Shown here: positions 1-64,000 of the stretch, piece after piece
How the letters are laid out: the number at the start of each line of letters is the position of its first letter
Position numbering within the stretch: position 1 is the first letter of the stretch
Source: Minisyncoccia bacterium
GTDB lineage: Bacteria; Patescibacteriota; Minisyncoccia; Phycocordibacterales; Phycocordibacteraceae
Assembly (NCBI GenBank): GCA_038228545.1
Contig: JBBRPE010000003.1
Location: forward strand, 64,442-128,441
DNA: 64,000 bases
Direction of reading: 5' to 3'
Position numbers and translations under genes: made by a program
The notes under the pieces: model-generated
What the model saw: only the letters and a program-made list of their open reading frames with translations
Told to the model about the DNA's origin: nothing
Database searches by the model: none

Positions 1-26
1 AAGGTACTCGATAGAACACGTAGAAC

Positions 27-770
27 TTACGCGGCCTTCATGAACTCCATAAGGCGAGACCATTCCAGCTTGGGTTGCCAGACGACCTTGCCTGCGGCGA
101 CATCGCCCGCGACCTCGAAGTCGTCTTGCCGGTACTCAGGCATTGCTTCGTCCCAAAACGCGTACACGGGGTAGGAACCGTCGTCGGTGTCGAAGTTCTC
201 ACGAACGAACATCGACCGATTGAGGAAACAGACGATGGCCACAACGGTGCCACCGAGAATGCTAATTTCCTGTATCAGCTTTGCCGTAGTGGAGAAGTTG
301 TTACAGACGTCCTCGACTATGACTACTTTGTCACCCTTGCGCACCGTGTGCCGAGCGAATTTCAGCTCGGTGACGGCGCGTGACGTTTCCGTCGCTGGAG
401 CGACTTCAATCTTCTCGGGGTAGATGTAGCGAGCACGACGCCGACGGGCAAGGAGGACGGCGACCGTCTTGCCACCCTCCGGAGCTCCACAGTACACGAG
501 CTCCACACCACTGAATTTCCGTCTGAGTGTGGCTTGTAAAGGAGCGATGACACAGCGATCGAGAACATCCGGCCACTGTTCAAACGTCGCTACATTAACG
601 AAGACATCGCCAACGAACTGCCGACGTTCTTCATCACGGCCGGCATAGCCGACCAGAGGACCGATGCGGTGCCCCTTACTGTCTCGCGGGCATTCGTAGA
701 AACCACCGCACGCCGTGAGCAATTCTCGCGGCTTGTTGAAACGACTCAGATCAGGCTGTTGTAGTCGCAT
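27..770 (-). CDS. pyrE: Type I phosphoribosyltransferase, probably orotate phosphoribosyltransferase
   Basis: PRPP-binding motif VVIVEDVCNNFSTT. Sits immediately downstream of the OMP decarboxylase gene. At 247 aa it is longer than a typical OPRTase, so the true start may be internal. Confidence 0.5.
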   Translation of the reverse strand: MRLQQPDLSRFNKPRELLTACGGFYECPRDSKGHRIGPLVGYAGRDEERRQFVGDVFVNVATFEQWPDVLDRCVIAPLQATLRRKFSGVELVYCGAPEGGKTVAVLLARRRRARYIYPEKIEVAPATETSRAVTELKFARHTVRKGDKVVIVEDVCNNFSTTAKLIQEISILGGTVVAIVCFLNRSMFVRENFDTDDGSYPVYAFWDEAMPEYRQDDFEVAGDVAAGKVVWQPKLEWSRLMEFMKAA

Positions 771-785
771 AGTAATTCTCCTTAC

Positions 786-1637
786 TCAGACGATGGCGAG
801 GATTTCGCCGTGGAGTTTGAATGCCTCGCGGCGAGCGGCTTCAGCGAAGTCGCGGCCGGAGGAAGCGAAGATAATTCCGGACGACGAGTTGATTATGAAT
901 CCGACACCGTCCTTGTTGCGGCCGTTACGAACTGCCGCTTCAAGGTCTCCACCCTGCGTCCCAATGCCAGGAATCAGAAGGGGCAGCTGGGGCGCATACT
1001 GTCGCACCTTTGCGATATCCTCGGAGTACGTGGCGCCCGTTACCAGCCCGAGGTTGCGGTTATGGTTCCAAAACTCAGAGACCCGCCAGGCGACATATTC
1101 GTAGAGAGTCATAGTACCTCCCTCCGATTCCTTCATGAACTGCAGGTCTTGGAACTCGCCACTGCCCGGGTTGGACGTGCGGCACAACACGAAGACCAGC
1201 TTGTCAGGATTGTCTGCAAGCTCGCCCAGTGCACGGTGCCCAAGGTAGCAGTGCACCGTTACCGAGTCGGCGCCGAGATGGAGATAGAGTGTCGTGGCGT
1301 AGTGGCTGTTGGTGTTTCCGATGTCTTCAACCTTGGCGTCGATGATGATAAGGACGTCCGGCGCTTCTTGCTTGATGTATTGCACCAGCATACGGAGTGT
1401 CCGGAGGCCGTCATCGCCGAGCGACAGGAAGAAGGCCCAGTTCAACTTATAGGCGCAGACCACGTCCTTGGTCGTATCGATGATGGCTCGACAGAAGAGG
1501 AACACGCGTTTGCAGTGTGATTCGCCGTGACCGACTTCTTCAGGAATCTGCTTGAGGTCAGGATCGAGCCCGACGCACAAGAACTTTCCCTCGGCCCACT
1601 TGGCCGCGAGGATGGCGTTCGCATTTCGAGTGGTCAT
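786..1637 (-). CDS. pyrF: Orotidine 5'-phosphate decarboxylase (type 2)
   Basis: Motifs FLCVGLDPD and IIIDAKVEDIGNT. Start moved to the internal ATG (MTTRNANAIL), which is preceded by AGGCGGA. The upstream ORF extension lacks an RBS. Confidence 0.8.
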   Translation of the reverse strand: MTTRNANAILAAKWAEGKFLCVGLDPDLKQIPEEVGHGESHCKRVFLFCRAIIDTTKDVVCAYKLNWAFFLSLGDDGLRTLRMLVQYIKQEAPDVLIIIDAKVEDIGNTNSHYATTLYLHLGADSVTVHCYLGHRALGELADNPDKLVFVLCRTSNPGSGEFQDLQFMKESEGGTMTLYEYVAWRVSEFWNHNRNLGLVTGATYSEDIAKVRQYAPQLPLLIPGIGTQGGDLEAAVRNGRNKDGVGFIINSSSGIIFASSGRDFAEAARREAFKLHGEILAIV

Positions 1638-1855
1638 TGGGTTTCCGCCTAGCTGAATGTGAATGGTGCGTACGGCGTGATTGCCGTTCCGCATGCACAC
1701 TAGCATGCCATTTGGAGGGGTGCACTCTATGCAACACGGTCACAAATCTTCAGGCGCGCGACGTGGAGAAAGCGGCGAGTGAGCCGTACGAACTGGTACG
1801 GTGATTGAGCCACAGAGGCTCCATAACAAAGCAGCTGGGGATTTTGACGTGTTTG

Positions 1856-2518
1856 TTAGATTTTACCCACAAGTCCCATCCCTGGCTCAAGCGTATCGTC
1901 GCCCTCTTCCCAGTTAGCGGGACATACATTTCCAGGGTGTGTTTCCACATACTGTGCAGCCTGTACCTTACGGAGTGTTTCTGCGGCGCGTCGTCCTATG
2001 GAGTTGTCATGTATCTCCATCGTACGCAGTACGCCGTTCGGGTCGATGACAAACGTTCCTCGCAGAGACTGTCCTTCGTCCGGAGTGCGAGCGAGATCAC
2101 CCCCTTCAATGAGCGTGCCGAATACGTAGGAAATTTTTCCGGAAGGGTCTGCGCCCATTGGATAGTTCACCTGTTTGATTGCGGGAGACGTGTCATGCCA
2201 TGCCTTGTGCACAAACACGGTGTCGGTTGAAAACGAAAGCACTTCCGTGTTTATGGCTTCAAACTGCGGGTACAGGCGTGCCATATCTTCAAGCTCGGTT
2301 GGGCACACAAAGGTGAAGTCACCGGGATAGAACATCACCACAAGCCATTTTCCGCGGTAATCCGAGAACTTCACCGTTTTCTGGTCGTCCTTATGATATA
2401 TATCGAACTCGTAGTCGGGAATTGTTTCGCCGATACGCACACCAGTAACGAAGTCGCCCATATCATGGAAATCGCCACAGTTCTCACAGTAGTTGCTTTT
2501 CTGGCCGTTTTTGTTCAT
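1856..2518 (-). CDS. Peroxiredoxin (AhpC/TSA family, 2-Cys)
   Basis: Peroxidatic-cysteine motif FTFVCPTE. Start set at MNKNGQ. Carries a short N-terminal extension containing CENCGD. Confidence 0.8.
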   Translation of the reverse strand: MNKNGQKSNYCENCGDFHDMGDFVTGVRIGETIPDYEFDIYHKDDQKTVKFSDYRGKWLVVMFYPGDFTFVCPTELEDMARLYPQFEAINTEVLSFSTDTVFVHKAWHDTSPAIKQVNYPMGADPSGKISYVFGTLIEGGDLARTPDEGQSLRGTFVIDPNGVLRTMEIHDNSIGRRAAETLRKVQAAQYVETHPGNVCPANWEEGDDTLEPGMGLVGKI

Positions 2519-2549
2519 ATAAGTAGGATTAGCTTGCGCAAGTAGACCT

Positions 2550-3455
2550 ATGATACCACCGGAAGATACAGGTCTCAAAAACGACTCACGCGAGCGTATT
2601 TCTATTGTGTGCGTCGTGGGGCCAACTGCGTCTGGGAAAACAGCTCGAGGAATAGAGCTCGCACAGGAGCGCAACGGCGAAATTATCTCCGTAGATTCAC
2701 GGCAGGTATACCGCATGCTTAATATCGGCACCGAGAAAATAGCAAAAGAAGAAATGCGTGGAGTCCCTCACCACCTTATAGACATATGTGAGCCTGAAAC
2801 CACCTACAGCGCGGGCGATTTCGTACGAGATGCTGACACTCTCATACAAGAGCTTCATATGCGTGGAAAAACACCAATACTTGTTGGCGGAACACACTTC
2901 TACTTTGATGCACTCCTCTATGGTCTTCCGAGCGATATTCCGCATGATGAGAAACTTCGTGCAGAGCTCGAAGCGTTGTCGAGCGACGAGCTCATGGAGC
3001 GTATACACGCCGCAGACAGCAGACGCGCGAGCCGTCTTGACTCAAACAATCGTCGCCGGCTTATCCGAGCACTGGAGATAATTAGCGAGCACGGCCATGT
3101 CCCCGAGCGAAAGCATGACGAAATGCGCTACGACGTTGAGTGGGTGATTCTCAACCCGGAGCGCGACGAACTTCGTTCCCGTATACATACACGTCTTCAA
3201 TTTGCGCTCAACAACGGTCTGATTGAAGAAGTGAAGAGCGTCCGTGCGCTCGTCGGTGATGAGCGTCTGAATGAACTTGGACTTGAATACAAAGTCATCG
3301 GAGAGTATCTACGCGACGAACGCGACTACGATTCCTTGCTCCCGACACTTTCCTCGCGTCTCTGGCACTATGCCCGCCGTCAGAAAGCGTGGCTCAGAAA
3401 ACTTATGCACGAGAGCCAAATAGCAATGACAGCGAGTGATAAACTATCCTCATGA
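2550..3455 (+). CDS. miaA: tRNA dimethylallyltransferase
   Basis: P-loop GPTASGKT and ISVDSRQVY. Similarity runs the full length. Confidence 0.85.
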   Translation: MIPPEDTGLKNDSRERISIVCVVGPTASGKTARGIELAQERNGEIISVDSRQVYRMLNIGTEKIAKEEMRGVPHHLIDICEPETTYSAGDFVRDADTLIQELHMRGKTPILVGGTHFYFDALLYGLPSDIPHDEKLRAELEALSSDELMERIHAADSRRASRLDSNNRRRLIRALEIISEHGHVPERKHDEMRYDVEWVILNPERDELRSRIHTRLQFALNNGLIEEVKSVRALVGDERLNELGLEYKVIGEYLRDERDYDSLLPTLSSRLWHYARRQKAWLRKLMHESQIAMTASDKLSS

Positions 3456-3952
3456 AGAAATTTGTCGTGATATTTGTACTGGTTTTCTTTTTTATAGCTC
3501 TTCTCGGAGCAATCTTGTTTAAAGTGCTGTCTCCGGGGACACAGCCCAAAAAGCAAGCAACGACTACCTTCCCTACCGCTACGGGAATTTCGTATACGTC
3601 AGTTTCAAACACGCCTGATGCAGTAGCAAAAACATGTGTTAGCTGGTACGTGCAAGCGGAAAACGTGGCACTCGATGACTATGAAAAAGGTATCGAAAGC
3701 TGTTTTACTCCTACCTTTTATAAAAGCTGGGATAGTATTCGCGATGATACAGGCCAGGACCCGGTGCTGTACTCACATACCTACACTCCTAGCTGGTTAA
3801 CGAAGCAAACTGCATCTATAAAAACTCAAACAGACACTGAAAGTACGGTATCTGTCACACTCGGCAACGGCACTACTGCGCTTATGGTAGACGTACAACT
3901 TGAGAAGACGAGTAACGGTTGGCGTATCACAAACGTTACTGAATCGAAGTAG
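3452..3952 (+). CDS. Hypothetical secreted/membrane-anchored protein
   Basis: N-terminal hydrophobic helix followed by a Thr/Ser-rich region. Start overlaps the miaA stop. Confidence 0.5.
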   Translation: MKKFVVIFVLVFFFIALLGAILFKVLSPGTQPKKQATTTFPTATGISYTSVSNTPDAVAKTCVSWYVQAENVALDDYEKGIESCFTPTFYKSWDSIRDDTGQDPVLYSHTYTPSWLTKQTASIKTQTDTESTVSVTLGNGTTALMVDVQLEKTSNGWRITNVTESK

Positions 3953-3995
3953 GTACGTTACGACAATACGGGAACGGCCACCGTTTCCTCAAAAA

Positions 3996-5027
3996 CTATC
4001 TGCCTGATGCAGACCAGTGCGGTGGGTCGTTCGGCAACTGATTATAAAATCCATACTGTCCGGCATGAGCTCTGAGCCACGTGTATGCGCCCGGTCCGAG
4101 TCGTATATCAACAGCAGTTCCTGACGTGTGATTCGAGCCATTGCCTCCAAGCGAGCATGGCACCGCGGCAGTTCTGGTGGAACACACAGCACTGCCATTC
4201 ACCAGACGACACCCGTTGTTATTCCACGCAGCTGTCTGGTCGTCTGGAGATCGATACCCAGACGACACCCGCAAATCTACACCTTCTCTGAGGGCAGCAG
4301 TACGCATAGATACAAAACGCTGAACCGTATCTGCCAAATCTCTATGAGACCCGATGTCAGCAGAACTGGGGAATGGAACGAGCTGTGATTCTGGTATCGC
4401 TGTACAACTACCTCCGCCTCCGCCTGGGCCCGGGCCGCCAGTACCACCTCCAGGACCAGTTAGACTTCCAGCGTCCGTACTACCCACAATTCCGTTTGTG
4501 ATACTCCCAAACAAACCTTGGATACGCTGTGGTGTTGTTTCGCTTATGCACATGTCTTCACCATTGTCAGCAAGAATGCTATTCCATGGACCAAATGTTG
4601 AACCGGAAGCTGTACCGTCTGATGCATTTGGTTTATAGAGTTTTTTCATTATGTAATCGACGATGAGCCATGCGGCAAGCACGATTGCAAGTCCAATCAT
4701 CACATTAATAAACATCCCTCTTCCTTTGCTTCTCGCTTCAGCATTACTGCCGTTAAACATCCAAATAAATCCCGCGTAAACGAGCGCGAGCGTAGCGAAG
4801 ATACAGCCGAGAGAAATCATAAGATTTATGACATTTTGTGTCGTTGCAAGTACACAACCATAGGAAGCGGCCGAGGTATGGCCGGGAACACCATCGCAAT
4901 TACATTCTGTTGGGACTATCGGCCCGAAGAAATTTGCGGTTGCCGCATGGGCTGACACAGGAACTATAAGCACGATGAACGCCAGGGTGAGTCCTGCACT
5001 GAGCTTTGTTAGTGTGCTGTACTTCAT
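3996..5027 (-). CDS. Secreted fusion protein: T4SS-pilin-like (TrbC/VirB2-like) N-domain, Gly-rich linker, C-terminal peptidase M15 (VanY/LAS-type zinc peptidoglycan peptidase)
   Basis: Signal peptide (…VSAHA). Then IVPTECNCDG and two TM helices (LMISLGCIFATLALVYAGFIWMF … INVMIGLAIVLAAWLIVDYIMKK). These match the paralog array at 19.9-22.1 kb. Linker is GPGGGTGGPGPGGGGGS. The C-terminus has SGYRSPDDQ, HTSGTAVDI and DPPHW, which are M15 zinc-ligand motifs. Confidence 0.7.
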   Translation of the reverse strand: MKYSTLTKLSAGLTLAFIVLIVPVSAHAATANFFGPIVPTECNCDGVPGHTSAASYGCVLATTQNVINLMISLGCIFATLALVYAGFIWMFNGSNAEARSKGRGMFINVMIGLAIVLAAWLIVDYIMKKLYKPNASDGTASGSTFGPWNSILADNGEDMCISETTPQRIQGLFGSITNGIVGSTDAGSLTGPGGGTGGPGPGGGGGSCTAIPESQLVPFPSSADIGSHRDLADTVQRFVSMRTAALREGVDLRVSSGYRSPDDQTAAWNNNGCRLVNGSAVCSTRTAAVPCSLGGNGSNHTSGTAVDIRLGPGAYTWLRAHAGQYGFYNQLPNDPPHWSASGR

Positions 5028-5029
5028 TA

Positions 5030-5563
5030 TTACGGGAGCTTCACCGCTCCTGGACAGAAACTAAGTCCGACCGGGTCGGTGCCATAGGTATCACTCAATC
5101 CCGGACCTGCTGAAACATAAGTGTCGAGCGCACAAAGCACTGGATTAGATAGTTTGAGTGTGGTGCGCAATGCGTCTTCTGCAGCTATTCTCGTCGCTCC
5201 GAGAGGTTCCGCAAGAAGTGTAACAAGCACGCGTGCCTTACCTCCATTTTGGGCCGGAGGTACATAAGTTATAAGAAAAGTAGAATACTCTGAGCCTGCA
5301 ACACGATACCCGGACACCGGATCTGCCCATGCGGGCTGGTCTATTTTTGTAAAATCAGGAACTGCTACTTTTGACCCATCGCTCAGAACGATAGTGAGCT
5401 GGTTACCAACGGGTATTACACTGCTCCCAAGACCTCCAAAGGGAGAGGTCGTTGCTGTACCGGATGTGACGGGTGAATACGTTTTTTTAATCAGCCAGTA
5501 CATTCCGAATACGGCGAATACCACGAGAAGTACTGCCAACCCTATAGCCAGCGGCTTATTCAT
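5030..5563 (-). CDS. Hypothetical membrane-anchored protein
   Basis: One N-terminal TM helix. Lies between the two pilin-hydrolase fusion genes and is probably in the same operon. Confidence 0.5.
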   Translation of the reverse strand: MNKPLAIGLAVLLVVFAVFGMYWLIKKTYSPVTSGTATTSPFGGLGSSVIPVGNQLTIVLSDGSKVAVPDFTKIDQPAWADPVSGYRVAGSEYSTFLITYVPPAQNGGKARVLVTLLAEPLGATRIAAEDALRTTLKLSNPVLCALDTYVSAGPGLSDTYGTDPVGLSFCPGAVKLP

Positions 5564-5587
5564 AAAAAAATTGTATCATGCATGATT

Positions 5588-6631
5588 TTAGCGAGCCTGA
5601 CATCTTGGGTCGGACGACCTTGCTCCTGGAACTGCGCAACGAGTCGCCGAGCATTGCCATGCAGAAAGATTCTGTGTGTACAGACTACAGGCCACCTGTG
5701 TGTTAGTTTGACCATTTTGGGCGGCCGAAACACAGTCCTGATAGAGACGTTCCTTACCGGGTACAACCGAGGAGTCACATCCACCGAGTCGTTGACCCGC
5801 ATAGTGGAGCGCGTTTCCCTCGCATCTTTGTGTAAACGCAGTCGTACAGGCTATACCGTTCACTCTAAGGGGCGAGGTTGTGAGGTTAATCTGCCAGAGC
5901 CCAACAGAGTAGCTCCGCCCGTTACCACGATCCAATTTATCCGAGGTGGAAAGGATGGCGACTTGTCCGCCCGCACTCTCGAGATTGCAAGTTCTTGACG
6001 CTGCTTCTCCAAGAGCTGCGAAGCAAGTACTGGATAGACTCTGCACACTACACGCTCCGCTTGCAGGAAGAGTACAACTCCCTCCACCCCCCACTCCACC
6101 AAAACCACCTCCTCCACTTCCAGCGTTCGTGCCTCCCACGACGCCATTTGCAATACTTCCGAATAGTCCTGGGATTACTGTCGTCTCCCTCGGTTGTATA
6201 CACCAGGAGCCTGCCGCTGCAGGAGAGAGAATTTTATTCCACGGACCATAGGAACTTTCGTTGTAGAGCGTCTTCATGATGAAGTCTACGAACAGCCAGG
6301 CAGCAAGAACGATGAACATACCAATAACGACATTCAGTAACATACTCTTCGCCTTACTGCGCATTTCGGGATTTGTCGGATTGAGCATCATACTTGCGCC
6401 TGCGTAGGCTGCGACAAGAACGAATGCAATAACCCCAATGGAAACGGCCGCATTCATAAGGTTCTGAATGAGTTGCAGTACACCTCCGTAATCACACGGA
6501 CATGCGGTGCACTCCGTCGGAACTATTGAAAAGGTTGGGTCAAGAAGCGATAAATTTGCGGCATACACGGGAAGAGCCGCGCTTACAAAAAGAGTAAGCG
6601 AGAGAGAAGTAACCAGGAGAGCCCTACGCAT
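5588..6631 (-). CDS. Secreted fusion protein: T4SS-pilin-like N-domain, Gly-rich linker, C-terminal lytic transglycosylase-like (GH23/SLT-like) domain
   Basis: Start set at MRRALLVTSLSLTLFVSAALPVYA (signal peptide). IVPTECTACPCDYG plus two TM helices are paralogous to 3996..5027. Linker is GSGGGGFGGVGGGGS. The C-terminus has ES…(30 aa)…GLWQIN and HYAG, which resemble the SLT catalytic E-S and GLMQ/AYNAG motifs. Confidence 0.6.
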   Translation of the reverse strand: MRRALLVTSLSLTLFVSAALPVYAANLSLLDPTFSIVPTECTACPCDYGGVLQLIQNLMNAAVSIGVIAFVLVAAYAGASMMLNPTNPEMRSKAKSMLLNVVIGMFIVLAAWLFVDFIMKTLYNESSYGPWNKILSPAAAGSWCIQPRETTVIPGLFGSIANGVVGGTNAGSGGGGFGGVGGGGSCTLPASGACSVQSLSSTCFAALGEAASRTCNLESAGGQVAILSTSDKLDRGNGRSYSVGLWQINLTTSPLRVNGIACTTAFTQRCEGNALHYAGQRLGGCDSSVVPGKERLYQDCVSAAQNGQTNTQVACSLYTQNLSAWQCSATRCAVPGARSSDPRCQAR

Positions 6632-6814
6632 ACTTGTATTGTAGCCTCTCAGAAGGCCCTGGCACTGCTTTGTTCCCACCTTATAAATCTGCTAAGGTAG
6701 CCAAGAGGAAGCTCAAATTCGCTTCGCTCGGGCCATATGCGTTGCTTGCACGTATATGAACCCTTCGTTCGGCGGATTACACTGAATCCTGATTCAATGT
6801 ACTCACCTCACTCA

Positions 6815-6885
6815 GGGTCCATAGTTTAGTGGTAGAACATCGGTCTCCAAAACCGATAGTGTAGGTTCGATTCCTACTGGGCCCG
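6815..6885 (+). tRNA. tRNA-Trp (anticodon CCA)
   Basis: Cloverleaf readable by hand. Acceptor gggtcca/tgggccc with discriminator g. Anticodon loop ctCCAaa. T-arm ggttcgattcc. CCA is not encoded. Confidence 0.8.
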
Positions 6886-6932
6886 CAAATAGAAAAGCGC
6901 CATTCGGCGCCTTTTCTATTTGCGGGCCCAAG
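6886..6932 (+). terminator. Perfect 20-bp-stem hairpin downstream of tRNA-Trp
   Basis: gggcccgcaaatagaaaagcgcc-attc-ggcgccttttctatttgcgggccc. The stem re-uses the tRNA 3' end. Confidence 0.5.
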
Positions 6933-7006
6933 CAAACCTGGGAGGTTTGCTTGTAGGAATCGAAGATGTTGCGGAGAAATGGAGGAAATGGGGTCAGGAA
7001 ATGGGG

Positions 7007-7684
7007 TCAGCCACCATTCTTTTTCGGACGTCCGACTGTCCGGAGAGTTTGCTCGAGACCGTGTCTCTTCACCATGGTATCAAGCCACACGTCGTTCCCA
7101 AACGGAATACTCTTTCTTTCAGACTGTTCGAGTGCTTCTTCTTCGCTTGGGGTCTGCGGCTCGTCGAGCCATGCAAGATAGTCAGGGGGAGAGGATACGG
7201 GCCAGGCTGAGAGGAGTTTCTGTTGTTGTGCAGTACCACTTTCTCTTCGCCAGGCACTTCCCCACCTCCACTGTGGTGCACTCTTTACCAAGTTTGCTTT
7301 CTTAGCGTTTCGCTCAACGTATCTAACCAGAGTTAGAAAATACTTGTCCTCTCCACAGAGAAAGGACTTGTAGCGTCCCTGATACAGATGACCTTCGCCG
7401 ACCGTTCCTTTTGCGATATGCCATCGGCGGGTATGAGTGTTGGTGACCCAAGACATGAATTTCGAGAGATCGCCGTCTTCTTTCGGGTACAGGACAAGAT
7501 GCCAGTGATTGGGCATGAGGCAATACGCGAGTATGCGCATATCGAAGGTTTCTGCTGCTTCTTCCAGGATGGTCTCGAACATGCGATAGTCGTCAGGAGT
7601 GTCGAAAATCTGAGCACGGACATTGGCGCGATTAAGGACGTGATATACATGTTTTCCCACGTCGACACGTTCGATGCGTGGCAT
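7007..7684 (-). CDS. Y1 (HUH) transposase, IS200-like / REP-associated tyrosine transposase-like
   Basis: HuH motif in YCLMPNHWHLVL and conserved HVYHVLNRANVRAQIF. At 225 aa it is longer than classic IS200 TnpA, so it may be RAYT-like. Confidence 0.7.
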   Translation of the reverse strand: MPRIERVDVGKHVYHVLNRANVRAQIFDTPDDYRMFETILEEAAETFDMRILAYCLMPNHWHLVLYPKEDGDLSKFMSWVTNTHTRRWHIAKGTVGEGHLYQGRYKSFLCGEDKYFLTLVRYVERNAKKANLVKSAPQWRWGSAWRRESGTAQQQKLLSAWPVSSPPDYLAWLDEPQTPSEEEALEQSERKSIPFGNDVWLDTMVKRHGLEQTLRTVGRPKKNGG

Positions 7685-7789
7685 GCAGTAAGGGTATCAC
7701 GGGGAAATGGTGGCTGACCCCATTTATCCGAAGAAACTTCTGCGAGCATTTTGTGATTCTGAGAGCAAAATCCGCAAAGTGGACAGCGA

Positions 7790-7818
7790 GTGTAGCTCGA
7801 GTTTCCTACTGGGCCCGC
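7790..7818 (+). pseudogene. tRNA-Trp 3'-fragment duplicate (pseudo-tRNA)
   Basis: agtgtagctcgagtttcctactgggcccgc versus the tRNA 3' part agtgtaggttcgattcctactgggcccgc. Confidence 0.55.
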
Positions 7819-7892
7819 GACCGAGCCGAGTGACGACGAGGCGAGAGTTGTGACCGCAGAGGGCCCAAGCAGGCGTGGGGCGCCTGCGTGTA

Positions 7893-8008
7893 GGAATCGA
7901 AAGGCGCAGGCCGGGTAGGCCGAGCCGGGGTCGACCAAAATCGCAGCAGCGATTTATGGGTGACTGATGCCTGCCTGATTCTTATCAGGACACTTCCTAC
8001 TGCCCACT
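7893..8008 (+). repeat. tRNA-flank structured repeat, copy A
   Basis: Has ggaatcgaaa…ggggtcgaccaaaat-[hairpin aaatcgc/agca/gcgattt]-atttatgggtgactgatgcctgcctgattcttatcaggacac. Ends with a degenerate tRNA-Trp 3' end (ttcctactgcccac). Paralogous to copies at 44143-44260 and 43555-43680. Confidence 0.6.
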
Positions 8009-8507
8009 ACCGCACATACACAAACACTCCATCCTTCTTCTCCCCTTCCCACGTCGGAAGCGGAAATAGATTACAGACAACACGTGCTCCGGGCGCAAGT
8101 TCTCGCGAGAGCTTTCGTTCGAGACGCTTCATAATGTGCGAAATACCAAACACGGTCACTACCGAGTACCGGGATAAATCGACAGACCACATGTCCCTCC
8201 ATTCAACCGATGCACGTGAACCAAGCCCTTCCTTGCGAATGGCTCTATTTGAAAGCCACACAAGAAGTGGATTTATCTCAACACCTCGTGCTTCTATTCC
8301 AAGTCGTGCAGCAGCTATGACGAGACGGCCATCGCCACTTCCAATATCAATAAGACGGTCTCCGGGCCCTAGTTTCGTGCTGCTCAACATACTTTGCATA
8401 AGAAGTGTGTCAGTCGGTATATAGAGCGCCCCATTGAGTAGCCCTAGAAAATAGGCACAGAGCGCTGAACCGACCACAAGCAGGAGGTAGAGGAGAAGTG
8501 CCCACAT
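8007..8507 (-). CDS. Class I SAM-dependent methyltransferase with N-terminal TM helix
   Basis: SAM-binding motif LIDIGSGDGRLV. Hydrophobic N-terminus. Lies downstream of the type IV pilin gene. Confidence 0.6.
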   Translation of the reverse strand: MWALLLYLLLVVGSALCAYFLGLLNGALYIPTDTLLMQSMLSSTKLGPGDRLIDIGSGDGRLVIAAARLGIEARGVEINPLLVWLSNRAIRKEGLGSRASVEWRDMWSVDLSRYSVVTVFGISHIMKRLERKLSRELAPGARVVCNLFPLPTWEGEKKDGVFVYVR

Positions 8508-8534
8508 ACCTACACCATACAGGAATGCGCCTCG

Positions 8535-8993
8535 TTAGCAGTTTGTCGCTACGCCGAGCGCAGCTGCCTTCTGAGTAGATGTACTCGTGCTATCAACGCA
8601 CCAATAGAGGGCGGTATTAGTTTTAAGCTGGGCTGACATAGCCCACGCGGTGGCAGAACTGTTACAGGTAACTGCAGCAGAACCAGAGCTCGCGGCGCCG
8701 TTTTTCATACTGACAATACTCGGCACGTTATTTATAGGAGTCGTTGCTTGGCATACGTCAGTTGCAGCAGATCCTTTGTTGTACGAATTACCATTAGCAT
8801 CATAAAAGAGCTCCGCCTGTGCGAGCGCACTGTGGAGTGAGGCCTTTATGGCGGCGTCAGCACCTTTTTGACGTGCTGTACTGAGCGAGGCTAATACGAC
8901 TGAAGAAAGTATGCCAATAATGGCAATGACAACGAGGAGTTCTATGAGAGTGAAGCCTTTTGGGTGGGAGAGAGTATCGTGGTTCATTATCAA
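8535..8993 (-). CDS. Type IV pilin (prepilin-type N-terminal cleavage/methylation domain)
   Basis: G|FTLIELLVVIAIIGILSSVVLASL, the classic class III signal. C-terminal Cys pair. Confidence 0.85.
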   Translation of the reverse strand: MIMNHDTLSHPKGFTLIELLVVIAIIGILSSVVLASLSTARQKGADAAIKASLHSALAQAELFYDANGNSYNKGSAATDVCQATTPINNVPSIVSMKNGAASSGSAAVTCNSSATAWAMSAQLKTNTALYWCVDSTSTSTQKAAALGVATNC

Positions 8994-9072
8994 GAAACTA
9001 TCAACAATATACGTACTATACAGTCTATTTAACTACAGAGACGTGTTTTGGGGGATAACACTCTAATAAATA

Positions 9073-9093
9073 AAGGCCCCGAAGGGGCCTTTA
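9073..9093 (-). terminator. Intrinsic terminator (ggcccc-gaa-ggggcc) after rpmG
   Basis: Perfect GC hairpin flanked by T-runs on both strands. Confidence 0.6.
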
Positions 9094-9101
9094 CTTGTAG
9101 A

Positions 9102-9257
9102 TTATTTCTTAACCTCCTTGTAGATGACGCGTTCGCGCAGCGTCGGGTCGAACTTCTTGAGTTCGATTTTACGTTCAACCTTCTTCTTATTCTTACGGCT
9201 GAAATAGACGTGATCCGACTTCGTGGAGCGGAGTTTGATGAGGCGGTCTTGTGACAT
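9102..9257 (-). CDS. rpmG: 50S ribosomal protein L33
   Basis: 51-aa ORF absent from the 6-frame track (<60 aa). MSQDRLIKLRSTKSDHVYFSRKNKKKVERKIELKKFDPTLRERVIYKEVKK aligns with E. coli L33 (…[23 protein letters not shown]). Confidence 0.8.
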   Translation of the reverse strand: MSQDRLIKLRSTKSDHVYFSRKNKKKVERKIELKKFDPTLRERVIYKEVKK

Positions 9258-9323
9258 AACCCCACCTTACCAAAAAGGCAACTTTCCCGCAATCTCTGAG
9301 CATTTACCGGGCCGAGCGAGTAC

Positions 9324-11999
9324 CTACACACCAACGGCAACCTTCTTGGCCCGTACAGCAGATTTCTTCTTTACATCGAAATGGGGTTCACCATTCTTGA
9401 GCGTAACCGAAACAGTACCGCCCTCCATCATGCCCTGCGAGACCATATAACTTGCGATAGGCGTGAGAATCTTGTCCTGGATGGCGCGCTTTAAGGGACG
9501 AGCTCCGTATTGTGGGTTGTAGCCCTTGTCAGCGAGCCACGCACGAACTGCCGGATCGATAGTGAGTGTTATGCGCTTACCGCCAAGACGCTCGATGACA
9601 TCCTTGACTTGGTTTTCCACTATGCGTGAGAGGGACTCTTTACCAAGAACGTCGAAGATTACTATTTCATCAAGACGATTCAGGAATTCCGGACGGAAAC
9701 GGTCCTTGAGCGCGACGAGTACCTTTTCTTTTACCTGCTCATACTGCGCAACGTCGTCGGCACCGGAATACCCGAAGCCGATGTTCGCCATACGATCAAT
9801 AAATTCTGCGCCGATGTTCGACGTGAGCACGATGATGGTGTTTTTAAAGTTCACCTTGCGTCCCTTGCCATCAGTAAGGTGTCCGTTATCGAGCACCTGC
9901 AGAAGGATATTAAATACTTCCGGATGTGCTTTCTCTATCTCGTCAAAGAGGATGACAGCGTACGGACGATGACGAATACGCTCAGTGAGTGAACCCGCTT
10001 CTTCGTAGCCCACGTATCCCGGTGGTGCGCCTATGAGTTTACTGACTGAGTGCTTCTCCATGAATTCCGACATATCAACTCGTACGAGTGCTTCCGTGTC
10101 GTTAAACATGAATTCTGCAAGCTTCTTTGAAAGCTCGGTCTTACCCACTCCCGTTGGTCCCATAAAGAGGAACGAGCCGATAGGACGATTTGGGTCTGCA
10201 ATGCCGACACGAGAGCGCTTCACTGCGTCTGAAATTGCCTTAACGGCCACGTCCTGACCAATGACCGCGTCTTTGAGTGTGTCTTCCATGCGCGCGAGCT
10301 TTGCCGCCTCTTCCTCGAGCATTTTGGAGACGGGGATACCCGTCCAGCGCGACACCACACCAGCTATCTCGTGCTCAGTGACTTCTTCATGGAGTACACG
10401 ACGCGACTTCTGAAGTGTTTTAAGGCGCTTCGTCTTGGTATCAAGTTCCTTTTCAAGAACGGGAATGCGACCGTAGCGAATTTCTGCGGTTGTACCAAGG
10501 TCACTCATGGCCTCAGCATTGTCTGCCTGCTGACGCAGCTTCTCGAGCTCTCCTTTTATTTCGCGAATTGCCTGAATGACTTCCTTTTCGTTGCGCCACT
10601 TAAGCTCGAGCTCTCCCGTCTTCTCGCGGAAGTCTGCGATTTCTGCCTCAATAGTCTTAATGCGATCTTTAATTTCCTTACCATGTTCGCTCTCAATGTC
10701 TTTCTGGAGCGCTTGGCGTTCAATCTCAAGGCGACGAATCTTACGGTCAGTCTCTTCGAGAAGCGGTGGCTTGTTTTCAAGCGCAATGCGAAGTCCCGAA
10801 GCAGCTTCGTCTATAAGGTCTATCGCTTTGTCTGGGAGGAAACGGTCGCTGATGTAACGACTGGAAAGGTCCACGGCAGACACAATGGCGCCGTCGGTAA
10901 TACGCACTCCATGAAAGAGCTCGTACTTATCACGCAATCCGCGCAGGATTGCGACTGCATCTTCTACCGTTGGCTCATTAACAAATACAGGCTGGAAGCG
11001 ACGAGTGAGCGCAGTATCTTTTTCTATGTGCTGCTGATATTCCTTCAGTGTTGTTGCGCCGATAAGCCGAAATTCACCGCGCGCGAGCGCGGGCTTCAAC
11101 ATATTGCTCGCGTCCATAGCGCCTTCTGCAGCTCCGGCACCGACGAGCGTGTGCAGCTCGTCGACGAACAGAATGACCTGCCCCTGTGCCTTCTCCACTT
11201 CCTTCATAACGCTCTTCATGCGCTCCTCAAATTCTCCGCGATACTTCGTGCCAGCAATCATAAGACCGAGATCGAGTGAAAGAAGTTCTTTGCCCTTGAG
11301 GGATTCCGGCACATCGCCCGTGGCCATGCGGGATGCCAAACCTTCTGCGATAGCAGTCTTACCTACGCCCGCCTCACCGATAAGTACAGGATTATTTTTT
11401 GTACGACGCGAAAGAATTTGTATGACGCGACTTATTTCCTGGTCACGTCCTATGACGGGGTCGAGCGCGTTATCCGCAGCCATCTTCGTGAGATTACGTG
11501 TGTACTTTGCGAGTGCACGGAATCGTTTAGCTTCCCCTACCTGGCCATCCTTCGTGGACTTCAGCTCCTTAAGGACTGCAAGCACCGTCTCGTCGTCAAT
11601 CTTGAATCGATTGATGATGTCGCTCGCTGGTCCCGGGTTTTCAAGCACTGCTACAAAAAGGTGCTCAGTTCCGATGAATGAATCATTCATGCGCGCCGCG
11701 ACTTTGCCGGCAGATTCCAGTGCCTGTGCAAGGTCCGGCGTGAGGTAGAGCTGGTAGGACGGAGAAAGTGTTGCATTGGTTTCCGGAGCTTCAAGCGTTT
11801 CCAGGACGGTATCTGCAAGAAGCATGGTGTCTATGTCCATGCGGTCGAGTACGGAAAAAACCATGCTCTCTTCTTGATGAATGAGAGCGGCAAGGAGATG
11901 CAGCGGGCTTACGTGATTCTGACCCCGTTCAATAGCGAGCTCATGCGCCTTCCGTATGGCTTCTTTAGCTTTCGTGGTGAAGTTCTTGAATGGTGGCAT
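9324..11999 (-). CDS. clpB: ATP-dependent chaperone ClpB
   Basis: Two AAA+ modules ([16 protein letters not shown]) and a long coiled-coil middle domain. 891 aa. Confidence 0.9.
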
Positions 12000-12009
12000 A
12001 TATCTACTA

Positions 12010-12765
12010 TTACGGCGCAGAAGGCGAAGATGTTGCAGAAAGGAGGGTGTTTATCTTTTCTGTAGGTGCAAATATACCCGTCGAATCGAGCGCAATTCCA
12101 ATAATATTTCCTGAGCTATTCACCGCTGCCGAGCCTATCTGCACGCCCGTGAGGCTTGTATGAATGGTGTCATCGACCTTTGACACGATACCGGTGATGG
12201 CGGACCCGCCGCTACCTATAGCAAGAACCGTCTGTCCCTGCTTGAGGTCACTCTTGAGGACGAGTAGTGGGACCGGAACTTTCGGAAGCTTCGCGATATC
12301 TGAGAATCCATAGATGCTTATGGTGGCTCCTGCACGCGAGAGCGAAGCGGGAACGGCAGTACCATCGGGGAATACTATGAGCGCTTCTTTAGGCAAATCG
12401 GTGCCAGTCGCTGTGGCGACCGCACGAGCCTTTGGGAGATAGGTGCCGATGGCGACAGGTGGTGTTGACGTTGACTTCGAATAGATTGAGACCGTTCGGG
12501 CGACGTTCGCGGCAATAGCTGCTGTTTGAAGGTCTTCGTCATGTATGACGACGGTCGATGGCTGAGACGGAATTATCTGAATCGGTGTCGAAGATGAGAT
12601 GGTTTCCACTGTATGATCGACGATGCGATTCACCGTCTGAGTAATGGTTGGAGGTGCCTGATCAAGCAAGGAAACGGTAAGAACGCCGACCGCAATGGAC
12701 GTAACGAAGTTCACGAGCACCGTGAGGAGCAAGAGCTGTGATTTGCTGAGGTCTTCCAGGTTCAT
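12010..12765 (-). CDS. Trypsin-like (S1C/HtrA-like) domain protein. Catalytic triad not evident.
   Basis: Start set at MNLEDLSK to avoid overlap with the cysteine desulfurase. N-terminal TM. VLAIGSGGSAITGIVS and IGSAAVNSSGNIIGIA resemble HtrA segments, but GNSGG is replaced and no TNNHV motif is present. Confidence 0.35.
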   Translation of the reverse strand: MNLEDLSKSQLLLLTVLVNFVTSIAVGVLTVSLLDQAPPTITQTVNRIVDHTVETISSSTPIQIIPSQPSTVVIHDEDLQTAAIAANVARTVSIYSKSTSTPPVAIGTYLPKARAVATATGTDLPKEALIVFPDGTAVPASLSRAGATISIYGFSDIAKLPKVPVPLLVLKSDLKQGQTVLAIGSGGSAITGIVSKVDDTIHTSLTGVQIGSAAVNSSGNIIGIALDSTGIFAPTEKINTLLSATSSPSAP

Positions 12766-12769
12766 ACCA

Positions 12770-13906
12770 TTAGTATATAGCTTTCTCGTCGAGGAATCGA
12801 ACTGTACGCAGTAGTGCAGGAACCAGTGCGTCGAGGTCTTGTGCCTTCGTTGTTGGTCCCCAGGAAATACGAAGTGTGGAGTCGGCACGTGTAGTATCTG
12901 CAGTCAGTGCGAAGACGGCACGCGAACCGTGCTCATCTGTTTCGCATGCGCTCTTCGTCGACACCGCAAACCCTTCAACGTCCAGTAGCGCGACGACGTA
13001 ATCGGTGTCACGACCGAGTAGTGAGATATTCAAAATATGCGGCGCATTCGCTACACCCTGATTTATTTCCATACGTTCTATCTTCGAAAGAGCGATGCAA
13101 AGATTTGCTCGCATGCGCTCTGACCGTTCGCAAAATTCTTTCCTTTTTTCCTCTGCCTCTTCGAGAGCTGCAGTGAACGCGCGTGCCAATGCGGTGTTCT
13201 CCGTGCCTGCGCGCCTCCCGCCTTCTTGGCCACCACCGCCATAGAGCGGCGACAGAGTAATACCCTGTCGTAGCAACAGAACGCCGATACCCCGCACACC
13301 GCCAACTTTCTGGCTATCAAGCGTCACGAGGTCAGCACCGAGATGAGCCAGTGTGAATGACCGCACGAGGGGTGCTTGGCTTGCGTCCACATGTAAGAGA
13401 ATCCCCGGACGATACGCGTCGAGCGTGCGACGTACGGCAAGGGTGTCGTACAACGTACCTGTCTCACCGCACACAGCGTCGAGCGTAACGAGCACGGTTG
13501 ATGGCGTGAGCTGGCGCGTCAGAGTATCGAGCTGTATCTCTTCAACGGTTGCACCTTCTACGCGAAGTGTCTGTACCGCACTCTGAACCGATGCGTGCTG
13601 GCTAGGGTGATGCAGCACGTGCGCTTTCTGGGCTCCTTTCGCTCGTACAGACCCGAGGAGTGCGAGTGCGTTCGCTTCCGTTGCACCAGAGGTGAATATC
13701 ACGCCGTCTGTCTTCACTTCAGCAATGCGCGCTATGCGTGTGCGAGCGTCTTCGAGCAATGTCTTAGCTTCCCTGCCTTCTGCGTACGGTGCGCTGGGAT
13801 TACCAAAAAAGGGAAGTGTGGCGTCGAATGCTCTTCGTGCACGTGCAGACACTGGAGCACTTGCTGCCCAGTCCAAATACACCCGCTCCTTTTTCGTGCC
13901 CCACAT
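12770..13906 (-). CDS. Cysteine desulfurase (class V aminotransferase; IscS/NifS/SufS-like)
   Basis: Full-length PLP-fold similarity; pattern FTSGATEAN…HKVGGV…. Confidence 0.75.
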   Translation of the reverse strand: MWGTKKERVYLDWAASAPVSARARRAFDATLPFFGNPSAPYAEGREAKTLLEDARTRIARIAEVKTDGVIFTSGATEANALALLGSVRAKGAQKAHVLHHPSQHASVQSAVQTLRVEGATVEEIQLDTLTRQLTPSTVLVTLDAVCGETGTLYDTLAVRRTLDAYRPGILLHVDASQAPLVRSFTLAHLGADLVTLDSQKVGGVRGIGVLLLRQGITLSPLYGGGGQEGGRRAGTENTALARAFTAALEEAEEKRKEFCERSERMRANLCIALSKIERMEINQGVANAPHILNISLLGRDTDYVVALLDVEGFAVSTKSACETDEHGSRAVFALTADTTRADSTLRISWGPTTKAQDLDALVPALLRTVRFLDEKAIY

Positions 13907-13930
13907 ACATGCTTTGTAGCATTTTAGCCT

Positions 13931-13959
13931 TTGAAAATCGAGTTATTTTGTGGTATAGT
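13931..13959 (+). promoter_or_regulatory. Sigma70-like promoter for infB
   Basis: TTGAAA, 17-nt spacer, then TGgTATAGT (extended -10). Sits 10 nt upstream of the infB ATG region. Confidence 0.5.
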
Positions 13960-13968
13960 CCTGCCATT

Positions 13969-15450
13969 ATGGCGAGCAGCACCCGACCACCTATCGTGGC
14001 CGTTATGGGTCACATCGATCATGGAAAGTCTTCCCTGCTCGATTACATCCGTAAGGCCAATGTCACTGCCGGCGAGGCGGGAGGCATTACGCAACACGTC
14101 TCAGCCTATGAGGCGGTACATGAGCACGAAGGTGCCGAGCGCCGCATCACCTTCCTCGATACACCGGGTCACGAAGCGTTCCGTGCGCTTCGCGCACGCG
14201 GTGCTGCTGTTGCGGATGTCGCTATTCTCGTCATCGCTGCTGAAGAAGGCGTAAAGCCACAGACGCTTGAGGCGTATACGGCAGCGACTGAAGCGGGCAC
14301 TCCTATCGTCGTTGCATTCACGAAGATTGATAAGTCGGGAGCAGACATTGAACGCGCTAAGGTCTCCGCACTCGAGCACAGCATCTACCTTGAAGGGCTT
14401 GGAGGCTCTATCGCCTACACCGGCGTGTCGTCAAAATCTGGCGAAGGTGTTCCAGAACTTCTTGACCTCGTCCTACTCACGGCGGACCTTGCTGAACTTA
14501 CGGGCGACCCTGACGTTTCGGCTGAAGGCTTCGTACTCGAATCATCGCAGGACCCGAAGCAGGGTATGACGGCGACACTTATCATGAAGAATGGAACGCT
14601 AAAGACCGGCGACTTCGTCGTTGCAGGTAGCGCACTTGCTCCGGTTCGTTTTATAGAAAACTTCGCCGGCCTTCGCATTCCGACAGCTGGACCATCTCAG
14701 CCAGTACGTATCGCCGGATGGAATGCACTTCCCGCTGCAGGCACCCCATTCCGTGTTGCGTCTTCAAAGAAGGAGGCAGAGAAACTAGCCAGCGAAGCTG
14801 AAGCTCCACTTCTTAAGGTCCGTGTTCCAACGGTAAACGAAGAAGGAAAGGCGGAACTCCCTCTTATCATCAAGGCTGATGTATCAGGCTCCATCGAGGC
14901 AATTAGCCATGAACTCGCGAAGATTGCGCACGACCGCGTTACTATCCGTATAGTATCGGAAGGCATCGGCGCCGTCTCTGAGGCTGATGTAAAGACAGCC
15001 GTTGCTGGTGGCGGGAACATCATCGCGTTTAATGTCGGTACTGATACGAACGCGCGCGACATTGCAGAGCGCACCGGTATCACCATCGATACCTTTTCTA
15101 TAATTTATGACCTCAAGGAGCGTGTCGAAGCGCTCGTCACGGCGCGCGCTCCGCGTATCACTGTTGAGGAAATCCTCGGTGAACTCAAAGTACTCAAGTC
15201 CTTCAGTGTAGCTTCCGGTAAGGCTGTCCTCGGTGCTAAGTGGGTATCCGGTTCCCTTACCGTGGGTGATGTAGTTAAGATTGACCGTCGCGGTATAGAC
15301 CTCGGACGTGGCAAGCTCGTAAACCTTCAAATCATGCGAAGTGACGTAAAAGAAATTCATATTGAGGGGGAATTCGGACTCCAGGTGGAAACAAAGGTGG
15401 AAATTGCCGGAGGAGATACTATTGTGTGTTTCCGGATGGTTGAAAAATAG
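13969..15450 (+). CDS. infB: Translation initiation factor IF-2 (short form lacking N-terminal domains)
   Basis: Start set at MASSTRPPIVAVMGHIDHGKSSLLD. G-domain motifs present. The upstream ORF extension is antisense to the desulfurase gene. Confidence 0.85.
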   Translation: MASSTRPPIVAVMGHIDHGKSSLLDYIRKANVTAGEAGGITQHVSAYEAVHEHEGAERRITFLDTPGHEAFRALRARGAAVADVAILVIAAEEGVKPQTLEAYTAATEAGTPIVVAFTKIDKSGADIERAKVSALEHSIYLEGLGGSIAYTGVSSKSGEGVPELLDLVLLTADLAELTGDPDVSAEGFVLESSQDPKQGMTATLIMKNGTLKTGDFVVAGSALAPVRFIENFAGLRIPTAGPSQPVRIAGWNALPAAGTPFRVASSKKEAEKLASEAEAPLLKVRVPTVNEEGKAELPLIIKADVSGSIEAISHELAKIAHDRVTIRIVSEGIGAVSEADVKTAVAGGGNIIAFNVGTDTNARDIAERTGITIDTFSIIYDLKERVEALVTARAPRITVEEILGELKVLKSFSVASGKAVLGAKWVSGSLTVGDVVKIDRRGIDLGRGKLVNLQIMRSDVKEIHIEGEFGLQVETKVEIAGGDTIVCFRMVEK

Positions 15451-15454
15451 ACGT

Positions 15455-15778
15455 ATGACGATGCGCGACGAAAAAGCAGCCGCCCAGCTTATGGTGCTTG
15501 CCGGTGAATTTATAGCTCGCGAAGCGGGTCGCTCGACGCTCATCACACCAACGCGTGTCGGCTTTGGACGCAATCCGAAGTTTGCGACGGTATTTGTAAG
15601 CGTATTCCCCTTTGAGGAAACCAATCATGCACTCGCCTTCCTCGGACGCAACGTAAACGAATTCCGTGAATACTTAAAGAAGCACGGTAGGTTTAATATG
15701 CTTCCCTTCATAACCTTCGAGGCAGACTATGGTGAGCAGAATCGCCAACGCCTCGACGAGATTTCAAAAGACGTTTAG
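15455..15778 (+). CDS. rbfA: Ribosome-binding factor A
   Basis: Classic position after infB. Size (107 aa) and pattern fit RbfA: ATVFVSVFPFEE…. Confidence 0.7.
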   Translation: MTMRDEKAAAQLMVLAGEFIAREAGRSTLITPTRVGFGRNPKFATVFVSVFPFEETNHALAFLGRNVNEFREYLKKHGRFNMLPFITFEADYGEQNRQRLDEISKDV

Positions 15779-15781
15779 ATG

Positions 15782-15853
15782 AGGCCTGGGCGGGAATCGC
15801 ACCCGCGCATGGAGGATTTGCAGTCCCCAGCGTTACTACTTCGCCACCAGGCC
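15782..15853 (-). tRNA. tRNA-Cys (GCA)
   Basis: Anticodon loop cuGCAaa. U73 discriminator, typical of tRNA-Cys. T-arm gcgggtgcgattcccgc. Confidence 0.75.
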
Positions 15854-15902
15854 GTTAGTTGAATATAACGCGCGGAACATAAATCTGCATCTCCACTTCT
15901 TG

Positions 15903-15925
15903 TACCGGGGGTGGGAGTCGGCTCC
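15903..15925 (-). pseudogene. Duplicate of the tRNA-Leu(TAA) 3' end
   Basis: 18-nt identity (taccgggggtgggagtcg) with 16076-16093. Lies 173 bp downstream of the gene on its strand. Confidence 0.5.
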
Positions 15926-16075
15926 CGTCACTAATTCGCTTCGCTCAGAAGTGCGCCAACCGGAGCTCGTCACATTCTCCTGCCCCGCAGACGTGACTAC
16001 GCTGTTCGACTCCCACACGGACTGTGCGAAGGCACTATCCTCCCCGGTACAGCTTTATGGCTTCGCCTAAATCAG

Positions 16076-16158
16076 TACCGGGGGTGGGAGTCGAACCCAC
16101 ACGGCATTTCTGCCAGGGGATTTTAAGTCCCCGCTGTCTACCATTCCATCACCCCGGC
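16076..16158 (-). tRNA. tRNA-Leu (TAA)
   Basis: Long variable arm. Anticodon loop cuUAAaa. T-arm gggttcgactccc. Confidence 0.75.
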
Positions 16159-16184
16159 CTCTGTGGAAGATACCACATGACCAT

Positions 16185-17360
16185 GTGCTACCGTATATAT
16201 TCATGTCACTCCGTACTACCCTACGCAAAATTCGTCGCGCAATAACGCGCTACACCCCCTTGGTAGAGGTGAGTATTTCGCGAGAGAATCTACTCCACAA
16301 TCTACATACCTATCAAAGCGCTTACTCGAAAGCGGCGTTTGCTCCCGTACTTAAGAGCAATGCCTATGGGCACGACATTGGCACTGTAGCTCGTATTCTT
16401 GACCGTGAGAAGATTGCGTTCTTCATGGTGGATTCCTATTACGAAGCTCGGCGTCTTCGTCAGGCAGGCATTCGTTCACGCATTCTGGTTATGGGCTACG
16501 TACGCCCAGAGGACATAGCTCGGAGCCGTCTCCGCAACGTAGACTTCGGTATCACGGATATTGAACAGCTTCGTACACTCACAGAACTCGTAAAGCATCC
16601 AACACGTATCCACTTGAAGCTTGATACCGGCATGCACCGCCAAGGTATTCCATTTGACCTCATTGCAGAAGCTGAGGATCTTATCAAAGGAGAAGAGCAA
16701 TTAGAGCTCGTCGGTATTTGCTCGCATTTTGCGGATGCGGATAATACTAACGAAACGTTTACCGAACGACAGATTGCAGTATGGAGAGCAGCTGCCGAGG
16801 AGTTTACGCTTGCCTTTCCTACTATCGAATATCGCCATATCGCAGCCACCAAGGGCGTACGTTTCGGGAAAGACACAGAAACAAACGTTGCTCGTCTCGG
16901 CATTGGCCTCTATGGCTTTGACACGTCGCCATCCTCAGAAACTCCTCTTCGGCCAGTGCTTGAAATGCGTTCGCTTATTAGTTCGGTGCGCGACATTCAG
17001 AAAGGGGAATCGGTCGGCTATAACGCAACGTTCACCGCGGACTATCCCATGAAGATAGCTACGGTACCAGTTGGATACTACGAAGGAATAGACCGCCGAC
17101 TTTCAAACAGAGGCTCCATGCTGGTAAAAGGAATAGTCTGTCCAATCATTGGACGTGTTTCGATGAACATGACGTCCATTGATGTTTCGAATGTTCCGAG
17201 CGTAACTGCGGGCGACTCGGTCGTTGCAATAAGTCGAAATCCGGCCGATGATAATTCAGTGAGCGCAATGGTGAAAGCGGTAAGTTGTGAGGACTACCGT
17301 GAGACCGAATACGTACTCCTCGTACACCTTGCCCCGCACCTCGAACGAATTGTGGAATAA
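16185..17360 (+). CDS. alr: Alanine racemase
   Basis: PLP-lysine motif PVLKSNAYGHD. Full-length similarity. Confidence 0.85.
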   Translation: MLPYIFMSLRTTLRKIRRAITRYTPLVEVSISRENLLHNLHTYQSAYSKAAFAPVLKSNAYGHDIGTVARILDREKIAFFMVDSYYEARRLRQAGIRSRILVMGYVRPEDIARSRLRNVDFGITDIEQLRTLTELVKHPTRIHLKLDTGMHRQGIPFDLIAEAEDLIKGEEQLELVGICSHFADADNTNETFTERQIAVWRAAAEEFTLAFPTIEYRHIAATKGVRFGKDTETNVARLGIGLYGFDTSPSSETPLRPVLEMRSLISSVRDIQKGESVGYNATFTADYPMKIATVPVGYYEGIDRRLSNRGSMLVKGIVCPIIGRVSMNMTSIDVSNVPSVTAGDSVVAISRNPADDNSVSAMVKAVSCEDYRETEYVLLVHLAPHLERIVE

Positions 17361-17505
17361 GGTTGAATATCGGAGCACTTCCGTATAGTATTTACCAATC
17401 GTCCGAAAGGACGTGTATTTACGCCCATACGTAGGCTTGTGGCCTGCTCACTCGGCGCACAAGAAATATCTCACCAAGAATGATATATTTCTTGTGACCT
17501 CGTTC

Positions 17506-17578
17506 GCGCCCATAGCTCAGCTGGTAGAGCAGATCCCTCTTAAGGATAAGGTCCCTGGTTCGAGCCCAGGTGGGCGCA
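17506..17578 (+). tRNA. tRNA-Lys (CTT)
   Basis: gcgccca…ctCTTaa…ggttcgagcc…tgggcgca. Followed by a terminator hairpin at 17591-17620. Confidence 0.75.
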
Positions 17579-17854
17579 CATGAAAGAAAACACTGCGTCT
17601 GCACGCAGTTTTTCTTTACATGTGCGAGGCGGAGTCATGTTTTCATTCCCCTGAAAACGGACGAGCCCGGGTCGGGGTTGCGAGCTAATTTGTAAATCCT
17701 GGAACAAATGAGCCGCAAACCGTGACCACAAGTGCGCCCACGCAGACGTGGGGTCGCGGAATCACGTCCCATGCAAGGCAACAAATCACCTAATCTGCTA
17801 CGATACACACATGCCCCTGGGGCGGAATCGGTAGACGCGAATTGGAAGTAAAGT

Positions 17855-17935
17855 GCGGGGATGGCGAAATGGTAGACGCGCCTGCCTTAGGAGCAGGTCC
17901 CTTCGGGGGTGGAGGTTCAAGTCCTCTTCCCCGCA
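17855..17935 (+). tRNA. tRNA-Leu (TAG)
   Basis: Long variable arm (ggtcccttcgggggt). Anticodon loop ctTAGga. T-arm ggttcaagtcc. Confidence 0.75.
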
Positions 17936-17995
17936 CTTTGTTTCGAATAGCCTGCCGCGGGACGTAGATGAAGTGGGGCTTCATCTACGCGCACT

Positions 17996-18046
17996 GGTCC
18001 CTTCGGGGGTGGAGGTTCAAGTCCTCTTCCCCGCACTTTGTTTCCA
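17996..18046 (+). pseudogene. Duplicate of the 3' 44 nt of tRNA-Leu(TAG) plus 9 nt of flank
   Basis: Identical ggtcccttcgggggtggaggttcaagtcctcttccccgcactttgttt. Preceded by a perfect 10-bp hairpin (gtagatgaag-tgggg-cttcatctac). Confidence 0.55.
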
Positions 18047-18125
18047 ATAGCTAATAAGCACAAAAGAAAGACGCCGTACGGCGTCTTGTGCGTTCCGGGG
18101 CAAACAGTCAGTATCTAGCGGATAC

Positions 18126-18154
18126 TTGACTTTAGTTATAAAATGGTGTATTAT
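18126..18154 (+). promoter_or_regulatory. Sigma70-like promoter for the SPFH gene
   Basis: TTGACT, 17 nt, tgTATTAT(AAT). Follows a terminator (aagacgccgtacggcgtctt). Confidence 0.45.
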
Positions 18155-18202
18155 AATACATAACCCCTAACTACTGGGCAAACAGCAAACAGGAGAGTTG
18201 GG

Positions 18203-19318
18203 ATGTTCCTCAACAAAAATATCAGCCGTAATATGTGGATAGTGGCCCTCACGCTCATCGCGTTCGGCTTCTACTACGCATTCCTGGGTCCTCGCTGGCT
18301 CATGATTGTGGGTGCCCTCGGGTGTTCCATCTTCCTCTTGGGTCAGGAGACCATCAAAAACGACCCTCTCGAGGTGGGTTTACTCACCTTTTGGGGCCGA
18401 CGACTGGAAGTCGTCATCCGTGAAGGCAACAAGCTACTTGCACCGTTCTTTCCGTTCATGATCGGCGTCATCAAGATTCCGGTTGGACGAGAAGTACTCG
18501 AACAGAAGTTTGAGGTCGTCGCCCGCAACAAGCAGGTGGACGCTAACGGCAACGTCGAGTTCCAAATGGCAGGCAAGTTGTCTGTCGAAATTTCCCTCGT
18601 CTTTCAGCCTGACTATGAGGCTCACAACGCGGGATACCGCCTGAAGCGCTATCTGATCTCCGGTCGAGCGGCCGGCGTGAAAGTAATGTTGGAGCAAGTG
18701 CTCGTCACCTACACCAGGTACGCAGCGCTTACGCATTCCTGGAATGTCTTCATGTCGCTCAAAGCCCCTCTGGGGGCGGCGATCATCACGAAGATTGCAG
18801 GGTCCCAGATGCGGTCTTTGAATCGCGTTGCTGGTACTATTCCGGCAAACGATCTTCTACTTGAAGGCGACGCCTACTGGGCGCGGCCTGAAATAACGGA
18901 AGCGAGTGCGGTCGAGTACCTCCTCGTACATCCTGTCGACAGTCCAGAGTACAAGAACCGCTATCGTGAAATTGAGCGCTTTCTCGAAATCGCGCTCAAG
19001 AACGGCGGCGGCGACGTGCTCGACCTCGGCATATTGTTGCAACGCGTCAACGTCGAAGCAATCGAACCCACCGGCGATCTCGCCGCTGTGGCCGATGACC
19101 CCGCCGTTGAAGACGTGCAGCGCACGTCTGAGACCAAGGACATTGCCACTGAGCTTGTTTTGGCTCAGATGTACCGCGATGTCGATCCCAGCATGAGCCT
19201 CAAGGACGCTCTTGAGTTTGTCCGCGTGAACCGCGGACGTGCGAAAGAGCTCATTGTCCGCTCAAGCGGCAACCCCGCCGTCGATGCAGCTGCGCTGTTC
19301 GGCAACCTCAACCACTAG
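18203..19318 (+). CDS. SPFH/band-7 (stomatin/prohibitin-like) domain membrane protein
   Basis: N-terminal TM then a core resembling SPFH (LLTFWGRRLEVVIREGNKLLAPFFPFMIGVIKIPVGREV). Long C-terminal coiled/acidic tail. Confidence 0.5.
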   Translation: MFLNKNISRNMWIVALTLIAFGFYYAFLGPRWLMIVGALGCSIFLLGQETIKNDPLEVGLLTFWGRRLEVVIREGNKLLAPFFPFMIGVIKIPVGREVLEQKFEVVARNKQVDANGNVEFQMAGKLSVEISLVFQPDYEAHNAGYRLKRYLISGRAAGVKVMLEQVLVTYTRYAALTHSWNVFMSLKAPLGAAIITKIAGSQMRSLNRVAGTIPANDLLLEGDAYWARPEITEASAVEYLLVHPVDSPEYKNRYREIERFLEIALKNGGGDVLDLGILLQRVNVEAIEPTGDLAAVADDPAVEDVQRTSETKDIATELVLAQMYRDVDPSMSLKDALEFVRVNRGRAKELIVRSSGNPAVDAAALFGNLNH

Positions 19319-19327
19319 GAGACACCT

Positions 19328-19870
19328 ATGGCTGCACATGCCACACCGCCTGTCGCGCCGCGCGCGACAGGCAAGAACTGGCTCCCCGCCACACTCATGA
19401 AGTGGGTCGGGAGTCTCTCGGTGCTATTCGTTGTTGGTGCCATCGTTTTCGGAGTGATGGTACCCTTCATCGGAAGGTTATTCCACCCGCAGCCTACCCA
19501 ACAAAATCAGGCAACGGCTGGTGATAGCCACCAACGCAGCCAGCAGAGCGCAAGCTCTTCTGCACCTGCCCGCGTCGAGACCTCGCCCGTCGCTCTTCCG
19601 GCACCGCTCACTATCCAAGTGCCGGTATGCGGAGATACGGCGAATCGAACTTTCTCGACGCCGACGCCTATTCCGAGTCGCGTCTTCGTGTGTTCCAGCC
19701 GCAACAGCGGATGGAACTACCAAGCACACGACCGGAGCTCGTCAGACATCTCCGACGCCCAATGGGTGGACGGGCCAGGTGTGCACGGCAATGGCGTTCG
19801 CTTCTGCTCGACTACCGGGCAGGCCTACACCATGGACCTAACGTGGTCCAACACCGAAGGCGTCTGCTAG
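19328..19870 (+). CDS. Hypothetical membrane-anchored protein
   Basis: RBS AGGAGA 6 nt upstream. Translationally coupled to the SPFH gene. One TM helix. Confidence 0.5.
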   Translation: MAAHATPPVAPRATGKNWLPATLMKWVGSLSVLFVVGAIVFGVMVPFIGRLFHPQPTQQNQATAGDSHQRSQQSASSSAPARVETSPVALPAPLTIQVPVCGDTANRTFSTPTPIPSRVFVCSSRNSGWNYQAHDRSSSDISDAQWVDGPGVHGNGVRFCSTTGQAYTMDLTWSNTEGVC

Positions 19871-19932
19871 ACACCATCGGCTTGATCTTTCCGAGCCCTC
19901 TTCGCGCAAGCGTTGGGGGCTCTTTCTTTTAC

Positions 19933-20208
19933 TTAATGCGCTGGAGTGAGAGGAACACCGAGCGTTGACGAGACGGTTGCAGTAAGGAGTGCAATGATTG
20001 CGCGTGCACCGAAGATAATAACAAGGCCAATGATTCCCCATATGATGTGCTGTTGACCGGTCTTTCTTTTTTCATCATTTCCGGCGCCTTGTATGAATTC
20101 AACAACGCCCCATACAAATACCACAAAAGCGGCAAGCACCATAAGCTCAATGAGAGGGTTCAGTATTGCGTTCTCGACTTTAACGAGAAAGGCATCGAAG
20201 GCAGGCAT
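19933..20208 (-). CDS. T4SS-pilin-like (TrbC/VirB2-like) protein, N-terminally truncated paralog
   Basis: LMVLAAFVVFVWGVVEFIQGAGNDEKRKTGQQHIIWGIIGLVIIFGA matches the family core. No signal peptide. Separated from the upstream paralog by a terminator at 20226-20250. Confidence 0.5.
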   Translation of the reverse strand: MPAFDAFLVKVENAILNPLIELMVLAAFVVFVWGVVEFIQGAGNDEKRKTGQQHIIWGIIGLVIIFGARAIIALLTATVSSTLGVPLTPAH

Positions 20209-20273
20209 ACCCTAATACTAGCAGAACCCCGCGCCAGAGGCGCGGGGTTCCGTGGAGAAAGCGAACAGTCTAA

Positions 20274-20633
20274 CTAGCGGCCCTGTGTAGTGTAGGGAGC
20301 GGTTGGATACGTCGGTGTGGATGGGTTGAGGTTGAAGGTACCAATAAGAATGTGTACCAAGCCCCAAACCGAGACCATGACAAAGAAGCCGATGAGACCC
20401 CAGAGCATGAGTTGCTTGCCGCTTTCACGCTTCTCTTCATCATGTCCGCCCTGAATGAAGTACTGGAAGATACCCCAGATGAAGACGATGAATGCGAGTG
20501 CGAAAACGATAGGCACCGCGACGTTGTTGATAAGGTCGATAACTATTCTGCTCGCATCGTTGACGCTGTTCACCTGCGCGAAGGCAAGGAACGGGAGAGC
20601 AAAGGCAGCACCGATATAGCCGATTTTCTTCAT
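20274..20633 (-). CDS. T4SS-pilin-like (TrbC/VirB2-like) protein
   Basis: Signal peptide (…LAFA|Q). Two TM helices flank the GGHDEEKRESGKQLMLWG motif. Confidence 0.65.
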   Translation of the reverse strand: MKKIGYIGAAFALPFLAFAQVNSVNDASRIVIDLINNVAVPIVFALAFIVFIWGIFQYFIQGGHDEEKRESGKQLMLWGLIGFFVMVSVWGLVHILIGTFNLNPSTPTYPTAPYTTQGR

Positions 20634-20736
20634 AATGTGTGATTAGTATAACCGCGTAGGTTCTCCTATAGGATAGCGCGAGGGCGAGTTCCGTCAATGG
20701 AATACGGGGCGCTATGTGGAAAACAAAGGAATCTCG

Positions 20737-21267
20737 TTACGGAGGCGTTGGATTGGAGTTAATGATGGTTGTACCTGAATTACTTGGTGCTGGTGTTTGT
20801 GTCGCACCACTCGATGGGAGTGTTGTCTGTGTCTGGGCTGCAGGAGCGTTCGACTGATTAAACACCGGGTACTGCGGACGAACGGCAGAACTGAGGCCGA
20901 GCGTGCCGTTTATGACATTAATCAAGCCCCATACGGAAAGCATGATAACGAACCCGATAAGTCCCCACAGGAGAAGTTGCTGGCCTTCCTTACGCTTCTC
21001 TTCATTACTGCCACCGAGGATGAAGTAACGGTAGATACCGACGATGAAGACAACGAATGCAAGAGCAAAAACAATAGGAACAACAATACTATCGATGAAC
21101 GAGATGCCGCAATTGAGAAACGTGCCGAGATTCGTAATGTCGCAACGTCCGGTGCCGCCGGGTGCAAATGGGTCCGTTGGTGCGGCGTAGGCCAGCTGTG
21201 TGAATCCGAGAAATGCCACTGAAACGAGTGCAAACAGGCGAGCGATAAGAATACGGAAAGATGTCAT
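20737..21267 (-). CDS. T4SS-pilin-like (TrbC/VirB2-like) protein
   Basis: Same core (VVPIVFALAFVVFIVGIYRYFILGGSNEEKRKEGQQLLLWGLIGFVIM). C-terminal Thr/Pro/Ser-rich tail. Start taken at MTSFRILIARL. Confidence 0.6.
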   Translation of the reverse strand: MTSFRILIARLFALVSVAFLGFTQLAYAAPTDPFAPGGTGRCDITNLGTFLNCGISFIDSIVVPIVFALAFVVFIVGIYRYFILGGSNEEKRKEGQQLLLWGLIGFVIMLSVWGLINVINGTLGLSSAVRPQYPVFNQSNAPAAQTQTTLPSSGATQTPAPSNSGTTIINSNPTPP

Positions 21268-21309
21268 ATATATGAAGCGTACCAAGGACGGATAATCGAG
21301 CAAGCTAAG

Positions 21310-21645
21310 TTATGCACTGGTGCCAAGAAGAGTCGTGACGAGGATTTTAATTATTCCCCACACACTGAAGATAATGACCATCCCAACCATGGCCCATATG
21401 ATGAAACCGCGGCCTTGCTCCCGATTCTCTGCTCCGCCCGTAAAGAAATACCGAACGATGCCGATAACCAAGAATAGGAACGCGAGTGAATACAAGAGAG
21501 GAATAACACCCGTGTCAACGAGCGGGACTATCTTCTGGTCTACGAGCTGCTGAAACGTCAGGCCGGCTGTGCTTGTGGTGGCAAAGACCGGAAGTGCTGT
21601 CGTAAGGAGTGCGCCAAGCCCAATAAGCCTCTGTACAATTTTCAT
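21310..21645 (-). CDS. T4SS-pilin-like (TrbC/VirB2-like) protein
   Basis: Signal peptide plus core (LAFLFLVIGIVRYFFTGGAENREQGRGFIIWAMVGMVIIF). Confidence 0.65.
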   Translation of the reverse strand: MKIVQRLIGLGALLTTALPVFATTSTAGLTFQQLVDQKIVPLVDTGVIPLLYSLAFLFLVIGIVRYFFTGGAENREQGRGFIIWAMVGMVIIFSVWGIIKILVTTLLGTSA

Positions 21646-22103
21646 GAGCCAAGACCGGCAACGGTCGCAGTAATAACTACTTCAATGGCTTTCGCCCCGA
21701 GCAAAATAAGTCCACCAATGAGCGTCCATATGAGAGCGCTACGTGCTTTCGATATTTCTTCCGGATTACCTCGGGCAAGAACGAATAGGAATCCGACGTA
21801 TACGAGCATGACAACGAGAAGTACAGAACCGAGCTCAACGACCGCACCAAGTATTGCATCTATGAGTTTCGGTAGACTATCAATATTGCCAAGTGGGTTC
21901 TGCAGCACTGCGGTGCTGCCATCAGAAGCCGGGTTACCTGTTACTGGTGTTGCGGGATTCCCTGTGACGGGAGTGGCAGGATTACCAGTTACCGGAGTCG
22001 GTTCAGCATGAGCAATTGGAGCTGAAATACAGAAAACGGCGAATGCTAGTGTAGCGAGACTTACTACGACAATGTGTGATGAGGAAGTGCGAAGAGTACT
22101 CAT
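21642..22103 (-). CDS. T4SS-pilin-like (TrbC/VirB2-like) protein with tandem PVTGNPAT repeats
   Basis: Signal peptide. EPTPVTGNPATPVTGNPATPVTGNPA occurs three times. Core LLVVMLVYVGFLFVLARGNPEEISKARSALIWTLIGGLILL. Start overlaps the upstream gene (ATGA). Confidence 0.65.
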   Translation of the reverse strand: MSTLRTSSSHIVVVSLATLAFAVFCISAPIAHAEPTPVTGNPATPVTGNPATPVTGNPASDGSTAVLQNPLGNIDSLPKLIDAILGAVVELGSVLLVVMLVYVGFLFVLARGNPEEISKARSALIWTLIGGLILLGAKAIEVVITATVAGLGS

Positions 22104-23407
22104 TGTAGTGCCGCTGTTAGGGATTGATCCGCGGCGACCAGTGCGTCCCGGACGCTCAACTGGCCGCTTACGATACCGTTAATCATATCAGCGAAAACAC
22201 GGTCGGTGACGGCGGGTGCTGGGGACAGCCACCCTTTTGCCTGTAACGCTCCGGCGTTCAGTATAGGTGCATAAATATTATCGCTTGCAGCGGTGAGGAG
22301 CGCACGATTCGATGGAGCCATACCAAGTGCAGTGGCTGCTGTCGTAACCTCGGTCACAGCCCCTAGAGCGCTAGCAACACGGAAGGCTCCACTAGAGTTA
22401 TGGCTCACCTTCGGTATTGCAAAGGCGTAGGCGAGCGCGTAGTCGGTCTTGGAGGCACTTGTCTGTGGCTGCGGTATTTGTGCCATATCAAAATCGAGAT
22501 TGGGGTTCGCACTCTTTAAATAGGCAAGTTCAGAGCCGTAGCCCACATAGAATGCAGCATCCCCGGCAAGGAAACTCTGACGTGCGTCCGTCTTTGAACG
22601 ATTCCAGCTGTAGACAGTCTTCGCGGGGTCTGCGAACTGTGTGTAGAAAGAAACGGCAGACTCTCCTGGAGAACGCGCAGCGCTATCCGCTGCTCCAGAG
22701 GAAAGCGTACTGCGGAATATGCCGGACGAATATTCAACGAGCGAACTGCCCGACTGCAACATCAAAAGAGAAATAATAGCGCGTGCGTCCGGAATGTTCT
22801 GATAGGTGCCAAATGGTATGGCGCTCTTTGAAATAACGCCGGCATCTGACTTTACCGTCAGGTGCGGTGCCAGACCGACAACCGCTTCCCAGGTTGTTGG
22901 TACCTGCGGCACGCTCGCGCTTGAGAGCATGGTGCGGTTGAAGTACAAGACGAGTGGGTCCGCGACGAACGGCACCGCATACGTTCCATTCGATGTCAGA
23001 AACAATTCGTATATAGGAAGGTATTCATCTCTATAGGTCCGCTCGGGGACAGAGGAAAACGGAATGACACTTATCTTATTGCGTTCAGCAAGCAGGTGCT
23101 CTTGGTCGGTAATGATGAGGTCTGGACCGTTTCCAGCTGCAAGCGCGTCCGCAAGAAGCGTATCGAAGCTATCTGTGGATTGCTGTACGTACGTAACTTT
23201 TCCGAATTCCTGATGTGTGCGCTTTAAGTCTTCAAGTGTGCCAACCATAGCGGTAGCGGAAAGCGTTCCCCATATCGTGACGGCACCTACGGGTTTGGCA
23301 CCTCCGAATCCTTTAAAGGTTGAGAAAAGCACAAGACCGCCAACCGCGAGGAACGCGAAGACCGAAATCACGATTATTTGGAACGGGCGCATGTTCATCA
23401 TGGACAA
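22100..23407 (-). CDS. Extracellular solute-binding protein (ABC transporter SBP family 1-like)
   Basis: N-terminal TM/signal anchor. MalE-like segments (GPDLIITDQ, VPFVADPLVLYFNRTML…PTTWEA). Confidence 0.55.
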   Translation of the reverse strand: MSMMNMRPFQIIVISVFAFLAVGGLVLFSTFKGFGGAKPVGAVTIWGTLSATAMVGTLEDLKRTHQEFGKVTYVQQSTDSFDTLLADALAAGNGPDLIITDQEHLLAERNKISVIPFSSVPERTYRDEYLPIYELFLTSNGTYAVPFVADPLVLYFNRTMLSSASVPQVPTTWEAVVGLAPHLTVKSDAGVISKSAIPFGTYQNIPDARAIISLLMLQSGSSLVEYSSGIFRSTLSSGAADSAARSPGESAVSFYTQFADPAKTVYSWNRSKTDARQSFLAGDAAFYVGYGSELAYLKSANPNLDFDMAQIPQPQTSASKTDYALAYAFAIPKVSHNSSGAFRVASALGAVTEVTTAATALGMAPSNRALLTAASDNIYAPILNAGALQAKGWLSPAPAVTDRVFADMINGIVSGQLSVRDALVAADQSLTAALQ

Positions 23408-23940
23408 GTAAAAAGTATTGAATAGTGATGTGGTCCAGCTCGATATGATTTTACCTTATGAAATCCCCTCGTGATGAAAAGTTCCTCTGCTTCGTGCTCG
23501 GAGACGACATGCTTTTCGTGCGGACCGATGCCACCATACGCTCCCGCCCAGTCAGTCACCAATACCTTTCCGCTCGGTTTTAGGATTCGTCGTATCTCGG
23601 TAACTACCACGTCGCGGTTTTCGAGTTGAAACAGGGTGTTGGAAAGAATAACGGCATCAAGAACTCCCTCGCGCAATTTCGTGCCGCCGGGTTTCTCAAT
23701 GTTCCCCCATATCGTTTCAATATTTTTGAACTTCTTTTCGCTTGCGGTGTCTCGAATATGTTTCAGTACATCTTCCTGCACGTCCACTGCATACACATGG
23801 CCGGTGGCTCCCACGATACCTGCAGCCGCGAGCGCGTAGTGACCTACACCTGAGCCAAGGTCGCCGACTTTCATACCGTCCGTAAGTCCCATCTGAAGAA
23901 TATTCTTCGTAGGGTTCGCAAAAAGGTCCTCAAGGTGCAT
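23398..23940 (-). CDS. Class I SAM-dependent methyltransferase
   Basis: Motif I VGDLGSGVGHYAL. Small at 180 aa. Confidence 0.7.
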   Translation of the reverse strand: MHLEDLFANPTKNILQMGLTDGMKVGDLGSGVGHYALAAAGIVGATGHVYAVDVQEDVLKHIRDTASEKKFKNIETIWGNIEKPGGTKLREGVLDAVILSNTLFQLENRDVVVTEIRRILKPSGKVLVTDWAGAYGGIGPHEKHVVSEHEAEELFITRGFHKVKSYRAGPHHYSILFTCP

Positions 23941-23999
23941 ACCATAAAAATAGCACGCGCCGAAGCAAAGCTTCGGCGCGTGCTATTTCACTACGTGGA

Positions 24000-24338
24000 C
24001 TACTGCCCAAGCATCTGTAGCGTTACTTCACCATTTTTATGAAGAGTAACTGCATAGGAATGCCCTGAAGGACTGGTAAACGGCACCGAAACGTCGACGT
24101 GCTCGGTAAGCGGACGGCTATGGTCATACTTATCTTTTCCCCTATCTTCCGCAGAAGTTGCGTTGAAATCCGCAATCCACTTCACGAAGTTTGATTCCGG
24201 TGTGCCAGCTACCTTCATAGCCATCCAGAGGTTAAGTGCTTCGCCTTCAATAGTGTGCTCTAGCGCGCTATACACCTTCTCCTTGTCGGTCAGTACTGAG
24301 GATTCAGGACGCTGCGAGAATGAAGGTACTTGTTCCAT
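24000..24338 (-). CDS. Hypothetical protein
   Basis: 112-aa ORF in an operon-like position downstream of gyrA. No recognisable motif. Confidence 0.4.
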   Translation of the reverse strand: MEQVPSFSQRPESSVLTDKEKVYSALEHTIEGEALNLWMAMKVAGTPESNFVKWIADFNATSAEDRGKDKYDHSRPLTEHVDVSVPFTSPSGHSYAVTLHKNGEVTLQMLGQ

Positions 24339-24354
24339 ATAAATGTGCTAACTA

Positions 24355-26829
24355 TTAAAGCGCCACCATCGATGCGATTGAGTCCCCCTCCCGCATCTTC
24401 ATAATGCGCACACCCTGCGTTGCGCGCGATAGGGAAGGAATCTCACCTGCGGAACAGCGGATGACCTGGCCCTTCTTTGATATCACGACAATCTCTTCTT
24501 CCTTTATTTCTTCGTCGCCACCCACGAGCACCTTTGCGCCGATAATTTCACCGGTTTTCGCCGTGACTTCTGCAGTCTTAATACCGGAGCCGCCGCGACC
24601 CTGAATCTTGTACTCAGAAAGTGCGGTCTTCTTGCCGTAGCCTTTATCCATAATCACGAGGAGCGACGCGTTCTTAGCGCTTGCATCAACTATCTCAGCA
24701 GACACAACACGGTCGTCCTTCTTTACGGCCATGCCACGCACACCTGCTGCGGTACGACCCATAGCGCGTACATCTTCCTCATCAAATCGTATGGATTGTC
24801 CCTTGCTCGTTACTATGGAAATAGAATCGCCGGTACCCGCAAGCGATGCAGAGACGAGGCGGTCGGAGCCCTTAAGGGCGATGGCAATGATGCCGGACTT
24901 GCGTACATCTGCGAAGTTCTTTGCTTCGACCTTCTTTACAACACCCTCGCTCGTTACGAAGAACACACTCATAGCTTCGCGCGCCGCACCCTTTGGTACT
25001 GGCAGCACACTGGTCACTTTCTCATCACCTGCAAGTGGTAGGAAGTTCATGATGGACTTACCCTTCGTCGCACGGCGACCCTCGGGAATGTCATACATTT
25101 TGGTCTGGTACGCTTTGCCCTTATCGGTAAAGAAGAGTAAGTCGGAGTGCGCGGAAGCCGATAGGAAATGCGTTACGACGTCTTCCTCTTTTGTCGACAT
25201 ATCAATGACACCGACGCCACCGCGCTTCTGTATTTTGTACTCCTCGGGATTCGTACGCTTTACGTAGCCACCTGCGGTAAGCACAAGGACTGATTCATCG
25301 TCGGCAACGAGGTCTTCCAGAGATATGTTCTTCACGCCACCCTTTACGATTTTCGTACGGCGGTCGTCGCCGAACTTATCGGAGATCTCTTGCAGTTCAG
25401 CGCGCACGACCGCAAGGATGTTCTTCGCACTCGATAGGATTTTCTTTAGTGCTTTGATGATTTCCTGTATCTCGGCGAGCTCGTCTTCAATCTTCTTACG
25501 TTCAAGTCCGGCGAGCGTCTGGAGACGCATCGCAAGAATAGCTGCCGTCTGAATGGGTGTGAAGGCAAACTTCTTTATGAGTGCCTCGCTCGCGGTGGGT
25601 ACGTCCTTTGATGCACGAATAGTTTTGATGACTTCATCAATGTGATCGAGCGCCTTTACGAGGCCGAGCAAGATATGCTCGCGTTCTTCCGCCTTGCGCA
25701 AATCGTATTCCGTACGACGCTTCACCACCTCCTGACGATGCGCCACGAAATTCTCGAGCATGCCCTTGAGCGAAAGCGTTTGCGGTACGCCATCTACGAG
25801 CGCGAGCATGTTGTAGTGGAACGTGCTTTCAAGTTCCGTGTGCTTATAAAGCGAATTCAAAATGGTCTGCGGATGCGCGGTGCCTTTCAAATCAACGACA
25901 ATGCGAATGTCCGAAGTTGATTCATCACGCAAGTCGCGAATACCTTCAAGCTTCTTGTCACGGACAAGGTCTGCAATGCGTGTGATGAGATCCGCTTTGT
26001 TAACACGGAAGGGAATTGAAGTAACGATAATTTGAGTACCCTTCTTGTCTTCGACAATGTCAGCTTCCCCACGCACCACAACACCGCCCTTGCCGGTAGT
26101 GTACGCATGCTTAATATCCGCCTGATTAAATGCGATAGCGCCAAGCGGGAAGTCAGGTCCTTTTACAAATTGAAGCAAGTCTTCTGTGGTTGCCTCTTCG
26201 TTATCTATAAGGTGCGTCGTAGCCGCAATCACCTCACGCAAATTGTGCGGAGGAATGTTGGTCGCCATACCCACCGCAATACCAAGCGTGCCGTTGAGGA
26301 GCAAATTCGGGAATGCAGCCGGAAGCACGGTCGGCTCTTGCTTACTTCCGTCGTAGTTCGGAACCCAGTCAACGGTTTCCTTATCTATATCTTTCAGCAG
26401 TTCTTCCGCGAGGCGCGACATCTTTGCTTCCGTATAGCGGTATGCAGCGGCCGGGTCGCCGTCGATAGAACCGAAGTTACCCTGCCCAAGTACCAGTGGA
26501 TAGCGCGTCGAGAAGTCCTGCGCGAGTTTTACCATCGCGTCGTACACAGATGAGTCACCATGTGGGTGATACGAACCGAGCACGTCTCCCACGACCGTTG
26601 CCGACTTACGGAACTTCGCAGATGCCGTCAGTCCGTTTTGTTTCATCGCAAAGAGAATGCGGCGATGCACGGGTTTCAGTCCGTCACGCACGTCCGGAAG
26701 TGCGCGCGAGGTAATAACCGTCATCGCGTAGTCGATATACGACTGACGCATCTCGCTTACGATTGGTTGGTCAATTATGGAAATGCGCGGCTCAACTGGC
26801 GCTACTTCTTCTACTGCTTTCTTTGCCAT
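24355..26829 (-). CDS. gyrA: DNA gyrase subunit A
   Basis: N-terminal breakage-reunion domain with the active-site region (…[23 protein letters not shown]…). C-terminal beta-pinwheel repeats. 824 aa. Confidence 0.85.
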
Positions 26830-26841
26830 GGAATAAACGTT

Positions 26842-27234
26842 CTAAAAATGAATGACGGTCGCGTCTGACGAAGACTGTCCACTATCGAGTGTCGAGTGCA
26901 CTTGCGTGTCTACGATAGTGATGGCGGTAGGCGAGGAGGTGGCGCCTACAGCGGCGCCTGCGGCGCCGACAAGCTGTGAAAAACTATTTGAATTCTGCGT
27001 AATCGCCTCTTTAAAATTCGGTGCATTCTGATCGGTCGAAGCGAATGTCGACGGAGCGAGCGAGAACGTGCCACCAAGTGCGTTTGCAGCAAACCACCCG
27101 AGTGCAACGACAAGTGTAACGCCACCAGCTACACCCAAGGCGATATTCTGACGCACATGGAGTGGCTTCTGGCGGAGGTCGTGCACTACTTCATGGACGC
27201 GCTTTGTTTCCATACTGTTACGGGGTAATAACAA
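26842..27234 (-). CDS. Hypothetical membrane-anchored protein
   Basis: One TM helix (IALGVAGGVTLVVALGWF). Ala/Ser-rich. Confidence 0.4.
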   Translation of the reverse strand: MLLPRNSMETKRVHEVVHDLRQKPLHVRQNIALGVAGGVTLVVALGWFAANALGGTFSLAPSTFASTDQNAPNFKEAITQNSNSFSQLVGAAGAAVGATSSPTAITIVDTQVHSTLDSGQSSSDATVIHF

Positions 27235-27859
27235 TTATAGCCCCATCTTTGTCCGCAGCATCCTTTTTCTTGAGGGTAAGTTTGTCGACTGTTTCTGCAG
27301 AGCCACCCTCCTCTTTAAGGTACGCTTCCAGAGACTTTGGCTCGCCCATGCCGTTCCAGTGCATCGGAATTACGATTCGTGGCTCAAGCGTGACTGCGAG
27401 CTTAGCGGCCTTTGCTGCATCAAGCACCCCATCGCCACCAACAGGAAGGAAGAGCACGTCAATTTCATCAATTGCTTCGCGCGCCTCTTGCGAGAGCATG
27501 GGGTCGTTAAGGGCACCAAGGTGCACGAGTGTCATACCTTCGAGCCCCACTGCGTAGACCGTGTTGACTGCGGAGTCTTGGCCGTTACCAAGTGCGTATT
27601 CGCTCTTGGTCAGAAATCCCTGCACGGTGACGCCTGAGTGCTCGTATTCACCTGGGCCTGTGATGGCAAATGGTTCCTTGCCATTAAACGAAACTTCCTC
27701 CAGACCATTCATATTTGGATGATTTCGCGACACGAGTGCAAGGTCTGCGCCAAAGCGTACCGCAGGAAGGGTACCTTTCTTAGAAATAGGATCGAAGACG
27801 ACGGTGAGGTCGCCAAACGTCACCTTGAAGCACTGCCCGCCGTGGTGGGTGATTACCAT
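27218..27859 (-). CDS. MBL-fold metallo-hydrolase
   Basis: Start set at MVITHHGGQCFKV. Beta-lactamase-fold pattern (HHGG…D…H). Confidence 0.6.
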   Translation of the reverse strand: MVITHHGGQCFKVTFGDLTVVFDPISKKGTLPAVRFGADLALVSRNHPNMNGLEEVSFNGKEPFAITGPGEYEHSGVTVQGFLTKSEYALGNGQDSAVNTVYAVGLEGMTLVHLGALNDPMLSQEAREAIDEIDVLFLPVGGDGVLDAAKAAKLAVTLEPRIVIPMHWNGMGEPKSLEAYLKEEGGSAETVDKLTLKKKDAADKDGAIIVITP

Positions 27860-28899
27860 TGTGGAGACATTATACCTTGAAAAAGCTACGTGTGGTAGCT
27901 TCATAGTAGGAACGCAACCCTGCGTTCCTAACCTATGAAAGGTTCGTTTTGCCTTTGAACCAAGCACCCAATTGATGGGGAGCTTGGTTCATTGAAAAAA
28001 CGTTCGCCCCCCACTTCACCCTGTTGAAGTGGTGTTGTTTTACCGGCTCTTCATTGACCCAACAGGGAAGTTAGGTTATATTTCTCATGTCGCCCAACTG
28101 GGGCGATTTCCATTTGGAGGTGAGCTGTGAGCCACACTGACGATACTCTGACTCTGACACGGCCTCCGAAGGCCTCGTTCTTCCAACACCAGGATCCCCC
28201 TCGCTCCAACTTCGTGAGCGTCGCGGGAGGTAGCAATGGCAAGCCGCCTCTGGGCTCTGACGGCAGAAACAACATGCCTGCCGACGATGCCGGCGACCCG
28301 ACGGCCAAGCGTACCGGCACGAACGGCTAGAACATCATGGGCCAAGAAACTCATGAAGAACTTCCGGCGATCCGGCACACGCCAGTGAGCCACGGCGACC
28401 TTGGTCAGGACGACTTTGACGACGACTACCCGGACGGCAGCAAACCGCTCCCGCCGAGCACCGTCTACAACTAACCGAACAGGCGAGCGTAACAGGGAAG
28501 CCGACCCCCTTTAGAGGGTCATAGGGAGGACACCCCCATGTCCAAACCAAAAATCCTGTATGCGCGCCGTGGTGGAGGGGACAGCGTTTCCTCCACCACA
28601 CCAACTTGCTCTTTATGTTCTAAACCTTCGCCACTAGGGCGAACTACACATTCAAGGTCTACCTACACGGGTGGGCCTTTATTCGTTATGTGAAGAGATG
28701 AGAATGTAATGTGCGCACTTCCCTGTCTCGGCTAAAAAAGTTATCCACAGGTGCTTGATTTTAGTAAAAGTTATGTTGGAACCGATTTTCCGACCTATGT
28801 TCAGCTGAAAGATTTGGATTTAAAGTTTCTCGTAATTCGAAAAATATTTGAGTGGATAGAGCGAGAGAACCCCTACTTCCCTGCCTCACTACGGAAAAC

Positions 28900-28927
28900 T
28901 TGACACTAAAATAACGGGTGCTATAGT
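28900..28927 (+). promoter_or_regulatory. Near-consensus sigma70 promoter
   Basis: TTGACA, 16 nt, TGcTATAGT. Followed by a leader hairpin plus T-tract (gagggctcgccctcttttttc) and then the 49-aa ORF. Confidence 0.45.
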
Positions 28928-29027
28928 GCTTTCACTGACTGGTGCGGTAGTTCGTTATTGAGGGCTCGCCCTCTTTTTTCGTTCCCGATGAACTAGACAG
29001 CTGAACCTCGCAAAGGAGATTGCCCAT

Positions 29028-29177
29028 GAAGACCTCTTCGACCCGCTCGATGTTGAAACCCATCCCCCTGGCCGCCGGCCTGGCCCTGTCCGCCGCCGCC
29101 ATCGGCGCCGGCATCATGCTGGCCAAGCGCAGCAACAAGTCCAACCCGGCCGGCGCCGTCCCCAAGGCGGCCTGATC
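29028..29177 (+). CDS. Small hydrophobic peptide (49 aa, single TM), extremely GC-rich
   Basis: RBS AAGGAG 7 nt upstream. Sequence MKTSSTRSMLKPIPLAAGLALSAAAIGAGIMLAKRSNKSNPAGAVPKAA. About 68% GC with GC3 near-saturated, versus about 55% for the genome. Followed by a palindromic terminator (ggcccgac…gtcgggcc). Confidence 0.4.
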
Positions 29178-29377
29178 GGACAAAGGCCCGACACGCCCCC
29201 CCCCGACTAGTCGGGCCTCCAGCCCCCATCGCATGTAAAGTGCGGTGGGAGTTTTGCTTTATTGCTCAATTCCCCACTATTTGCTATATTCCCTGAGTTA
29301 AGGCGAGAGCAGTACGGAGGCGTTAACCCTGAAAGTCGCAAGGCTTCAGCACCCTTCAGAACGTCCGTCTCTTATAT

Positions 29378-30508
29378 ATGGAAACAGAAGAGAAGAAAGC
29401 TGCCCCAGTGGTAGCGTCTACGATAGTTATTGACCCGAGCCACCCGATGGCAGGGCTGATTGACTCTATCCCTACCCCACCTCGCCCAGGCGACTTGGTA
29501 GAAGGAACAATCATCGAGCTCGTCCGCGGCCGCCTCTTTGTCGACTTGCCACCGTTCGGCACCGGCATCATTTACGGACGTGAGTACCTCAACGCTGCTG
29601 ATGTGCTTCGCAAGGCAAACCCTGGCGACACCATTACGGCAAAGGTCGTTGACCCAGCAGGTATCGAAGGCTATATCGAACTTTCTCTCAAGGAAGCTCG
29701 TCAGGCAGCTATCTGGGGAGAGGCCGAGCAGGCTATCGCAGGCCAGGTGGTCTACAACCTCGTCGTTGAGGAAGCAAACAAGGGTGGACTCATCCTCTCA
29801 TGGCAGGGTATCCAGGGCTTCCTCCCTGCTTCCCAGCTCTCGAAGGACCACTACCCACGTGTACCAGAGGGCGACAAGGATAAGATTTTCGGTGAGCTCT
29901 TGAAGCTCGTCGGTGTCGCACTCCCGGTCCGCATCATTACCGCTGAGCCAAAGGAAGGTAAGCTCATCTTCTCTGAGCGCGCAGGTGATGAAGAGCAGGA
30001 AAAGGCAAACCTTATCGACAAGTACCAGGTTGGTGACGAAGTCACGGGCGAGGTTACGGGTGCTGTCGACTTCGGTGTCTTCGTTAAGCTCGAGCAGGGT
30101 CTTGAAGGACTCGTGCACATCTCTGAGCTCGACTGGGGCCTCGTGGAAGACCCACGCGCACTCTTCACGGTCGGTGACCAGGTGAAGGTCAAGGTTATTG
30201 AAATCAAGGACGGAAAGATTTCCCTCTCCATCAAGGCACTCAAGGAGAATCCTTGGAAGACCGCTTCTGACCGTTACACGAAGGGCATGGAAGTAAATGG
30301 CGTTATCATCAAGTACAACAAGCACGGTGCACTCGCTTCCATCGAGGAAGGTGTTGCCGGCCTTGTACACATCAGCGAGTTCGCTTCCCCAGTGGAGCTC
30401 CGCGAGACGCTTGAGCTTGGTAAGAGCTATCCGTTCTCCATTACCCTCTTTGAGCCAAAGGACCAGAGGATGACGCTTGCGTACTCGGGACCGAAGGGCA
30501 AAAAATAG
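29378..30508 (+). CDS. rpsA: 30S ribosomal protein S1 (four S1 domains)
   Basis: Repeated S1 RNA-binding domain pattern (GxV.G.V…G.FV.L..g.eGLvHiSE). Confidence 0.8.
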   Translation: METEEKKAAPVVASTIVIDPSHPMAGLIDSIPTPPRPGDLVEGTIIELVRGRLFVDLPPFGTGIIYGREYLNAADVLRKANPGDTITAKVVDPAGIEGYIELSLKEARQAAIWGEAEQAIAGQVVYNLVVEEANKGGLILSWQGIQGFLPASQLSKDHYPRVPEGDKDKIFGELLKLVGVALPVRIITAEPKEGKLIFSERAGDEEQEKANLIDKYQVGDEVTGEVTGAVDFGVFVKLEQGLEGLVHISELDWGLVEDPRALFTVGDQVKVKVIEIKDGKISLSIKALKENPWKTASDRYTKGMEVNGVIIKYNKHGALASIEEGVAGLVHISEFASPVELRETLELGKSYPFSITLFEPKDQRMTLAYSGPKGKK

Positions 30509-30682
30509 CTCCGCTCGCATAGCGAACAGAACCGCAGCCCGACACTCAGGTGTCGGGTTTTGCGTTGTCTCCTCGTGGCGGAATTTCCCTAGAGCGCTTC
30601 GCTAGTCGGGAAATTCCTTCTCGGCTCTGCGCAAAACTACTCTGCCTTCGGAATAGCGGTTCTGTTCGCTACGCTCGCTCCG
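30509..30682 (+). repeat. Structured intergenic repeat, family X copy 1
   Basis: Starts at the rpsA stop. Outer helix tagcgaacagaaccgc/gcggttctgttcgcta. Terminator-like hairpin cccgacactcaggtgtcggg+tttt. Inner stem ggaatttccc/gggaaattcc around the conserved tagagcgcttcgctagtcgg. Paralog at 41429-41578. Confidence 0.65.
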
Positions 30683-30825
30683 TGAGGTAGATAAGAAAAA
30701 TGAGGAAACCTCGCTTTTCCTCAGTACAGGGTGTCTGGTACGACGTGGGAACCGCGATACTTGACCAAAGGAAATATTAGTATTATAGTTTCCCCACGTT
30801 TACGGGTTTCTTAGAGGAGATTCTG

Positions 30826-31209
30826 ATGCCCAAGGTAACTATGTACTTTCAAATGGACTTACTGCCCCGAGAGTTCATGCTCAAGTTCGACCACAAGAAG
30901 GCGGGATTGGCTATCCGCCAGCTGGTCGCAGACGCGGTGAGCACCGAAGGTACAATCTTCGGCATCGACGACGTGGACTTCTTACCCACTATGTATCCCC
31001 CTGGGACCCAGGTGTCGGCACCGCTCTCGTTCGAAATCGAGACCATCGGCTACACCGACCGGAAAGCGAAGTTGAGAGAGGGCCTGGTGCAGCAACTCAA
31101 GTCTGACATCATCAAGACGATGGCAGACGGGCCCTACGGCGTCGAGCTCGATCCGGACAAGCCGCTCATATGGCTAAAATTCCAGGACCCGGATGGACTC
31201 CACATCTAA
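30826..31209 (+). CDS. Hypothetical protein
   Basis: RBS GGAGA. 127 aa. No motif recognised. Confidence 0.5.
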   Translation: MPKVTMYFQMDLLPREFMLKFDHKKAGLAIRQLVADAVSTEGTIFGIDDVDFLPTMYPPGTQVSAPLSFEIETIGYTDRKAKLREGLVQQLKSDIIKTMADGPYGVELDPDKPLIWLKFQDPDGLHI

Positions 31210-31330
31210 CCGCTTCTTCGGCGAAACGAAAACCAAACCTTCGTTTCGTACGAAGGGGCGGTTTTCTTTTACTTACTTATGATGACTACAATTAATTAAC
31301 GTGCTGGGAGTTTGGGACGACGTGGGAACT

Positions 31331-31786
31331 TCAATCGACATCAACTTCCAACAAGTACTGCCTAGCCGAGTAGTAAAAGACCACGCACGCAAGCACGTCG
31401 CCGACGATATAGGTGAAAATTAAGAGCGAGGAGATTTGACTACGAGCAATGAATATTCCGCTTAGAAAATTTAATACCATTGAAATAAATATATAAAGAG
31501 TTCCTAACACGATGACTTTCTTCCGATTGGGCAATTGATACTTTTTGAGTATGTAACGACAGGCGTATTTTACTCCTAGCCAAATAGAGAAGATTTGAAC
31601 GACTTCGCCAGTAGATTGAAGTAATTGATTGGTGTATGTATCCACAAGATTAAACTTCACTACGCCTGTGAGATAAAAGAGGCCTCCGTACAAGGAAGTT
31701 GGGATTAATGCAATGAGAGAACTTATAACCACAAGCACTAACGCAACCCACCAGTTACTCTTTTCTTTTTTTATGTAAGCTTCCAT
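31331..31786 (-). CDS. Hypothetical integral membrane protein (4 TM)
   Basis: Hydrophobicity pattern only. Confidence 0.5.
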   Translation of the reverse strand: MEAYIKKEKSNWWVALVLVVISSLIALIPTSLYGGLFYLTGVVKFNLVDTYTNQLLQSTGEVVQIFSIWLGVKYACRYILKKYQLPNRKKVIVLGTLYIFISMVLNFLSGIFIARSQISSLLIFTYIVGDVLACVVFYYSARQYLLEVDVD

Positions 31787-31852
31787 TTATTTGAGAATTA
31801 TGACACAAAAATCAGTGACTGGGTGTCTGGTACGACGTTGGAACTTTTTTAA

Positions 31853-32533
31853 CTAAAGGACCGGAAAGACAAGGAAAAGGAGACCAATAACTGCAATGAA
31901 TACTCCGCTAAATACCTCGCCATATTTCTCGAATGCTCCGAACTTCACCTGCTCTAAGCTCGCTGTGGAATAGACACAAAGTAAGACATAGGTCGCAATT
32001 GTGCTGATAGCAAACACAACAGCCATGACGCTAATGACACCGATACCGTACTTCCCCGCCGCAAAGAATGCCGGTATCCCCTCAATCATGGGTGACGACC
32101 CAAGTATTAAAAGGAGTGCGGTGCGGGTCTTCTTCGAGCCATGATCGTGATCTTCGTGAATGCTTCCGTCTTCGTGCGTATGGGTATGGTGACCGTGTCC
32201 GTGAATTTCCTGCCATGCAGAAAGAGCGACCCAGAGACCGAATCCGATAAGTGCTGCGCTTGAAAGTAAATCAACTGCATGTCCGAAACGAGCCGCTACA
32301 ACCACACCAGCAACCCACACAATCACACCGAGAATGAGAGTCGTAACTACATGACCCGTTCCCGCAATAAAAGCTGCACGAGCGGTTTCTCTTCGACTCC
32401 ATTTCCTATCGCGTGCAATAAGAGTGATGGGAACCCAGTGGTCGGGAACCATCGTGTGTAATACGCCAATTATTGCCACTGTAGCGACAAGCAGTAGAGG
32501 GCCACTCCCAAATAAATTAGACAAAGTATCCAT
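31853..32533 (-). CDS. Putative metal-cation transporter with His-rich loop (NicO/RcnA-like)
   Basis: 6 TM. Central HGHGHHTHTHEDGSIHEDHDHG loop. TM motif HTMVPDHW. Confidence 0.4.
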   Translation of the reverse strand: MDTLSNLFGSGPLLLVATVAIIGVLHTMVPDHWVPITLIARDRKWSRRETARAAFIAGTGHVVTTLILGVIVWVAGVVVAARFGHAVDLLSSAALIGFGLWVALSAWQEIHGHGHHTHTHEDGSIHEDHDHGSKKTRTALLLILGSSPMIEGIPAFFAAGKYGIGVISVMAVVFAISTIATYVLLCVYSTASLEQVKFGAFEKYGEVFSGVFIAVIGLLFLVFPVL

Positions 32534-32599
32534 ATTCGGAGTATACCTTCGCGATATACATACAAGAAACCAAGTGCTGGGAGATTAGGACTCGAACTT

Positions 32600-33196
32600 T
32601 TACTTCGTATTCGCAATAAGCATCGCGCGTTCGATGTCGCCTGCGACAAATGCTTCAGTAGCTTCTACCGTACGGTCGAACATTTTCTTAAGGACTTTTT
32701 CTTCTTCCGGCTTGAACTTCCCTATCACGTGCTTGATGACTTTGTCCTCGTCACCCGGCTTCTTTATTTTTCCTTTTGCCGTACTGCCGGAAATGCCAAT
32801 CTTTATCTGAGCGAAGTCCTTGGTCTTAATGGCGCGCATAACGCTCTCAGCGCCCTTGTGACCCCCACTTCCCCGTCCGAACGTCATCTTCATGGTGCCG
32901 AGTGGCATGTCGAGCTCATCACGAATTATGAGCATTTTTTTTGCAGCTGGTTTGCTCTTCACGAAACTCGGTATAACTTTCCCGGAAAGATTCATAAACA
33001 CCTCAGGTAAGACGAGCACTACTTTCTCACCGTCTATAGTGCCCTCTGAGACAAGTGCTTTCGCAAGCTTCTTCAGTGTGAAATCCGGGAAGTGCTCTTC
33101 ACGGGCGATGCGTTCCACCGCCATGCGTCCCGCGTTGTGGCGTGTCTTCGCATATTCTCCCCCTGGATTACCAAGTCCGATGATGATGTAGGCCAT
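32600..33196 (-). CDS. pth: Peptidyl-tRNA hydrolase
   Basis: GLGNPGGEYAKTRHNAG motif. Start set at MAYIIIGLGNPG. Confidence 0.85.
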   Translation of the reverse strand: MAYIIIGLGNPGGEYAKTRHNAGRMAVERIAREEHFPDFTLKKLAKALVSEGTIDGEKVVLVLPEVFMNLSGKVIPSFVKSKPAAKKMLIIRDELDMPLGTMKMTFGRGSGGHKGAESVMRAIKTKDFAQIKIGISGSTAKGKIKKPGDEDKVIKHVIGKFKPEEEKVLKKMFDRTVEATEAFVAGDIERAMLIANTK

Positions 33197-33501
33197 TGCC
33201 GCCATAGTAGCATCTGCGCCCACCTCGCTCATCTTGTGTTATCAAACACAAACTACTGCGGTGACCACCGAGATCGCTAGGATCGCTGACACGACACACT
33301 TGGCAAAATAGACCATCATCAACTTGTGACGACCGTCACAAGTTGATGATGGTCCGGAATAGTAAATAGTGGTGGAAGACAGCGGACGGTCGTGGATAAC
33401 ATGGGCACGACGGAACGAATGTGTACGGCACTAAAGTTGTTTAGCCGAAGTTGAAGTTGTTCGAACTGGAGTACTTGGCGAAGTTGGAAATTGTCGATGC
33501 G

Positions 33502-34029
33502 CTAGCATCCACCTGTAAATGAGCCGATGCCAATATATGCATTATTAACTCCTGAGCACTGACCGTTCGATATCGTGCCACACCTGCCCGTACCAATCTG
33601 CGACGCTTTATAATTATTCATATTTTCAGGCGTGAGATACGTCAGAATGCAGTAGTCGTTGGCAGTTCCCCAAAACAGTACACCAGCTGCCCCTCCAATA
33701 GTGGCTGTGCGCGGATCGCTCACCTTACCGATATACGCTGTGAGCGCCGAGGTGAGATTGGACGCACTGGGTGTGCCACCAATCGGGTTTCCGGAAAATG
33801 TTGGGGAATCAAATGAAGTCCACGTACCTCCCGTATCGGGATAGTGTCCATAGTCGGCATTAAATGCTTCCACTGCCTTTTGTATTTCCACCATTTCCTG
33901 AATACGGCGTGAATCATTGCCTTTTATGCGTGCACTGTTCAGTGATGCAAGCACCACTGATGACAGTAGTCCGATAATGGCTATGACCACGAGTAGTTCA
34001 ATAAGCGTAAATCCCTGTGCTGTTTTCAT
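33502..34029 (-). CDS. Type IV pilin (prepilin-type N-terminal domain)
   Basis: MKTAQG|FTLIELLVVIAIIGLLSSVVLASL. Start set at MKTAQG. The upstream part of the ORF lacks support. Confidence 0.8.
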   Translation of the reverse strand: MKTAQGFTLIELLVVIAIIGLLSSVVLASLNSARIKGNDSRRIQEMVEIQKAVEAFNADYGHYPDTGGTWTSFDSPTFSGNPIGGTPSASNLTSALTAYIGKVSDPRTATIGGAAGVLFWGTANDYCILTYLTPENMNNYKASQIGTGRCGTISNGQCSGVNNAYIGIGSFTGGC

Positions 34030-34031
34030 AC

Positions 34032-34316
34032 TTAGTGCTGTCCAGCGGGGTTCGGTCGCGCAGGACCGAGCGTCGTAGGTGAATTCGATTGAACTTTCGG
34101 TACACCTGTGTGAGAAAACAGAAAAATACCCGCAGCAAGTAGTGACGCAACGACAGTTACACCAAGAAGGACTAATTCCGCCTGGTGTCCGGTCTTTACA
34201 ACCTTTTTCTTCACGAGCCACGCAATCATTCCCGTCGGCGCACTCCGGACAATTTGAATATTGCTTACCGTATCGGCCCCGACCTCATCGATAAATTCAA
34301 CACCATTGACTTCCAT
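34032..34316 (-). CDS. Hypothetical small membrane protein (94 aa, C-terminal TM) upstream of the pilin
   Basis: Start at MEVNGVEF. Stop overlaps the pilin start. Confidence 0.35.
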   Translation of the reverse strand: MEVNGVEFIDEVGADTVSNIQIVRSAPTGMIAWLVKKKVVKTGHQAELVLLGVTVVASLLAAGIFLFSHTGVPKVQSNSPTTLGPARPNPAGQH

Positions 34317-34404
34317 CTCACAATAATGGCCGAGTTCAGCACATGAAGCAAGAACGTGACGTGAAAAAGTTGACGCGGAAAAAAGTAGGAATACAATTCC
34401 CGAT

Positions 34405-34956
34405 ATGAAGTTCCTCGAAGGCGCGTTTAAAGAAATACTCACCTTCATCGTTCTCGCAGTCATCATTGTCGTCCCCATCCGCCTGTTCGTCGCGCAACCA
34501 TTCGTGGTTGAAGGCGAATCAATGCATCCGACATTTGAGAGCACCGACTACCTCATCGTCGACGAGCTCACCTATCACCTCTCTGCACCGAAACGCGGCG
34601 ATGTCATCATCTTCCGCTATCCTGGGGACCCAAATGTTTTCTATATCAAGCGTATTATCGGCCTTCCGGGCGAAACCGTGCACATTGATCACGGTGTAAC
34701 GACCGTCACCAAGACAGACGGGACGACAATTTCGCTCAATGAGCCGTATGTAGTCGCTGAGGACGCTACCTACACACAGGATTCTGCCCTTGGAGCAGAC
34801 CAATACTTCGTTATGGGAGATAATCGTCCTCGTTCCTCGGATTCGCGCATCTGGGGCCCGCTTCCGAAGAAGAACATCGTTGGACGTGCCTATATTCGTC
34901 TTCTTCCATTTGGCGAAGTGGGTGTATTACCTGGAGCGGCAACCGAACCGCAATGA
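34405..34956 (+). CDS. lepB: Signal peptidase I
   Basis: S26 motifs VVEGESMHPTF (Ser) and GDNRPRSSDSR, with RIIGLPGETV. Confidence 0.85.
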   Translation: MKFLEGAFKEILTFIVLAVIIVVPIRLFVAQPFVVEGESMHPTFESTDYLIVDELTYHLSAPKRGDVIIFRYPGDPNVFYIKRIIGLPGETVHIDHGVTTVTKTDGTTISLNEPYVVAEDATYTQDSALGADQYFVMGDNRPRSSDSRIWGPLPKKNIVGRAYIRLLPFGEVGVLPGAATEPQ

Positions 34957-36098
34957 GTACAACCGTAACAGCGTCTGATGTTTTCAAACGCGCGCACGCG
35001 GTTGGCACGTATTACGGATTTGCTTCACTCTCCTCACTCGCCGCAGAGAAAAAAGGGCAAGGTACGAAAGCTCCTTATCCTGATACGCTTAATCTCGATG
35101 CGCTCGATACGAGCGCGCGCGAAGTAACCGGTCTTCTGAAGCAGGTGCGTGACAGTGGCCTCACGCCGTCGGCGCAGACTCCACTCTTTCTCTGGCACAC
35201 GAATGCTGCACCTGGACGCCCTTCGCCAAAATCAATCATCGTGCAATTCCACGCACTCGGCGTTGAGCACGCTATTGCTGACGCAGTGCTCATACGCGCT
35301 GTTCGCTCATTCATGCAAGACCTTACGAAGAACGAGCTCAGTCTTCGCGTCAACTCGATGGGTGATAAAGAGACCCGTAGTCGCTTCGCGCGCGAGCTCA
35401 CCGGATTTTTCCGCAAGAACGGTGCCAATCTTCCTGCAGACTGCGTCGCTTGCGCACGCACCGATGTATTCGAGGCTGCTGAAAAACTCATCACCTGCCA
35501 AGGTGACGACTGTGATATTCCATCACCCACCGATCACCTTTCGGAAGCAAGTCGTAAGCATTTCGAAGCCGTACTTGAATATCTGGAAGCAACAGACACC
35601 CCGTATGAACTTGCTCCGGACATTCTCTCGCGCGGTTCTTCCTGGGCGGAAACCTGTTTTGAAATACGTGCAGATGAAAATCTACACGCTTGGGGCTCAC
35701 GCTACTCGGAGCTCGCAAAGCCATTCTTTAAAGGAAACTTCTCTTCAGTAGGCGCTGTGGTCCGCATTACACTTCCGGACCGCTCTGAAGTAGCCCCAGT
35801 AAAAGAAAGGACAAATCCTCGTTTCGTATTCGTACACATTGGAGACGAAGCGAAGCGCGAGAGCATGAAAATGGTAGACATGCTCCGTCATGCGCGTATC
35901 CCCATGACCCAGTCCATAGGCATTGAGTCCCTTACCGAGCAGATGCGTTTTGTAGACGCCCTCAACCCGCCGTACCTGCTCATTATGGGCCGTAAAGAGG
36001 CTCTGGAACGCTCCGTCATCCTCCGTGAGCGCTCAAGCCATACCGAAACCTTCATTCCCTTCGACTCTCTGGTAGACCGTCTTCGCGCGGTTGCCTGA
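34953..36098 (+). CDS. Class II aminoacyl-tRNA synthetase-like protein (HisRS/HisZ-like), divergent
   Basis: C-terminal HGTP-type anticodon-binding domain (FVFVHIGDEAKRESMKMVDMLRHARIP…LLIMGRKEALERSVILRERS). The catalytic motifs 2 and 3 are weak or degenerate. Confidence 0.4.
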   Translation: MSTTVTASDVFKRAHAVGTYYGFASLSSLAAEKKGQGTKAPYPDTLNLDALDTSAREVTGLLKQVRDSGLTPSAQTPLFLWHTNAAPGRPSPKSIIVQFHALGVEHAIADAVLIRAVRSFMQDLTKNELSLRVNSMGDKETRSRFARELTGFFRKNGANLPADCVACARTDVFEAAEKLITCQGDDCDIPSPTDHLSEASRKHFEAVLEYLEATDTPYELAPDILSRGSSWAETCFEIRADENLHAWGSRYSELAKPFFKGNFSSVGAVVRITLPDRSEVAPVKERTNPRFVFVHIGDEAKRESMKMVDMLRHARIPMTQSIGIESLTEQMRFVDALNPPYLLIMGRKEALERSVILRERSSHTETFIPFDSLVDRLRAVA

Positions 36099-36128
36099 AT
36101 ATAGGCCGCGTGGTACATTGCAACACAC

Positions 36129-36389
36129 ATGCAAAACGCTACACGTATTGAAGTACGCCGCGGCAAGAACGAGAGTGCAGCCTCGCTTATTCGCCGTTTC
36201 TCCCGCCGTGCCCAGGGCCTTAACCTCGTGCGTATGATGCGCAAGAAGCGCTACTATGTTCGTCTTAAGTCTAAGAACGTCGACCACATGCGCGCACTCG
36301 TTTCCGGAGCTCGCAAGGCTGCGTACAACGAACAGGTTAAGCTCGGAAAAATTGACCCGACAGCTCGCCGCGTTAAGGGCAAGCGATAG
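36129..36389 (+). CDS. rpsU: 30S ribosomal protein S21
   Basis: IEVRRGKNESAASLIRRFSRRAQGLNLVRMMRKKRYYVRLKSK resembles S21 (V.VRENE…ALRRFKR…G.L.E.RRR.FYEKP). Confidence 0.7.
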   Translation: MQNATRIEVRRGKNESAASLIRRFSRRAQGLNLVRMMRKKRYYVRLKSKNVDHMRALVSGARKAAYNEQVKLGKIDPTARRVKGKR

Positions 36390-36580
36390 AGCTTGTTAAA
36401 AGCTTCCTCTACTTTGGTACGGGTCCCAAGTGACTCACTTCTTCGTACTATGCACCCCGAGGGCATTACCCATGCACTAATTCACTGCGTTCATAAGTGC
36501 TTGGGGGCAAGTACGTGTCGTTCATCACTTTTCCCGTGTCTCGTATATGAAGCTTTTCTCCAAGCTCTTATACTGTCGGT

Positions 36581-37042
36581 ATGAGTAATCTAGATATTCG
36601 GAACTTCACCCGCAGCAAGCCTGCGGTTTTCCCGTTCGCGAAAGCAGCGGACAAGGTTCTTCCCGGGTGGGAGATTTCGCTCGTCTTCGCCGGAGAGACA
36701 CGTGCGAAGGCTCTCAATATGCAACTTCGCAACAAGGACTACGTTCCAAACGTACTCTCATATGTGTCGGGTACTAAATCGGGAGAAATCATTATTTGCC
36801 CGAACGTTGCGAAGAAACAGGCACCTGAATATGGGTTCACCTACACCCAGATGGTCGGTTTTCTCTTTATCCACGGACTTTTGCATTTGAAGGGCATGCA
36901 ACACAGCGCTACAATGGATAAGCACGAACGCGAGACACTCTCGCTCTTTATTCCTTTACCTAAATTGAATGGCCCGACGCATCGCAACCGGAATCGACAT
37001 CGGAACACACCACACGAAAGTAGTGGTGGTCGAAGAGGTTAG
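36581..37042 (+). CDS. ybeY: Endoribonuclease YbeY (rRNA maturation factor)
   Basis: Zinc-binding motif IHGLLHLKGMQH. The 3' end overlaps the ftsA start, so the true stop is uncertain. Confidence 0.7.
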   Translation: MSNLDIRNFTRSKPAVFPFAKAADKVLPGWEISLVFAGETRAKALNMQLRNKDYVPNVLSYVSGTKSGEIIICPNVAKKQAPEYGFTYTQMVGFLFIHGLLHLKGMQHSATMDKHERETLSLFIPLPKLNGPTHRNRNRHRNTPHESSGGRRG

Positions 37043-38135
37043 CGGTCCGGAAGGAACGGCGATTCACATCATCGGCACGGGTCTTTCCCAAACAGCCGGC
37101 ATGCGCCACGGCTACGTCGTCGATGCGGAAGATGTTGCGGCAAGTGTACGCGCCGCAAAGCACCAGGCAGAGCAAACGGCGCGGGTCGCGCTGAAGAAAG
37201 GTTTCCTTGCCATTGGTGGTGTATCGCTCGATGAGGTGCGTGCGTCAGGGACTACAATAATTTCGCGAGCGGACCAGGAAATTACGGAGCTCGACATGGA
37301 CAAGACACTCGACGCCGCGCGCGAAGCCGCGGCGCCCAATTTTTTAAATAGAAAGATTCTGCATGAAATTCCACTCGAGTATCGTGTGGACGGTGCGAAG
37401 TCGCTCGGAGAGCCGTATGGCCTCAAGGGCACACGCCTGGAAGCTGATTACCTTTTCATAACGTGCCTCGCACAGCATGAGGCTTCACTCACTCAAGCAG
37501 CTGAGGCAGCAGATATTGAAGTCATCGACCGCATGGCCTCCCCACTTGCTGGCTCCTACGTCACACTCACTAAAGATCAAAAAATGAAGGGGTGTGTGCT
37601 TGCCAATATCGGGTCTGAGACCGTTTCTATAGTGGTCTACGACGAAGGTGTTCCTCTTTCCGTAAAGGTCTTCCCTGTTGGTTCAACTAATATCACTGAC
37701 GACCTCGCACTCGGATTTAAAATATCGCTTGAAGATGCAGAGCGCCTCAAGATGGGTAGACTTGGTGGCTCCATGTATCCGCGTAAGAAAGTGGAAGAAG
37801 TTATTGCCGCTCGTTTCCGACACATGTTCGATTTGATTGATAAACATTTGAAAGTACTTGGTCGCAAAGGTGCGCTTCCTGCGGGCATTATTATTTCCGG
37901 CGGTGGTTCCGGGCAAGGTTCCATTGCAGACATTGCAAAAGGTTCACTCTCACTTCCCTCGCGCATTGCAGATATGAAAGTCGGTACGGATAGCAAGGTC
38001 CGCGACGCAACGTGGGCAGTCGCGTACGGTCTCGCGCTCTGGGGACTCACTGGCGACACGGAAACACCAAAGAAAAAGCCGCTCGCAGGAATCGGAATGA
38101 CGTTTGAACGCTTTTTCAAGCAGTTTTTGCCCTAA
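36969..38135 (+). CDS. ftsA: Cell division protein FtsA
   Basis: Actin-fold ATPase. IATGIDIGTHHTKVVVVE. Upstream of ftsZ. Confidence 0.85.
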   Translation: MARRIATGIDIGTHHTKVVVVEEVSGPEGTAIHIIGTGLSQTAGMRHGYVVDAEDVAASVRAAKHQAEQTARVALKKGFLAIGGVSLDEVRASGTTIISRADQEITELDMDKTLDAAREAAAPNFLNRKILHEIPLEYRVDGAKSLGEPYGLKGTRLEADYLFITCLAQHEASLTQAAEAADIEVIDRMASPLAGSYVTLTKDQKMKGCVLANIGSETVSIVVYDEGVPLSVKVFPVGSTNITDDLALGFKISLEDAERLKMGRLGGSMYPRKKVEEVIAARFRHMFDLIDKHLKVLGRKGALPAGIIISGGGSGQGSIADIAKGSLSLPSRIADMKVGTDSKVRDATWAVAYGLALWGLTGDTETPKKKPLAGIGMTFERFFKQFLP

Positions 38136-38235
38136 AAAGACGAAACAAACGGGACGCTTGTCAATATTTGCGTAATCACGTGCCCTGGTATCATGAGCGC
38201 ACCATATTGGCGACTATTAATTACCTGATTATTTT

Positions 38236-39513
38236 ATGTCTAAGCGCGTTGAACCTGAGATTGAGACTTTTGCACGCATCCGCGTGGTGGGCGTAGGCGG
38301 TTCTGGTGGCAATGCAGTCAACCACATGATCAACTCCAAAGTGAAGGGAGTTGAGTTTATCGCGGTTAACTCCGATGCTCAGGACCTACACCGTTCACTC
38401 GCTAAGCGCAAAATCCACATTGGTAAGAATCTCACCCGCGGTCTCGGCACCGGAATGAATCCTGAGCTCGGCAAGCGTGCTGCTGAAGAGACTCGCCAGG
38501 AAATCCAGGAAGCTCTACAGGGTTCCGACATGGTGTTCATCACCTGCGGTATGGGTGGCGGTACTGGTACCGGCGCATCCGCAGTTGTCGCGAAGATGGC
38601 GAAGGAAATCGGTGCACTCACCATTGCGGTTGTTACGCGCCCATTCTCATTCGAGGGAGCACAGCGCAAGGACATCGCTGAGCATGGACTCGCAGAACTC
38701 AAGAAGGAAGTAGACGCCTTCATCATCATTCCAAACGACAAGCTTCTCGCTATCGTTGAGGCGCAGACCTCTGCAAAGTCAGCATTCGCTATGGCCGATG
38801 AAATTCTTCGTCAGGCAGTGGAGGGTGTTTCCGACATCATCACGACACCGGGAGAAATCAATACAGACTTCAACGACATCAAGACCATTATGGAAGGAGC
38901 TGGTCCTGCACTCATGGGTATCGGTATCGCTGACGGCGACCGTCGTGCACAGGACGCAGCCGCTATGGCCGTCAATTCTCCTCTCCTCGATGTCTCTATC
39001 GCAGGCGCGAAGGGCGTACTCTTCGTTGTTGCAGGCTCCGACGATCTCGGCATTCTCGAGGTGCAGGAAGCAGCTAAGGTTATCAGCGACTCCGTTGATA
39101 AGCAGGCACGCGTTATCTTCGGTATCATGCGCGACGAGAAGCTCAAGAAGGGCCAAATCCGCATTATCGTCATCGCTACCGGATTCCCGGAGTCTGAGGC
39201 AGCTGACACGGGCTCAAATGGCCCTGAGCGCTCGCTCTTCGCGATGCCGGCCAAGGAACAGGAAGAGAGTCGCGGAAAGATTTTTAACGACGTCATGAGG
39301 CGCGAGGCAGGCGTAGAGCCAGCCCCGGCTCCGGCCGTCGAAGAAGCTTCTAAGGAGATTCTTCGCCGCGAGGAGCCCATCGTAACGGCTCAGCCAAAGC
39401 CGCGTGATGAGACCCCGAAGACGGTCACTCCCCCATCGGCAAACAAGCCCGCTGAAGAAGAGGACGACGCCTGGGGCGCCATTCCAAACTTCCTCCGCCG
39501 TCACAAGAAATAG
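38236..39513 (+). CDS. ftsZ: Cell division protein FtsZ
   Basis: GVGGSGGNAVNHM and tubulin signature GGGTGTG. C-terminal tail. Confidence 0.95.
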   Translation: MSKRVEPEIETFARIRVVGVGGSGGNAVNHMINSKVKGVEFIAVNSDAQDLHRSLAKRKIHIGKNLTRGLGTGMNPELGKRAAEETRQEIQEALQGSDMVFITCGMGGGTGTGASAVVAKMAKEIGALTIAVVTRPFSFEGAQRKDIAEHGLAELKKEVDAFIIIPNDKLLAIVEAQTSAKSAFAMADEILRQAVEGVSDIITTPGEINTDFNDIKTIMEGAGPALMGIGIADGDRRAQDAAAMAVNSPLLDVSIAGAKGVLFVVAGSDDLGILEVQEAAKVISDSVDKQARVIFGIMRDEKLKKGQIRIIVIATGFPESEAADTGSNGPERSLFAMPAKEQEESRGKIFNDVMRREAGVEPAPAPAVEEASKEILRREEPIVTAQPKPRDETPKTVTPPSANKPAEEEDDAWGAIPNFLRRHKK

Positions 39514-39594
39514 ACCGGCAACAAAAAGAAATCCCGCTTTGCGGGATTTCTTTTTACACAGGTCAAGTCAACTTAACTTTGCTATACTGCGCAC

Positions 39595-40518
39595 ATGAAA
39601 GATCTCATCATCATCGGCGGCGGACCAGCAGGAATTGCAGCAGGAGTGTACGCAGCGCGTAAGCGTCTGCGTTCCTGCCTTATTACCGAAACTATCGGTG
39701 GACAATCGACTGATTCACTTGGCGTGGAAAATTGGATAGGCACTGTAAAGATTGCCGGCATAGATATGGCTAAGGCATTTCGTGAGCATCTCGACGCATA
39801 CAGAGGCGATATTGTTGAAGTAGCTGAAGGCGAGCGTGTTGCAAAACTCGAGAAGACTGAGGCAGGATTTACAGCAACCACAGTAAGCGGTACGACGCAT
39901 AGCGCTCGCGCCGTACTCATCGCTTCCGGAGCCGCTCGGCGCAAGCTCGCTATTCCTGGCGCTCTCGAATACGAGAACAAGGGTGTTGTGTATTGTGCTT
40001 CCTGCGACGGACCTCTCTTCGCAGACCAGGACGTCGCAGTCGTCGGCGGTGGCAATGCTGGCCTTGAGACCTGCGCGCAGCTTCTCGCCTACTGCAAGAG
40101 CGTCACGCTCATACATCGTCACGACATGCTGAAGGGAGACAAGATAACCGTCGAGAAACTTTCCTCAAATCCTAAGTTCAAGACGATTTGTAAGTCCGAA
40201 CCCTCGGAAATAACCGGTGATAAATTCGTTAGTGGAATGAAGGTAAAAAATCGCGATACAGGTGAAGAGATTTCACTTGCGGTCACGGGAGTGTTCGTGG
40301 AGATCGGCGTCATTCCTAGTACTGATTTTGCTACAGGACTTGTTGATATGGACGAAGTAAAGCGCATCAAGATAGACGCGAGGAACCAGCACACGAGTGT
40401 GGATGGCATATGGGCTGCCGGCGACTGTACCGACGAGCTTTACCATCAGAACAATATTGCCGCTGGAGACGCCGTGAAGGCCCTCGAGGACATTTACCAG
40501 TACCTCATGGCGCATTAG
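39595..40518 (+). CDS. trxB: Thioredoxin reductase
   Basis: FAD motif IIGGGPAG. Redox-active CASCDG. NADPH motif VVGGGNAG. Confidence 0.85.
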   Translation: MKDLIIIGGGPAGIAAGVYAARKRLRSCLITETIGGQSTDSLGVENWIGTVKIAGIDMAKAFREHLDAYRGDIVEVAEGERVAKLEKTEAGFTATTVSGTTHSARAVLIASGAARRKLAIPGALEYENKGVVYCASCDGPLFADQDVAVVGGGNAGLETCAQLLAYCKSVTLIHRHDMLKGDKITVEKLSSNPKFKTICKSEPSEITGDKFVSGMKVKNRDTGEEISLAVTGVFVEIGVIPSTDFATGLVDMDEVKRIKIDARNQHTSVDGIWAAGDCTDELYHQNNIAAGDAVKALEDIYQYLMAH

Positions 40519-40568
40519 CGGCACATACAGTCTTCGGCCACCGATTTCTCGGCGGCCGTTGAAGGTAC

Positions 40569-41063
40569 TTATTGTCTCCGTTCATGGAGAAACGGAAAGG
40601 GGTAAACATTTGCCGGTAGCCGATGGCGTTGGTCGTCGAGATTATCCGGGATAAGCACCCAGTTCGCCATACTACCGAAACCGATACACTCGTCGTCGGT
40701 TAGAAACCGACGCACGGAAATCACTCCGATACTGCGAGCTCCCGCAAAACTTGCGGAGAGCATCGACGATAGCAACGATTGCGCGAATAGAAGTCCGCCA
40801 ACAATGACAACATGCCGACCGGCGGTTTCGGAATACGTGCGGTAGTCGCAGTCTGCATTTCGTCCCTCGGCGAACGTAGCTGCGTGCAGTTCGATTCCTC
40901 CCTCTTCTCCTGGCCAGAAGATGATTGTCTCTTTTTCATCAGATGCCCACTCGACCAGGTCGAGTACTTCTGCACACACGTCTTGTAAACGCGTGTGCAT
41001 ATACAAGTGACTACAGAGGCAGTTGCACGCACTCTTGACGCGCTCTTTAGAAATTCCTGACAT
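40569..41063 (-). CDS. Hypothetical protein
   Basis: 164 aa. No confident motif. The start may be internal. Confidence 0.35.
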   Translation of the reverse strand: MSGISKERVKSACNCLCSHLYMHTRLQDVCAEVLDLVEWASDEKETIIFWPGEEGGIELHAATFAEGRNADCDYRTYSETAGRHVVIVGGLLFAQSLLSSMLSASFAGARSIGVISVRRFLTDDECIGFGSMANWVLIPDNLDDQRHRLPANVYPFPFLHERRQ

Positions 41064-41133
41064 AACGTCCCCTTGTTACAATTCCGTCCAAGAACAGTGG
41101 ACCTGCTCCTACCCTAGCATGACGAGAAAAGTA

Positions 41134-41158
41134 AAAACCACCCGTGAGGGTGGTTTTT
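41134..41158. terminator. Bidirectional intrinsic terminator (aaaaaccaccc-gtga-gggtggttttt)
   Basis: Perfect 11-bp stem with A/T tracts on both sides. Confidence 0.6.
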
Positions 41159-41176
41159 ACTTCGATTGTCGAGTGG

Positions 41177-41327
41177 CTTATGCAGCCGCCTCGTCAGTCT
41201 CCTCAGCAGGCATGTCGGTAGCAACTTCTTCTGCTTCCGTACCCTCTTCCATAGGATCAGCGGCAACGCCGTCCTTCATTTCATCGTCCATCATAGTGAT
41301 TTGGGAGAACAGCTCATTCCTTGGCAT
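41177..41327 (-). CDS. Small acidic protein (50 aa)
   Basis: Not in the 6-frame track. MPRNELFSQITMMDDEMKDGVAADPMEEGTEAEEVATDMPAEETDEAAA, followed by the terminator. No RBS checked. Confidence 0.3.
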
Positions 41328-41428
41328 AAACCAAAAAATAAAGCCGTCCAATTAAATTGGCTGGCAATCGACCTACCTCTGAAGTGTACCGTCCTGAGTA
41401 TGGGAATGCAATGAAGCTTCATTCGTAA

Positions 41429-41578
41429 GCAAGAAAGGTCCGCAGCCCGACACTCAGAAGTCGGGTTTTGCGTTGTCGTCTCCTAGCGAAATATGCCTAG
41501 AGCGCTTCGCTAGTCGGCATATTTCTTCTCGACTCTGCGCAAAACTACTCTGTCTTCGGAATAGCGGACCTTTCTTGC
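41429..41578 (+). repeat. Structured intergenic repeat, family X copy 2
   Basis: Outer helix gcaagaaaggtccgc/gcggacctttcttgc. Same conserved core as X1. Inner stem gaaatatgcc/ggcatatttc compensates relative to X1. Confidence 0.65.
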
Positions 41579-41628
41579 ATACTCATTCCGTACTGAACTT
41601 TAGCCATGAGAACGGAGCGAGCGGTCTT

Positions 41629-41775
41629 GAAATAAAAGAATTTCCTGTAAGCAGCCGTAGAATACGAAGCCAGCGAGGTGAGTCATCCGACCGAGGTCTT
41701 CGAGTGGCGGTGCGAGCCGATGGCTGGCGACTTATTCTACGTGTCGCCCTGGAAGGCGGAGTCCTCTTTTATTTT
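41629..41775. repeat. Intergenic repeat, family Y copy 1
   Basis: gaaataaaaga…[long imperfect hairpin ccgtagaata…tattctacg]…tcttttattt. About 95% identical to 56211-56346. Sits immediately 3' of the ATP-grasp gene stop. Confidence 0.6.
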
Positions 41776-42979
41776 AAGATTGCGAGCGGAGCACCATATC
41801 CCAAATAAGTGCCGCTACATTCCGTGGTTCCCCCTCAAACGGCAAATGATGATTATCGAAAAACGGCATTGAATTACATTCGATTACTCCGCATCGCTCC
41901 TGTTCCTTCCAGGACTTCGTAATGTCGTCGATGATGAAATCAATGCCCACAATTGATGCCTTAAGCACCCGCGCCACTTCTTCAAAGAGTTCCGCGTTGT
42001 CCGGATGTACGTCATCAGTAACGTCAGCCGTCGTACCTCCGACGCCCCAGTTTATTTTTTGATTGAGTAGTACTTTCTGGCAGTTTTCAGGAATACTGGA
42101 AAAGGTCATCTTTTGCCAAGCAAGCTCTTTTTCTGCATTGTCATCGAGCTTCATCTGGTGGAAATACGGTCCACTACGCTTCGGGTTCTTATTCGCTTCT
42201 TCTACGAGTTCAGCCACGGTGTGCGTGCCGTCACCAATAACGTATGGCTGGTCACGCCGCAGTGTTGCTGCCAGTTTTCCATCGACAACGGTCGCGCGAT
42301 ATACCGGGCCCACCAGCTCCTCTTCTATGACGGCTGCAGGGCAAATTTGAGTAGCAATCTTAAACGCGCGTTGGAGTTCTTCAAGAGAATCAATGTGCAA
42401 TAGCGTGTGGCGAGAGCCGGAACCGGAATACGGCTTCACAATAACAGGTGGTGTAAGTCCGTTATATATCTTCTTGGCTGCCCACCAATTACTTGCTGAG
42501 CCTCCGCGGGCGACCGGCAGTCCCAGCTTTGAGAAATGTTTCTTAAGAAGTGCTTTATTATCCAGCCATTGAACACGTTGTATAGAGCGCGGTGGAAGCG
42601 GTATACCCTCGTACACTATCTTCTTCCCATCGGGCAATCGCGCCATAAATATATTGCGCGGTAGATTAAAAAGACGTACTTCTTCTATCTGAATTCCACG
42701 AGTATCAGCTTCCTTCCATAACATGAGCGCAAGAAGTTGTGTGCTGTCGTCGGGCCGAGAGATGCGTGTGGCCCAGCCAAGACGCATAAAAAGCTCAAGC
42801 AAGTATGGCGTGAGAGCACGCTCTATGGCGGACGCTCCTTTGCCAAGCACGACCCCGACAAAGCCTGGGTCAAACATGGCGCGCATCGAATCATCGATGA
42901 GAATCGTGTAGTACGTCATCCCGTGAAAGATAGGATCGCCACCGCACTCGGCACACGCTTTTGCTTGAGGCATATTCAT
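41774..42979 (-). CDS. ATP-grasp domain protein (RimK/cyanophycin-synthetase-like ligase)
   Basis: C-terminal half has ATP-grasp pattern (VIVKPYSGSGSRHTLL…VIEEELVGPVYRATVVDGKL…GVIECNSMP). Confidence 0.5.
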   Translation of the reverse strand: MNMPQAKACAECGGDPIFHGMTYYTILIDDSMRAMFDPGFVGVVLGKGASAIERALTPYLLELFMRLGWATRISRPDDSTQLLALMLWKEADTRGIQIEEVRLFNLPRNIFMARLPDGKKIVYEGIPLPPRSIQRVQWLDNKALLKKHFSKLGLPVARGGSASNWWAAKKIYNGLTPPVIVKPYSGSGSRHTLLHIDSLEELQRAFKIATQICPAAVIEEELVGPVYRATVVDGKLAATLRRDQPYVIGDGTHTVAELVEEANKNPKRSGPYFHQMKLDDNAEKELAWQKMTFSSIPENCQKVLLNQKINWGVGGTTADVTDDVHPDNAELFEEVARVLKASIVGIDFIIDDITKSWKEQERCGVIECNSMPFFDNHHLPFEGEPRNVAALIWDMVLRSQS

Positions 42980-42983
42980 AGTG

Positions 42984-43298
42984 CTAATCCTTCCACGCCG
43001 ACGACATCAAATCGACTTTCTCACCTCGGAACGCTACTCCCTCTTTTTGAAGCATTTGTTTCTTGGTCGTAATTCCGTTTCCGAAGGCGTAGCCGGTGAG
43101 CGCGCCGTTTGCAGCAACAACACGATGGCACGGCACTGCTTTCGTGTCGTTGTTTTTACTCATTATCATTCCGACAGCGCGTGCAGCACCTGGCTTTCCC
43201 GCCAGACTCGCCACCTGTCCGTATGTTGCAGCTTTCCCTTTTGGGATTCTTGTTACGACAGCTCGTACACGCTCGGTAAACGTACCTATCGTTTTCAT
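42984..43298 (-). CDS. MGMT-family (6-O-methylguanine-DNA methyltransferase DNA-binding domain) protein
   Basis: Active-site-like PCHRVV with helix-turn-helix context. 104 aa. Confidence 0.7.
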   Translation of the reverse strand: MKTIGTFTERVRAVVTRIPKGKAATYGQVASLAGKPGAARAVGMIMSKNNDTKAVPCHRVVAANGALTGYAFGNGITTKKQMLQKEGVAFRGEKVDLMSSAWKD

Positions 43299-43554
43299 AT
43301 ACCTATTTTACCGTGTCTTTCGAAATCCAGAAACAAGCACTGTGTGTGGGCTATATCTAGATATGGAATGCGACACCGAGATAGTACGGCCAGATAATAA
43401 GTGCGAAAACCGCTGGCCAGAGAGTCAGTTGCAAATAACCGACGGTAAACAACCACGCGGCAATCCAAACACCTCCCCACAAACTATGGTGCTCTACTTT
43501 TATTTTTTCCATATACCTAGTATAGCAACGGAAAATCCGCCCGAAGGCGGTTTC

Positions 43555-43680
43555 CAGTTGCGGAGAGGGAGAGATGTGTCCTCACAAGAATGAGGCACGC
43601 ATCGGTCACAGATATTTTTCTGCTGAAAAATTCCGCGACCCCGCCTCGGCGCCGGCGCGCCTCCGGCTTTCGAATCTCCC
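43555..43680 (-). repeat. tRNA-flank structured repeat, copy C
   Basis: Minus strand reads gggagattcgaaa…gcggggtcgcgg-[hairpin atttttc/agca/gaaaaat]-…gtgaccgatgcgtgcctcattcttgtgaggacac. Then atctctccctctccgca, a copy of the tRNA-Ser 3' end. Confidence 0.6.
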
Positions 43681-43746
43681 ACGTCCAGTCCCCAACTGGA
43701 CTCCTCTCCACAAATGAAAAGACCCGCCTGTGCGGGTTTTCATTTG

Positions 43747-43833
43747 CGGAGAGGGAGAGATTCGAACTCTCGGTACAGTTTCCCATACGCCACATTTCGA
43801 GTGTGGTGCCTTCGACCACTCAGCCACCTCTCC
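43747..43833 (-). tRNA. tRNA-Ser (CGA)
   Basis: Long variable arm. Anticodon loop cuCGAaa. T-arm gagagttcgaatctctc. A terminator hairpin (cccgcacaggcggg) follows on the minus strand. Confidence 0.75.
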
Positions 43834-43998
43834 AGGTTGCTTCGCACACGGGGTGGCTTCGTGTCCTGCTCGGACACTCCCTTCGGATGAATTGTAGCCC
43901 CGCTACAATTCATAGCCACCTCTCCAGAGTCGAACGTTCGTAATCCTAGCATTTATGGCCCTAAAAATGTAGGATGTATCTGTTCCGACCTTATATAA

Positions 43999-44070
43999 GG
44001 TCCCATCGTCTAACGGTTAGGACGCGGCCCTTTCACGGCTGAAATCGGGGTTCGATTCCCCGTGGGATCA
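43999..44070 (+). tRNA. tRNA-Glu (TTC)
   Basis: ggtccca…cggccctTTCacggctg…cggggttcgattccccg tgggatc a. Terminator gccgccgcaaggcggtttt follows. Confidence 0.75.
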
Positions 44071-44142
44071 TGAGACACGAGCCGCCGCAAGGCGGTTTTG
44101 TGCTACATGGTCCCACGAGCACGATGTGGGACATCGTGCGGG

Positions 44143-44260
44143 GGAATCGAAACGCGGAGCCGTGTCGACGGCGAGCGGGGGTCGACCAAAATTGTAGCAA
44201 CGATTTATGGGTGACCGATGCGTGCCTGATTCCTATCTGGACACTTCCCCGTGGGATCAC
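44143..44260 (+). repeat. tRNA-flank structured repeat, copy B
   Basis: ggaatcgaaa…gggggtcgaccaaaat-[hairpin aaattg/tagcaa/cgattt]-atttatgggtgaccgatgcgtgcctgattcctatctggacac. Then ttccccgtgggatcac, a copy of the tRNA-Glu 3' end. Confidence 0.6.
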
Positions 44261-44328
44261 CAGTTCCGTCAATCTCGCGTTTGAGCACGATACAGTAAGA
44301 GCATCCTTACTCATTCGTCACCTAGTGT

Positions 44329-45342
44329 ATGAAAGCATCCCATATCGTACTTACCTCGCTCGTGTTTGCCGTTGTTGCCTTTTCCGGCGTCGGTGTAGAA
44401 ATAGCTAATGCACAGACGTCTACAAAGACCTGTGTCTCACTCTCGAGCAATATCCGCTACGGGACGACCGATGCGCGCACTGATGGCGACGTAAGCCGCC
44501 TTCAGGCGTTTCTTGTGACCCAGGGCCTTTTCAATCAGAACGACATGGGTACGCTCCACTTCGGACGCATCACGCTTGCATCCGTCGTAAAATTCCAAGC
44601 CCTAAACGGTCTCCCAACCACTGGATACGTCGGTCCTATGACTCGGTCTGCAATTAGCTCCATTACTTGTGGCGGAACTCCTACCTCGCCCGTGTCGCTC
44701 TATAGACTTAACCCGGGTATCAGCGCGGTCGGCTCAACAGTTTCTATTACCGGCTTCGGCTTCACGGCTAACAACACGGTTCTTATGGACGGTAGTGTTG
44801 CGGCACGCGACGTACCCATAACGTCTTCCATCGCCATCGCCTGCACAACCAGCCCGTCATGCCATGGCGGAATCAATCAGACGATTCAATTCACCATTCC
44901 GTCCTCCCTTGCACCAAACTGCCCTATCGGCTCCATGTGTCCGATGTACATGCGCCTCGTAACACCTGCTACGTATCAGATAACGGTTCAAAATGATAAT
45001 GGCACTAGCAACACGCTCTCATTGGTAATCGGCACACTGAACGGAACCCAAACACTTTCCATTACGAGCCTCGATGCTCCATCGTCACTCTCGAGTGGCC
45101 AGACCGGAACATGGACCGTACATGCGCAGTCGTGGGCGAACATGAATCTTCACTACTCGGTGGTATGGGGAGATGAAGTAAGCTATGGCGTGACTTCAAA
45201 TGTTGCGGCTATGGAAACCACATCAAGTTCTGCTACCTTCACACACGTATACTCTCGCGGAGGTACCTATACACCCACGTTTACCGTTACGGATGACCAA
45301 GGCCACAACGTGACCGCATCCAATACCCTCACGGTCTACTAG
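44329..45342 (+). CDS. Secreted peptidoglycan-binding-domain protein with Ig/PKD-like repeats
   Basis: Signal peptide. PG_binding_1-like segment (DVSRLQAFLVTQGLF…FQALNGLPTTGYVGPMT). Thr/Ser-rich beta-repeat C-terminus. Confidence 0.55.
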   Translation: MKASHIVLTSLVFAVVAFSGVGVEIANAQTSTKTCVSLSSNIRYGTTDARTDGDVSRLQAFLVTQGLFNQNDMGTLHFGRITLASVVKFQALNGLPTTGYVGPMTRSAISSITCGGTPTSPVSLYRLNPGISAVGSTVSITGFGFTANNTVLMDGSVAARDVPITSSIAIACTTSPSCHGGINQTIQFTIPSSLAPNCPIGSMCPMYMRLVTPATYQITVQNDNGTSNTLSLVIGTLNGTQTLSITSLDAPSSLSSGQTGTWTVHAQSWANMNLHYSVVWGDEVSYGVTSNVAAMETTSSSATFTHVYSRGGTYTPTFTVTDDQGHNVTASNTLTVY

Positions 45343-45346
45343 CTCG

Positions 45347-45967
45347 CTAGAGTCCGAGTTCTTCCCTACTGATTGCCCCTTCACGGAGAATATAGGGTGT
45401 GCCATCGATAAACGTAACCACAGTAGAGGGTGTCCCGCCCGCACGCTCTCCAGCGTCAATCACCATGTCTATGAGATGCGAGAACTGTCCGAATTGACTG
45501 AGTATTTCTTGCACAGTAGCCAGTGTTTGAAATCCCGAACGATTTGCAGATGTAGCGGTAATAGGCCCATCGAGTGCGTGCGCGAGTGCACGAGCAAAGT
45601 CTTCGTCCGGTATACGCACACCCACCTGCCCATTCAACATGAGTTCGTCAGGAAGATGGCTCCTACCGGGGACAACAAGAGTGAGCGCTCCAGGAAGATG
45701 TCGTTGTATAAGTTCACGACCCTTCTCGTGCAGCTCGGTGTGTTTTTCTACTGCAGTCATATCCATAAGCACGATTGAAATTGGTTTCTTTTTTTCACGT
45801 CCTTTGAGCTCACGAAGTGTCGCAAGTGCTGGCCGATTAAGTGCGTCCACTGCGAGGCCGTAGAGTGTATCCGTTGGATAGAGCACGATGCCACCTTTCT
45901 TAAGGACATCACGAGCGCGCGACAGTGCCGTGTCGAATGTATCCTCGCTGAGACGGATAATTTCCAT
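45347..45967 (-). CDS. tsaC: L-threonylcarbamoyladenylate synthase (YrdC/Sua5 family)
   Basis: YPTDTLYGLAVDA and SANRSG motifs. 206 aa. Confidence 0.8.
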   Translation of the reverse strand: MEIIRLSEDTFDTALSRARDVLKKGGIVLYPTDTLYGLAVDALNRPALATLRELKGREKKKPISIVLMDMTAVEKHTELHEKGRELIQRHLPGALTLVVPGRSHLPDELMLNGQVGVRIPDEDFARALAHALDGPITATSANRSGFQTLATVQEILSQFGQFSHLIDMVIDAGERAGGTPSTVVTFIDGTPYILREGAISREELGL

Positions 45968-46010
45968 ATATTGAATACTAGGCTAAGAATTGCTATTCTG
46001 CGAGAGTTCT

Positions 46011-46053
46011 GCGCGGTTACCTGCCTGCCGGCAGGCAGGGCTCAGTTGGTAAG
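46011..46053 (+). pseudogene. tRNA-Val 5' fragment duplicate interrupted by a 20-bp perfect palindrome
   Basis: gcgcggtta-CCTGCCTGCCGGCAGGCAGG-gctcagttggtaag versus the tRNA-Val 5' end gcgcggttagctcagttggtagag, which lies 17 nt downstream. Confidence 0.5.
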
Positions 46054-46069
46054 TTGAATGTGTGAATAT

Positions 46070-46142
46070 GCGCGGTTAGCTCAGTTGGTAGAGCGCGTCA
46101 TTGACGTTGACGATGTCGGGGGTTCGAATCCCTCACCGCGCA
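46070..46142 (+). tRNA. tRNA-Val (GAC)
   Basis: gcgcggt…cgtcaTTGACGTtgacg…ggggttcgaatccc…accgcgc a. Anticodon GAC. Confidence 0.75.
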
Positions 46143-46237
46143 CAAAACGAAGTCGCCTCAAGCGTAAGCTTGGGACTGCTATCGTTTTGCAGTAGCGGTG
46201 AGAGATTCGAAAACCGTGCGACTGAATCCCAGTATTT

Positions 46238-47296
46238 TTAAACTCTCGTCACATTCCTCCAAAATATCTCCCCCGCCTTCTTCCACGAAAACTGTTCCGC
46301 TTTCTCACGACAGGCAACGCGAGACAGCGTAAGACATTTAAGAGCCGCTTTTTCTAGGTCGTCACTGAGTACACCGTCCACACCATTCGTGATAATGTCG
46401 CGCGGACCGAGAACATCGTGCGCGGCTACCGGCACACCACATGAAAGCGCTTCTATAACGACAAGCCCGAATGTATCAGTACGAGATGGAAACACACATA
46501 CATCTGATGCAGAAAGCCAGTCAACAAGCTCCTGCCCTTTTTTGTAACCCAAAAAAGTAGCGGACTTGGCATAGCGCTCGCTGAATTCTTCGAGTTGAGG
46601 ACCACCACCGATAACCACCTTGGTACCAGGTAGATTGAGCTGTAGAAATTCTTCAACGTTTTTCTCATGGGCAACGCGTCCGACATAGACAAAAAGCGGA
46701 CGTGGAAGCACCTTCGCTTCTGCAGGCGTTCGCTCTTCGTTCCGAACAAAGAAATCTATATCAACGCCGTTTGGTGTTATGACGACATTCGTATTCTTTC
46801 GTTTCTCAAATTCACTCGCGAGGGTTTGCGTGGCCACAAATAATGCCTTAGCGGGAGCGTGGAACCAATGCAGATACCAGTACGCAGGCTCCACAAAGAG
46901 TTTTCCAAGAAAGACGTAGTGCTCCACATACAACGGCCAATTCGTATGGAAGTAGGTAGTGAACGGAATATTGTCTTCAATACATACGTTACGTGCGCTG
47001 TAACCAAGCGATCCTTCCGTGGATATATGAACATAATCCGGTTTCTCGAAGCGAATATGTTCCCGCATTCCGTGTTTTGGAAAGAGCGTAACGGAGACCT
47101 CAGGATAGATAGGGAGAGGACTCACGAGTGAAAAAAGTCCGGGATGCACAATAGTAACCTCAACGCCTTTTTGTTCGAGTTCTTTTTTTATATTTTGAAT
47201 ACTCGTAACGACACCGTTCACTTGAGGAGTCCATGTGTCCGTTACGATAAGCAGTTTTGGCATAGGTCGAGGCGAGTCAGGGCGAGTATAGCGCAC
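46238..47296 (-). CDS. Glycosyltransferase family 4 (GT-B, group 1)
   Basis: C-terminal GT1 domain with FVYVGRVAHEKNVEEFL (EX7E-like region). 352 aa. Confidence 0.75.
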   Translation of the reverse strand: MRYTRPDSPRPMPKLLIVTDTWTPQVNGVVTSIQNIKKELEQKGVEVTIVHPGLFSLVSPLPIYPEVSVTLFPKHGMREHIRFEKPDYVHISTEGSLGYSARNVCIEDNIPFTTYFHTNWPLYVEHYVFLGKLFVEPAYWYLHWFHAPAKALFVATQTLASEFEKRKNTNVVITPNGVDIDFFVRNEERTPAEAKVLPRPLFVYVGRVAHEKNVEEFLQLNLPGTKVVIGGGPQLEEFSERYAKSATFLGYKKGQELVDWLSASDVCVFPSRTDTFGLVVIEALSCGVPVAAHDVLGPRDIITNGVDGVLSDDLEKAALKCLTLSRVACREKAEQFSWKKAGEIFWRNVTRV

Positions 47297-47381
47297 TTTC
47301 GTGAACAGGCTTTAGTAAAGTGTATAATCGCCGAATCCACGTATACCAGTGCTACTATTTCTTCCTAGGGAGGAAGAAAAT

Positions 47382-47486
47382 ATGCAGCAATTGCTCGAAC
47401 TGCCGTGGCAGGTCTACGTCTTTGGAGGATTCTCTCTCGCCATATGCTTCGTGATTTTCATGAAGAATTTCGGCGTCAAACGATGA
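47382..47486 (+). CDS. Small hydrophobic peptide (34 aa)
   Basis: Strong RBS GGGAGGAAG 8 nt upstream. MQQLLELPWQVYVFGGFSLAICFVIFMKNFGVKR. Not in the 6-frame track. Confidence 0.35.
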   Translation: MQQLLELPWQVYVFGGFSLAICFVIFMKNFGVKR

Positions 47487-47573
47487 GTGCAACACCACTG
47501 CCGCGCCGTCCCCTCTTGGAGACGGCGCGCACACGTTCTCGCGATTACCTCCTAAATACGCTATAACTGAGCT

Positions 47574-48443
47574 ATGGAACGAACCATTGTCTTCTACCAC
47601 GCAAACTGCCCAGATGGCTTCGGAGGCGCGTATTCTGCCTGGAAGAAGTTTGGTGACACCGCTCAATACTGCCCGCTTTCGTACGGTAAACCCATTCCGG
47701 AGAACCTCGATGGCGCACACCTCTTTTTCATAGATTTCTGCTACGACCAAGAAGTAATGGACAGTATCAAGGCTGTTGCAGGCTCACTCACCGTGCTCGA
47801 CCATCACGAGGGTGTTGAGGAAGTGACACGCAGCATGCCGGAATTTGTGTACGATGTTAATCGTTCCGGTGCTTCTATAGCCTGGGCATATTTCCATCCC
47901 GACGTACCGCTTCCCACTCTCCTTACTCTTATCGAAGACGACGACCTCTTCCGCTTCAAACTTCCGGACACGAAAGCGATGTTGGCATATATTGCCGTAA
48001 AGCCATTCACGTTTGAATTCTGGGATGAACTCGCGCAAGTCCTCGACGATCCGGAGCAAAAAGAAAAAATGCTAGAAAAAGTTCGCGCCTACCGCGAGTA
48101 CTTTGATTTACTCGTCGAGCAAAGTGTGGAGCGTGCCAAACTTCTGCAGTTTGAGGATTACCAGATACTTGCCGGTGTTACGCATCCCATGAAGCCAATG
48201 GTATCGGCTCTTGGAAATGCACTTGCGAAGAAGCAGGGACCGTTCGCATTCGTTCTCCAAGTACGCGAAGAAGGTATTGCGGTCTCGGTACGTGGCGACG
48301 GCTCCATTGATTTGGCTGCACTCACGCAAAAATACGGAGGTAATGGTCATCACGACTCCGCTGCGTTCTTCGTGCCATGGGGCGCTCCCCTTCCATGGAC
48401 ACCCGTACCAAAAGAAGACGAACATGAAAGTCCTCGCAATTGA
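47574..48443 (+). CDS. DHH-family phosphoesterase (NrnA-like nanoRNase / pAp phosphatase)
   Basis: DHH motif LDHHEG. DHHA1 motif GGNGHHDSAAF. Confidence 0.7.
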   Translation: MERTIVFYHANCPDGFGGAYSAWKKFGDTAQYCPLSYGKPIPENLDGAHLFFIDFCYDQEVMDSIKAVAGSLTVLDHHEGVEEVTRSMPEFVYDVNRSGASIAWAYFHPDVPLPTLLTLIEDDDLFRFKLPDTKAMLAYIAVKPFTFEFWDELAQVLDDPEQKEKMLEKVRAYREYFDLLVEQSVERAKLLQFEDYQILAGVTHPMKPMVSALGNALAKKQGPFAFVLQVREEGIAVSVRGDGSIDLAALTQKYGGNGHHDSAAFFVPWGAPLPWTPVPKEDEHESPRN

Positions 48444-49599
48444 GACATCGTGCGATGAAACTGCAGTAGCTATTCTCGAAGCCACCGGCGACGAGTCGTC
48501 GGCAACCTTTACCATTCTCGGTAACGCACTTATTTCACAGATAGACATACACCGCGAATACGGCGGGGTATTCCCCGCCGTCGCAAAACGCGAGCACGCA
48601 AAAAATCTCGTACCGCTTCTTGAGAATGCCCTCGCAGAAGCAGAGCTTCTTGTTGAGACTACTCAAGCAATCCCGACTGAACTGCACGATGAGCTCGCCG
48701 TACTCCTTGAGCGCGAGCCGGAATTATCGAGCGCTTTTCTTGCTCGCCTCGCACAAATAGAACGCCCAGCACTAGACGCGATAGCCGTGACGGCAGGCCC
48801 GGGACTCGAGCCAGCACTCTGGGTTGGCATCAACTTTGCGAAAGCGCTCGCACGTATATGGAATCTTCCGCTTGTTGCGGTAAACCACATGGAAGGTCAT
48901 GCGCTTTCTGCACTTGCCGTACAAGAAGGTAATCAGCTCACCATACACGCAACGAAACTACCACTCTTAGCGCTTCTCATTTCCGGCGGACATACGGAGA
49001 TTCTTCTGATGAAAGAGTGGCTTTCGTATGAAATGATCGGCCAGACCAAAGACGACGCAGTTGGTGAGGCATTTGATAAAGTAGCCCGCATGATGGGTCT
49101 GCCCTATCCGGGTGGTCCTGAGATAGACCGACTCGCAGCACTCGACCGTGAAGATTTTTCTACCGCACCCTTCAAGCTCCCACGTCCCATGCTGCATGAC
49201 GCGAGTTGTGATTTTTCATTCAGTGGCCTTAAGACTGCAGTGCTCTATATCATCAAAGACCTGGGCGAACTAACCGGTACACAGAAGGAACAGATGGCTC
49301 GAGAATTCGAGGACGCGGTCACAGAAGTACTCTGGGCCAAGACCGCTCGCGCGCTCGAAGAAACCGGAGCCAAAACTCTCGTGATAGGTGGTGGAGTCTC
49401 AGCGAATCGCCACATTCAGGAAACCTTCGCGCAAAATATCGAAAAGGATTTTGGAGACGTCACACTGCACATCCCGTCCCGAGAGCTTTCAACAGATAAC
49501 GCGATAATGATTGGCATCGCCGGCTATTACCGCGCCCTACAGAAAGACTTTGCCGACCCTGCCACCTTACGTGCTAATGGCAATCAAAGTCTCGCATAG
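48424..49599 (+). CDS. tsaD: tRNA N6-adenosine threonylcarbamoyltransferase
   Basis: Start set at MKVLAIETSCDETAVAI. Kae1/TsaD metal-binding region …NHMEGHAL…. Confidence 0.85.
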   Translation: MKVLAIETSCDETAVAILEATGDESSATFTILGNALISQIDIHREYGGVFPAVAKREHAKNLVPLLENALAEAELLVETTQAIPTELHDELAVLLEREPELSSAFLARLAQIERPALDAIAVTAGPGLEPALWVGINFAKALARIWNLPLVAVNHMEGHALSALAVQEGNQLTIHATKLPLLALLISGGHTEILLMKEWLSYEMIGQTKDDAVGEAFDKVARMMGLPYPGGPEIDRLAALDREDFSTAPFKLPRPMLHDASCDFSFSGLKTAVLYIIKDLGELTGTQKEQMAREFEDAVTEVLWAKTARALEETGAKTLVIGGGVSANRHIQETFAQNIEKDFGDVTLHIPSRELSTDNAIMIGIAGYYRALQKDFADPATLRANGNQSLA

Positions 49600-49640
49600 G
49601 CCCTCGCTCGAGTCCCGTTTTCTGCTATATTCAGAGAATA

Positions 49641-51815
49641 ATGGACGAGAAATTCAAGAAGCCGTACGACCCAAGCGCTACCGAGACGCGCATCTACGAG
49701 GCCTGGGAAAAAAGCGGTTATTTTAATCCGGATAACCTTCCGGGCCCTAGAAACGAGACTTTCACCGTGGCACTCCCGCCACCAAACGTGACCGGTATTC
49801 TCCACTTAGGCCATGCGTATGAAGATTCTCTTCAGGACGCAGTCGTGCGGTACATGCGTATGCAAGGCAAGAAAGTGCTCTGGGTTCCAGGAGCGGACTC
49901 GGCAGCCATTGCTACCCAAGCGCGCGTGGAGAAGAATATTCAAAAAGATGAAGGTAAGAGCCGTCATGACATTGGGCGCGAGGAGCTCGTGAAGCGCGTT
50001 GGGGAGTTTGCGAAGAACAGTGAGAGCTCAATCCTTTCGCAGGTACGACGTATGGGCGCGTCGCTCGATTGGTCGCGCTACGCATATACTCTCGATGACA
50101 AACGTACCAGCGCAGTACTGACTGCGTTCGTACGCATGTACGAAGCGGGTTTGATTTATCGAGGCAATCGTATCGTGAACTGGGACCCAAAGGGCCAGAC
50201 AACTATCTCTGACGACGAAATAGTCCACGAGGAGCGAAAGTCAAAACTCTACACCTTCCTGTACAGTAAGGACTTCCCTATTCCAGTCGCTACAACTCGT
50301 CTTGAAACAAAAGTTGGCGATGTTGCCGTTGCGGTGCATCCAGACGATGTCCGGTATAAGGAATTCGTCGGCAAAGAATTTAAACTCACCTTCTGTGAGA
50401 CACCGCTCTCTATCCGAGTTATCGCTGACAAGGAAGTAGACCCTGAATACGGCACAGGCGCGCTCGGTGTTACCCCCGCTCACAGCATCATCGACTGGGA
50501 AATGGCAGAACGCCATAATCTACCCAAGGACAAAATCGTCATAAACGAATACGCCAAGATGAGCGTCGAAGGACCCCTCAACGGTCTCAAGGCAGTTGAT
50601 GCACGCGAGAAAGTCGCGGAGTGGCTCCGTGAGCAAGGTCTTATGGAGAAGGAAGAAGAGGTCACACAGAACGTGGCGACTGCAGAACGCACGGGCGGCA
50701 TCATCGAACCGTTACCTAAATTGCAGTGGTTTATAGGCGTAGATAGGGTATTCACCATTCCCCATTCCGAGATTCCTGGAATTGAATCCGGAAGTGAGAC
50801 AACACTCAAAACTATTATGCGCACCGCAGTTGAGAGCGGAGAAGTCTCTATGCCACAGGAAAACTTCCGTAAGGTATACATGAATTGGATTAGTAACCTT
50901 CACGATTGGTGCATTAGTCGCCAGATTTGGTTTGGTCACCGTATCCCTGTTTGGTATAAGGGTGACGAAATTTTTTGCGGATTAGAAGCTCCTGGGGGAA
51001 CAAATTGGGAACAAGACCCGGATGTACTTGATACCTGGTTCTCATCTGCACTCTGGACTTTTTCAACACTCGGGTGGCCAGAGAAAACACTCGACCTCAA
51101 GGAATTCCATCCAACTTCATTCATGTCGCCAGCGTACGAAATTCTTACGCTCTGGGTATCCCGCATGGTTCTTATGTCCGGATTTCACCTTGGCCAAGTA
51201 CCATTCCGCACTGTCATGATTCACGGCCTCGTGCGTGATAAACAGGGACGAAAATTCAGTAAATCACTTGGTAACGGAGCGGACCCTATCGACACGATTG
51301 ATAAGTACGGGACCGACGCACTTCGCATGGGTCTTCTTGTCGGCACAGCTATCGGAAACGATATCCGTTTCGATGAAGACAAGGTAAAGGGCTACAAGCA
51401 TTTCGCAAATAAGCTCTGGAACATCACTCGTTTCATTCTTGAAAGTACGGAAGGTGCAGACCCACATATGTCACTCAATGAGACGGACCAAGCGCTCATC
51501 GCTGAGCTCGATGCGATTGTTGTAGACGTAACTCTCGATATGGAGAATTACCGCATCTACATGGCGGCCGAGAAGCTCTACCACTATGCTTGGGACAGAC
51601 TTGCAGCAGAACTTATTGAAGATTCAAAACCGATACTACTCGGAACAGACGAAACGGCGAAAGCTTCTCGCCAGGCAGTTCTTCTCGTATTGCTTTCTAC
51701 GACCATAAAGCTGTTGCATCCGTTCATGCCGTTTGTGACAGAAGAAATATATCAATCGCTCCCCGGAAAGTCTTCCGATTTTCTTATGGTCGAGAAGTGG
51801 CCAACGAATTCATAG
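49641..51815 (+). CDS. valS: Valine--tRNA ligase (short form lacking C-terminal coiled coil)
   Basis: HIGH region PPPNVTGILHLGHA. KMSKS as KFSKSLGN. Editing domain present. 724 aa. Confidence 0.85.
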   Translation: MDEKFKKPYDPSATETRIYEAWEKSGYFNPDNLPGPRNETFTVALPPPNVTGILHLGHAYEDSLQDAVVRYMRMQGKKVLWVPGADSAAIATQARVEKNIQKDEGKSRHDIGREELVKRVGEFAKNSESSILSQVRRMGASLDWSRYAYTLDDKRTSAVLTAFVRMYEAGLIYRGNRIVNWDPKGQTTISDDEIVHEERKSKLYTFLYSKDFPIPVATTRLETKVGDVAVAVHPDDVRYKEFVGKEFKLTFCETPLSIRVIADKEVDPEYGTGALGVTPAHSIIDWEMAERHNLPKDKIVINEYAKMSVEGPLNGLKAVDAREKVAEWLREQGLMEKEEEVTQNVATAERTGGIIEPLPKLQWFIGVDRVFTIPHSEIPGIESGSETTLKTIMRTAVESGEVSMPQENFRKVYMNWISNLHDWCISRQIWFGHRIPVWYKGDEIFCGLEAPGGTNWEQDPDVLDTWFSSALWTFSTLGWPEKTLDLKEFHPTSFMSPAYEILTLWVSRMVLMSGFHLGQVPFRTVMIHGLVRDKQGRKFSKSLGNGADPIDTIDKYGTDALRMGLLVGTAIGNDIRFDEDKVKGYKHFANKLWNITRFILESTEGADPHMSLNETDQALIAELDAIVVDVTLDMENYRIYMAAEKLYHYAWDRLAAELIEDSKPILLGTDETAKASRQAVLLVLLSTTIKLLHPFMPFVTEEIYQSLPGKSSDFLMVEKWPTNS

Positions 51816-51827
51816 TAAGATGAAGGC

Positions 51828-52553
51828 ATGACCTTCCCTTTCATGACGCTCGGGTATTCGTTCCTGGGTGGAGTTCTTCCTGCAATGATATGGCTGTACT
51901 TTCTTCTGAAAGAAGACTCGCGTTGTCCGGAACCTCGTCACATGATTATCATCGCGGTACTCGCCGGCATGATTGCCGTTCCACTCGTACTTCCGCTTGA
52001 GCATATTGCAATCATTACCCTTCCGAAGGCAGACCCAGGGCCAGGCACATCCGTACTTATCGCATGGGCAACCATAGAAGAGACTGCAAAGTACGCTCTC
52101 GCGGCCATTCTCGTTCTCTGGCGACGTTGGGTAAACGAGTCCGTCGACTTTGTTATTTACATGATTACCGTAGCGCTGGGCTTTGCGGCTATTGAGAACA
52201 TGCTCTTTCTTATTCAGCCGCTTGCACAAGGACACATTGCAGCAAGCATCGCAACGGAGAATCTCCGCTTTGTCGGCTCAACACTAGTGCACGTCATTTC
52301 GTCGGCAGCAGTCGGATTCGCACTCGCGTTTTCCTTCAAACTCAATCGAACACTCAGAGCTTTTGCTGCTGCGGCAGGACTTGTCCTTGCTATCGCATTG
52401 CACAGCCTATTCAACTTCCTTATAATTATGCGAGATGGCTCACACACATTGCTCGCGTTTTTCATCGTGTGGACTGGAGCTGTCGTCTTCCTCGCACTCT
52501 TCGAGATACTGAAATACTTTCGGTATCGTAAATTACCAAAAAATACCTGCTAG
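51828..52553 (+). CDS. PrsW-family intramembrane protease
   Basis: Motifs IEETAKY (EExxK), FAAIEN (FxxxE), HSLFN (HxxxN/D) in a polytopic membrane protein. Confidence 0.6.
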   Translation: MTFPFMTLGYSFLGGVLPAMIWLYFLLKEDSRCPEPRHMIIIAVLAGMIAVPLVLPLEHIAIITLPKADPGPGTSVLIAWATIEETAKYALAAILVLWRRWVNESVDFVIYMITVALGFAAIENMLFLIQPLAQGHIAASIATENLRFVGSTLVHVISSAAVGFALAFSFKLNRTLRAFAAAAGLVLAIALHSLFNFLIIMRDGSHTLLAFFIVWTGAVVFLALFEILKYFRYRKLPKNTC

Positions 52554-52562
52554 ACTACGCGT

Positions 52563-53066
52563 ATGCCTCCAAAAAAGCGTTCCTTCTTCGATAGACTCTC
52601 CGGCGCACTTCCAGCCGACGACTACGAGGCGTTCGAAGACGATGTGCCTATGACACAATCTCCTACACGGAAGATTATTCCGAATGCGGGCGTAAGCACA
52701 CCTATACAGGTGCATCACGAAGAGGAGGTCGAAGCTGAGGGACAGCTTCCGGTGGACGTGTACCAAACACAAAACGAAATCGTCATCCGCGCATTCGTAG
52801 CAGGTGTTCGCGCTGACGAACTTAATGTTTCTATCAGCCGCGACATGGTGGAGATTGAAGGCTCTCGTGAAGAGCGCGATCAGGTTTCAGTCCCTGATTA
52901 CTTCAGCCAGGAACTTTTCTGGGGCTCTTTTGCACGAACCATTCTCCTTCCCCAGGAGATAGACGTCGATGCTTCGACCGCAGGAGCTAAGGACGGTCTT
53001 TTGACACTCGTTCTTCCGAAACTGGATAAGACCCGCCAGACCAAGCTTCGCGTCAAAGCAGGCTAG
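52563..53066 (+). CDS. Hsp20/alpha-crystallin family small heat shock protein
   Basis: ACD pattern (LPVDVYQTQNEIVIRAFVAGVRADELNVSISRDMVEIEG… GLLTLVLPK). Confidence 0.8.
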   Translation: MPPKKRSFFDRLSGALPADDYEAFEDDVPMTQSPTRKIIPNAGVSTPIQVHHEEEVEAEGQLPVDVYQTQNEIVIRAFVAGVRADELNVSISRDMVEIEGSREERDQVSVPDYFSQELFWGSFARTILLPQEIDVDASTAGAKDGLLTLVLPKLDKTRQTKLRVKAG

Positions 53067-53194
53067 CAATTCACGCAGTCCACATGTCCTGTGCTGAAAG
53101 TTTGTAGCTTTCATTAAAAGTACTTTTACGTACGACTTTTCCGAGTTTGCTCATCGCCTTGTGCTGAAAATCCGCGGTGCTTCCTAAGAAAGTG

Positions 53195-54280
53195 TTAGCG
53201 AATTTCTTCCCGTATGAGCGGTGGGCTGTCGACGTCCACTAACGTAAAGTACAGACGTCCAATTATCTGATGATCAATTGTTTCTATGGTCACGCGCCAT
53301 TTTCCTGCTTGTGGATTAGCAGTTTCTGAATAGCCACGATACCCTCCATCGCGTCCGCCCGCTATATGAAATGTAATGCGATTCCATTCACGCCATTTCT
53401 TTGTGCTTACGTCATAGTAGTCCCATACATGTACAACGCTCGTACCGAAATTAAAGGGAGCGGAGACTGAGGTAAAGACATACAGGGCTGTGCCAGGTAC
53501 ATGATGTATGACTTGATTGCGTAGGTTCCACCACGCTTTAGTGTCTTCAAGCGTGACGACATAGCCACCATCGCGATGTGTTACTGAATGATAGACACCC
53601 GCTTCCGGGAGCGTGAGTGGTATGGGAGGAATAAGCCCTGTGAAATAAAAGATGTTCATTGCTGAGATGATGACCACAACTCCAGGAATGACATAGCGGA
53701 GACTTGCGAAGAAGCCGGTACGCTGGATGCGAAACAGGATGTATAAGAACAGAATAAATCCAACTATGCTTACAGCCGTAGAAGCAAGAAATATGAACGG
53801 TCCAAGCTGATGTAGGAAAAGTGGGAGCGCGAATATTGCATAGGCGTAGATACCGAAGAACAACAGTACTGCCTGGAATGCGAGATATTTATAGTAGGTA
53901 CGAAAATATTCGTTCCCGATAAACACGAGAGCAAGCAACAGCAGGAACGGCCATGACACCACAGCCGAAGCGCTCTTCGCATAGAAAATAAGGCAACCTG
54001 AGAGCAGACTGCCGATAGCGTACTGTGCGCCGAGCGGAAACACTATTGAAAGTGTCCGACGCCACAGCGTCGCGTGTTCACGCGCACCCGCAAACAGATG
54101 ACTTCCGAGTGTACAGACCACGGCGATAACGAGGTAGCCAATGAATGCAAGATTCACGAGCGACACAGACAGTACTGCAAACGTGAACAGGTCCGTTATA
54201 AACCCAAAGACGAAGAGTACTGCTCCGAGATGGCGCTCGTTCCGCTGTGCCCACGCGAGAACACGCTTTAAGATTTCCAT
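53195..54280 (-). CDS. Hypothetical polytopic membrane protein with C-terminal extracytoplasmic domain
   Basis: Start set at MEILKRV so the CDS does not run into tRNA-Phe. 7-8 TM helices. Confidence 0.45.
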   Translation of the reverse strand: MEILKRVLAWAQRNERHLGAVLFVFGFITDLFTFAVLSVSLVNLAFIGYLVIAVVCTLGSHLFAGAREHATLWRRTLSIVFPLGAQYAIGSLLSGCLIFYAKSASAVVSWPFLLLLALVFIGNEYFRTYYKYLAFQAVLLFFGIYAYAIFALPLFLHQLGPFIFLASTAVSIVGFILFLYILFRIQRTGFFASLRYVIPGVVVIISAMNIFYFTGLIPPIPLTLPEAGVYHSVTHRDGGYVVTLEDTKAWWNLRNQVIHHVPGTALYVFTSVSAPFNFGTSVVHVWDYYDVSTKKWREWNRITFHIAGGRDGGYRGYSETANPQAGKWRVTIETIDHQIIGRLYFTLVDVDSPPLIREEIR

Positions 54281-54285
54281 ACTGG

Positions 54286-54358
54286 TGCTTGGGACCGGGG
54301 TCGAACCGGTGACCCTTCCCTCTTCAGGGGAATGCTCTACCAACTGAGCTACCCAAGC
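54286..54358 (-). tRNA. tRNA-Phe (GAA)
   Basis: gcttggg…ttcccctGAAgagggaa…ccggttcgaccccgg…cccaagc a. Confidence 0.75.
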
Positions 54359-54439
54359 ATGTATGCCCCTAGGGCAACGAACTAGGCCATAGTAGCGTAA
54401 AAACCGCCCTTGTGGAAGGCGGTTTTTACGCTAGGAATT

Positions 54440-54802
54440 CTATTTCTGTCCGGCCCTATAGATGTCTATGAACTTCTGAATCTGTGCGGCTGATGGCAGT
54501 CCGAGGAGGCGTTCTTCTGGAGTTGTTGGGCTAACTTTTACGGCACCTCCACTAAGTGCAGACATGAGCGGCCCGAAGTACGAGCTGAGGAAGAATATCG
54601 GCACACCAAGAACAATCAGCCACACGAGTACCTTCAGCACAAAGCCAATCAGCGCATTGCGCTCCATGCGCTTCAATATCTTATGGTTCTGCTTCGCGAC
54701 CTCAAGATTCTGTTTGAGCAAATCTTCAAGGTGCCCGTAGGGCATGCCTCCCGAAACCGGTTGTGGAGGCGTATCCATGATTACGACTTGAGGACCGTGC
54801 AC
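54440..54802 (-). CDS. Hypothetical membrane protein
   Basis: One TM (IGFVLKVLVWLIVLGVPIFFL). Downstream of the DoxX gene. Confidence 0.4.
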   Translation of the reverse strand: MHGPQVVIMDTPPQPVSGGMPYGHLEDLLKQNLEVAKQNHKILKRMERNALIGFVLKVLVWLIVLGVPIFFLSSYFGPLMSALSGGAVKVSPTTPEERLLGLPSAAQIQKFIDIYRAGQK

Positions 54803-55233
54803 GTACCTGCCTCACCGTTGCACAGCATGCCACCACAGTGTCTGCACTCCATCTTGTAGATTGAATACTTGCCGCTACCGGTAAGCATAATACCGAACGA
54901 AATGAGCATGAGTACGAACTCAAGACCGATGCCACGACCGAATCCAATGAGTAAAGTTGCAACGAGCATTTCAATACCGAACAGGAAACCGAAGATGCGT
55001 GTAGCAACACCTACGATGAGAGCAACTCCACCAATGACTTCAAGCCATGAGATGAAGTACACCAAGAGCGGTGCAATGCCGAAATGTCCGAGCATGGCGA
55101 CGGTACCACCGAGGTTTTGAACCTTCAGCCATCCATGGGTAAGGAAAATGATGCCGGCAGAAACACGAATAAGGAGAAGACCAAATGCCGGATTATAGAA
55201 AAAGCGACTGGTCTTGTTCACGAGTATTTTCAT
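54781..55233 (-). CDS. DoxX-family membrane protein
   Basis: N-terminal GLLLIRVSAGIIFLTHGWLK pattern typical of DoxX. 4 TM. Confidence 0.6.
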   Translation of the reverse strand: MKILVNKTSRFFYNPAFGLLLIRVSAGIIFLTHGWLKVQNLGGTVAMLGHFGIAPLLVYFISWLEVIGGVALIVGVATRIFGFLFGIEMLVATLLIGFGRGIGLEFVLMLISFGIMLTGSGKYSIYKMECRHCGGMLCNGEAGTCTVLKS

Positions 55234-55270
55234 AGGTCTAACTAGACTGGTATAGCTCTAGTATATCAGC

Positions 55271-55300
55271 ACGAAACCGCGCCAGAGGCGCGGTTTCGTG
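55271..55300 (+). terminator. Intrinsic terminator (cgaaaccgcgcc-agag-gcgcggtttcg)
   Basis: Perfect hairpin. The core ccgcgccagaggcgcgg also occurs at 20226-20250. Confidence 0.5.
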
Positions 55301-55317
55301 CTAGTCTCGGACTGTTA

Positions 55318-55389
55318 GCCTTCGTAGCTCAATGGATAGAGCATCTCACTCCTAACGAGACGATGTAGGTTCGATTCCTGCCGAAGGCA
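55318..55389 (+). tRNA. tRNA-Arg (CCT)
   Basis: gccttcg…ctCCTaa…ggttcgattcc…cgaaggc a. Anticodon stem has one A/C mismatch. Confidence 0.65.
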
Positions 55390-55393
55390 CTTG

Positions 55394-55663
55394 TTACTCA
55401 GCCGGAGTGGTGGAAGCGCCTCCCGTGATTCCAAGAAGAGATTCAAGGCGATTCTTGTCAAATCCGATAGTCATCTCGTCACCGACAAAAATTACCGGCA
55501 CGCCCATCTGACCGCTCTTCTCAATCATTTCCTGACGCTTCTCGGTATCGGTTGCTACGTTGTATTCCGTGTATTCGATGCCATTTGCCTTAAAAAGCTC
55601 CTTGCTCATCTGGCAGAAATGGCACGTTGGTGTTGTATAAATGCTAACTGTTTTCTGTTCCAT
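55394..55663 (-). CDS. Glutaredoxin-like protein (NrdH/Grx family)
   Basis: VSIYTTPTCHFCQ (CxxC) with thioredoxin-fold pattern GVPVIFVGDEMTIGFD. Confidence 0.75.
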   Translation of the reverse strand: MEQKTVSIYTTPTCHFCQMSKELFKANGIEYTEYNVATDTEKRQEMIEKSGQMGVPVIFVGDEMTIGFDKNRLESLLGITGGASTTPAE

Positions 55664-55719
55664 ATACGATACGTAAATTTATGTCGTTGAATTATATCAT
55701 ATCTGTTCTGTGGATAACC

Positions 55720-55793
55720 TGGTGCGGATAGGGGGAATCGAACCCCCGCCCGGTGCTTGGGAAGCACCAGTTCTACCACTAAACTATATCCGC
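55720..55793 (-). tRNA. tRNA-Gly (CCC)
   Basis: gcggata…ggtgcttCCCaagcacc…gggggttcgattccccc…tatccgc a cca. CCA is encoded. Confidence 0.75.
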
Positions 55794-55797
55794 TTTC

Positions 55798-56178
55798 TTA
55801 TAGGTGGAACCAGCCAAGTACCTTCCTCCACCAGGGGAGTACGGGCGTACTGGTCGCCACCTTCGGTGGCACCACGATAATAACGCTCTCGCCTGGCTTC
55901 GCAACGCCGTAGGTTTCTCGGAGCACTGCTTCCTGACCCCGCTCCGTATTCTGCTCAGCTAAATTTGTTTTCAGCGATACTTCGCGTGTCTGCAAACTGG
56001 CAAGCTCTGCCTTCGTGTCAGCAACTGCGTGACGAGCTATCTCCTCTTTTCGGATAATCCCGAACAAAAGCCAGAGTAACCACAGCACAAGGATAGTCAT
56101 CAGTCCCGCAATAACGTACTCACTCATTCTTCGTCTACTAACGCGTCGTGGCATGGCTCTCAGTATACCAACCCTCAT
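55798..56178 (-). CDS. Septum formation initiator (FtsB/DivIC-like)
   Basis: TM, then coiled coil, then C-terminal YGVAKPGESVIIV motif. Confidence 0.5.
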   Translation of the reverse strand: MRVGILRAMPRRVSRRRMSEYVIAGLMTILVLWLLWLLFGIIRKEEIARHAVADTKAELASLQTREVSLKTNLAEQNTERGQEAVLRETYGVAKPGESVIIVVPPKVATSTPVLPWWRKVLGWFHL

Positions 56179-56210
56179 CCTCCCTCGAGCGAGGGAGTGC
56201 GAAATAAAAG

Positions 56211-56346
56211 ACTCTCTGGAAGCAGCCGTAGAATAGGAAGCCAGCGAGACGAGTCATCCGACCGAGTTCTTCGAGTGGCGGTGCGAGTCGATGGCTGGCG
56301 ACTTATTCTACGTGTCGCCCTGGAAGGCGAAGTTTTCTTTTATTTC
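56211..56346. repeat. Intergenic repeat, family Y copy 2
   Basis: gaaataaaaga…ccgtagaata…tattctacg…tcttttatttc. Lies 18 nt downstream of the lepA stop on the minus strand. Confidence 0.6.
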
Positions 56347-56364
56347 GTACACCCGAGCGACTTT

Positions 56365-58155
56365 TTAGCGTTCGCTGTCTTGAACCATTTTCATAAAGAC
56401 TTCTTGCGGTATCTCCATAGATGCATGCGCACCACGACGCTTTTTTCCCTTCTTTTGCTTCTCGAGGAGCTTCATACGACGGGTAATATCACCTCCGTAG
56501 AGATAACCGGTGACGTCTTTGCGAAGTGCCGAGATGGACCGCGACGAAATAATGCGTCCGATAGCGTGTGCCTGAATCTTCACGACGAACATCTGGCGCG
56601 GAAGAATATCATGGAGTTTCTCTACCATGCGTTCCCCTTCTTCTTGTACACGACGACGGGAAACCACACGTGCAAATGCCGGAACCGCTTCCTCCGCAAC
56701 ATATATCTCCAGCTTCACGACATCAGCAACGCGTTCTTCAAGAAACTCGTACGAAAGAGAAGCATATCCGGACGAGACGTTCTTTACCTTATCGAAGAAT
56801 CCGCGCATGAGTTCACGTAACGGCATCTGTGCTGCGAGCTCGATGCGACCATCAAGATGCGTCTGTGTATCCATAACGGCGCCCTCGTGATCATGGAACA
56901 CTTGCAATAGCCCCGAAAGAGATTCCGGTGGCGTAATGAGTACGACTTTCACCCAAGGCTCTTCAATCGTTTGAATATCGCCAAACGCGGGAAACTTGGA
57001 AGCAGTATAAATAGTTTCTCGCTTCCCTTTCGTATCGGTCACGATGTACGCAATGGTAGGAATGGTGACGATGAGTGAGAGGTCAAACTCGCGTTTCAAA
57101 CGCTCGACGATAATTTCCAAGTGGAGCATGCCGAGGAAACCACAGCGGAAACCACGGCCAAGCACACCCGAAGATTCTTCCTCAAACGAGAGGGATGAGT
57201 CCGAAAGACGGAGGCGTTCGAGGGCCTGACGCAGCTCGGTGAGCGTGTCCTGATTCTCGGGGTAGACTGAGGCCCACACTACCGGACGAGGGCGCTCAAA
57301 GCCTTCCAGAGCGCCTACAGAGGCCCTATCCGAGGTAATGGTGTCTCCCACAGCGACGACGCCTGCCTCCTTAATACCGGTAACAATATAGCCGATTTCT
57401 CCCGCCTCGAGACCTTCCGTCGGGGTTTCGTCCGGCATGAATATGCCCGTCTCAAGGGCTGTGAATTTCTTGTCAGCAAAGGCAAATTTAAGGGCAGAGC
57501 CTTTCTTAACGGAGCCATCAAACACGCGGGCGTACACCGCGATACCACGATGCGTTGAGTAGGAGAAATCAAAAATGAGTGCGCGTGGTTCGGTCGAAGT
57601 ACTTGGACGTGGAGCAGGTACACGAGCAAGTATTGCCTCAAGCAAGTCTTCAACACCTTCACCCGTGCGACCGGAAACAGCGAGCACACTTTCTTCGTCT
57701 ACTCCGAGAAGCGCCGCAAGCTCCGTGGTTACTTCCTCCGGACGAGCAGCGGGTGCATCAATCTTCGAAATAACCGGAATAATGACGCAGCCCGCTTTCT
57801 TTGCCATCCCAAGTGTGGTGAGCGTCTGTGCCTGGACGCCCTGTGTAGAATCAACGAGCAGGATAACACCCTCCACTGCCGAAAGAGCACGTGAGACTTC
57901 GTACGCAAAATCGATGTGTCCCGGTGTGTCGATGAGGTTCAGTACGTAGTCGATGCCATCTTTACCTTTGTACTTCATGCGCGCTGGCTGCATCTTAATC
58001 GTGATACCGCGCTCGCGCTCAAGGTCCATTTTGTCGAGCACCTGGTCGCGCATTTTACGTGCTTCGATGGTGCCGGTACGTTCAAGAAGCCGGTCCGCGA
58101 GGGTCGACTTGCCGTGATCGATATGAGCAATGATTGAGAAGTTTCGGATATTCAT
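56365..58155 (-). CDS. lepA: Elongation factor 4
   Basis: NFSIIAHIDHGKSTLADRLL. Full-length LepA architecture including the unique C-terminal domain. Start set at MNIRNF. Confidence 0.9.
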   Translation of the reverse strand: MNIRNFSIIAHIDHGKSTLADRLLERTGTIEARKMRDQVLDKMDLERERGITIKMQPARMKYKGKDGIDYVLNLIDTPGHIDFAYEVSRALSAVEGVILLVDSTQGVQAQTLTTLGMAKKAGCVIIPVISKIDAPAARPEEVTTELAALLGVDEESVLAVSGRTGEGVEDLLEAILARVPAPRPSTSTEPRALIFDFSYSTHRGIAVYARVFDGSVKKGSALKFAFADKKFTALETGIFMPDETPTEGLEAGEIGYIVTGIKEAGVVAVGDTITSDRASVGALEGFERPRPVVWASVYPENQDTLTELRQALERLRLSDSSLSFEEESSGVLGRGFRCGFLGMLHLEIIVERLKREFDLSLIVTIPTIAYIVTDTKGKRETIYTASKFPAFGDIQTIEEPWVKVVLITPPESLSGLLQVFHDHEGAVMDTQTHLDGRIELAAQMPLRELMRGFFDKVKNVSSGYASLSYEFLEERVADVVKLEIYVAEEAVPAFARVVSRRRVQEEGERMVEKLHDILPRQMFVVKIQAHAIGRIISSRSISALRKDVTGYLYGGDITRRMKLLEKQKKGKKRRGAHASMEIPQEVFMKMVQDSER

Positions 58156-58156
58156 G

Positions 58157-59839
58157 TTACGTGTCAGAGCGATCTTCAAGAATAGCTCCATGTGGCTGAA
58201 GCGCCTTTGTGGAGGTGAGGCGCTTTAAGGAATCAATGAGTTCTTTGAATTCCTGATTCTCGAGAAGTGCAAGGACTGCGGCGGCGACGGCTAGCCCCAC
58301 CATACCAGCAACAGCACCCTCAAGGAAGACGGTCGTGAGACGAGTGAGCGGAGCAAGGGTACCCATAAATGAGAGTACGCCGTAGCTTGCTGTGCCTCCC
58401 AAAATTGCCGCTCCGAAGCCTTCAAACATAGGACGCACGAGCGAGCCCGCTACACCGGGCGCGACCGTACGTAGTGTTATAAGAGCAACCAGACCCATAA
58501 GTACCTGCCCTATCGTTGCTCCAAGTGCGATGAAAAGAATGCTGGTACCCGGTACATCTCCCACACGGAACAATGCTTCAAGGAAGTAACGAATGGCGGG
58601 ATAGTGCGAAGCCAGCGCAACAAGACCCCATGCTGACGCAACCGAAATACCACAGTCAGCAAGCTGCACCAGGAGCGGATTCCAGGATTTCTGCGCAGCA
58701 TAGAACGCTCGAGCAGCGAGAAGTATGAGCCCTTGCGCCATGAGTCCAACGACGAGGATAGCGAGTACTGCCGCAGTGAGGCGTGTGTCATTCCAATCGA
58801 ACGCGCCTGAGCCAAGAATGATACGCACAATATACGCGCGCATCACGATAGTGAGCACCGTAATGACTGCTGACCAGAAGATAATGTGACGCGCTGCCGC
58901 AGTGAGCGTTGTTTTAAACTCTCCGAATCGCTTCGCACTAATATGTTCTGCAAGCACGGGGAACGCGGCTGTGGCGTACGACGCACCAATAAGCGAGAGT
59001 GGCACTGCCTCAAGATTTCCTGCAAGCGTATATACCGAGACTCCACCGGATGAGGTGCGTGATGCAAGCGAAATCAAGAGAAGTGTAATGACAGAACTCA
59101 TACCAAGCGCCATGGAGCGCGGTACCGAGCTTTTCATCACGGACCACATTATTGCAGGCGACGGAATAACCAGTCGTGGCAAGAGCTTAGCTTGCATCAC
59201 TACCGGAATGTGAATAGCCAAGTGGAAGAACGCTCCAATCACAACACCCATGCCAATGCCAGGTAATCCGAATATCGGGTACAACACTACGGTACCGAAG
59301 ATAATGCCTACGTTGTAGAGCACTGGCGACAGGGCAAACAAAACGAATCGCCGATGTATCTGCGTCACGCTTGTGAGGATTCCCGAGAGTCCGAGGAATA
59401 TCGGCTGGATGAGAAGTAGGCGTGCGAGTAGTACGAACTCAGCGGCGTGTGCCGAATTCTTAAATGTCGGAAACAAGAGAAAGAGGAATGAAGGCGCGGC
59501 GAAGGCAAGCACCCCACAGATTATTCCTCCGCCGATAAGTAGGAACGACGCGCAGTGTGAGAGTAATTTCTTTGCGTCACCGGTGTCTGCTTTGGCAATA
59601 CGCGGAATGAGTACGTATGCCGAGACTAACGACGCGACCAACGCAAATACGACGTCCGGCACCTTGAAGGCGGCGTAGTAGAGGTCGAGTATTTCCCCTG
59701 CCCCAAACTGGTGTGCAAAGAGACGGTCGCGAAACAACGCGAGCGCTTGGGACACCAGTGTTAGGGCTGCAAGCAAGTACGCGGCCTGATGTAGGCCGCG
59801 TACCGGGGATACTAATGTCTTCAGTATCCTGCTAACCAT
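58157..59839 (-). CDS. murJ: Lipid II flippase MurJ (MviN)
   Basis: 14-TM MOP-superfamily pattern. N-terminal AFKVPDVVFALVASLVSAYVLIP. Confidence 0.8.
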   Translation of the reverse strand: MVSRILKTLVSPVRGLHQAAYLLAALTLVSQALALFRDRLFAHQFGAGEILDLYYAAFKVPDVVFALVASLVSAYVLIPRIAKADTGDAKKLLSHCASFLLIGGGIICGVLAFAAPSFLFLLFPTFKNSAHAAEFVLLARLLLIQPIFLGLSGILTSVTQIHRRFVLFALSPVLYNVGIIFGTVVLYPIFGLPGIGMGVVIGAFFHLAIHIPVVMQAKLLPRLVIPSPAIMWSVMKSSVPRSMALGMSSVITLLLISLASRTSSGGVSVYTLAGNLEAVPLSLIGASYATAAFPVLAEHISAKRFGEFKTTLTAAARHIIFWSAVITVLTIVMRAYIVRIILGSGAFDWNDTRLTAAVLAILVVGLMAQGLILLAARAFYAAQKSWNPLLVQLADCGISVASAWGLVALASHYPAIRYFLEALFRVGDVPGTSILFIALGATIGQVLMGLVALITLRTVAPGVAGSLVRPMFEGFGAAILGGTASYGVLSFMGTLAPLTRLTTVFLEGAVAGMVGLAVAAAVLALLENQEFKELIDSLKRLTSTKALQPHGAILEDRSDT

Positions 59840-59855
59840 GTGCTCAAGTGTAGCA

Positions 59856-62327
59856 CTACTTGGTCGTTGTGGTGCCAGCTGGTGCAGGCGGAGTCACTCC
59901 GGCCTGTCCGGGCTTAGCTGTTGGTTCTGCTACTGGCTGTGGAATCCCGAGTGCGCCGAGGCGAGATGGCGGGAACGGATTCTTGCCGGCCGTGAGGCTT
60001 GCGATATCCGGCGCCACTGCCTTTGCGTTATCCGGTGAGAACGCTGCGACCGTGTTGAGTTCCGTGAGGGACTTCGCAAGGTCACCCTTGATGGCGTACA
60101 TCACACCGAGGAAGAAGTGAGCGTTTGCGTACTGCGGATTCGCCTGAATTGCAGCCTGAAGTGCCTGAATGGCGCCATCAGTGTTGCCGTTAGCCGAGCG
60201 CAGGATGCCGACCTGGAAGAGCACGGTTGGGTCGGTTGGGGCGAAGTATGCCGCTGCTTCAGCTGCCTGAAGAGCTTCCTTCGCCTTGCCCTCCTGAGCC
60301 TGAAGCTGCGAGAGGAGGAAGATGGCCTGCGTGTAGTCATGCTTAAGCGTAATAGCCTTCACAAGATCTTCTTCTGCAGGAGCACCATTACCCTTCGCAA
60401 TTTCAAGTTGAGCGAGAATGAACGGAAGCGTCGGATTTGTTGGCGATAGCGTCTGGGCCTGCGTAAATGCAGCCTTCGCGTTATCGAATGCGCCCTCGAT
60501 ATTGAGAGGCACCACCGTTTCGTAAACGTTTCCGAGCATTACCCAGTTCTGGTAGTTCTTCGGCCAGAGGCGGGTTGCCGTTGTTCCAGCCTGAATACCA
60601 CCAGTAAGCGCTGCCTGGAACTGCTGCTGTGCATCTGCCGGGCTGAGTGCGGTGTTAGCCACAATCTGACGCATGCGTGCGATGCCGATAGCCGCAGCGA
60701 GCTGATACGCTCGTTCGCTTGGAGCGAAGAGAATAGAGCGGTTCACTGCAGTCGTAGCGCCGGCAAGGTCGCTCTTCGCGTAGTCAACGGTCGCCGTTGC
60801 GTAAGCAAGGTCACCGAGGTAACGCTCAACGACAACGTATGCGGCAACTACTGATGCAAGAAGCAGGAGCGTAAGGCCGAATACGATGACGAAGCCGATG
60901 CGCGGACTACGAGCGAAGATGACACCGTATTCACGACGCTCTCGGCCGTAGCGGAGAGACGATATGAATATACCGAGCATCATAAACCCGACCATCAGCA
61001 CTATCGGACCGGGCACCGTAAGAATCGAAAGTACGAATACGTACAGCGTTCCCGTAAAGGAAGCGAGCGATACGTACCGCATAAACGGATCAGACGGTGT
61101 ACGGAACAGAAGTGCACGAATACCGAAGAACCGTAACATCCCGAGGAATGCGAGCCACGCGAGCACGCCGATTACTCCGGTCGTCACGAATGACGTTGGA
61201 AGATAGCCGATGCCGGACGTGAAGTCTACATTCCAGAAGATAGTGTCGTTAAGCGAGCGGTCACGGAACTTGAGCCACTGCGTACCGAACGTTCCTGGAC
61301 CGGATCCGAAGATTGGCGAGGTTGCGTAGGTGTGGCTACCGACATCAAACGTTGACTGCCACGATGGACGGACGTCGATGACGTTCGCATTGAAGGCAGT
61401 CACAAGTGCGTTTCCAATGGTCGATCCTCCAATAAGGAAGAAGAGGGCCACGAGAAGCGTTATGAGAGGTGCGGCAAGAGCGGAAGAATCCGGCTCTGCG
61501 GTCTCCATATCGCGTTCACCTGATACGACGGACACGCCGTCGAAATCAGCGTCGTCCCCTTGAGGACGTTTCTTCATAATTGCCTCGATAAAGAGACCGA
61601 GAGCAACGAGCGCCACCATACCCCAGACAATCTGGGAGTTCACGAGTGCGAGCACGGCAAGTCCGATAGCAGCACCGACGTATATCGCTATGCGAGCACG
61701 TCCGGTGATAGTAAGGAACCTAAGCGCAAGCAACGTGAGCGTAAGTGCGAGACCAATGAGGATACCCAAATCCCCAAAGGTGCCGACCAAGTTCACGGTA
61801 GGCGTCACCAAAGATGGAGCAATCTTGCCCACGATGATGAATCCAAGCTGCGCGACAAGCACGACGCCCATAAGCACTGCACCCCACTTGAAGAACGTGC
61901 GGTAGTGCGGGCCACGACGGAATGCGAGTGCGGTAAGCGTTGCTATCGCAGCCATGAGCACCATAAATCCGAGCGTATCGGATTCAAGGTCAGTGCCGAA
62001 AAACGCCGTAACGAGATTCGTACCGGAGAAAAGTGCCGAAAGCAGGTATGCAATCGGAACTATCCACAGTGCTCCAAGAAGCGGAAGCGGCGGAACAATG
62101 ACGTTACCGCGACGCAAGCGAGCGAGGATGAAGAACACGAGAGCGACCAATCCACCGATAGCGAGGATCGAAATCTTCGTATAGATAAACGGAATCGTCT
62201 GTGACGGAATAAAGGCAATAGTGGCAAGACCGCCTGAGGCGATCAGTGCCCATATTGCTGCAGCATCGAACGAAAAACGCCGAGGGTTAGGCGTAGTCGC
62301 CGACACAGGTGTAGCTGTATCTGACAT
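59856..62327 (-). CDS. O-antigen-ligase-like polytopic membrane domain fused to C-terminal TPR repeats
   Basis: About 12 TM N-terminal half. C-terminal about 250 aa of TPR-like helical repeats (…ANAHFFLGVMYAIKGDLAKSL…). Confidence 0.55.
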   Translation of the reverse strand: MSDTATPVSATTPNPRRFSFDAAAIWALIASGGLATIAFIPSQTIPFIYTKISILAIGGLVALVFFILARLRRGNVIVPPLPLLGALWIVPIAYLLSALFSGTNLVTAFFGTDLESDTLGFMVLMAAIATLTALAFRRGPHYRTFFKWGAVLMGVVLVAQLGFIIVGKIAPSLVTPTVNLVGTFGDLGILIGLALTLTLLALRFLTITGRARIAIYVGAAIGLAVLALVNSQIVWGMVALVALGLFIEAIMKKRPQGDDADFDGVSVVSGERDMETAEPDSSALAAPLITLLVALFFLIGGSTIGNALVTAFNANVIDVRPSWQSTFDVGSHTYATSPIFGSGPGTFGTQWLKFRDRSLNDTIFWNVDFTSGIGYLPTSFVTTGVIGVLAWLAFLGMLRFFGIRALLFRTPSDPFMRYVSLASFTGTLYVFVLSILTVPGPIVLMVGFMMLGIFISSLRYGRERREYGVIFARSPRIGFVIVFGLTLLLLASVVAAYVVVERYLGDLAYATATVDYAKSDLAGATTAVNRSILFAPSERAYQLAAAIGIARMRQIVANTALSPADAQQQFQAALTGGIQAGTTATRLWPKNYQNWVMLGNVYETVVPLNIEGAFDNAKAAFTQAQTLSPTNPTLPFILAQLEIAKGNGAPAEEDLVKAITLKHDYTQAIFLLSQLQAQEGKAKEALQAAEAAAYFAPTDPTVLFQVGILRSANGNTDGAIQALQAAIQANPQYANAHFFLGVMYAIKGDLAKSLTELNTVAAFSPDNAKAVAPDIASLTAGKNPFPPSRLGALGIPQPVAEPTAKPGQAGVTPPAPAGTTTTK

Positions 62328-62431
62328 ATTTTTGTTGTTACTCCGTAATCACGGGATTAACCCAAGCACATTAATAATGCCTCTTTAGTATAGCTAGATA
62401 TGCCCTGGTCAAGGCGATAAGGTGTGGGGAT

Positions 62432-62470
62432 AGAAAAGCAAAAGCTCAAGCCGTAGGCTTGAGCTTTTGC
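62432..62470 (-). terminator. Intrinsic terminator of rnpB
   Basis: caaaagctcaagcc-tac-ggcttgagcttttg followed by cttttc on the minus strand. Confidence 0.6.
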
Positions 62471-62477
62471 ATGTTTG

Positions 62478-62812
62478 TTGGACTGGTTCGATAAGCCGAA
62501 TTCTGTCATTCCCGGAGGAACGGACGACCATTTATCTGGGCCGTATGTTGCCATACGGCTCGAGCGGCACCCCTTCCGAAGAAGGTACGGCCTTGCACCG
62601 AAGTAAGGATTTTGCCGTTTCAGCCTGAAGTCGCCCTCAGGACGCTCTACGAGAGAGCATCTACCCTTTCGGGATCGATCGTTTCTGTTCGCACCTCGCA
62701 CATTACTGTGGACGGGCGTTACCCGCTACCCTTCTGCCTGCATTGCTGCAAGCCGGAGTTCGGACTTTCCTCAGCACGCGAGCGGTGTTGCGATCGTCTG
62801 AACCAGTCCGAA
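62478..62812 (-). ncRNA. rnpB: RNase P RNA (bacterial type A, reduced)
   Basis: Minus strand carries AGGAAAGUCCGAACUCC (P4 5' strand with bulged U), GGGUAACGCC, and ACAGAAUUCGGCUUAUCG (P4 3' strand; GAA/UUC compensates the usual GGG/CCC). P1 is GGACUGGUUC/GAACCAGUCC. TGgTATAAT -10 box at 62813-62821. Confidence 0.85.
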
Positions 62813-62849
62813 ACTATTATACCACGCGAAGTGGATTTCGCCAGTTTAC

Positions 62850-63338
62850 CTACTTTGCGTAGGGAGCCGGAAGTGGAATTGTTGTGCCCACTGTCCACCC
62901 ATGGTCGTTGGCGTAGCCTGCTTGTGTCTCAACAACATAGCGGACAGGCACCGGTGGATAGAACGGATGCGGATAGGTAGAAGGGTCAACTGAGTGGTCT
63001 ATGAGAATGATAGTGCCGGTGTCCGATAGCCAGGTGATATCGAGAGGAACAAGCATGTCCTTCATCCAGAATCCGTAGCGGTCCGGTGTTTTAAAGACAA
63101 ACAACATGGCGTAGTTGTCAGGAATCATTGCTCTGTTACTTAAGCCAAGTTCTTGCTTTGCTTCTGTATCAGCTATTTCAAACTGCAGTGCCACAGCAGG
63201 AGTCCTGGCAATAGTCGCAAAAATGTCCTTTAGAGGATTTCTATAGGACATCTGAGAGCTTGCGAGCAACGCTCCGACTCCTATAACAACAAGGACTGCA
63301 AGAACACCGAACACAACGCGTGAATGTAGAAACTTCAT
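62850..63338 (-). CDS. DUF192-family protein
   Basis: N-terminal TM, then pattern …AMLFVFKTPDRYGFWMKDMLVPLDITWLSDTGTIILI… typical of DUF192/COG1430. Start at MKFLHS. Confidence 0.6.
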   Translation of the reverse strand: MKFLHSRVVFGVLAVLVVIGVGALLASSQMSYRNPLKDIFATIARTPAVALQFEIADTEAKQELGLSNRAMIPDNYAMLFVFKTPDRYGFWMKDMLVPLDITWLSDTGTIILIDHSVDPSTYPHPFYPPVPVRYVVETQAGYANDHGWTVGTTIPLPAPYAK

Positions 63339-63407
63339 ACGTATATGATAACGCACCCATGTAAGGACCAAAGTGCTTAGTATGGTACGGTACGCACATG
63401 CACTGGC

Positions 63408-64000
63408 TTGCCACCTTCTTTATAGGGCTTCTCTCGCTTATGGGTGTGGGTCATGTTTCGTTTATAGACAGCGTTGCAACCACAACGCCCGCACATCCGG
63501 TAGATACGAGCGGCGCTCCTTTGCGGATTCCAATTTTTATCTATCACACGACGAAGCCCGAAGACCCTCAGAAACCAAGTAAACCGACCGACTACGTCAC
63601 CGATCCGTCACTTCTGGACGAACAGCTCACCTACCTCGACACGCACGGGTACACTACCGTCACCATGAAGCAGGTCGCGGATATGCTCAAGCGAGGAACA
63701 ACGTCCCCGTATATAAAACCGGTGGCGCTTACGTTCGACGACGGATGGGTTACGCAATACAAGTACGCTCTACCGCTTTTAAAAAAGCACCACGTGCAGT
63801 CAACGTTTTATATCTATCCGAACCCTATCGGCAAGGACGATCGCTTCATGACCTGGGACGAGCTTAAGGAAGTACGGGACTCAGGTGCAGAAATTGCAGA
63901 CCATACGCTCACACATCCCCTTATGTCCAAGCAAACACCCGAGATGCTCCACCACGAGATGTATGACAGCAAGACCATCCTTGAAGAGAAACTTGGAGTA
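63408..64000 (+). CDS. Polysaccharide deacetylase (NodB-homology) family protein, 3'-truncated by the window end
   Basis: Signal anchor. NodB motifs LTFDDGW and HTLTHP. The ORF has no stop within the window. Confidence 0.7.

Follow-up and report, generated by a model that had tools for sequence, protein, structure and literature searches.

A Patescibacterial three-gene cassette joining VirB2-like pilin modules to a lysozyme-like domain and an M15B-type peptidase, a candidate muralytic module of the type IV secretion/pilus system

The window, which is the whole 64,000-nucleotide stretch of DNA that was analysed, comes from an ultrasmall Patescibacterium and contains a cassette of three genes whose two outer members encode proteins that share one architecture: a signal peptide, a VirB2-like hairpin, a Gly-rich linker and a muralytic domain. 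It is somewhat probable, with a little better than an even chance, that this cassette is the muralytic module of the Patescibacterial type IV secretion system (T4SS)/pilus, with pilin-tethered hydrolases in the role of VirB1. New here are the constant three-gene cassette, the position of the lysozyme fusion at its head and the exchange of the C-terminal domain of gene 3. An earlier sequence-only reading had proposed the architecture, and HMM analysis of the fusions, with an AF2 model of protein A, found a pilin-type N-domain and a hydrolase-type C-domain in each. The features are the following:

5588..6631, minus strand: gene 1 (protein A, 347 aa), comprising signal peptide, VirB2-like N-module, Gly-rich linker and lysozyme-like domain (ORF, Pfam, AF2)
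6560..6631, minus strand: protein A signal peptide, aa 1-24, with putative cleavage between PVYA and AN (sequence reading; helix 2-24 in the AF2 model)
6194..6559, minus strand: protein A N-module, aa 25-146 (Pfam, AF2, alignment, N-module HMM)
6056..6193, minus strand: protein A flexible linker, aa 147-192, containing GSGGGGFGGVGGGGS (pLDDT <50 at aa 159-181)
5591..6055, minus strand: protein A lysozyme-like Cys-rich domain, aa 193-347
5030..5563, minus strand: middle gene (177 aa), comprising a TM helix (aa 3-26), a disordered linker and an alpha/beta ectodomain of ~125 aa
3996..5027, minus strand: gene 3 (protein B, 343 aa), comprising signal peptide, VirB2-like N-module, Gly/Pro linker and M15B/VanY peptidase (Pfam, family profile)
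aa 1-28 of protein B, minus strand: signal peptide
4542-4943, minus strand: protein B VirB2-like N-module, aa 29-162
4407-4541, minus strand: protein B Gly/Pro linker, aa 163-207
3999-4406, minus strand: protein B M15B/VanY peptidase, aa 208-343
6638..6665, minus strand: promoter-like hexamers GTGCCA and TACAAT with a 16 nt spacer, just upstream of the gene 1 ATG
19933..22103, minus strand: five small VirB2-like pilin paralogs (19933-20208, 20274-20633, 20737-21303, 21310-21645 and 21642-22103; PF18895)

The ORF call returned both fusion frames as the sequence-only reading had described them, and the small membrane protein that it placed between them is real and conserved in relatives. The same reading had allowed for pseudogenes, which was not borne out: intact orthologues are present in more than 50 genomes. 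Since only 24 nt separate the gene 1 stop from the middle gene start, and 2 nt the middle gene stop from the gene 3 start, the three genes would form an operon. Translated from the ATG at 6631, protein A is identical to database protein P0001; a GTG at 6679 is a possible alternative start. The promoter-like hexamers lend weak support to the 6631 start, because promoter and terminator scans around the cassette gave a number of such sites not above chance. An IS200-like transposase (7007-7684) was found in this window only and lies outside the conserved locus.

The N-modules of both fusions match the Pfam T4SS_pilin family PF18895 (cutoff 26.6 bits), protein A with E=1.1e-11 and 45.1 bits (aa 53-118, nt 6278-6475) and protein B with E=6.6e-10 and 39.4 bits (aa 62-126). 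All five small paralogs are also above this cutoff (36.9-46.4 bits) and cross-match a purpose-built HMM of the fusion N-module, against which protein A scores 183 bits, so that the proposed homology to the small pilins at 19.9-22.1 kb holds. Alignment of the seven hairpins of the window needs hardly any gaps and shows an invariant Glu in the loop and an invariant Gly in TM2. In protein A, IVPTEC(41)xxCxC is followed by two helices of ~35 residues and then by YGPWN...WC(144)IQ; the AF2 model (mean pLDDT 81) places the helices at 48-83 and 88-122, with the NPEMRSKAK loop between them. The sequence-only reading had correctly located the signal peptides, IVPTEC motif, charged turns (MRSKA/ARSKG) and Gly-rich linkers, and an FGPWN...C segment follows the hairpin in both fusions. 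The cleavage site of protein A was placed from the AXA pattern. A pair of Cys residues flanks each hairpin (C41/C144 in protein A, C42/C160 in protein B), and C41 and C144 are invariant in the family alignment. The small pilin array is presumed to provide a filament or a partner pool for the fusion proteins, which, at 347 and 343 aa and with enzyme domains of ~150 residues, exceed the size of small pilins (about 70-150 aa).

The C-terminal domain of protein A is predicted to adopt a lysozyme fold, in which a helix ends with the catalytic Glu and a beta-hairpin motif G-L-x-Q comes next, and the family alignment contains invariant E218-S219, G244/Q247 (GLWQIN), W325 and C332. It had been read as a VirB1-like (GH23) lytic transglycosylase with an 'E-S...GLWQI...HYAG' motif. 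The first two elements of this motif proved invariant, but HYAG is not conserved, its part of the alignment being variable and interrupted by gaps. The GH23 assignment itself did not stand: no match to Pfam SLT (PF01464) was obtained at E<=10 and motif III (AYNxG) was not recovered. The top structural and profile match is C-type lysozyme, sub-threshold at E=0.017 to PDB; a single-sequence PDB search with the domain found nothing. The match to PF18896 SLT_3 (E=0.09, 13.7 bits) is under the cutoff of 27 bits, and the enzyme may be a hydrolase or a lytic transglycosylase; homologues of protein A score 16.7-28.2 bits against this family, with P0005 the only one above the cutoff. From these profiles and the structural model, the gene 1 enzyme appears nearer to C-type lysozyme and SLT_3 than to GH23 SLT, and it is not demonstrably a GH23/VirB1-type lytic transglycosylase. 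In comparison with C-type (GH22) lysozyme, the position of D52 in the hen enzyme is occupied by Ser in the protein A family, which resembles the single-carboxylate GH23/goose-type enzymes. A variant cassette (L060) carries PF01464 in place of the lysozyme-like domain.

The M15/LAS zinc peptidase proposed for protein B was supported by PF02557 VanY (E=3.3e-10, 40.3 bits, cutoff 25, aa 233-334) and by the presence of the catalytic motifs. The gene 3 peptidase family profile matches structures of VanY/LdcB-type carboxypeptidases (E=6.6e-12), and among solved structures the domain is nearest to the stem-peptide carboxypeptidases VanY, YodJ and LdcB. R259, S298xH300xxG303xA305xD307 and D334xxH337 are invariant in 49 sequences, so that the zinc and catalytic motif of M15B/VanY enzymes (H, D and H ligands, acid and Arg) is intact. 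Protein B shares the SxHxxGxAxD and DxxH motifs and the conserved Arg with M15B (VanY, LdcB/YodJ) and M15C (Ply500) enzymes and differs from them in the fusion to a pilin-like anchor. At the general base it has Asp (DxxH) in place of Glu (ExxH); DxxH is typical of M15C endopeptidases and ExxH of VanX/VanY.

Each enzyme has a cleavable signal peptide followed by a hairpin predicted to have its basic loop in the cytoplasm and both ends outside the membrane. A Gly-rich tether of ~45 residues then leads to the extracytoplasmic domain, which is a glycosidase of lysozyme fold in protein A and a zinc peptidase of the M15B type in protein B. In the proposed mechanism, the pilin-like hairpin may place the enzymes in the membrane pool and at the assembly site of the small pilins, where tethered glycosidase and peptidase would open the producer's own wall locally and let the T4SS channel or pilus pass.

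This reading is based in part on the position of the cassette in L082, L057/L058 and L087, and the link to type IV secretion drawn from the sequence gained support from these distant relatives. In L082, the gene order is PrgI, VirB4 (with P-loop_TraG/AAA_10/DUF87 domain matches), two unknown genes, the pilin-lysozyme fusion, the middle gene, two pilin-c3 fusions, YidC, DnaA and DnaN. L057/L058 encode a protein with Ig, pilin and lysozyme domains two genes downstream of VirB4. In L087, a pilin-lysozyme fusion and a middle-gene homologue lie inside a pilin array (GyrA, SBP, pilin, pilin-lysozyme, middle gene, six small pilins, Band_7) that is syntenic with the GyrA, SBP_bac_8, five pilins and Band_7-like stretch of the window. 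The following counts against the T4SS muralytic module. VanY/LdcB-type M15B enzymes are usually carboxypeptidases, which shorten stem peptides and do not breach the wall. VirB4, PrgI and other T4SS genes were not found within 10 kb of the cassette in the window or in about 50 relatives, nor were homologues of the L082 T4SS genes found in the 64-kb window. Finally, Paceibacteria are the sole class with conventional virB4-associated VirB1 homologues (PMC12102498), so another protein may already serve as VirB1.

The cassette is fixed in 41 related genomes, and the lysozyme fusion precedes the peptidase fusion in all 41 loci with both fusion genes. In gene 3, the C-terminal domain is exchanged in situ among at least six clusters that are unrelated to each other and dispersed through the phylogeny, while the identity of its N-module is 0.50 within and 0.49 between C-types; gene 3 thus joins a constant N-terminal module to variable C-terminal domains, as in polymorphic toxins. 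Clusters 1-3 have no match in Pfam, gave nothing usable in PHROGs and showed no relation by hhalign to the VanY cluster or to each other. A PDB profile search found nothing for cluster 3, and for cluster 1 its sole match, to the zinc site of the Hedgehog N-domain, was below threshold (E=0.47). By their H/D motifs, clusters 1-3 are putative peptidases. The middle gene was found in 42 loci and constantly accompanies the lysozyme fusion; its product, in which C144 and C170 are invariant, probably serves the fusion complex as a partner or regulator. A role as type-specific immunity protein for the variable peptidase was rejected for it, as its identity is 0.34 within and 0.33 between peptidase types. 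Gene 1 and gene 3 N-modules taken from one genome are more similar (0.53) than those from different genomes (0.46), which suggests co-evolution or a common partner.

Such exchange, which recalls polymorphic effectors, could also be expected if the fusions were minor or tip subunits of a VirB2-type filament that bring hydrolases to the host wall, where an exchangeable peptidase would suit host peptidoglycan chemistry; filament delivery had been proposed in the sequence-only reading. The true homology to the small pilins favours this explanation, as do the predicted outside position of both hairpin termini and a flexible linker long enough to hold cargo off a filament; Patescibacteria are believed to rely on contact with a host and on T4SS pilins (PMC10633639, PMC12857230). 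We nevertheless judge it unlikely. A cargo of ~150 residues on every subunit would pose a steric problem. Since the small pilins lack the FGPWN...C segment and the Cys pair, the fusions might not pack in a filament in the same way, and no co-varying adjacent immunity gene was found, the gene following gene 3 being MiaA on the opposite strand. Moreover, the N-module is ~50% identical across genomes, against an average of 25% for pilins within Patescibacterial arrays (PMC12102498), a difference that agrees with a role in the membrane or in assembly no less well than with surface display. More doubtful still is a fuller version, in which the fusions would be genuine monoderm VirB2-type pilus subunits, the lysozyme and peptidase would breach the host wall at contact, the peptidase would determine host range by matching the host peptidoglycan chemotype and the Cys pair would staple the ends of the hairpin. 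The Agrobacterium VirB2 and RP4 TrbC pilins undergo head-to-tail cyclisation, and by analogy a C41/C144 or C42/C160 disulfide may be a counterpart of it.

The surroundings of the cassette in its own lineage could be read in another way. In the window and about 50 related genomes it is located between ClpB and MiaA/peroxiredoxin, with ClpB, IF-2, MiaA, Prx, ParB, RelA and TopA as neighbours, and it is single-copy and highly conserved. Strict vertical synteny with housekeeping genes, together with the kinship of the M15B domain to stem-peptide carboxypeptidases and a window free of T4SS genes, would suit housekeeping autolysins in which a VirB2-like hairpin was exapted as a two-pass anchor, acting in wall growth, maturation or daughter-cell separation without a T4SS. 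This is considered quite unlikely, since the same cassette occupies a VirB4 locus or a pilin array in L082, L057/58 and L087, the N-module is conserved well past the hydrophobic helices (NPE.RS.AK loop, WLxVDFxMK, FGPWN...C), and a fixed housekeeping step would not be expected to show repeated exchange of the peptidase domain among unrelated families. That the cassette is a domesticated phage lysis module or the cargo of a mobile element (tethered endolysin, holin-like small protein, second endolysin) is hardly credible: the M15 domain weakly resembles phage tape-measure/endolysin peptidase families in PHROGs (E=1.5e-6) and the order of lysozyme, small TM protein and peptidase superficially recalls lysis modules, but no relatives were found in IMG/VR viral contigs or PLSDB plasmids, the flanks contain no phage genes, the cassette keeps its place on the chromosome in about 50 species-level genomes and the transposase nearby is specific to the window.

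The architecture had been thought not to be an established annotated family. A search of the accessible literature found no paper describing a pilin-hydrolase fusion, but annotation pipelines already label both domains, and in the JGI annotation a homologue is called 'D-alanyl-D-alanine carboxypeptidase/Type IV secretion system pilin'. A metagenome scan with P0062 as the sole query found nothing.

Patescibacteria are thought to need their T4SS/pilus system for life on host cells. The T4SS with a VirB2-like pilin array in S. epibionticum was the first T4SS demonstrated to be required for the growth of its carrier (PMC12857230). Most Patescibacteria with VirB2 have no recognisable VirB1, and it has been proposed that pilus biogenesis might not need it (Quinonero-Coronel et al. 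2025, PMC12102498). The cassette is a concrete candidate for this absent wall-opening activity, built onto a pilin fold. Its two small soluble enzyme domains are suited to muropeptide assays, and the natural series of domain swaps could show whose wall is cut, that of the producer or that of the host. If the fusions do enter a filament, an enzyme-armed conjugative-type pilus would be without precedent.

The closest comparison for the N-module is with the PF18895 pilin arrays of Patescibacteria, which are T4SS-associated and essential in Southlakia epibionticum (Wang et al. 2023, PMC10633639). Like these pilins, the fusions have a signal peptide and two long hydrophobic helices, connected by a short basic loop with a conserved Glu; the same genome holds the five small paralogs, and in relatives the fusions lie in arrays or beside VirB4. 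However, they are about three times longer, with a linker of ~45 residues and an enzyme domain, and they add the FGPWN...C segment and an invariant Cys pair. In S. epibionticum, a separate lysozyme, SEML1_0006 (two lysozyme-like domains and a Cys proteinase domain), and the M15B-like SEML1_0007 are encoded beside virB4, all essential by Tn-seq (PMC10633639, supplement). Compared by description only, these represent the same pair of activities (lysozyme-like and M15B-like), in a Patescibacterial T4SS with PF18895 arrays, but they are large, with no PF18895 reported in the supplement, and apparently not pilin fusions.

VirB1, PrgK (pCF10), TraG (pIP501), CwlT (ICEBs1) and TcpG (pCW3) are T4SS-dedicated wall hydrolases that are likewise extracytoplasmic, anchored at the N-terminus and combine glycosidase and peptidase activities. 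Wall opening for T4SSs is carried out by VirB1 in diderms and by the membrane-anchored PrgK, TraG and CwlT in monoderms. In the lineage of the window the genes lie away from a T4SS locus, in contrast to the monoderm hydrolases, and the position in a T4SS cluster is seen only in the distant relatives. Compared with PrgK, TraG, CwlT and TcpG, the cassette splits the two activities over two polypeptides; its glycosidase is Cys-rich and C-type-lysozyme-like/SLT_3 rather than SLT/GH23, and its peptidase belongs to M15B or to several unannotated families rather than to CHAP, NlpC-P60 or LytM. The anchor is a single TM helix in those proteins and a VirB2-like hairpin here.

Two large minus-strand ORFs with a small ORF between them are present in the window, as the sequence-only reading had described:

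5588-6631, minus strand: protein A, the pilin-lysozyme fusion (347 aa, counted from the ATG at 6631)
5030-5563, minus strand: middle ORF, a small membrane protein (177 aa)
3996-5027, minus strand: protein B, the pilin-peptidase fusion (343 aa)

The three ORFs are closely spaced, with intergenic gaps of 24 nt and then 2 nt, and the database protein P0001 is identical to the protein A product from the 6631 start. This cassette is encoded as an operon, with a conserved bitopic partner between the two fusions. The IVPTEC motif, the basic turns, the FGPWN...C segment and the Gly-rich linkers were all located where that reading had placed them. At the sequence level, both fusions are secreted, membrane-hairpin-anchored and linker-tethered proteins, with a predicted function as wall hydrolases.

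The N-terminal regions of both proteins were assigned by Pfam to PF18895 (T4SS_pilin), with 45.1 bits for protein A (E=1.1e-11) and 39.4 bits for protein B (E=6.6e-10), the curated Pfam cutoff being 26.6 bits. This cutoff is also passed by all five small ORFs (5/5) at 19933-22103 on the minus strand, and the HMM search thus bears out the pilin domain proposed for A, B and the small paralogs. In Pfam, both fusions also match TrbC/VirB2 (PF04956) more weakly, below threshold, and NCBIfam adds sub-threshold matches to a family of mycoplasma ICE proteins named 'pilin-like conjugal transfer protein'. Alignment of the seven hairpins is nearly gapless and shows an invariant Glu in the loop and an invariant Gly in TM2; the hairpins of proteins A and B are 50% identical. 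Judged by sequence comparison, the fusion hairpin is homologous to T4SS pilins.

Each fusion comprises an AXA-type signal peptide and two helices of ~35 residues separated by a Lys/Arg-rich loop. By the positive-inside rule, the loop would face the cytoplasm, and the enzyme at the C-terminus as well as the N-terminus of the mature protein would be on the outside. The enzyme is tethered by a Gly-rich stretch of ~45 residues, modelled with low confidence. One Cys before helix 1 and another after helix 2 are kept in both families (C41 and C144 invariant in A; C160 invariant and C42 nearly invariant in B), and this pair may form a disulfide stapling the hairpin ends together. Among the small paralogs, the largest (21642-22103, minus strand) carries three tandem copies of NPATPVTG in the N-terminal part of its mature form, and that at 20737-21303 has a C-terminal tail rich in Pro/Thr/Ser; both extensions are predicted to be extramembrane, on the outside, in pilins that are otherwise minimal.

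The C-terminal domain of protein A is predicted to be a muralytic domain of the lysozyme superfamily. It had been taken for a lytic transglycosylase of the VirB1-like SLT/GH23 type, but it shows no SLT (PF01464) match in Pfam and the test for GH23/VirB1 membership was negative; the 'HYAG' motif cited for that assignment falls in a variable, gapped stretch. PF18896 (SLT_3) was matched at no better than E=0.09; this model scores higher in some A orthologues, one of which exceeds the cutoff at 28.2 bits. The position of the second carboxylate of lysozyme (Asp52 in hen lysozyme) is occupied by Ser. For protein B, the proposed M15 zinc peptidase held up, with a match to Pfam VanY at E=3.3e-10. With a profile of 49 B-family members, the solved carboxypeptidases VanY, YodJ and LdcB were matched at E=6.6e-12, and the endolysin Ply500 at 4e-7. 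Invariant in this family are R259, S298xH300xxG303xA305xD307 and D334xxH337, so that both the zinc site and the catalytic acid look intact.

Through the hairpin, both enzymes would join the pilin pool where the T4SS is assembled; there, a glycosidase and a peptidase together would locally open the wall of the producer itself. Such T4SS wall-opening by a pair of pilin-pool-anchored enzymes is the reading that we favour, with moderate confidence.

The A and B architectures are both widespread in metagenome-assembled genomes of Paceibacteria/Parcubacteria, many of them with generic taxonomic labels. A scan of species-representative genomes yielded 53 loci, on which a custom HMM of the N-module (the hairpin region preceding linker and enzyme) was run. 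Two N-module genes stand ~550 bp apart in 41 loci, and the gene between the pair belongs to the middle-protein family (42 loci). The lysozyme-like domain is always on the first N-module gene. The C-terminal domain of the third gene is VanY in 11 loci and one of three unannotated Cys/His-rich families in 13, 11 and 11 loci, the rest being several singletons, two with NlpC/P60- or endolysin-like traces. These families are unrelated to one another at the profile level and one unannotated family matches the Hedgehog/LAS zinc site below threshold, so the unannotated families are only hypothetical peptidases.

Since the domain types are scattered across the phylogeny, with no grouping of the N-modules by type (identity 0.50 vs 0.49), the cargo of the third gene has been swapped repeatedly in situ. 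N-module identity is higher between the two fusions of one genome (0.53) than between different genomes (0.46). Repeated swapping would suit pilus subunits that bear enzymes and attack the wall of a host. However, the N-module is well conserved and the cassette has no immunity gene, which makes this a tentative and rather unlikely reading.

The cassette occupies a fixed housekeeping neighbourhood across the window and its close relatives (IF-2, aminotransferase, ClpB, cassette, MiaA and peroxiredoxin, with ParB, RelA and TopA farther away), and no ORF resembling VirB4, PrgI or the other T4SS proteins of L082, a homologous locus in a related genome, was found within the window. This synteny, together with the fact that relatives of the M15B domain are carboxypeptidase-like, speaks for housekeeping autolysins with an exapted anchor, an explanation that we consider unlikely. 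A phage lysis cassette is highly improbable, as viral and plasmid relatives were looked for in IMG/VR and PLSDB and none was found.

Several features border the cassette in the window. A tRNA-Trp (6815-6886) and an IS200/IS605-type Y1 transposase (7007-7684; PF01797, E=1.5e-18) lie immediately upstream; this segment is probably a lineage-specific insertion, given that neither occurs at the corresponding place in L001 or L002, both of them syntenic loci. Another pilus system (T4P/competence), distinct from that of the VirB2-like genes, is represented by a type IV pilin/pseudopilin-like gene (8535-8993, minus strand; N_methyl motif, E=4e-9) located between ClpB and the cassette. Between the third gene and MiaA, 3452-3952 (plus strand) encodes a small protein that has a TM helix at its N-terminus and matches DUF3828 weakly; only 5 of the related loci have a homologue, so this gene probably does not belong to the cassette.

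Regarding T4SS wall-opening, a search directed at the lysozyme domain and the inspection of atypical homologues reached distant relatives, in which the cassette is a physical part of T4SS and pilin loci. L082 contains PrgI, a VirB4-type ATPase (P-loop_TraG, AAA_10, DUF87), two uncharacterised genes, pilin-lysozyme, the middle gene, two pilin-peptidase-like fusions, YidC, DnaA and DnaN; this is the T4SS locus close to the origin that was described for Patescibacteria (PMC12102498). In L057/L058, a protein combining Ig-like, pilin and lysozyme domains (P0062; E=3.7e-24 against protein A) is encoded two genes downstream of VirB4, adjoining yidC/jag. The order in L087 is GyrA, SBP_bac_8, pilin, pilin-lysozyme, middle gene, six small pilins and Band_7. 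The window shares this frame (GyrA, SBP_bac_8, five small pilins and a Band_7-like gene) and its SBP is homologous to that of L087, which places the L087 lysozyme fusion and its partner inside the counterpart of the window array at 19.9-22.1 kb.

In L060 (774-4020), next to MiaA, a variant cassette lacking the middle-protein gene consists of three consecutive fusions: pilin+SLT (PF01464), pilin+cluster-2 (one of the unannotated families) and pilin+VanY. The slot can thus accommodate a canonical GH23 domain and an additional fusion, and the predicted glycosidase role is kept though the fold family differs.

Other genes accompany these loci. A YkuD-type L,D-transpeptidase, another wall-remodelling enzyme, is encoded within the PrgI-VirB4 locus (L082, 2630-3667, minus strand). 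In L061, on a contig of a distant relative, an inovirus-like module (14815-18000; Zot PF05707 and a RepSA/REP_ORF2-G2P replication protein) is separated by ~4 kb from a divergent cassette, which includes an upstream M23 peptidase gene as well as a gene for a DsbA-like thioredoxin; the thioredoxin fits a disulfide requirement of these Cys-rich ectodomains.

Elsewhere in the window, two well-supported genes are separated by 1.4 kb (27968-29377) in which there is no credible long ORF and Rfam finds nothing, even at E<=1; a short ORF in this interval (~29027-29175, plus strand) would specify a peptide of ~49 aa containing a single hydrophobic helix. The TsaD/Kae1 ORF (48211-49599, plus strand; 462 aa) overlaps the preceding ORF (47574-48443) and its TsaD domain begins only near residue 179; either a fusion at the N-terminus or a wrongly set start may explain this.

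The VirB2-like pilin fold, the lysozyme-like domain, the M15B peptidase and T4SS wall hydrolases are of known kinds. What is new is the fusion of wall-cutting enzymes to a pilin fold, the fixed three-gene cassette with its partner protein, the exchange of the second enzyme in situ and the linkage of the cassette, in relatives, to VirB4 and pilin loci. No mention of a pilin-hydrolase fusion was found in the literature search; automated annotation already gives both domains on some homologues.

In Patescibacteria, VirB2-like pilins have been called with the PF18895 model, 2,417 of 3,035 assemblies have VirB4, pilin arrays are frequent and, according to the authors, most VirB2-bearing genomes lack VirB1 (PMC12102498). 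T4SS genes and a pilin array are essential for the epibiotic growth of Southlakia epibionticum (PMC10633639; reviewed in PMC12857230). In this organism, SEML1_0006 (a lysozyme protein) and SEML1_0007 (M15B-like) directly adjoin virB4 and were both scored essential (PMC10633639 supplement); the pair of activities is the same as that of the cassette, yet unfused. The role proposed here is that of VirB1, PrgK and CwlT, which in the cassette would be joined to a VirB2 fold.

Follow-up and report, generated by a model that had tools for sequence, protein, structure and literature searches.

A structured unit downstream of tRNA genes in Patescibacteria that looks like an undescribed tRNA-specific mobile cassette

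We describe here a protein-less unit of about 150 to 250 bp that follows tRNA genes in a 64,000-nt stretch of a Minisyncoccia bacterium contig, here referred to as the window, and in other Patescibacteria. The repeat is real and far from chance, and selection on a single-strand fold is supported. Reading away from the tRNA, the unit consists of an intrinsic terminator, a segment complementary to tRNA positions 66 to 74, a side hairpin with the loop YGGGR, a segment complementary to positions 54 to 65, a core of about 100 nt with three hairpins (H1, H2, and H3), and a sense copy of the tRNA 3' end. Among catalogued families of RNAs and transposons, none matched, and the unit looks like an undescribed tRNA-specific mobile cassette. 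The reading that we tentatively prefer, at a little under an even chance, is that of a nonautonomous cassette that would insert between A58 and N59 of tRNA genes as a folded single strand, probably of DNA, and that would carry a built-in splint complementary to its target.

A preliminary description of this DNA had reported three copies of a structured repeat next to the Trp, Glu, and Ser tRNA genes. Exact motif matches were found at all three, at 7960 to 7976 and 44211 to 44227 on the plus strand and at 43593 to 43609 on the minus strand, and the shared order of motifs and hairpins was confirmed. The size given, about 115 nt, was too small, as the side hairpin, a terminator, and a pair of segments that complement the 3' half of the tRNA also belong to the unit. 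At the Glu locus (plus strand), the tRNA-Glu(ttc) gene (43999 to 44070; ARAGORN and Rfam) ends with the A copy of the repeat, that is, its last 15 nt or positions 59 to 73 (44056 to 44070), and is followed by a trailer (44071 to 44108) with the intrinsic terminator termA, whose hairpin and T-run lie at 44081 to 44099 according to a terminator scan. The splint (44109 to 44151) comprises the complement of the acceptor 3' strand (44109 to 44117), the side hairpin with the loop TGGGA (44119 to 44139), and the complement of the T-stem 3' strand and T loop, gggggaatcgaa (44140 to 44151). The type 1 core (44145 to 44244; covariance model match of 107 bits, minimum free energy [MFE] z = -5.3) contains H1 (44153 to 44177), H2 (44180 to 44216), the junction GATGC (44217 to 44221), and H3 (44222 to 44244), which ends with GGACAC. 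The B copy, a perfect 15-nt sense copy of tRNA-Glu positions 59 to 73, follows at 44245 to 44259; CCA stands directly after it, and the expressed tRNA-Glu gene copy is without CCA.

The Ser unit (43576 to 43745, minus strand; covariance model match and terminator scan) lies downstream of tRNA-Ser(cga) (43746 to 43833; ARAGORN and Rfam), whose A copy is at 43746 to 43761. It has termA at 43717 to 43737, the segment complementary to the acceptor strand (anti-acceptor) at 43703 to 43711, the side hairpin at 43683 to 43702, the segment complementary to the T arm (anti-T) at 43669 to 43680, and a type 1 core at 43576 to 43675 (H1, 43643 to 43667; H2, 43604 to 43640; H3, 43576 to 43598). A perfect B copy of 16 to 18 nt (43560 to 43575) and a second terminator, termB (43532 to 43553), together make up the feature at 43532 to 43575.

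All features of the Trp locus are on the plus strand. The preliminary description had placed every copy 100 to 190 nt downstream of its tRNA; at tRNA-Trp (6815 to 6886; ARAGORN and Rfam; A copy, 6871 to 6886) the core that had been noted begins 1,008 nt beyond the gene, as the intervening DNA holds another unit, which a 0.7-kb Y1-transposase insertion sequence (IS) splits. This proximal unit (6887 to 7802) has termA at 6887 to 6921, anti-acceptor at 6922 to 6930, side hairpin at 6931 to 6951, and anti-T at 6953 to 6964, and its type 3 core is split by the Y1 IS into ATGTTGCG (6966 to 6973) and a part running from GCGAGCATTTTG to GCAAAATCCGCAAAGTGGACAG (7742 to 7786). A second copy of the tRNA-Trp 3' end, ttcctactgggcccgc (7803 to 7818), serves both as B of the proximal unit and as A of the distal one. 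The distal unit (7861 to 7993), previously noted as the copy at 7893 to 8008, comprises anti-acceptor (7861 to 7869), side hairpin (7868 to 7888), anti-T (7890 to 7901), and a type 1 core (7895 to 7993; 97.9 bits) with a slightly degenerate motif, GTGACTGATGCCTGCC. It had been reported that a copy of the tRNA 3' end follows each core. This held in full for Glu and Ser and less well for Trp, where the B copy, ttcctactgcccacta (7994 to 8009), is decayed, with nine contiguous nucleotides, ttcctactg, followed by cccacta instead of ggcccgc; the better 16-nt copy is the one upstream of the distal core.

Of the 11 tRNAs in the window, at least 7 have a related unit, with three core types among them. 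After tRNA-Leu(taa) (16075 to 16158), a unit with a type 2 core occupies 15902 to 16074 on the minus strand (anti-acceptor, 16042 to 16050; side hairpin, 16019 to 16041; anti-T, 16005 to 16016; core, 15920 to 16004), with a perfect 18-nt B copy that starts at position 57 (15902 to 15919). A degenerate type 1-like unit lies 40 nt after tRNA-Lys(ctt) (17620 to 17757, plus strand; 28 bits, E = 4e-4), and a remnant after tRNA-Val (46194 to 46213, plus strand) consists of agcggtgagagattcgaaaa, complementary to the T loop and T stem of this tRNA, and lacks an intact core. The window also holds a plain 47-nt duplication of tRNA-Leu(tag).

Evidence for the fold comes from an alignment of 28 copies of the core, in which 96.2% of the cells at paired positions are paired, compared with 32 to 44% in slid controls; 24 of 32 pairs show compensatory changes, and none of 500 shuffles matched the observed values. 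The two hairpins listed in the preliminary description indeed covary, as does H1, a third that it had not listed, so that its proposal of selection on RNA-type structure is supported for a folded single strand. One core pair is G·U in 24 of the 28 copies. A hand count in an 18-copy alignment gave about 33 G·U-type cells and 4 A·C-type cells, and the folding strand is therefore the tRNA-sense strand. MFE folds predict a closed four-way junction (z = -3.6 to -7.3), formed by a closing stem and three plain hairpins, and the core has invariant junction bases, the conserved G·U pair, and a tandem G-A internal loop. The three cores reported initially are only 70 to 81% identical to one another and have relatives in independent metagenome-assembled genomes and in metagenomes; they are not collapsed repeats.

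The proposed link to tRNA 3' flanks was also borne out, as 25 of 33 model matches have a same-strand tRNA within 400 nt upstream (background, 4.8%), and most of the remaining 8 are contig-edge or interrupted cases. Across 25 tRNAs, 396 of 408 positions of the complement to tRNA positions 54 to 74 are Watson-Crick matches. The complement tracks T-loop variants, with AATCGGA for TCCGATT and AGTCGAA for TTCGACT, and its mismatches (3 G·U, 3 A·C, and 6 other) show no G·U bias. In the Glu unit of the window, a G stands opposite T71, where a G·U pair is possible; the same G is found in the 5' strand of the tRNA itself. At Trp and Ser, the complement extends into the trailer of the gene and leaves CCA unmatched. 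Three further interpretations of this segment were rejected. A tandem pseudo-tRNA does not fit a T-loop part that is a complement (AATCGAA, or AATCGGA for TCCGATT) and not a copy; a perfect-palindrome "empty site" centered on TCGA is ruled out by overlapping arms; and retrovirus-like tRNA priming, with a stop at m1A58 and the complement as primer-binding site, is contradicted by a complement that continues through positions 54 to 58 and that, at Trp and Ser, enters the trailer instead of matching CCA.

The sense copy begins at position 59 in all type 1 units and, relatives included, is mostly perfect over 13 to 22 nt. It retains the discriminator and sometimes CCA. The junction of type 1 units is always TTCGA|N59, although a duplication or a Campbell-type repeat would account for the flanking sequence copies as well; the unit ends with C, and the base at the 5' junction is A58. 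The unit boundaries are ambiguous, since an insertion at A58|N59, a unit after position 73 that runs from termA through B, and a long target duplication all fit. In one locus (L015), the repeat is 55 nt long and has the terminator within it. The closing stem is still perfect over 12 bp in an orphan copy (L011). In three loci (L025, L034, and L033), the core is intact yet the downstream copy is decayed, indicating that pairing with this copy is not always maintained. The terminator scan predicted terminators before the Glu unit and both before and after the Ser unit, and reading of the spacers by eye revealed a GC hairpin and T-run ahead of the structured part in about 10 of 15 units and a second terminator after the downstream copy in seven loci. 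No promoter-like site was found in the scan.

The same framework is found at tRNAs for Trp, Glu(ttc), Glu(ctc), Ser(cga), Ser(gga), Met, Arg(ccg), Arg(gcg), Gly(gcc), Gly(tcc), Cys, Leu, and Lys. Trp and Glu units share homologous termA, side hairpin, and core sequences and differ in their tRNA-specific modules. At least three core types are interchangeable within the framework. Core identity is independent of genome and tRNA type (0.72, 0.71, and 0.715), and the closest core pairs cross both, as with a Saccharibacteria Ser core and a Paceibacterota Met core that are 94.6% identical. The tRNA-Glu(ttc) site is filled in the window and in L055 and empty in L056 and L057, and the tRNA-Ser(cga) unit in L056 has the same left module and a different core, namely, an uninterrupted type 3. 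The preliminary suggestion of a miniature element mobilized in trans is consistent with such filled and empty orthologous sites. Tandem arrays occur in L039, L010, and L026 and at the Trp locus of the window, truncated copies occur in L022 and L030, and orphans occur in L011 and L031. In L006, tRNA-Gly and the core are separated by a 2.4-kb island that contains only an RHH protein and unknowns and that probably inserted independently, as a second event. As far as sampled, the family is confined to Patescibacteria. Seventeen genome-scan matches elsewhere (L001, L003, L005, L008, L009, L012, L013, L016 to L021, L024, and L027 to L029) were dismissed as chance, as they are without the upstream conserved motifs and hairpins and no tRNA was found in any of the loci; a metagenome match (L037) was judged to be chance on the same grounds. 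Several groups among the chance loci have long aligned flanks, like homologous coding sequences.

The units themselves are without coding capacity. The Y1 transposase at the Trp locus (225 amino acids) is the only HUH protein nearby, and its family is conserved in these genomes. That its IS interrupts the type 3 core of the proximal unit is based on the uninterrupted homologue in L056. The IS is bounded by its own 19-nt hairpin repeats, AATGGGGTCAGCCACCATT, which are present only around the Y1 gene and bear no resemblance to the cores, and six of eight sampled contexts have no tRNA link; in L042, it sits 13 nt past a type 3-like hairpin. With its own unrelated ends and mostly tRNA-free contexts, it was treated as a separate IS and rejected as mobilizing enzyme or cargo. 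Direct repeats resembling attL/attR are present, as originally described, and Pfam searches of neighboring genes in the window, L006, L010, L011, and L031 revealed no recombinase or integrase. Likewise, there was no TnpB, IscB, or Cas12 gene near any copy tested and no DEDD recombinase gene among the tested neighbors. Two open reading frames (18203 to 19318 and 41774 to 42979) were considered as hidden effectors and discarded, having no Pfam match and no relationship to each other; judged from their sequences, they probably encode a membrane protein and an ATP-grasp-like protein. Rfam searches of the whole window at gathering thresholds and of the Ser/Glu region at E ≤ 10 returned only tRNAs, RNase P RNA, and noise. 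Nothing matched in phage and plasmid collections (blastn, distant mode), a pattern scan of IMG/VR gave a single chance match within a coding sequence, and a full-text literature search found no description of the element.

The order of the parts (copy, terminator, complement, core, copy) is the one that an insertion into the T loop, between A58 and N59, would give. Under the cassette reading, the unit would bring a replacement 3' end and a terminator, so that the tRNA stays intact and its transcript stops ahead of the rest of the unit. The active form would be the folded tRNA-sense single strand, with DNA likelier than RNA because the structured part sits behind the terminator. In this fold, the complement would pair with the sense copy and close the four-way junction, leaving its last five bases (TCGAA, or TCGGA for the T loop TCCGA) single stranded beside the junction GGACAC|TT. 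These five bases could pair with TTCGA of a target T loop, and the remaining complement could switch partners, from the unit's own copy to positions 59 to 73 of the target. In this way, the complement would serve as an internal splint or guide, bringing the two sides of the exchange point into register for a single-strand transposase or recombinase acting in trans, for which HUH/Y1-like and integron/Xer-like enzymes are candidate classes. As to retargeting, the mechanism is something that we purely infer: the tRNA-specific modules would be rewritten when a unit moves to another tRNA, possibly by heteroduplex repair or by quasi-palindrome template switching. A point against a DNA cassette is the elaborate 100-nt core, a feature seen more typically in functional RNAs than at the ends of known single-strand DNA transposons. 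It is a bolder and rather doubtful proposition that the units are programmable protein-less cassettes, in which a folded core and exchangeable modules of about 20 nt that pair across the T-loop exchange point, together with the replacement 3' end and terminator, would be retargetable to any tRNA and would have spread horizontally across Patescibacteria classes with the help of a single-strand recombinase or with the folded core itself as catalyst.

One rival is a tRNA-like noncoding RNA, which we consider unlikely. Made by read-through of the terminator, it would pair its 5' complement with its 3' sense copy into an acceptor/T-stem minihelix identical to that of the neighboring tRNA, with the side hairpin and its GG-containing loop in place of the anticodon and D arms and the core of three hairpins in place of the T loop; maturation would be by RNase P and the enzymes that process tRNA 3' ends, and the product would act as a tRNA mimic, decoy, or carrier scaffold for the core domain. 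MFE folds predict exactly this architecture, and the strong covariation with an almost invariant G·U pair, the G·U-compatible deviation opposite T71 that equals the tRNA's 5' strand, the discriminator and occasional CCA of the downstream copy, the perfect closing stem of the L011 orphan, and the terminator after the copy in the seven loci read all suit it. However, a canonical intrinsic terminator lies directly upstream in most units and no promoter-like site was found, which also weakens the preliminary suggestion of a tRNA-coupled small RNA. The complement moreover matches T-loop positions 54 to 58, which are not part of the 3' copy, so that pairing in a closing stem cannot explain why these bases track the tRNA. 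Nor would such an RNA account for intact cores beside decayed copies (L025, L034, and L033) or for complement mismatches without G·U bias; a resident gene does not predict the observed presence/absence turnover or the horizontal pattern, and no Rfam family matched.

Two other readings seem to us very improbable. According to one of them, the core is the scaffold of a transposon-end guide RNA (omega/reRNA-like, as for TnpB/IscB, or a Cas12k-style homing guide), the next 15 to 17 nt are a 3' guide to the tRNA gene, TTCGA is the 5' target-adjacent motif, and an effector encoded elsewhere would use the RNA for homing or for binding of tRNA genes. A structured scaffold of about 100 nt that is followed by flank-derived sequence of guide length is what this predicts, and an apparent insertion point immediately 3' of a fixed pentanucleotide recalls IS200/IS605, a family in which protein-less LE/RE derivatives (PATEs) are known. 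But the replacement 3' end recreates TTCGA and the guide match in the live tRNA, so that a nuclease would cut its own host locus, and the guide would be sequestered by the internal complement; in addition, effector genes of these classes are absent near the tested copies, the two unannotated neighbors in the window are unlike such effectors, the unit resembles no Rfam omega, HEARO, or CRISPR family, and the upstream terminator and the negative promoter scan speak against it as above. The other, already disfavored and no less improbable, sees passive scars of classical integrase integration into tRNA genes, either attL/attR remnants or cis-mobilizable att cassettes, with incidental hairpins. 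Direct repeats that begin in the T loop and stop close to the 3' end of the tRNA correspond to the T-loop sublocation reportedly described for tyrosine integrases, and tandem arrays at one tRNA, the island in L006, and the plain tRNA-Leu(tag) duplication point the same way. Against this stand the use of one framework with matched sequences at 10 or more tRNAs, compensatory covariation with strand-specific G·U pairs, cores up to 95% conserved across classes, and the absence of an integrase beside every copy tested. A classical integrase att site explains neither the internal complement of positions 54 to 74 nor the element-borne terminator or the swapped tRNA-specific modules, all of which go beyond the preliminary description.

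If the complement truly specifies the site, the units would represent a natural nucleic acid-guided, retargetable insertion system of about 200 nt without a protein gene of its own, in the company of IS605 guides, bridge RNAs, and group II introns. It would then be worthwhile to look for the enzyme or ribozyme responsible for their movement. Such a system would also account for a feature that recurs, without annotation, in Patescibacteria genomes, which are otherwise streamlined. Should the tRNA-like RNA be real instead, it would constitute a new and widespread class of tRNA mimics in a phylum where hardly any noncoding RNA has been characterized. The units also flag a source of misannotation at tRNA loci and of horizontal exchange between CPR classes.

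Among known systems, tRNA-like RNAs (tmRNA, bacterial Y RNA, and viral tRNA-like structures) offer a comparison for the predicted minihelix, with the difference that the authentic T loop is replaced by the core and no Rfam family matches. The omega RNAs of TnpB/IscB and the tRNA-homing guide of type V-K CAST share with the unit a 3'-end scaffold that reads into 15 to 17 nt matching the tRNA 3' end (GGACAC, then positions 59 to 73), with the match adjoining the T-rich T-arm motif TTCGA; unlike them, the unit has no effector gene and no family match, and its own locus would be targeted. A contiguous complement across the exchange point with modular specificity, covering 5 nt (TTCGA) 5' of that point and about 15 nt 3' of it, is reminiscent of the guides of group I introns (IGS, P1/P10), group II introns (EBS/IBS), and IS110 bridge RNA. 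However, the unit has no catalytic core and no terminal G (no Rfam match, including Intron_gpI) and contains a terminator inside the would-be intron, and it is without the DEDD recombinase gene and two-loop bridge architecture of IS110/IS1111 bridge (seek) RNA. Group II introns and their reverse transcriptases are reported to be absent from Patescibacteria (PMC13011429).

With tRNA elements of tyrosine integrases and CIMEs, the unit has in common an element-borne 3' end that restores the tRNA, repeats from the T loop to the tRNA end, and tandem arrays. It differs in having no integrase, one framework for many tRNAs where those elements use one cognate att/tRNA per family, a covarying structure, an antisense target copy, and a size of less than 250 bp. 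PATEs of IS200/IS605 and REP/REPIN sequences (mobilized by the Y1 HUH RAYTs) are similarly small, protein-less, and built of single-strand hairpins with covarying stems; they insert just 3' of a short fixed sequence, as the unit may do at TTCGA, have an internal guide that pairs with the target or cleavage site, and are mobilized in trans, and a Y1 family is present in these genomes as well. Unlike in PATEs and REPs, the guide is a Watson-Crick complement of about 20 nt and not 4 nt, a terminator and a replacement for part of the target gene belong to the unit, as does a 100-nt multihairpin junction core, and the ends of the local Y1 IS (AATGGGGTCAGCCACCATT) are unrelated to those of the unit. 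Finally, integron attC sites and CTX phage attP(+) are folded-strand sites, as the unit would be, with conserved structure, variable stem sequences, and cassette-like arrays; their folded hairpin rebuilds the target site as a double-stranded copy that stays unpaired around the exchange point. In the units described here, in contrast, the target is the tRNA T loop, and the hairpin arms are target specific and differ between copies.

The three copies described at 7893-8008 (tRNA-Trp), 44143-44260 (tRNA-Glu) and 43555-43680 (tRNA-Ser), in a window with 11 tRNA genes, are present and share a common order, namely, GGAATCGAAA and GGGGTCG, then a long hairpin (loop AGCA), GTGACYGATGCSTGCCT, another hairpin and, last, GGACAC. 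A single collapsed assembly repeat can be ruled out because the three cores are only 70 to 81% identical in pairwise comparisons. The duplicate of the tRNA 3′ end reported after each copy is perfect for Glu (15 nt) and Ser (16 to 18 nt) but has decayed to 9 contiguous nt for Trp, and the reported spacing of 100 to 190 nt does not apply to Trp, whose core lies 1,008 nt from tRNA-Trp.

Each core is part of a larger unit that runs, in the tRNA sense, from the tRNA through a terminator trailer, an anti-acceptor segment, a side hairpin, an anti-T segment and the core to a sense copy of the tRNA end and a second terminator; most of this anatomy (terminators, complement segments and side hairpin) was absent from the preliminary description. 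The first complement segment corresponds to the acceptor 3′ strand and discriminator (positions 66 to 74) and the second to the T-stem 3′ strand and the entire T loop (positions 54 to 65; e.g., GTAGGAATCGAA), while the sense copy begins exactly at position 59. Of 408 positions in the complement segments (25 tRNAs from Patescibacteria loci), 396 are complementary to the tRNA, and the segments track T-loop variants, with TCCGATT being answered by AATCGGA and TTCGACT by AGTCGAA. A complementary 12-mer was found after 22 of 45 tRNAs, within a fixed range of distances (32 to 77 nt); allowing up to one mismatch, about 7e-4 such 12-mers would be expected by chance in 300 nt. A trailer terminator consisting of a GC hairpin and a T-run is predicted for the Glu and Ser units; reading the spacer sequences, we recognize one in about 10 of 15 units. 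A second terminator is predicted after the Ser copy, and we read a hairpin and T-run after six further copies from the loci collected elsewhere (L002, L007b, L014, L015, L025 and L039). The side hairpin (e.g., 44119-44139, 43683-43702, 7868-7888 and 6931-6951) spans 22 to 25 nt and usually has a YGGGR loop. By our reading, YGGGR-like loops (TGGGG, TGGGA, CGGGA and GGGG) on variable stems occur in about 9 of 12 units with type-1 or type-3 cores, two of at least three interchangeable core kinds, and could make a tertiary contact, bind a protein or mimic the D loop. The expressed tRNA-Glu gene ends without CCA (gggatca followed by tga, 44056-44073), and CCA does follow the copy displaced downstream (gggatca and cca, 44245-44262), as would be expected if that copy were the original end of the gene.

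For the core, RNAalifold predicted three hairpins from 18 copies, H1, H2 and H3, with a conserved GGA/GA internal loop in H1, and the hairpin covariation seen in the three copies was confirmed on alignments of 18 and 28 copies. In the 28-copy alignment, 96.2% of the cells hold standard pairs, compared with 32 to 44% in slid controls, and 24 of 32 pairs show changes on both sides, figures that are flattered by the fitting of this alignment to the covariance model and with which a MAFFT-only alignment agrees. None of 500 shuffles attained the observed pairing values. One core pair is G·U in 24 of 28 copies, and by our count of the 18-copy alignment there are about 33 G·U-type versus 4 A·C-type cells; therefore, the tRNA-sense strand is the folding strand, and structural selection acts on it. 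When full units are folded, the complement and the downstream copy form a stem that is broken by the side hairpin and, with H1 to H3, completes a four-way junction (z-scores of −3.6 to −7.3 versus mononucleotide shuffles).

The units are tightly associated with tRNA 3′ flanks. The proximity to a tRNA noted for every copy extends to 25 of the 33 copies detected by the covariance model (E < 0.01) in the window and collected loci, which lie at most 400 nt beyond the 3′ end of a same-strand tRNA (background, 4.8%). The remaining eight comprise three at a contig edge, one overlapping a tRNA, two with an intervening insertion (L006 and the window Trp copy) and two orphans (L011 and L031) that still bear tRNA-Glu-like ends. 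All 12 true loci from a pattern scan that covered one genome for each species belong to Patescibacteria (Paceibacteria/Parcubacteria and Saccharibacteria), and a metagenome scan added 10 copies and 1 chance match. Another 17 pattern-scan matches were judged to be chance occurrences in coding sequence, with the upstream motifs absent and no tRNA in the locus. No copies were found in the viral contigs, phage records and plasmid records searched, and Rfam gave no family match even at an E value of ≤10. At L006, a 2.4-kb island (4500-6933, locus coordinates) encoding a CopG/VapB-like RHH protein and unknown ORFs, with no recombinase, separates tRNA-Gly(tcc) from its unit's complement and core; the tRNA-end remnant cccgca beside this unit points to this tRNA having been hit by a second, independent integration.

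Other tRNAs in the window also carry units or parts of them. The tRNA-Leu(taa) unit (15902-16074, minus strand) has the usual left module and a type-2 core of ~85 nt ending in GTGACGGGAGCC, followed by a perfect 18-nt copy that starts at position 57 and not 59; a core resembling type 2 follows tRNA-Cys in L026 (5230-5356). tRNA-Lys has a degenerate type-1 unit and tRNA-Val only a complement. The 3′ half of tRNA-Leu(tag) is present as a perfect 47-nt direct duplication (17897-17943 and 17997-18043, plus strand) that reaches from the variable arm to 7 nt beyond the tRNA, and the 53-nt insert between the duplicates starts with CGAATAGC and forms a hairpin with a TGGGG loop, as in the side hairpins; judged from its sequence, this arrangement may be related to the units, in minimal or decayed form. 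Between tRNA-Trp and its type-1 copy lies another unit, whose type-3 core is split by an IS200-like element (6974-7741); in L056, the type-3 core follows the orthologous tRNA-Ser left module without interruption. The gene of the IS200-like element (7007-7684, minus strand) encodes a 225-amino-acid Y1 (HUH) transposase (Pfam Y1_Tnp, 1.5e-18) and is bounded by the element's own perfect 19-nt inverted hairpin repeats, AATGGGGTCAGCCACCATT, at 7000-7018 and 7706-7724. Thousands of homologues with the same repeats and 65 to 75% identity occur across Patescibacteria; six of eight sampled contexts had no tRNA, and two were in or beside a tRNA 3′ unit. Given its own ends and these contexts, we treat it as a separate insertion sequence that twice landed in or beside units. 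Elsewhere in the window, a bacterial class A RNase P RNA (62476-62809, minus strand) scores only 127 bits (gathering threshold, 100) and seems to be a divergent CPR form.

Comparison of the syntenic Val-Sua5-Glu(ttc)/Ser(cga) region with three relatives (L055, L056 and L057), recovered via the conserved neighbor Sua5, revealed insertion/deletion polymorphism. The Glu(ttc) site is filled in the window and L055 and empty in L056 and L057, where the next gene starts 50 and 78 nt after the tRNA, respectively; the Ser(cga) site holds a type-1 core in the window and the same left module with a type-3 core in L056 and is empty in L055 and L057. The framework is modular: in whole-unit alignments, the terminator, side hairpin (AGCAAAGCG..CGCTTTGCG) and core are homologous between the Trp unit of L039 and the Glu(ctc) units of L010 and L035, while the three tRNA-specific modules are swapped. 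Mean core identity is equally high throughout (0.72 within a genome, 0.71 within a tRNA type and 0.715 across both), and the closest pairs span different genomes and different tRNA types. The closest pair, 94.6% identical over 92 nt, joins a Saccharibacteria tRNA-Ser unit to a Paceibacterota tRNA-Met unit, and the window Glu unit is 90% identical to the Trp unit of a relative. Together with tandem arrays (L039, L010, L026 and window Trp), truncated copies (L022 and L030) and the downstream copy in L030, these sequence comparisons indicate that the family is dynamic and moving horizontally. The L030 unit (43-217, locus coordinates) has only H3 and follows tRNA-Glu(ctc), and the end copied downstream, ttccccgttggatcac, corresponds to a tRNA-Glu(ttc) type and not to the adjacent tRNA, which implies module exchange or tRNA replacement. 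An ORF at 8535-8993 (minus strand) has, in translation, a type IV pilin-like N terminus, GFTLIELLVVIAIIGILS; competence/pilus machinery could bear on single-stranded DNA uptake and the horizontal spread of units.

We tentatively propose that the unit is an insertion between A58 and N59 that would supply a new tRNA 3′ end and terminator and act, as a folded single strand of DNA, as a splint for an enzyme provided in trans. We favor a role at the level of DNA because the complement and core lie behind the terminator and no promoter-like site was found. The complement would close the junction with the sense copy, leaving TCGAA unpaired beside GGACAC/TT; this TCGAA could capture TTCGA of the T loop, and positions 59 to 73 of the target would swap onto the complement, a built-in splint for single-strand exchange by the putative enzyme. 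Upon retargeting to another tRNA, the modules would be rewritten. As anticipated for inserts too small to encode an integrase, the units have no coding capacity, and no recombinase was found among the tested neighbors.

The fold and its RNA-like conservation would also fit a tRNA-like RNA produced by read-through; however, the terminators lie upstream of the structured part, the complement tracks positions 54 to 58, which the closing stem does not use, downstream copies have decayed next to intact cores, and units turn over, so that we consider such an RNA unlikely. Still less probable are passive integrase scars, which would account for the direct repeats but not for covariation, for one framework serving many tRNAs or for the internal complement. 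We give equally little credence to an omega/reRNA-type guide, whose scaffold-plus-flank geometry the units share and for which TTCGA could be a target-adjacent motif, but for which no effector was found near the copies tested and which would be directed against the tRNA gene that the unit itself restores.

The unit family lacks a defining feature of tyrosine-integrase elements, IS200/IS605 PATE and REP/RAYT elements, omega-RNA and Cas12k guides, IS110 bridge RNAs and group I introns, and full-text literature searches found no description of the element; the most closely related paper deals with group I introns located at position 35/36 of tRNAs in Patescibacteria and reports that group II introns are absent from this phylum (PMC13011429). 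Therefore, we class the units as tRNA-targeting non-autonomous elements, a variant on known kinds, and regard a genuinely new, nucleic-acid-guided class as doubtful but worth entertaining. They resemble integrase islands in restoring the tRNA and group I/II introns and bridge RNAs in their junction-spanning guide logic, and their mode of working is closest to that of IS200/IS605-type hairpin elements and REP/RAYT systems.

What the first reader, a model, noticed from the sequence alone, without database searches (positions are those of the whole stretch)
15903..18046. Recurrent partial tRNA duplications around intact tRNA genes (Leu-TAA, Leu-TAG; also Val at 46011-46053 and Trp at 7790-7818)
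An 18-nt copy of the tRNA-Leu(TAA) 3' end lies 173 bp downstream of the gene. Downstream of tRNA-Leu(TAG), the 3' 44 nt of the tRNA plus 9 nt of flank are repeated after a perfect 10-bp hairpin (17996-18046). Upstream of tRNA-Leu(TAG), at 17821-17842, there is a 5' D-arm-like fragment. Upstream of tRNA-Val there is a copy of its first 22 nt split by a perfect 20-bp palindrome (CCTGCCTGCCGGCAGGCAGG). A 30-nt tRNA-Trp 3' fragment sits beyond the IS200-like gene. Five of eleven tRNA loci in the window carry such scars. This implies frequent site-specific integration and excision at tRNA genes, or a systematic tRNA-linked duplication process.
Basis: seen in the sequence. Interest (0 to 1): 0.55.

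Follow-up and report, generated by a model that had tools for sequence, protein, structure and literature searches.

The report
Structured repeat modules trailing tRNA genes
The "partial tRNA copies" are the ends of small, conserved, folded modules that sit just after many tRNA genes in this tiny-genome (Patescibacteria) bacterium; each module carries both a mirror-image copy and a direct copy of its own tRNA's tail, much like the old, still unexplained RtT repeats behind the tyrosine tRNA genes of E. coli.

Summary
The fragments are real and far beyond chance. They occur at 7 of 11 tRNA loci, not 5. They are not integrase scars. Most are the termini of a ~150-190 nt module placed directly 3' of a tRNA gene, on the same strand.

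The module has four parts:
- a terminator-like hairpin;
- an arm that is the reverse complement of the last ~21 nt of that tRNA, split by a conserved side hairpin (loop YGGGR);
- a body, usually a conserved four-way junction (29 of 39 pairs show compensatory changes);
- a direct copy of the last 14-19 nt of the tRNA.

The antisense arm can pair either with the tRNA end or with the module's own terminal copy.

The family has no Rfam match. I found it only in Patescibacteria, behind at least 12 different tRNA species. It is present or absent at syntenic sites, forms tandem arrays, and once bounds a 2.5-kb cargo. Neither the window nor that cargo encodes a recombinase.

The closest known thing is the E. 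coli RtT/rttR 178-bp repeat, which has the same logic but no sequence homology.

Best reading: an RtT-like tRNA-trailer RNA that spreads and decays by recombination at the repeated tRNA end. A guided mobile element remains possible.

The parts
6886..6964 (+). Trp locus, left module 1. Terminator-like hairpin 6886-6922; antisense acceptor strand CGGGCCCA 6923-6930; side hairpin 6931-6951 (loop TGGGA); antisense T stem + T loop GTAGGAATCGAA 6953-6964. Downstream of tRNA-Trp (6815-6886).
   Evidence: With the tRNA 3' end it folds into one long hairpin, -72.2 kcal/mol, z = -12.3.
6965..7818 (+). Trp unit A ('type B' body). The hairpin halves 6965-6976 and 7742-7781 are interrupted by a Y1_Tnp unit (ORF 7007-7684 on the minus strand, 20-bp inverted repeats at 6999-7018 and 7706-7725). 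The unit ends in a 29-nt copy of the tRNA-Trp 3' end at 7790-7818.
   Evidence: The uninterrupted type-B hairpin is seen after tRNA-Ser in L042.
7861..8009 (+). Trp unit B (type A). Antisense acceptor 7861-7867; side hairpin 7868-7889 (loop TGGGG); antisense T arm 7890-7901; four-way-junction scaffold to 7993; decayed direct copy TTCCTACTGCCCAC 7994-8007.
   Evidence: CM R1 114.7 bits; fold -68.2 kcal/mol. A relative (L039) has the clean single unit with a perfect 18-nt repeat.
15902..16074 (-). Leu(TAA) unit with a diverged body. Antisense acceptor 16039-16050; side hairpin 16017-16038; antisense T arm 16004-16016; body 15921-16003; direct 19-nt copy 15902-15920.
   Evidence: CM R1 24.4 bits, E = 4e-5. 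Fold -71.1 kcal/mol, z = -4.6.
17580..17757 (+). Lys locus. Terminator palindrome 17580-17626; partial scaffold (P2-P3 only); then antisense acceptor GTGCGCCCAC 17732-17741 and a TGGGG-loop hairpin 17742-17757. No terminal direct copy.
   Evidence: CM R1 20 bits, E = 9e-4, model positions 13-105.
17896..18051 (+). Leu(TAG) minimal unit. A 56-nt direct repeat (17896-17951 and 17996-18051, 55/56 identical) flanks a degenerate antisense acceptor and a family-type hairpin at 17964-17988 (loop TGGGG). No scaffold.
   Evidence: (family D7).
43530..43745 (-). Ser unit (type A). Terminator 43712-43745; antisense acceptor 43703-43711; side hairpin 43681-43702; antisense T arm 43668-43680; scaffold 43560-43680; direct copy ATCTCTCCCTCTCCGCAA 43558-43575; second, paralogous terminator 43530-43555.
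   Evidence: CM R1 129.9 bits; fold -78.5 kcal/mol, z = -6.2; terminator scan; empty orthologous site in L043.
43834..43925 (-). 5'-side insertion at tRNA-Ser. The displaced 12-nt 5' fragment lies at 43914-43925. Then come 80 nt with hairpins at 43887-43913 (loop GGGG) and 43861-43877 (GTGTCC..GGACAC) and a 7-nt antisense AGCCACC.
   Evidence: L042 has the same upstream flank abutting the tRNA directly.
44071..44260 (+). Glu unit (type A). Terminator 44079-44099; antisense acceptor 44109-44116; side hairpin 44117-44139 (loop TGGGA); antisense T arm 44140-44152; scaffold to 44244; direct copy TTCCCCGTGGGATCA 44245-44259.
   Evidence: CM R1 124.5 bits; fold -67.3 kcal/mol, z = -4.3; empty orthologous sites in L042 and L043.
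46011..46069 (+). 5'-side event at tRNA-Val. The displaced copy of tRNA nt 1-21 (46011-46019 plus 46040-46051) is split by a 20-bp perfect palindrome (46020-46039), followed by an 18-nt spacer.
   Evidence: L042 has an identical tRNA-Val with the flank abutting it directly. Reproduced in the independent assembly L045.
46144..46213 (+). Val 3' remnant. Terminator-like hairpin 46144-46189 and antisense GCGGTGAGAGATTCGAAAA 46195-46213. No scaffold and no direct copy.
   Evidence: 11 of 12 match to the antisense of its own T arm.

Best explanation
WHAT IT IS (shown). The window is a Patescibacteria chromosome. Seven of its 11 tRNA genes are followed, on the same strand, by members of one family of small structured modules. 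A full module reads as follows:
1. The tRNA 3' end.
2. A terminator-like hairpin.
3. The reverse complement of the tRNA's acceptor 3' strand.
4. A conserved side hairpin (AGCA..YGGGR..TGCGT).
5. The reverse complement of the T-stem 3' strand and the whole T loop.
6. A body.
7. A direct copy of the last 14-19 nt of the tRNA, always starting at the last two T-loop bases.

The commonest body is a four-way junction (P2, P3, P4) closed by P1, with invariant junction bases: UCGAAAG, GAGGCGGGGUCG, GUGACCGAUGCGUGCC and GGACAC.

The antisense arm has two mutually exclusive partners. One is the upstream tRNA end, giving a hairpin of about 45 bp with the terminator at its tip. The other is the module's own terminal copy. 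That second pairing closes the body with a helix that copies the acceptor/T-stem stack and the 3' tail of the cognate tRNA.

HOW IT MOST LIKELY WORKS (inferred).
- Like the RtT RNA of the E. coli tyrT-tyrV operon, the module is a tRNA-trailer RNA made by read-through from the tRNA promoter.
- Its tRNA-like closing helix and 3' tail would let the tRNA-processing enzymes (RNase P at the 5' side, 3' trimming, CCA addition) cut it out as a discrete RNA of about 150 nt.
- The conserved junction is a binding or catalytic core of unknown function.
- At the DNA level, the repeated tRNA end (often extending into the trailer and terminator) is a substrate for recombination and replication slippage.
- That would produce tandem arrays, precise loss (empty sites), truncated remnants such as those at Val, Lys and Leu-TAG, chimeras, and occasional capture of other DNA (Y1_Tnp here, a 2.45-kb cargo in L004).
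- Bodies are exchanged between loci and genomes, while the two tRNA-matching arms stay locus-specific.
For: Architecture and matching:
- Seen in the sequence.
- Of 59 tRNAs in Patescibacteria loci, 26 have the antisense of their own T loop + T stem (at most 1 mismatch in 12) within 140 nt downstream. The non-cognate control is 2.6%.
- Unusual T loops covary: TGCAAGT with ACTTGCA, TCCGATT with AATCGGA, TTCGAGT with ACTCGAA.
- Nineteen of 59 have a direct copy of at least 10 nt of the specific 3' end, against 0.4% for non-cognate.

Structure:
- RNAalifold gives a four-way junction; 23 of 39 pairs are compensatory in 13 sequences.
- In 28 sequences, 95.9% of cells pair, against 74.8% in shuffles and 36-47% in slid controls. 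Twenty-nine of 39 pairs are compensatory.
- A conserved G.U pair (24 of 28) shows that the tRNA-sense strand is the folded one.
- Both alternative folds are very stable.

Family:
- The covariance model finds 5 copies in the window and 34 matches (E <= 0.01) in the other loci searched.
- Pattern scans found it only in Patescibacteria MAGs and metagenome contigs, nearly always right after a tRNA.
- It has no Rfam family.

RtT analogy:
- Each E. coli 178-bp unit ends in the last 19 nt of tRNA-Tyr and holds the antisense GGGGAAGGAT.
- The Rfam RF00391 consensus is closed by exactly that helix.
- rttR is reported to be encoded by one repeat unit of the tyrT operon (PMC3318445, citing Bosl & Kersten 1991).

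Turnover:
- Filled versus empty syntenic sites.
- Tandem arrays in L019, L030 and L039.
- Body identity is decoupled from tRNA identity. Identical tRNA-Met genes carry bodies only 82% alike, whereas the Met and Ser bodies of different MAGs are 94% alike.
- Terminator-like hairpins lie after both the tRNA and the terminal copy.

No recombinase genes were found.
Against: - No expression or processing data. Transcription of the body requires read-through of a good terminator-like hairpin, and no promoter-like site was found in front of it.
- The antisense arm is complementary to tRNA positions 54-58 and to the trailer and terminator. These play no part in closing the module, so the RtT-like processing model does not explain why they covary with the tRNA.
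- When the terminal copy decays (Trp unit B, L018, L005a, L006), the antisense arm still matches the tRNA. The closing helix P0 therefore seems less protected than the tRNA:antisense palindrome.
- How the two arms become matched to a new tRNA is not explained.
- The function of RtT itself is unknown, so the analogy explains form rather than purpose.
- The alignment used was fitted to the model.
Confidence: 0.5

Rival explanations
1. A non-autonomous mobile element with nucleic-acid-guided target choice. The antisense arm, as RNA or folded single-stranded DNA, finds the 3' end of a tRNA gene. The conserved junction and the YGGGR hairpin recruit a recombinase or HUH enzyme encoded elsewhere in the genome. 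Insertion is exactly 3' of the tRNA and leaves the terminal copy. Retargeting happens by rewriting the arm.
For: - Presence or absence at syntenic sites, bounded by the repeat.
- The module sits at the far end of a 2.45-kb cargo in L004.
- Modules lie behind at least 12 tRNA species, each with a matched arm.
- Bodies are 91-95% identical between MAGs labelled Saccharibacteria and Paceibacteria and between different tRNAs, and are not co-diverging with the tRNAs.
- Distribution is patchy: few genomes among 185,579 species.
- A very conserved Y1 HUH transposase is present in the window and lies next to such modules in 2 of 4 loci examined.
Against: - No recombinase lies in or beside any module.
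- The Y1_Tnp flanking motif ATGGGGTCAG occurs only around its own gene. That gene also sits in unrelated contexts.
- Both halves of the arm are antisense to the same strand, unlike IS110 bridge-RNA loops.
- The 14-19-nt or longer direct repeat does not fit IS200/IS605 insertion.
- The T-stem-specific 5 nt are embedded between conserved element sequences. Simple copying from the target at insertion is therefore hard to picture.
- A mismatched chimera exists: in L019 the unit after tRNA-Leu carries a Cys-type arm.
- The high similarity between hits is partly forced by the exact 22-nt search pattern.
Confidence: 0.25
2. By-products of replication errors at tRNA terminators. Fold-back or quasi-palindrome template switching at the terminator hairpin copies the tRNA tail in inverted orientation. 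Slippage makes the direct duplications. The bodies are passenger repeats with no function.
For: - The antisense arm is an almost perfect mirror of trailer plus tRNA tail, with the terminator loop at the centre (z = -10 to -12).
- It follows the genomic sequence (encoded CCA where present, trailer otherwise), not the mature tRNA.
- The direct repeat often runs on into a paralogous terminator (L011 at least 50 nt, L002, window Ser).
- The Leu-TAG locus is a plain 100-bp tandem duplication.
Against: - It does not explain a body with invariant junction bases and 29 of 39 covarying pairs.
- It does not explain the homologous side hairpin at the same position (between tRNA positions 65 and 66) in many loci and genomes.
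- It does not explain the fixed start of the direct copy at the last two T-loop bases.
Confidence: 0.12
3. Classical att-site scars. Integrase-carrying islands or prophages integrated into tRNA 3' ends and were later deleted, leaving attL/attR remnants.
For: - Direct repeats of the tRNA 3' end are the hallmark of such integration.
- Occupancy differs between relatives.
- One 2.45-kb insert exists in L004.
Against: - No integrase in 64 kb or in the L004 insert.
- Inserts are 100-190 bp of conserved structured sequence, not random remnants.
- The antisense copy is unexplained.
- The only match in 2.9 million viral contigs was a chance coding hit.
Confidence: 0.04
4. Assembly or binning artefact.
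For: The window comes from a MAG, and repeats and palindromes can be mis-assembled.
Against: - The same architecture appears in more than 20 independent assemblies from different projects.
- A Logan assembly contig (L045) is 100% identical to window 44671-46495, including the palindrome-split Val fragment.
Confidence: 0.01

Closest known systems
RtT RNA / rttR, the 178-bp repeats of the E. coli tyrT-tyrV operon (Rfam RF00391)
   Same: - The unit lies directly downstream of a tRNA gene on the same strand.
- It ends in a direct copy of the last ~19 nt of that tRNA.
- An internal segment is antisense to the T-stem 3' strand and closes the unit's structure.
- Unit size is similar (178 bp versus 150-190 bp).
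- Tandem arrays end in a fractional last unit.
- Function is unresolved.
(. The old literature, Egan & Landy 1978 and Bosl & Kersten 1991, is cited from memory and via PMC3318445.)
   Different: - No sequence or model homology. RF00391 does not hit the window at E <= 10. My model scores the RtT units only 6.9 bits, E = 0.15.
- RtT serves one tRNA (Tyr) in enterobacteria. This family serves at least 12 tRNA species, each with retargeted arms.
- The antisense here covers the whole 21-nt tail plus the trailer and terminator, and is split by a conserved hairpin.
- The body topology differs: a four-way junction here, an extended stem with two hairpins in RtT.
- Each unit here brings its own terminator.
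tRNA-gene integrative elements (tyrosine-integrase islands and prophages)
   Same: A direct repeat of the tRNA 3' end bounds the insert. The tRNA gene stays intact. Occupancy varies between relatives.
   Different: No integrase. The inserts are 100-190 bp of conserved folded sequence. An inverted copy of the target is present. The repeat starts at a fixed T-loop position next to a conserved GGACAC.
IS200/IS605 elements and their gene-less derivatives (PATEs); REP/RAYT systems
   Same: Hairpin-rich small units. Insertion lies immediately 3' of a specific sequence. In IS200/IS605, target choice works by base pairing with an internal guide next to a hairpin. A Y1 HUH transposase gene is present in the window.
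   Different: - IS200/IS605 guides are 4-5 nt and leave no long direct repeat.
- The Y1_Tnp gene here is a separate unit with its own flanking motif, which is absent from the modules.
- The link between the gene and the modules is not shown.
IS110/IS1111 bridge (seek) RNAs
   Same: A structured non-coding RNA of about 150-180 nt that carries sequence matching the insertion target. The target match differs from copy to copy on a conserved scaffold.
   Different: No DEDD/serine recombinase gene was found. Bridge-RNA loops pair with both strands of the target on either side of a 2-nt core, and leave no long repeat. Here both halves are antisense to one strand and a 14-19-nt repeat remains. The comparison with bridge RNA rests on my own knowledge.
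tRNA-like domains in other RNAs (tmRNA, bacterial Y RNA YrlA, viral TLS)
   Same: A helix mimicking the acceptor/T-arm stack with a tRNA-type 3' tail closes a larger RNA. This suggests handling by tRNA enzymes.
   Different: No Rfam match. There is no T loop in the closing helix, because the body replaces it. The mimic is specific to the neighbouring tRNA rather than generic.

Membership tests
RtT RNA (RF00391) | Unit immediately downstream of a tRNA gene, same strand, ending in a direct copy of the tRNA 3' end | tested here: met
   Window Trp, Leu-TAA, Ser and Glu. For E. coli.
RtT RNA (RF00391) | Closing helix between an internal antisense segment and the terminal tRNA copy | tested here: met
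   P1 and P0 here. RF00391 consensus.
RtT RNA (RF00391) | Match to the RF00391 covariance model (sequence and structure homology) | tested here: not met
   No RtT hit at gathering score in the whole window, nor at E <= 10 or E <= 5 in the Ser/Glu and Trp regions. The reverse test gave 6.9 bits, E = 0.15.
RtT RNA (RF00391) | Released as a discrete RNA by processing of the tRNA operon transcript | not testable with these tools
   No transcript data are available.
Integrase-mediated tRNA-gene integrative element | Direct repeat of the tRNA 3' part at both ends of the insert | tested here: met
Integrase-mediated tRNA-gene integrative element | Tyrosine or serine recombinase gene inside the insert, next to an att site | tested here: not met
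   Pfam scan of the 30 longest window ORFs and of the L004 cargo ORFs found no recombinase domain. Inserts of 100-190 bp cannot encode one.
IS200/IS605 (including PATE derivatives) | Y1 HUH transposase acting on the element's own subterminal hairpins | tested here: inconclusive
   A Y1_Tnp gene is present. It is an independent unit with its own conserved flanks, found in unrelated contexts, and its motif is absent from the modules.
IS200/IS605 (including PATE derivatives) | Insertion 3' of a 4-5-nt target without a target duplication | tested here: not met
   Direct repeats run from 14-19 nt up to at least 50 nt.
IS110/IS1111 with bridge/seek RNA | DEDD-type recombinase gene adjacent to the RNA | tested here: not met
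   None in the window or in the loci inspected.
IS110/IS1111 with bridge/seek RNA | Guide loops whose two sides pair with opposite strands of the target around a 2-nt core | tested here: not met
   Both guide halves are the reverse complement of one contiguous strand, tRNA positions 54-73.
REP/REPIN-RAYT | Dispersed repeats share the hairpin motif that flanks the RAYT gene | tested here: not met
   ATGGGGTCAG occurs only at 6988-7010 and 7714-7723, around the gene.
Any described RNA family (Rfam 15) | Covariance-model match to the body | tested here: not met

The most novel reading that the evidence does not exclude
Two novel readings are not excluded.

1. The modules are a recombinase-less, programmable insertion system. 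A conserved RNA or ssDNA scaffold carries a 21-nt guide arm that directs insertion exactly behind whichever tRNA gene it matches. The arm and terminal copy are rewritten from the target at each move, by an enzyme supplied in trans, possibly the ultra-conserved Patescibacteria Y1 HUH protein.

2. The cell keeps one dedicated 'top-half mimic' RNA per tRNA species. Each would pair with, sense or buffer its cognate tRNA or pre-tRNA. The two alternative pairings of the arm would act as a switch.
Probability: 0.2. Interest if true: 0.85.

Novelty: new variant of a known kind. Interest (0 to 1): 0.62.

Why it matters
- Patescibacteria have genomes of about 1 Mb with little spare DNA. Yet in this window roughly two thirds of the tRNA genes carry a 150-190-nt conserved structured module, which implies either a function or a very effective way of spreading.
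- The family gives the 45-year-old, functionally unexplained E. coli RtT repeat a second, much larger and more diverse counterpart. Many tRNA species, many genomes and clear covariation make the question 'what are tRNA-tail repeats for, and how do they arise?' testable by comparative genomics and metatranscriptomics.
- If the guide-like arm really directs insertion or tRNA recognition, it would be a new programmable nucleic-acid-guided system.
- Practically, these modules create false 'tRNA fragment' and att-site calls, and they break assemblies at tRNA loci.

Tried and rejected
- **Integrase scars.** Pfam on the 30 longest window ORFs and on the L004 cargo, plus PADLOC and PHROGs on the cargo, found no recombinase.
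- **Y1_Tnp as the driver.** It has more than 7,900 homologues at 65-76% identity across the phylum. Its contexts are unrelated to tRNAs in 2 of 4 loci. Its flanking motif is not in the modules. In the window it interrupts a type-B body that is intact in L042. I treated it as a secondary insertion; the link is unproven rather than excluded.
- **Known RNA families and ribozymes.** I considered hammerhead, twister-sister, box C/D, H/ACA, tmRNA, YrlA and T-box by eye. Rfam scans at gathering score and at E <= 10 gave nothing.
- **Retroelement primer-binding site.** The antisense arm is not complementary to CCA unless CCA is encoded in the gene. It follows the genomic trailer instead, so it is not a PBS for mature tRNA.
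- **Phage link.** The only match in 2.9 million viral contigs was a chance coding hit.
- **Non-Patescibacteria pattern hits.** L001, L008, L009, L012-15, L020 and L021 are coding or chance matches with no tRNA nearby.
- **A 5'-side family.** I looked for 5' fragment duplications in 59 tRNAs. Only the window's Ser and Val have them, so I treat them as separate, local events.
- **Strain-level allele search.** Exact-protein look-ups gave only one usable contig, L045, which is identical to the window.
- **Simple longest-match test of cognate specificity.** It was noisy, because the arm is split and orthologous tRNAs are similar. I replaced it with the T-arm test.
- **Literature searches.** Searches for such modules in Patescibacteria found nothing relevant. 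Bosl & Kersten 1991 is not held in the library.

Full report
**Observation**

ARAGORN finds 11 tRNA genes in the window. I compared every tRNA with the whole window on both strands and read the loci directly.

- Leu-TAA: 19-nt 3' copy at 15902-15920.
- Leu-TAG: 56-nt direct repeat at 17896-17951 and 17996-18051 (55/56 identical), with a 10-bp hairpin between the copies.
- Val: 5' copy split by a 20-bp palindrome (46011-46051).
- Trp: 29-nt 3' copy at 7790-7818.

The 'D-arm-like' piece at 17821-17839 is weak (10 nt exact).

Seven of 11 loci are affected.

Exact matches of 15-19 nt next to the cognate tRNA cannot be chance. An independent Logan assembly contig is identical over 1,825 bp that include the Val fragment.

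**Anatomy**

Written in tRNA orientation, the loci share one plan:
1. tRNA 3' end.
2. Terminator-like hairpin.
3. Antisense of the acceptor 3' strand (7-12 nt).
4. Side hairpin.
5. Antisense of the T-stem 3' strand plus the whole T loop (xxxxxAATCGAAAG).
6. Body.
7. Direct copy of the tRNA from the last two T-loop bases to position 73/74.

In Trp (unit B), Glu and Ser the body is a conserved sequence of about 100 nt. The pattern GTGACYGATGCNTGCCT...GGACAC occurs 3 times against 0 expected.

The side hairpin is itself homologous between loci and genomes (AGCAxxxx-YGGGR-xxxxTGCGT). The same hairpin type sits in the Leu-TAG spacer.

The window is an ordinary Patescibacteria chromosome segment with ClpB, GyrA, a class I aminoacyl-tRNA synthetase, FtsZ, IF-2, LepA, MurJ and RNase P RNA. 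No recombinase domain was found among its 30 longest ORFs.

**Family**

One scan of 185,579 species genomes with the body pattern gave 21 loci. All 13 matches in Patescibacteria MAGs (Paceibacteria/Parcubacteria, and MAGs labelled Saccharibacteria) show the same plan. Ten of them lie directly behind an intact tRNA: Met, Arg, Glu, Ser, Gly or Cys. Of the other three, L004 lies 2.5 kb downstream of its tRNA-Gly, and L007 and L017 are cut short upstream by the end of the DNA held. The hits in other phyla are coding or chance matches with no tRNA nearby.

The metagenome scan added 11 loci, nearly all behind a tRNA: Ala, Glu, Met, Gly, Arg, Ser or Trp. The single hit in viral contigs is a chance coding match. 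No Rfam family matches, even at E <= 10.

**Structure**

Thirteen units align into a four-way junction:
- P1: antisense T stem plus AA, paired with TTCCxxx of the terminal copy.
- P2: a short stem with a tandem-GA internal loop and a 5-bp hairpin.
- P3: about 15 bp.
- P4: about 9 bp.
- Invariant linkers join them: P1-UCGAAAG-P2-GG-P3-GAUGC-P4-(0 nt)-P1. This is a cloverleaf-like connectivity.

Twenty-three of 39 pairs show compensatory change in this set.

A covariance model built from this alignment finds five copies in the window:
- Ser, 130 bits.
- Glu, 124 bits.
- Trp, 115 bits.
- Leu-TAA, 24 bits, E = 4e-5.
- Lys, 20 bits, E = 9e-4, partial.

It also finds 34 matches (E <= 0.01) in the other loci searched.

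On 28 hits, 95.9% of cells pair, against 74.8% in shuffles and 36-47% in slid controls. Twenty-nine of 39 pairs have double changes. The alignment is model-fitted, which favours the structure.

A G.U pair conserved in 24 of 28 sequences would be C.A on the other strand. The folded strand is therefore the tRNA-sense strand.

Outside P1, the antisense acceptor pairs with the acceptor part of the terminal copy (P0). P0 plus P1 thus reproduce the acceptor/T-stem stack and the 3' tail of the cognate tRNA.

ViennaRNA recovers this fold for whole units: -67 to -78 kcal/mol, z = -2.8 to -6.2. It recovers equally well the alternative fold, in which the same arm pairs with the upstream tRNA end across the terminator: -65 to -72 kcal/mol, z = -10 to -12.

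**Matching to the tRNA**

Among 59 tRNAs in the Patescibacteria loci, 26 (44%) have the antisense of their own T loop + T stem (at most 1 mismatch in 12) within 140 nt downstream. For non-cognate T arms the figure is 2.6%.

Rare T loops are mirrored: TGCAAGT by ACTTGCA, TCCGATT by AATCGGA, TTCGAGT by ACTCGAA, TTCGACT by AGTCGAA.

The arm therefore covers tRNA positions 54-73/74, although the terminal copy starts only at about position 59. It runs on into the trailer and the terminator. It includes TGG only where CCA is encoded in the gene. So it mirrors the gene or primary transcript, not the mature tRNA.

Where the terminal copy has decayed (Trp unit B, L018, L005a, L006), the arm still matches the tRNA.

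**Turnover**

Sua5 homologues led to three syntenic loci from relatives with the gene order Val - Sua5 - Glu - Ser. Occupancy differs.

| tRNA | window | L041 | L042 | L043 |
|---|---|---|---|---|
| Glu(ttc) | filled | filled (variant body, 16-nt repeat) | empty | empty |
| Ser(cga) | filled | none | left module plus 'type B' hairpin body | empty (tRNA-CCA, then about 20 nt, then the same downstream gene) |

For tRNA-Val, L042 has an identical tRNA with its upstream flank abutting it directly. In the window the corresponding flank abuts the displaced 5' fragment.

Other signs of turnover:
- L039 has a near-identical tRNA-Trp with one clean unit and a perfect 18-nt repeat. The window's Trp locus is that arrangement plus an extra type-B unit, into which the Y1_Tnp gene has inserted.
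- Relatives show tandem arrays: L019 has two units after Cys and four or five after Lys; L030 and L039 have two each.
- L019 also has a chimera, a Cys-type arm behind tRNA-Leu.
- L004 has 2.45 kb of cargo (an RHH protein and two unknown ORFs, no recombinase) between tRNA-Gly and the arm-scaffold-repeat end.
- Body similarity is decoupled from tRNA similarity. Identical tRNA-Met genes carry bodies 82% alike. tRNA-Glu(ctc) genes 97% alike carry bodies 61% alike. Bodies behind Met and Ser in different MAGs are 94% alike. Part of that similarity is forced by the exact 22-nt search pattern.

**Closest known**

The architecture recalled the 178-bp repeats behind tyrT/tyrV of E. coli, so I fetched them. 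Each unit ends in the last 19 nt of tRNA-Tyr and contains GGGGAAGGAT, the antisense of ATCCTTCCCC, about 100 nt upstream.

Rfam's RtT model (RF00391) hits four units there, and its consensus is closed by exactly that helix. The logic is therefore the same. Homology is not: RF00391 does not hit the window, and my model scores the RtT units only 6.9 bits (E = 0.15).

rttR is described as encoded by one repeat unit of the tyrT operon (PMC3318445). It is described as still of unknown mode of action in bioRxiv 10.1101/2024.07.17.603846.

**Mechanism**

Shown:
- The modular architecture.
- The folded sense strand.
- The two alternative pairings of the arm.
- tRNA-specific matching.
- Presence or absence at orthologous sites.
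- Absence of recombinase genes.

Inferred (best reading, about 0.5):
- The module is an RtT-like trailer RNA made by read-through.
- It is closed by a tRNA-like helix with a tRNA-type 3' tail, so that tRNA-processing enzymes can release it.
- The repeated tRNA end, often with trailer and terminator, drives unequal recombination or slippage. That yields arrays, precise loss, remnants (Val, Lys, Leu-TAG), chimeras and capture of other DNA.

Not explained by this reading:
- Why the arm mirrors T-loop positions 54-58 and the trailer.
- How arms become matched at a new tRNA.
- What the junction core does.

The main rival (about 0.25) is a non-autonomous, guide-bearing mobile element served in trans by an unknown enzyme. 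Quasi-palindrome template switching at the terminator may well create or maintain the mirror arm, but it cannot account for the conserved body (about 0.12 as a full explanation). Classical integrase scars and assembly artefacts are essentially excluded.

**Verdict**

This is a new, Rfam-absent family that is a new variant of a known but unexplained kind, the RtT-type tRNA-tail repeats. It is of moderate to high interest.

Noticed in passing
window 6977-7741 (ORF 7007-7684, minus strand); L023, L026, L029: A 225-aa Y1_Tnp (IS200-like/RAYT-like) protein is 65-76% identical across more than 7,900 Patescibacteria homologues. That is more conserved than Sua5 (at most 69%). It is always flanked by AATGGGGTCAGCCACCATT upstream and by its reverse complement overlapping the stop codon, often with extra CTGACCCCATT copies. 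It looks like a domesticated or very constrained HUH unit. It lies next to tRNA-trailing modules in 2 of 4 loci examined.
   Followed up: partly
window 43834-43925 (minus strand) and 46011-46069 (plus strand): There are 5'-side insertions into tRNA-Ser and tRNA-Val. They displace a 12-nt or 21-nt copy of the tRNA 5' end and restore the gene. The Ser insert has a GGGG-loop hairpin, a GTGTCC..GGACAC hairpin and a short antisense, like a mirror image of the 3' modules. Such 5' events were not seen at 48 other Patescibacteria tRNAs.
   Followed up: partly
window 41645-41774 and 56216-56345: A 130-nt repeat, 93% identical, lies just past the 3' ends of two minus-strand genes (an unknown 401-aa ORF and LepA). 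It looks GC-rich and structured, has no Rfam match, and scores only about 9 bits with my model.
   Followed up: no
window 30532-30659 and 41440-41567: A 128-nt repeat, 89% identical, is bracketed by inverted flanks and contains a hairpin with the loop motif GAGCGCTTCGCT. The reverse motif GAGCGAAGCGAA also tops insertions in P2, P3 or P4 of many modules (window Leu-TAA, L019, L036, L041). This suggests a small hairpin insert that travels on its own.
   Followed up: no
L004 4383-7005 (minus strand): In a MAG labelled Saccharibacteria, 2.45 kb lies between tRNA-Gly(tcc) and an arm-scaffold-repeat end. It encodes a CopG/RHH protein, a 293-aa protein and a 158-aa protein with no family match. This is a small island bounded by the module, with no recombinase.
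   Followed up: partly
L019 5707-5905: A chimeric unit lies behind tRNA-Leu(taa). Its antisense arm matches the neighbouring tRNA-Cys, while its terminal direct copy matches tRNA-Leu. Arms and ends can therefore be recombined between units.
   Followed up: no
window 20327-20516 and 20892-21081; 4464-4523 and 6116-6175: Diverged internal repeats (71-73% identical) lie inside neighbouring paralogous genes. These are small membrane proteins, and two T4SS-pilin-domain proteins at 3996-5027 and 5588-6679. They are ordinary gene duplications.
   Followed up: no
window tRNA genes: Only tRNA-Phe and tRNA-Gly(ccc) encode CCA, and both lack a module. All seven module-bearing tRNAs lack an encoded CCA. 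The terminal copy at Glu is followed by CCA (GATCACCAG), as if it were the original gene end.
   Followed up: no
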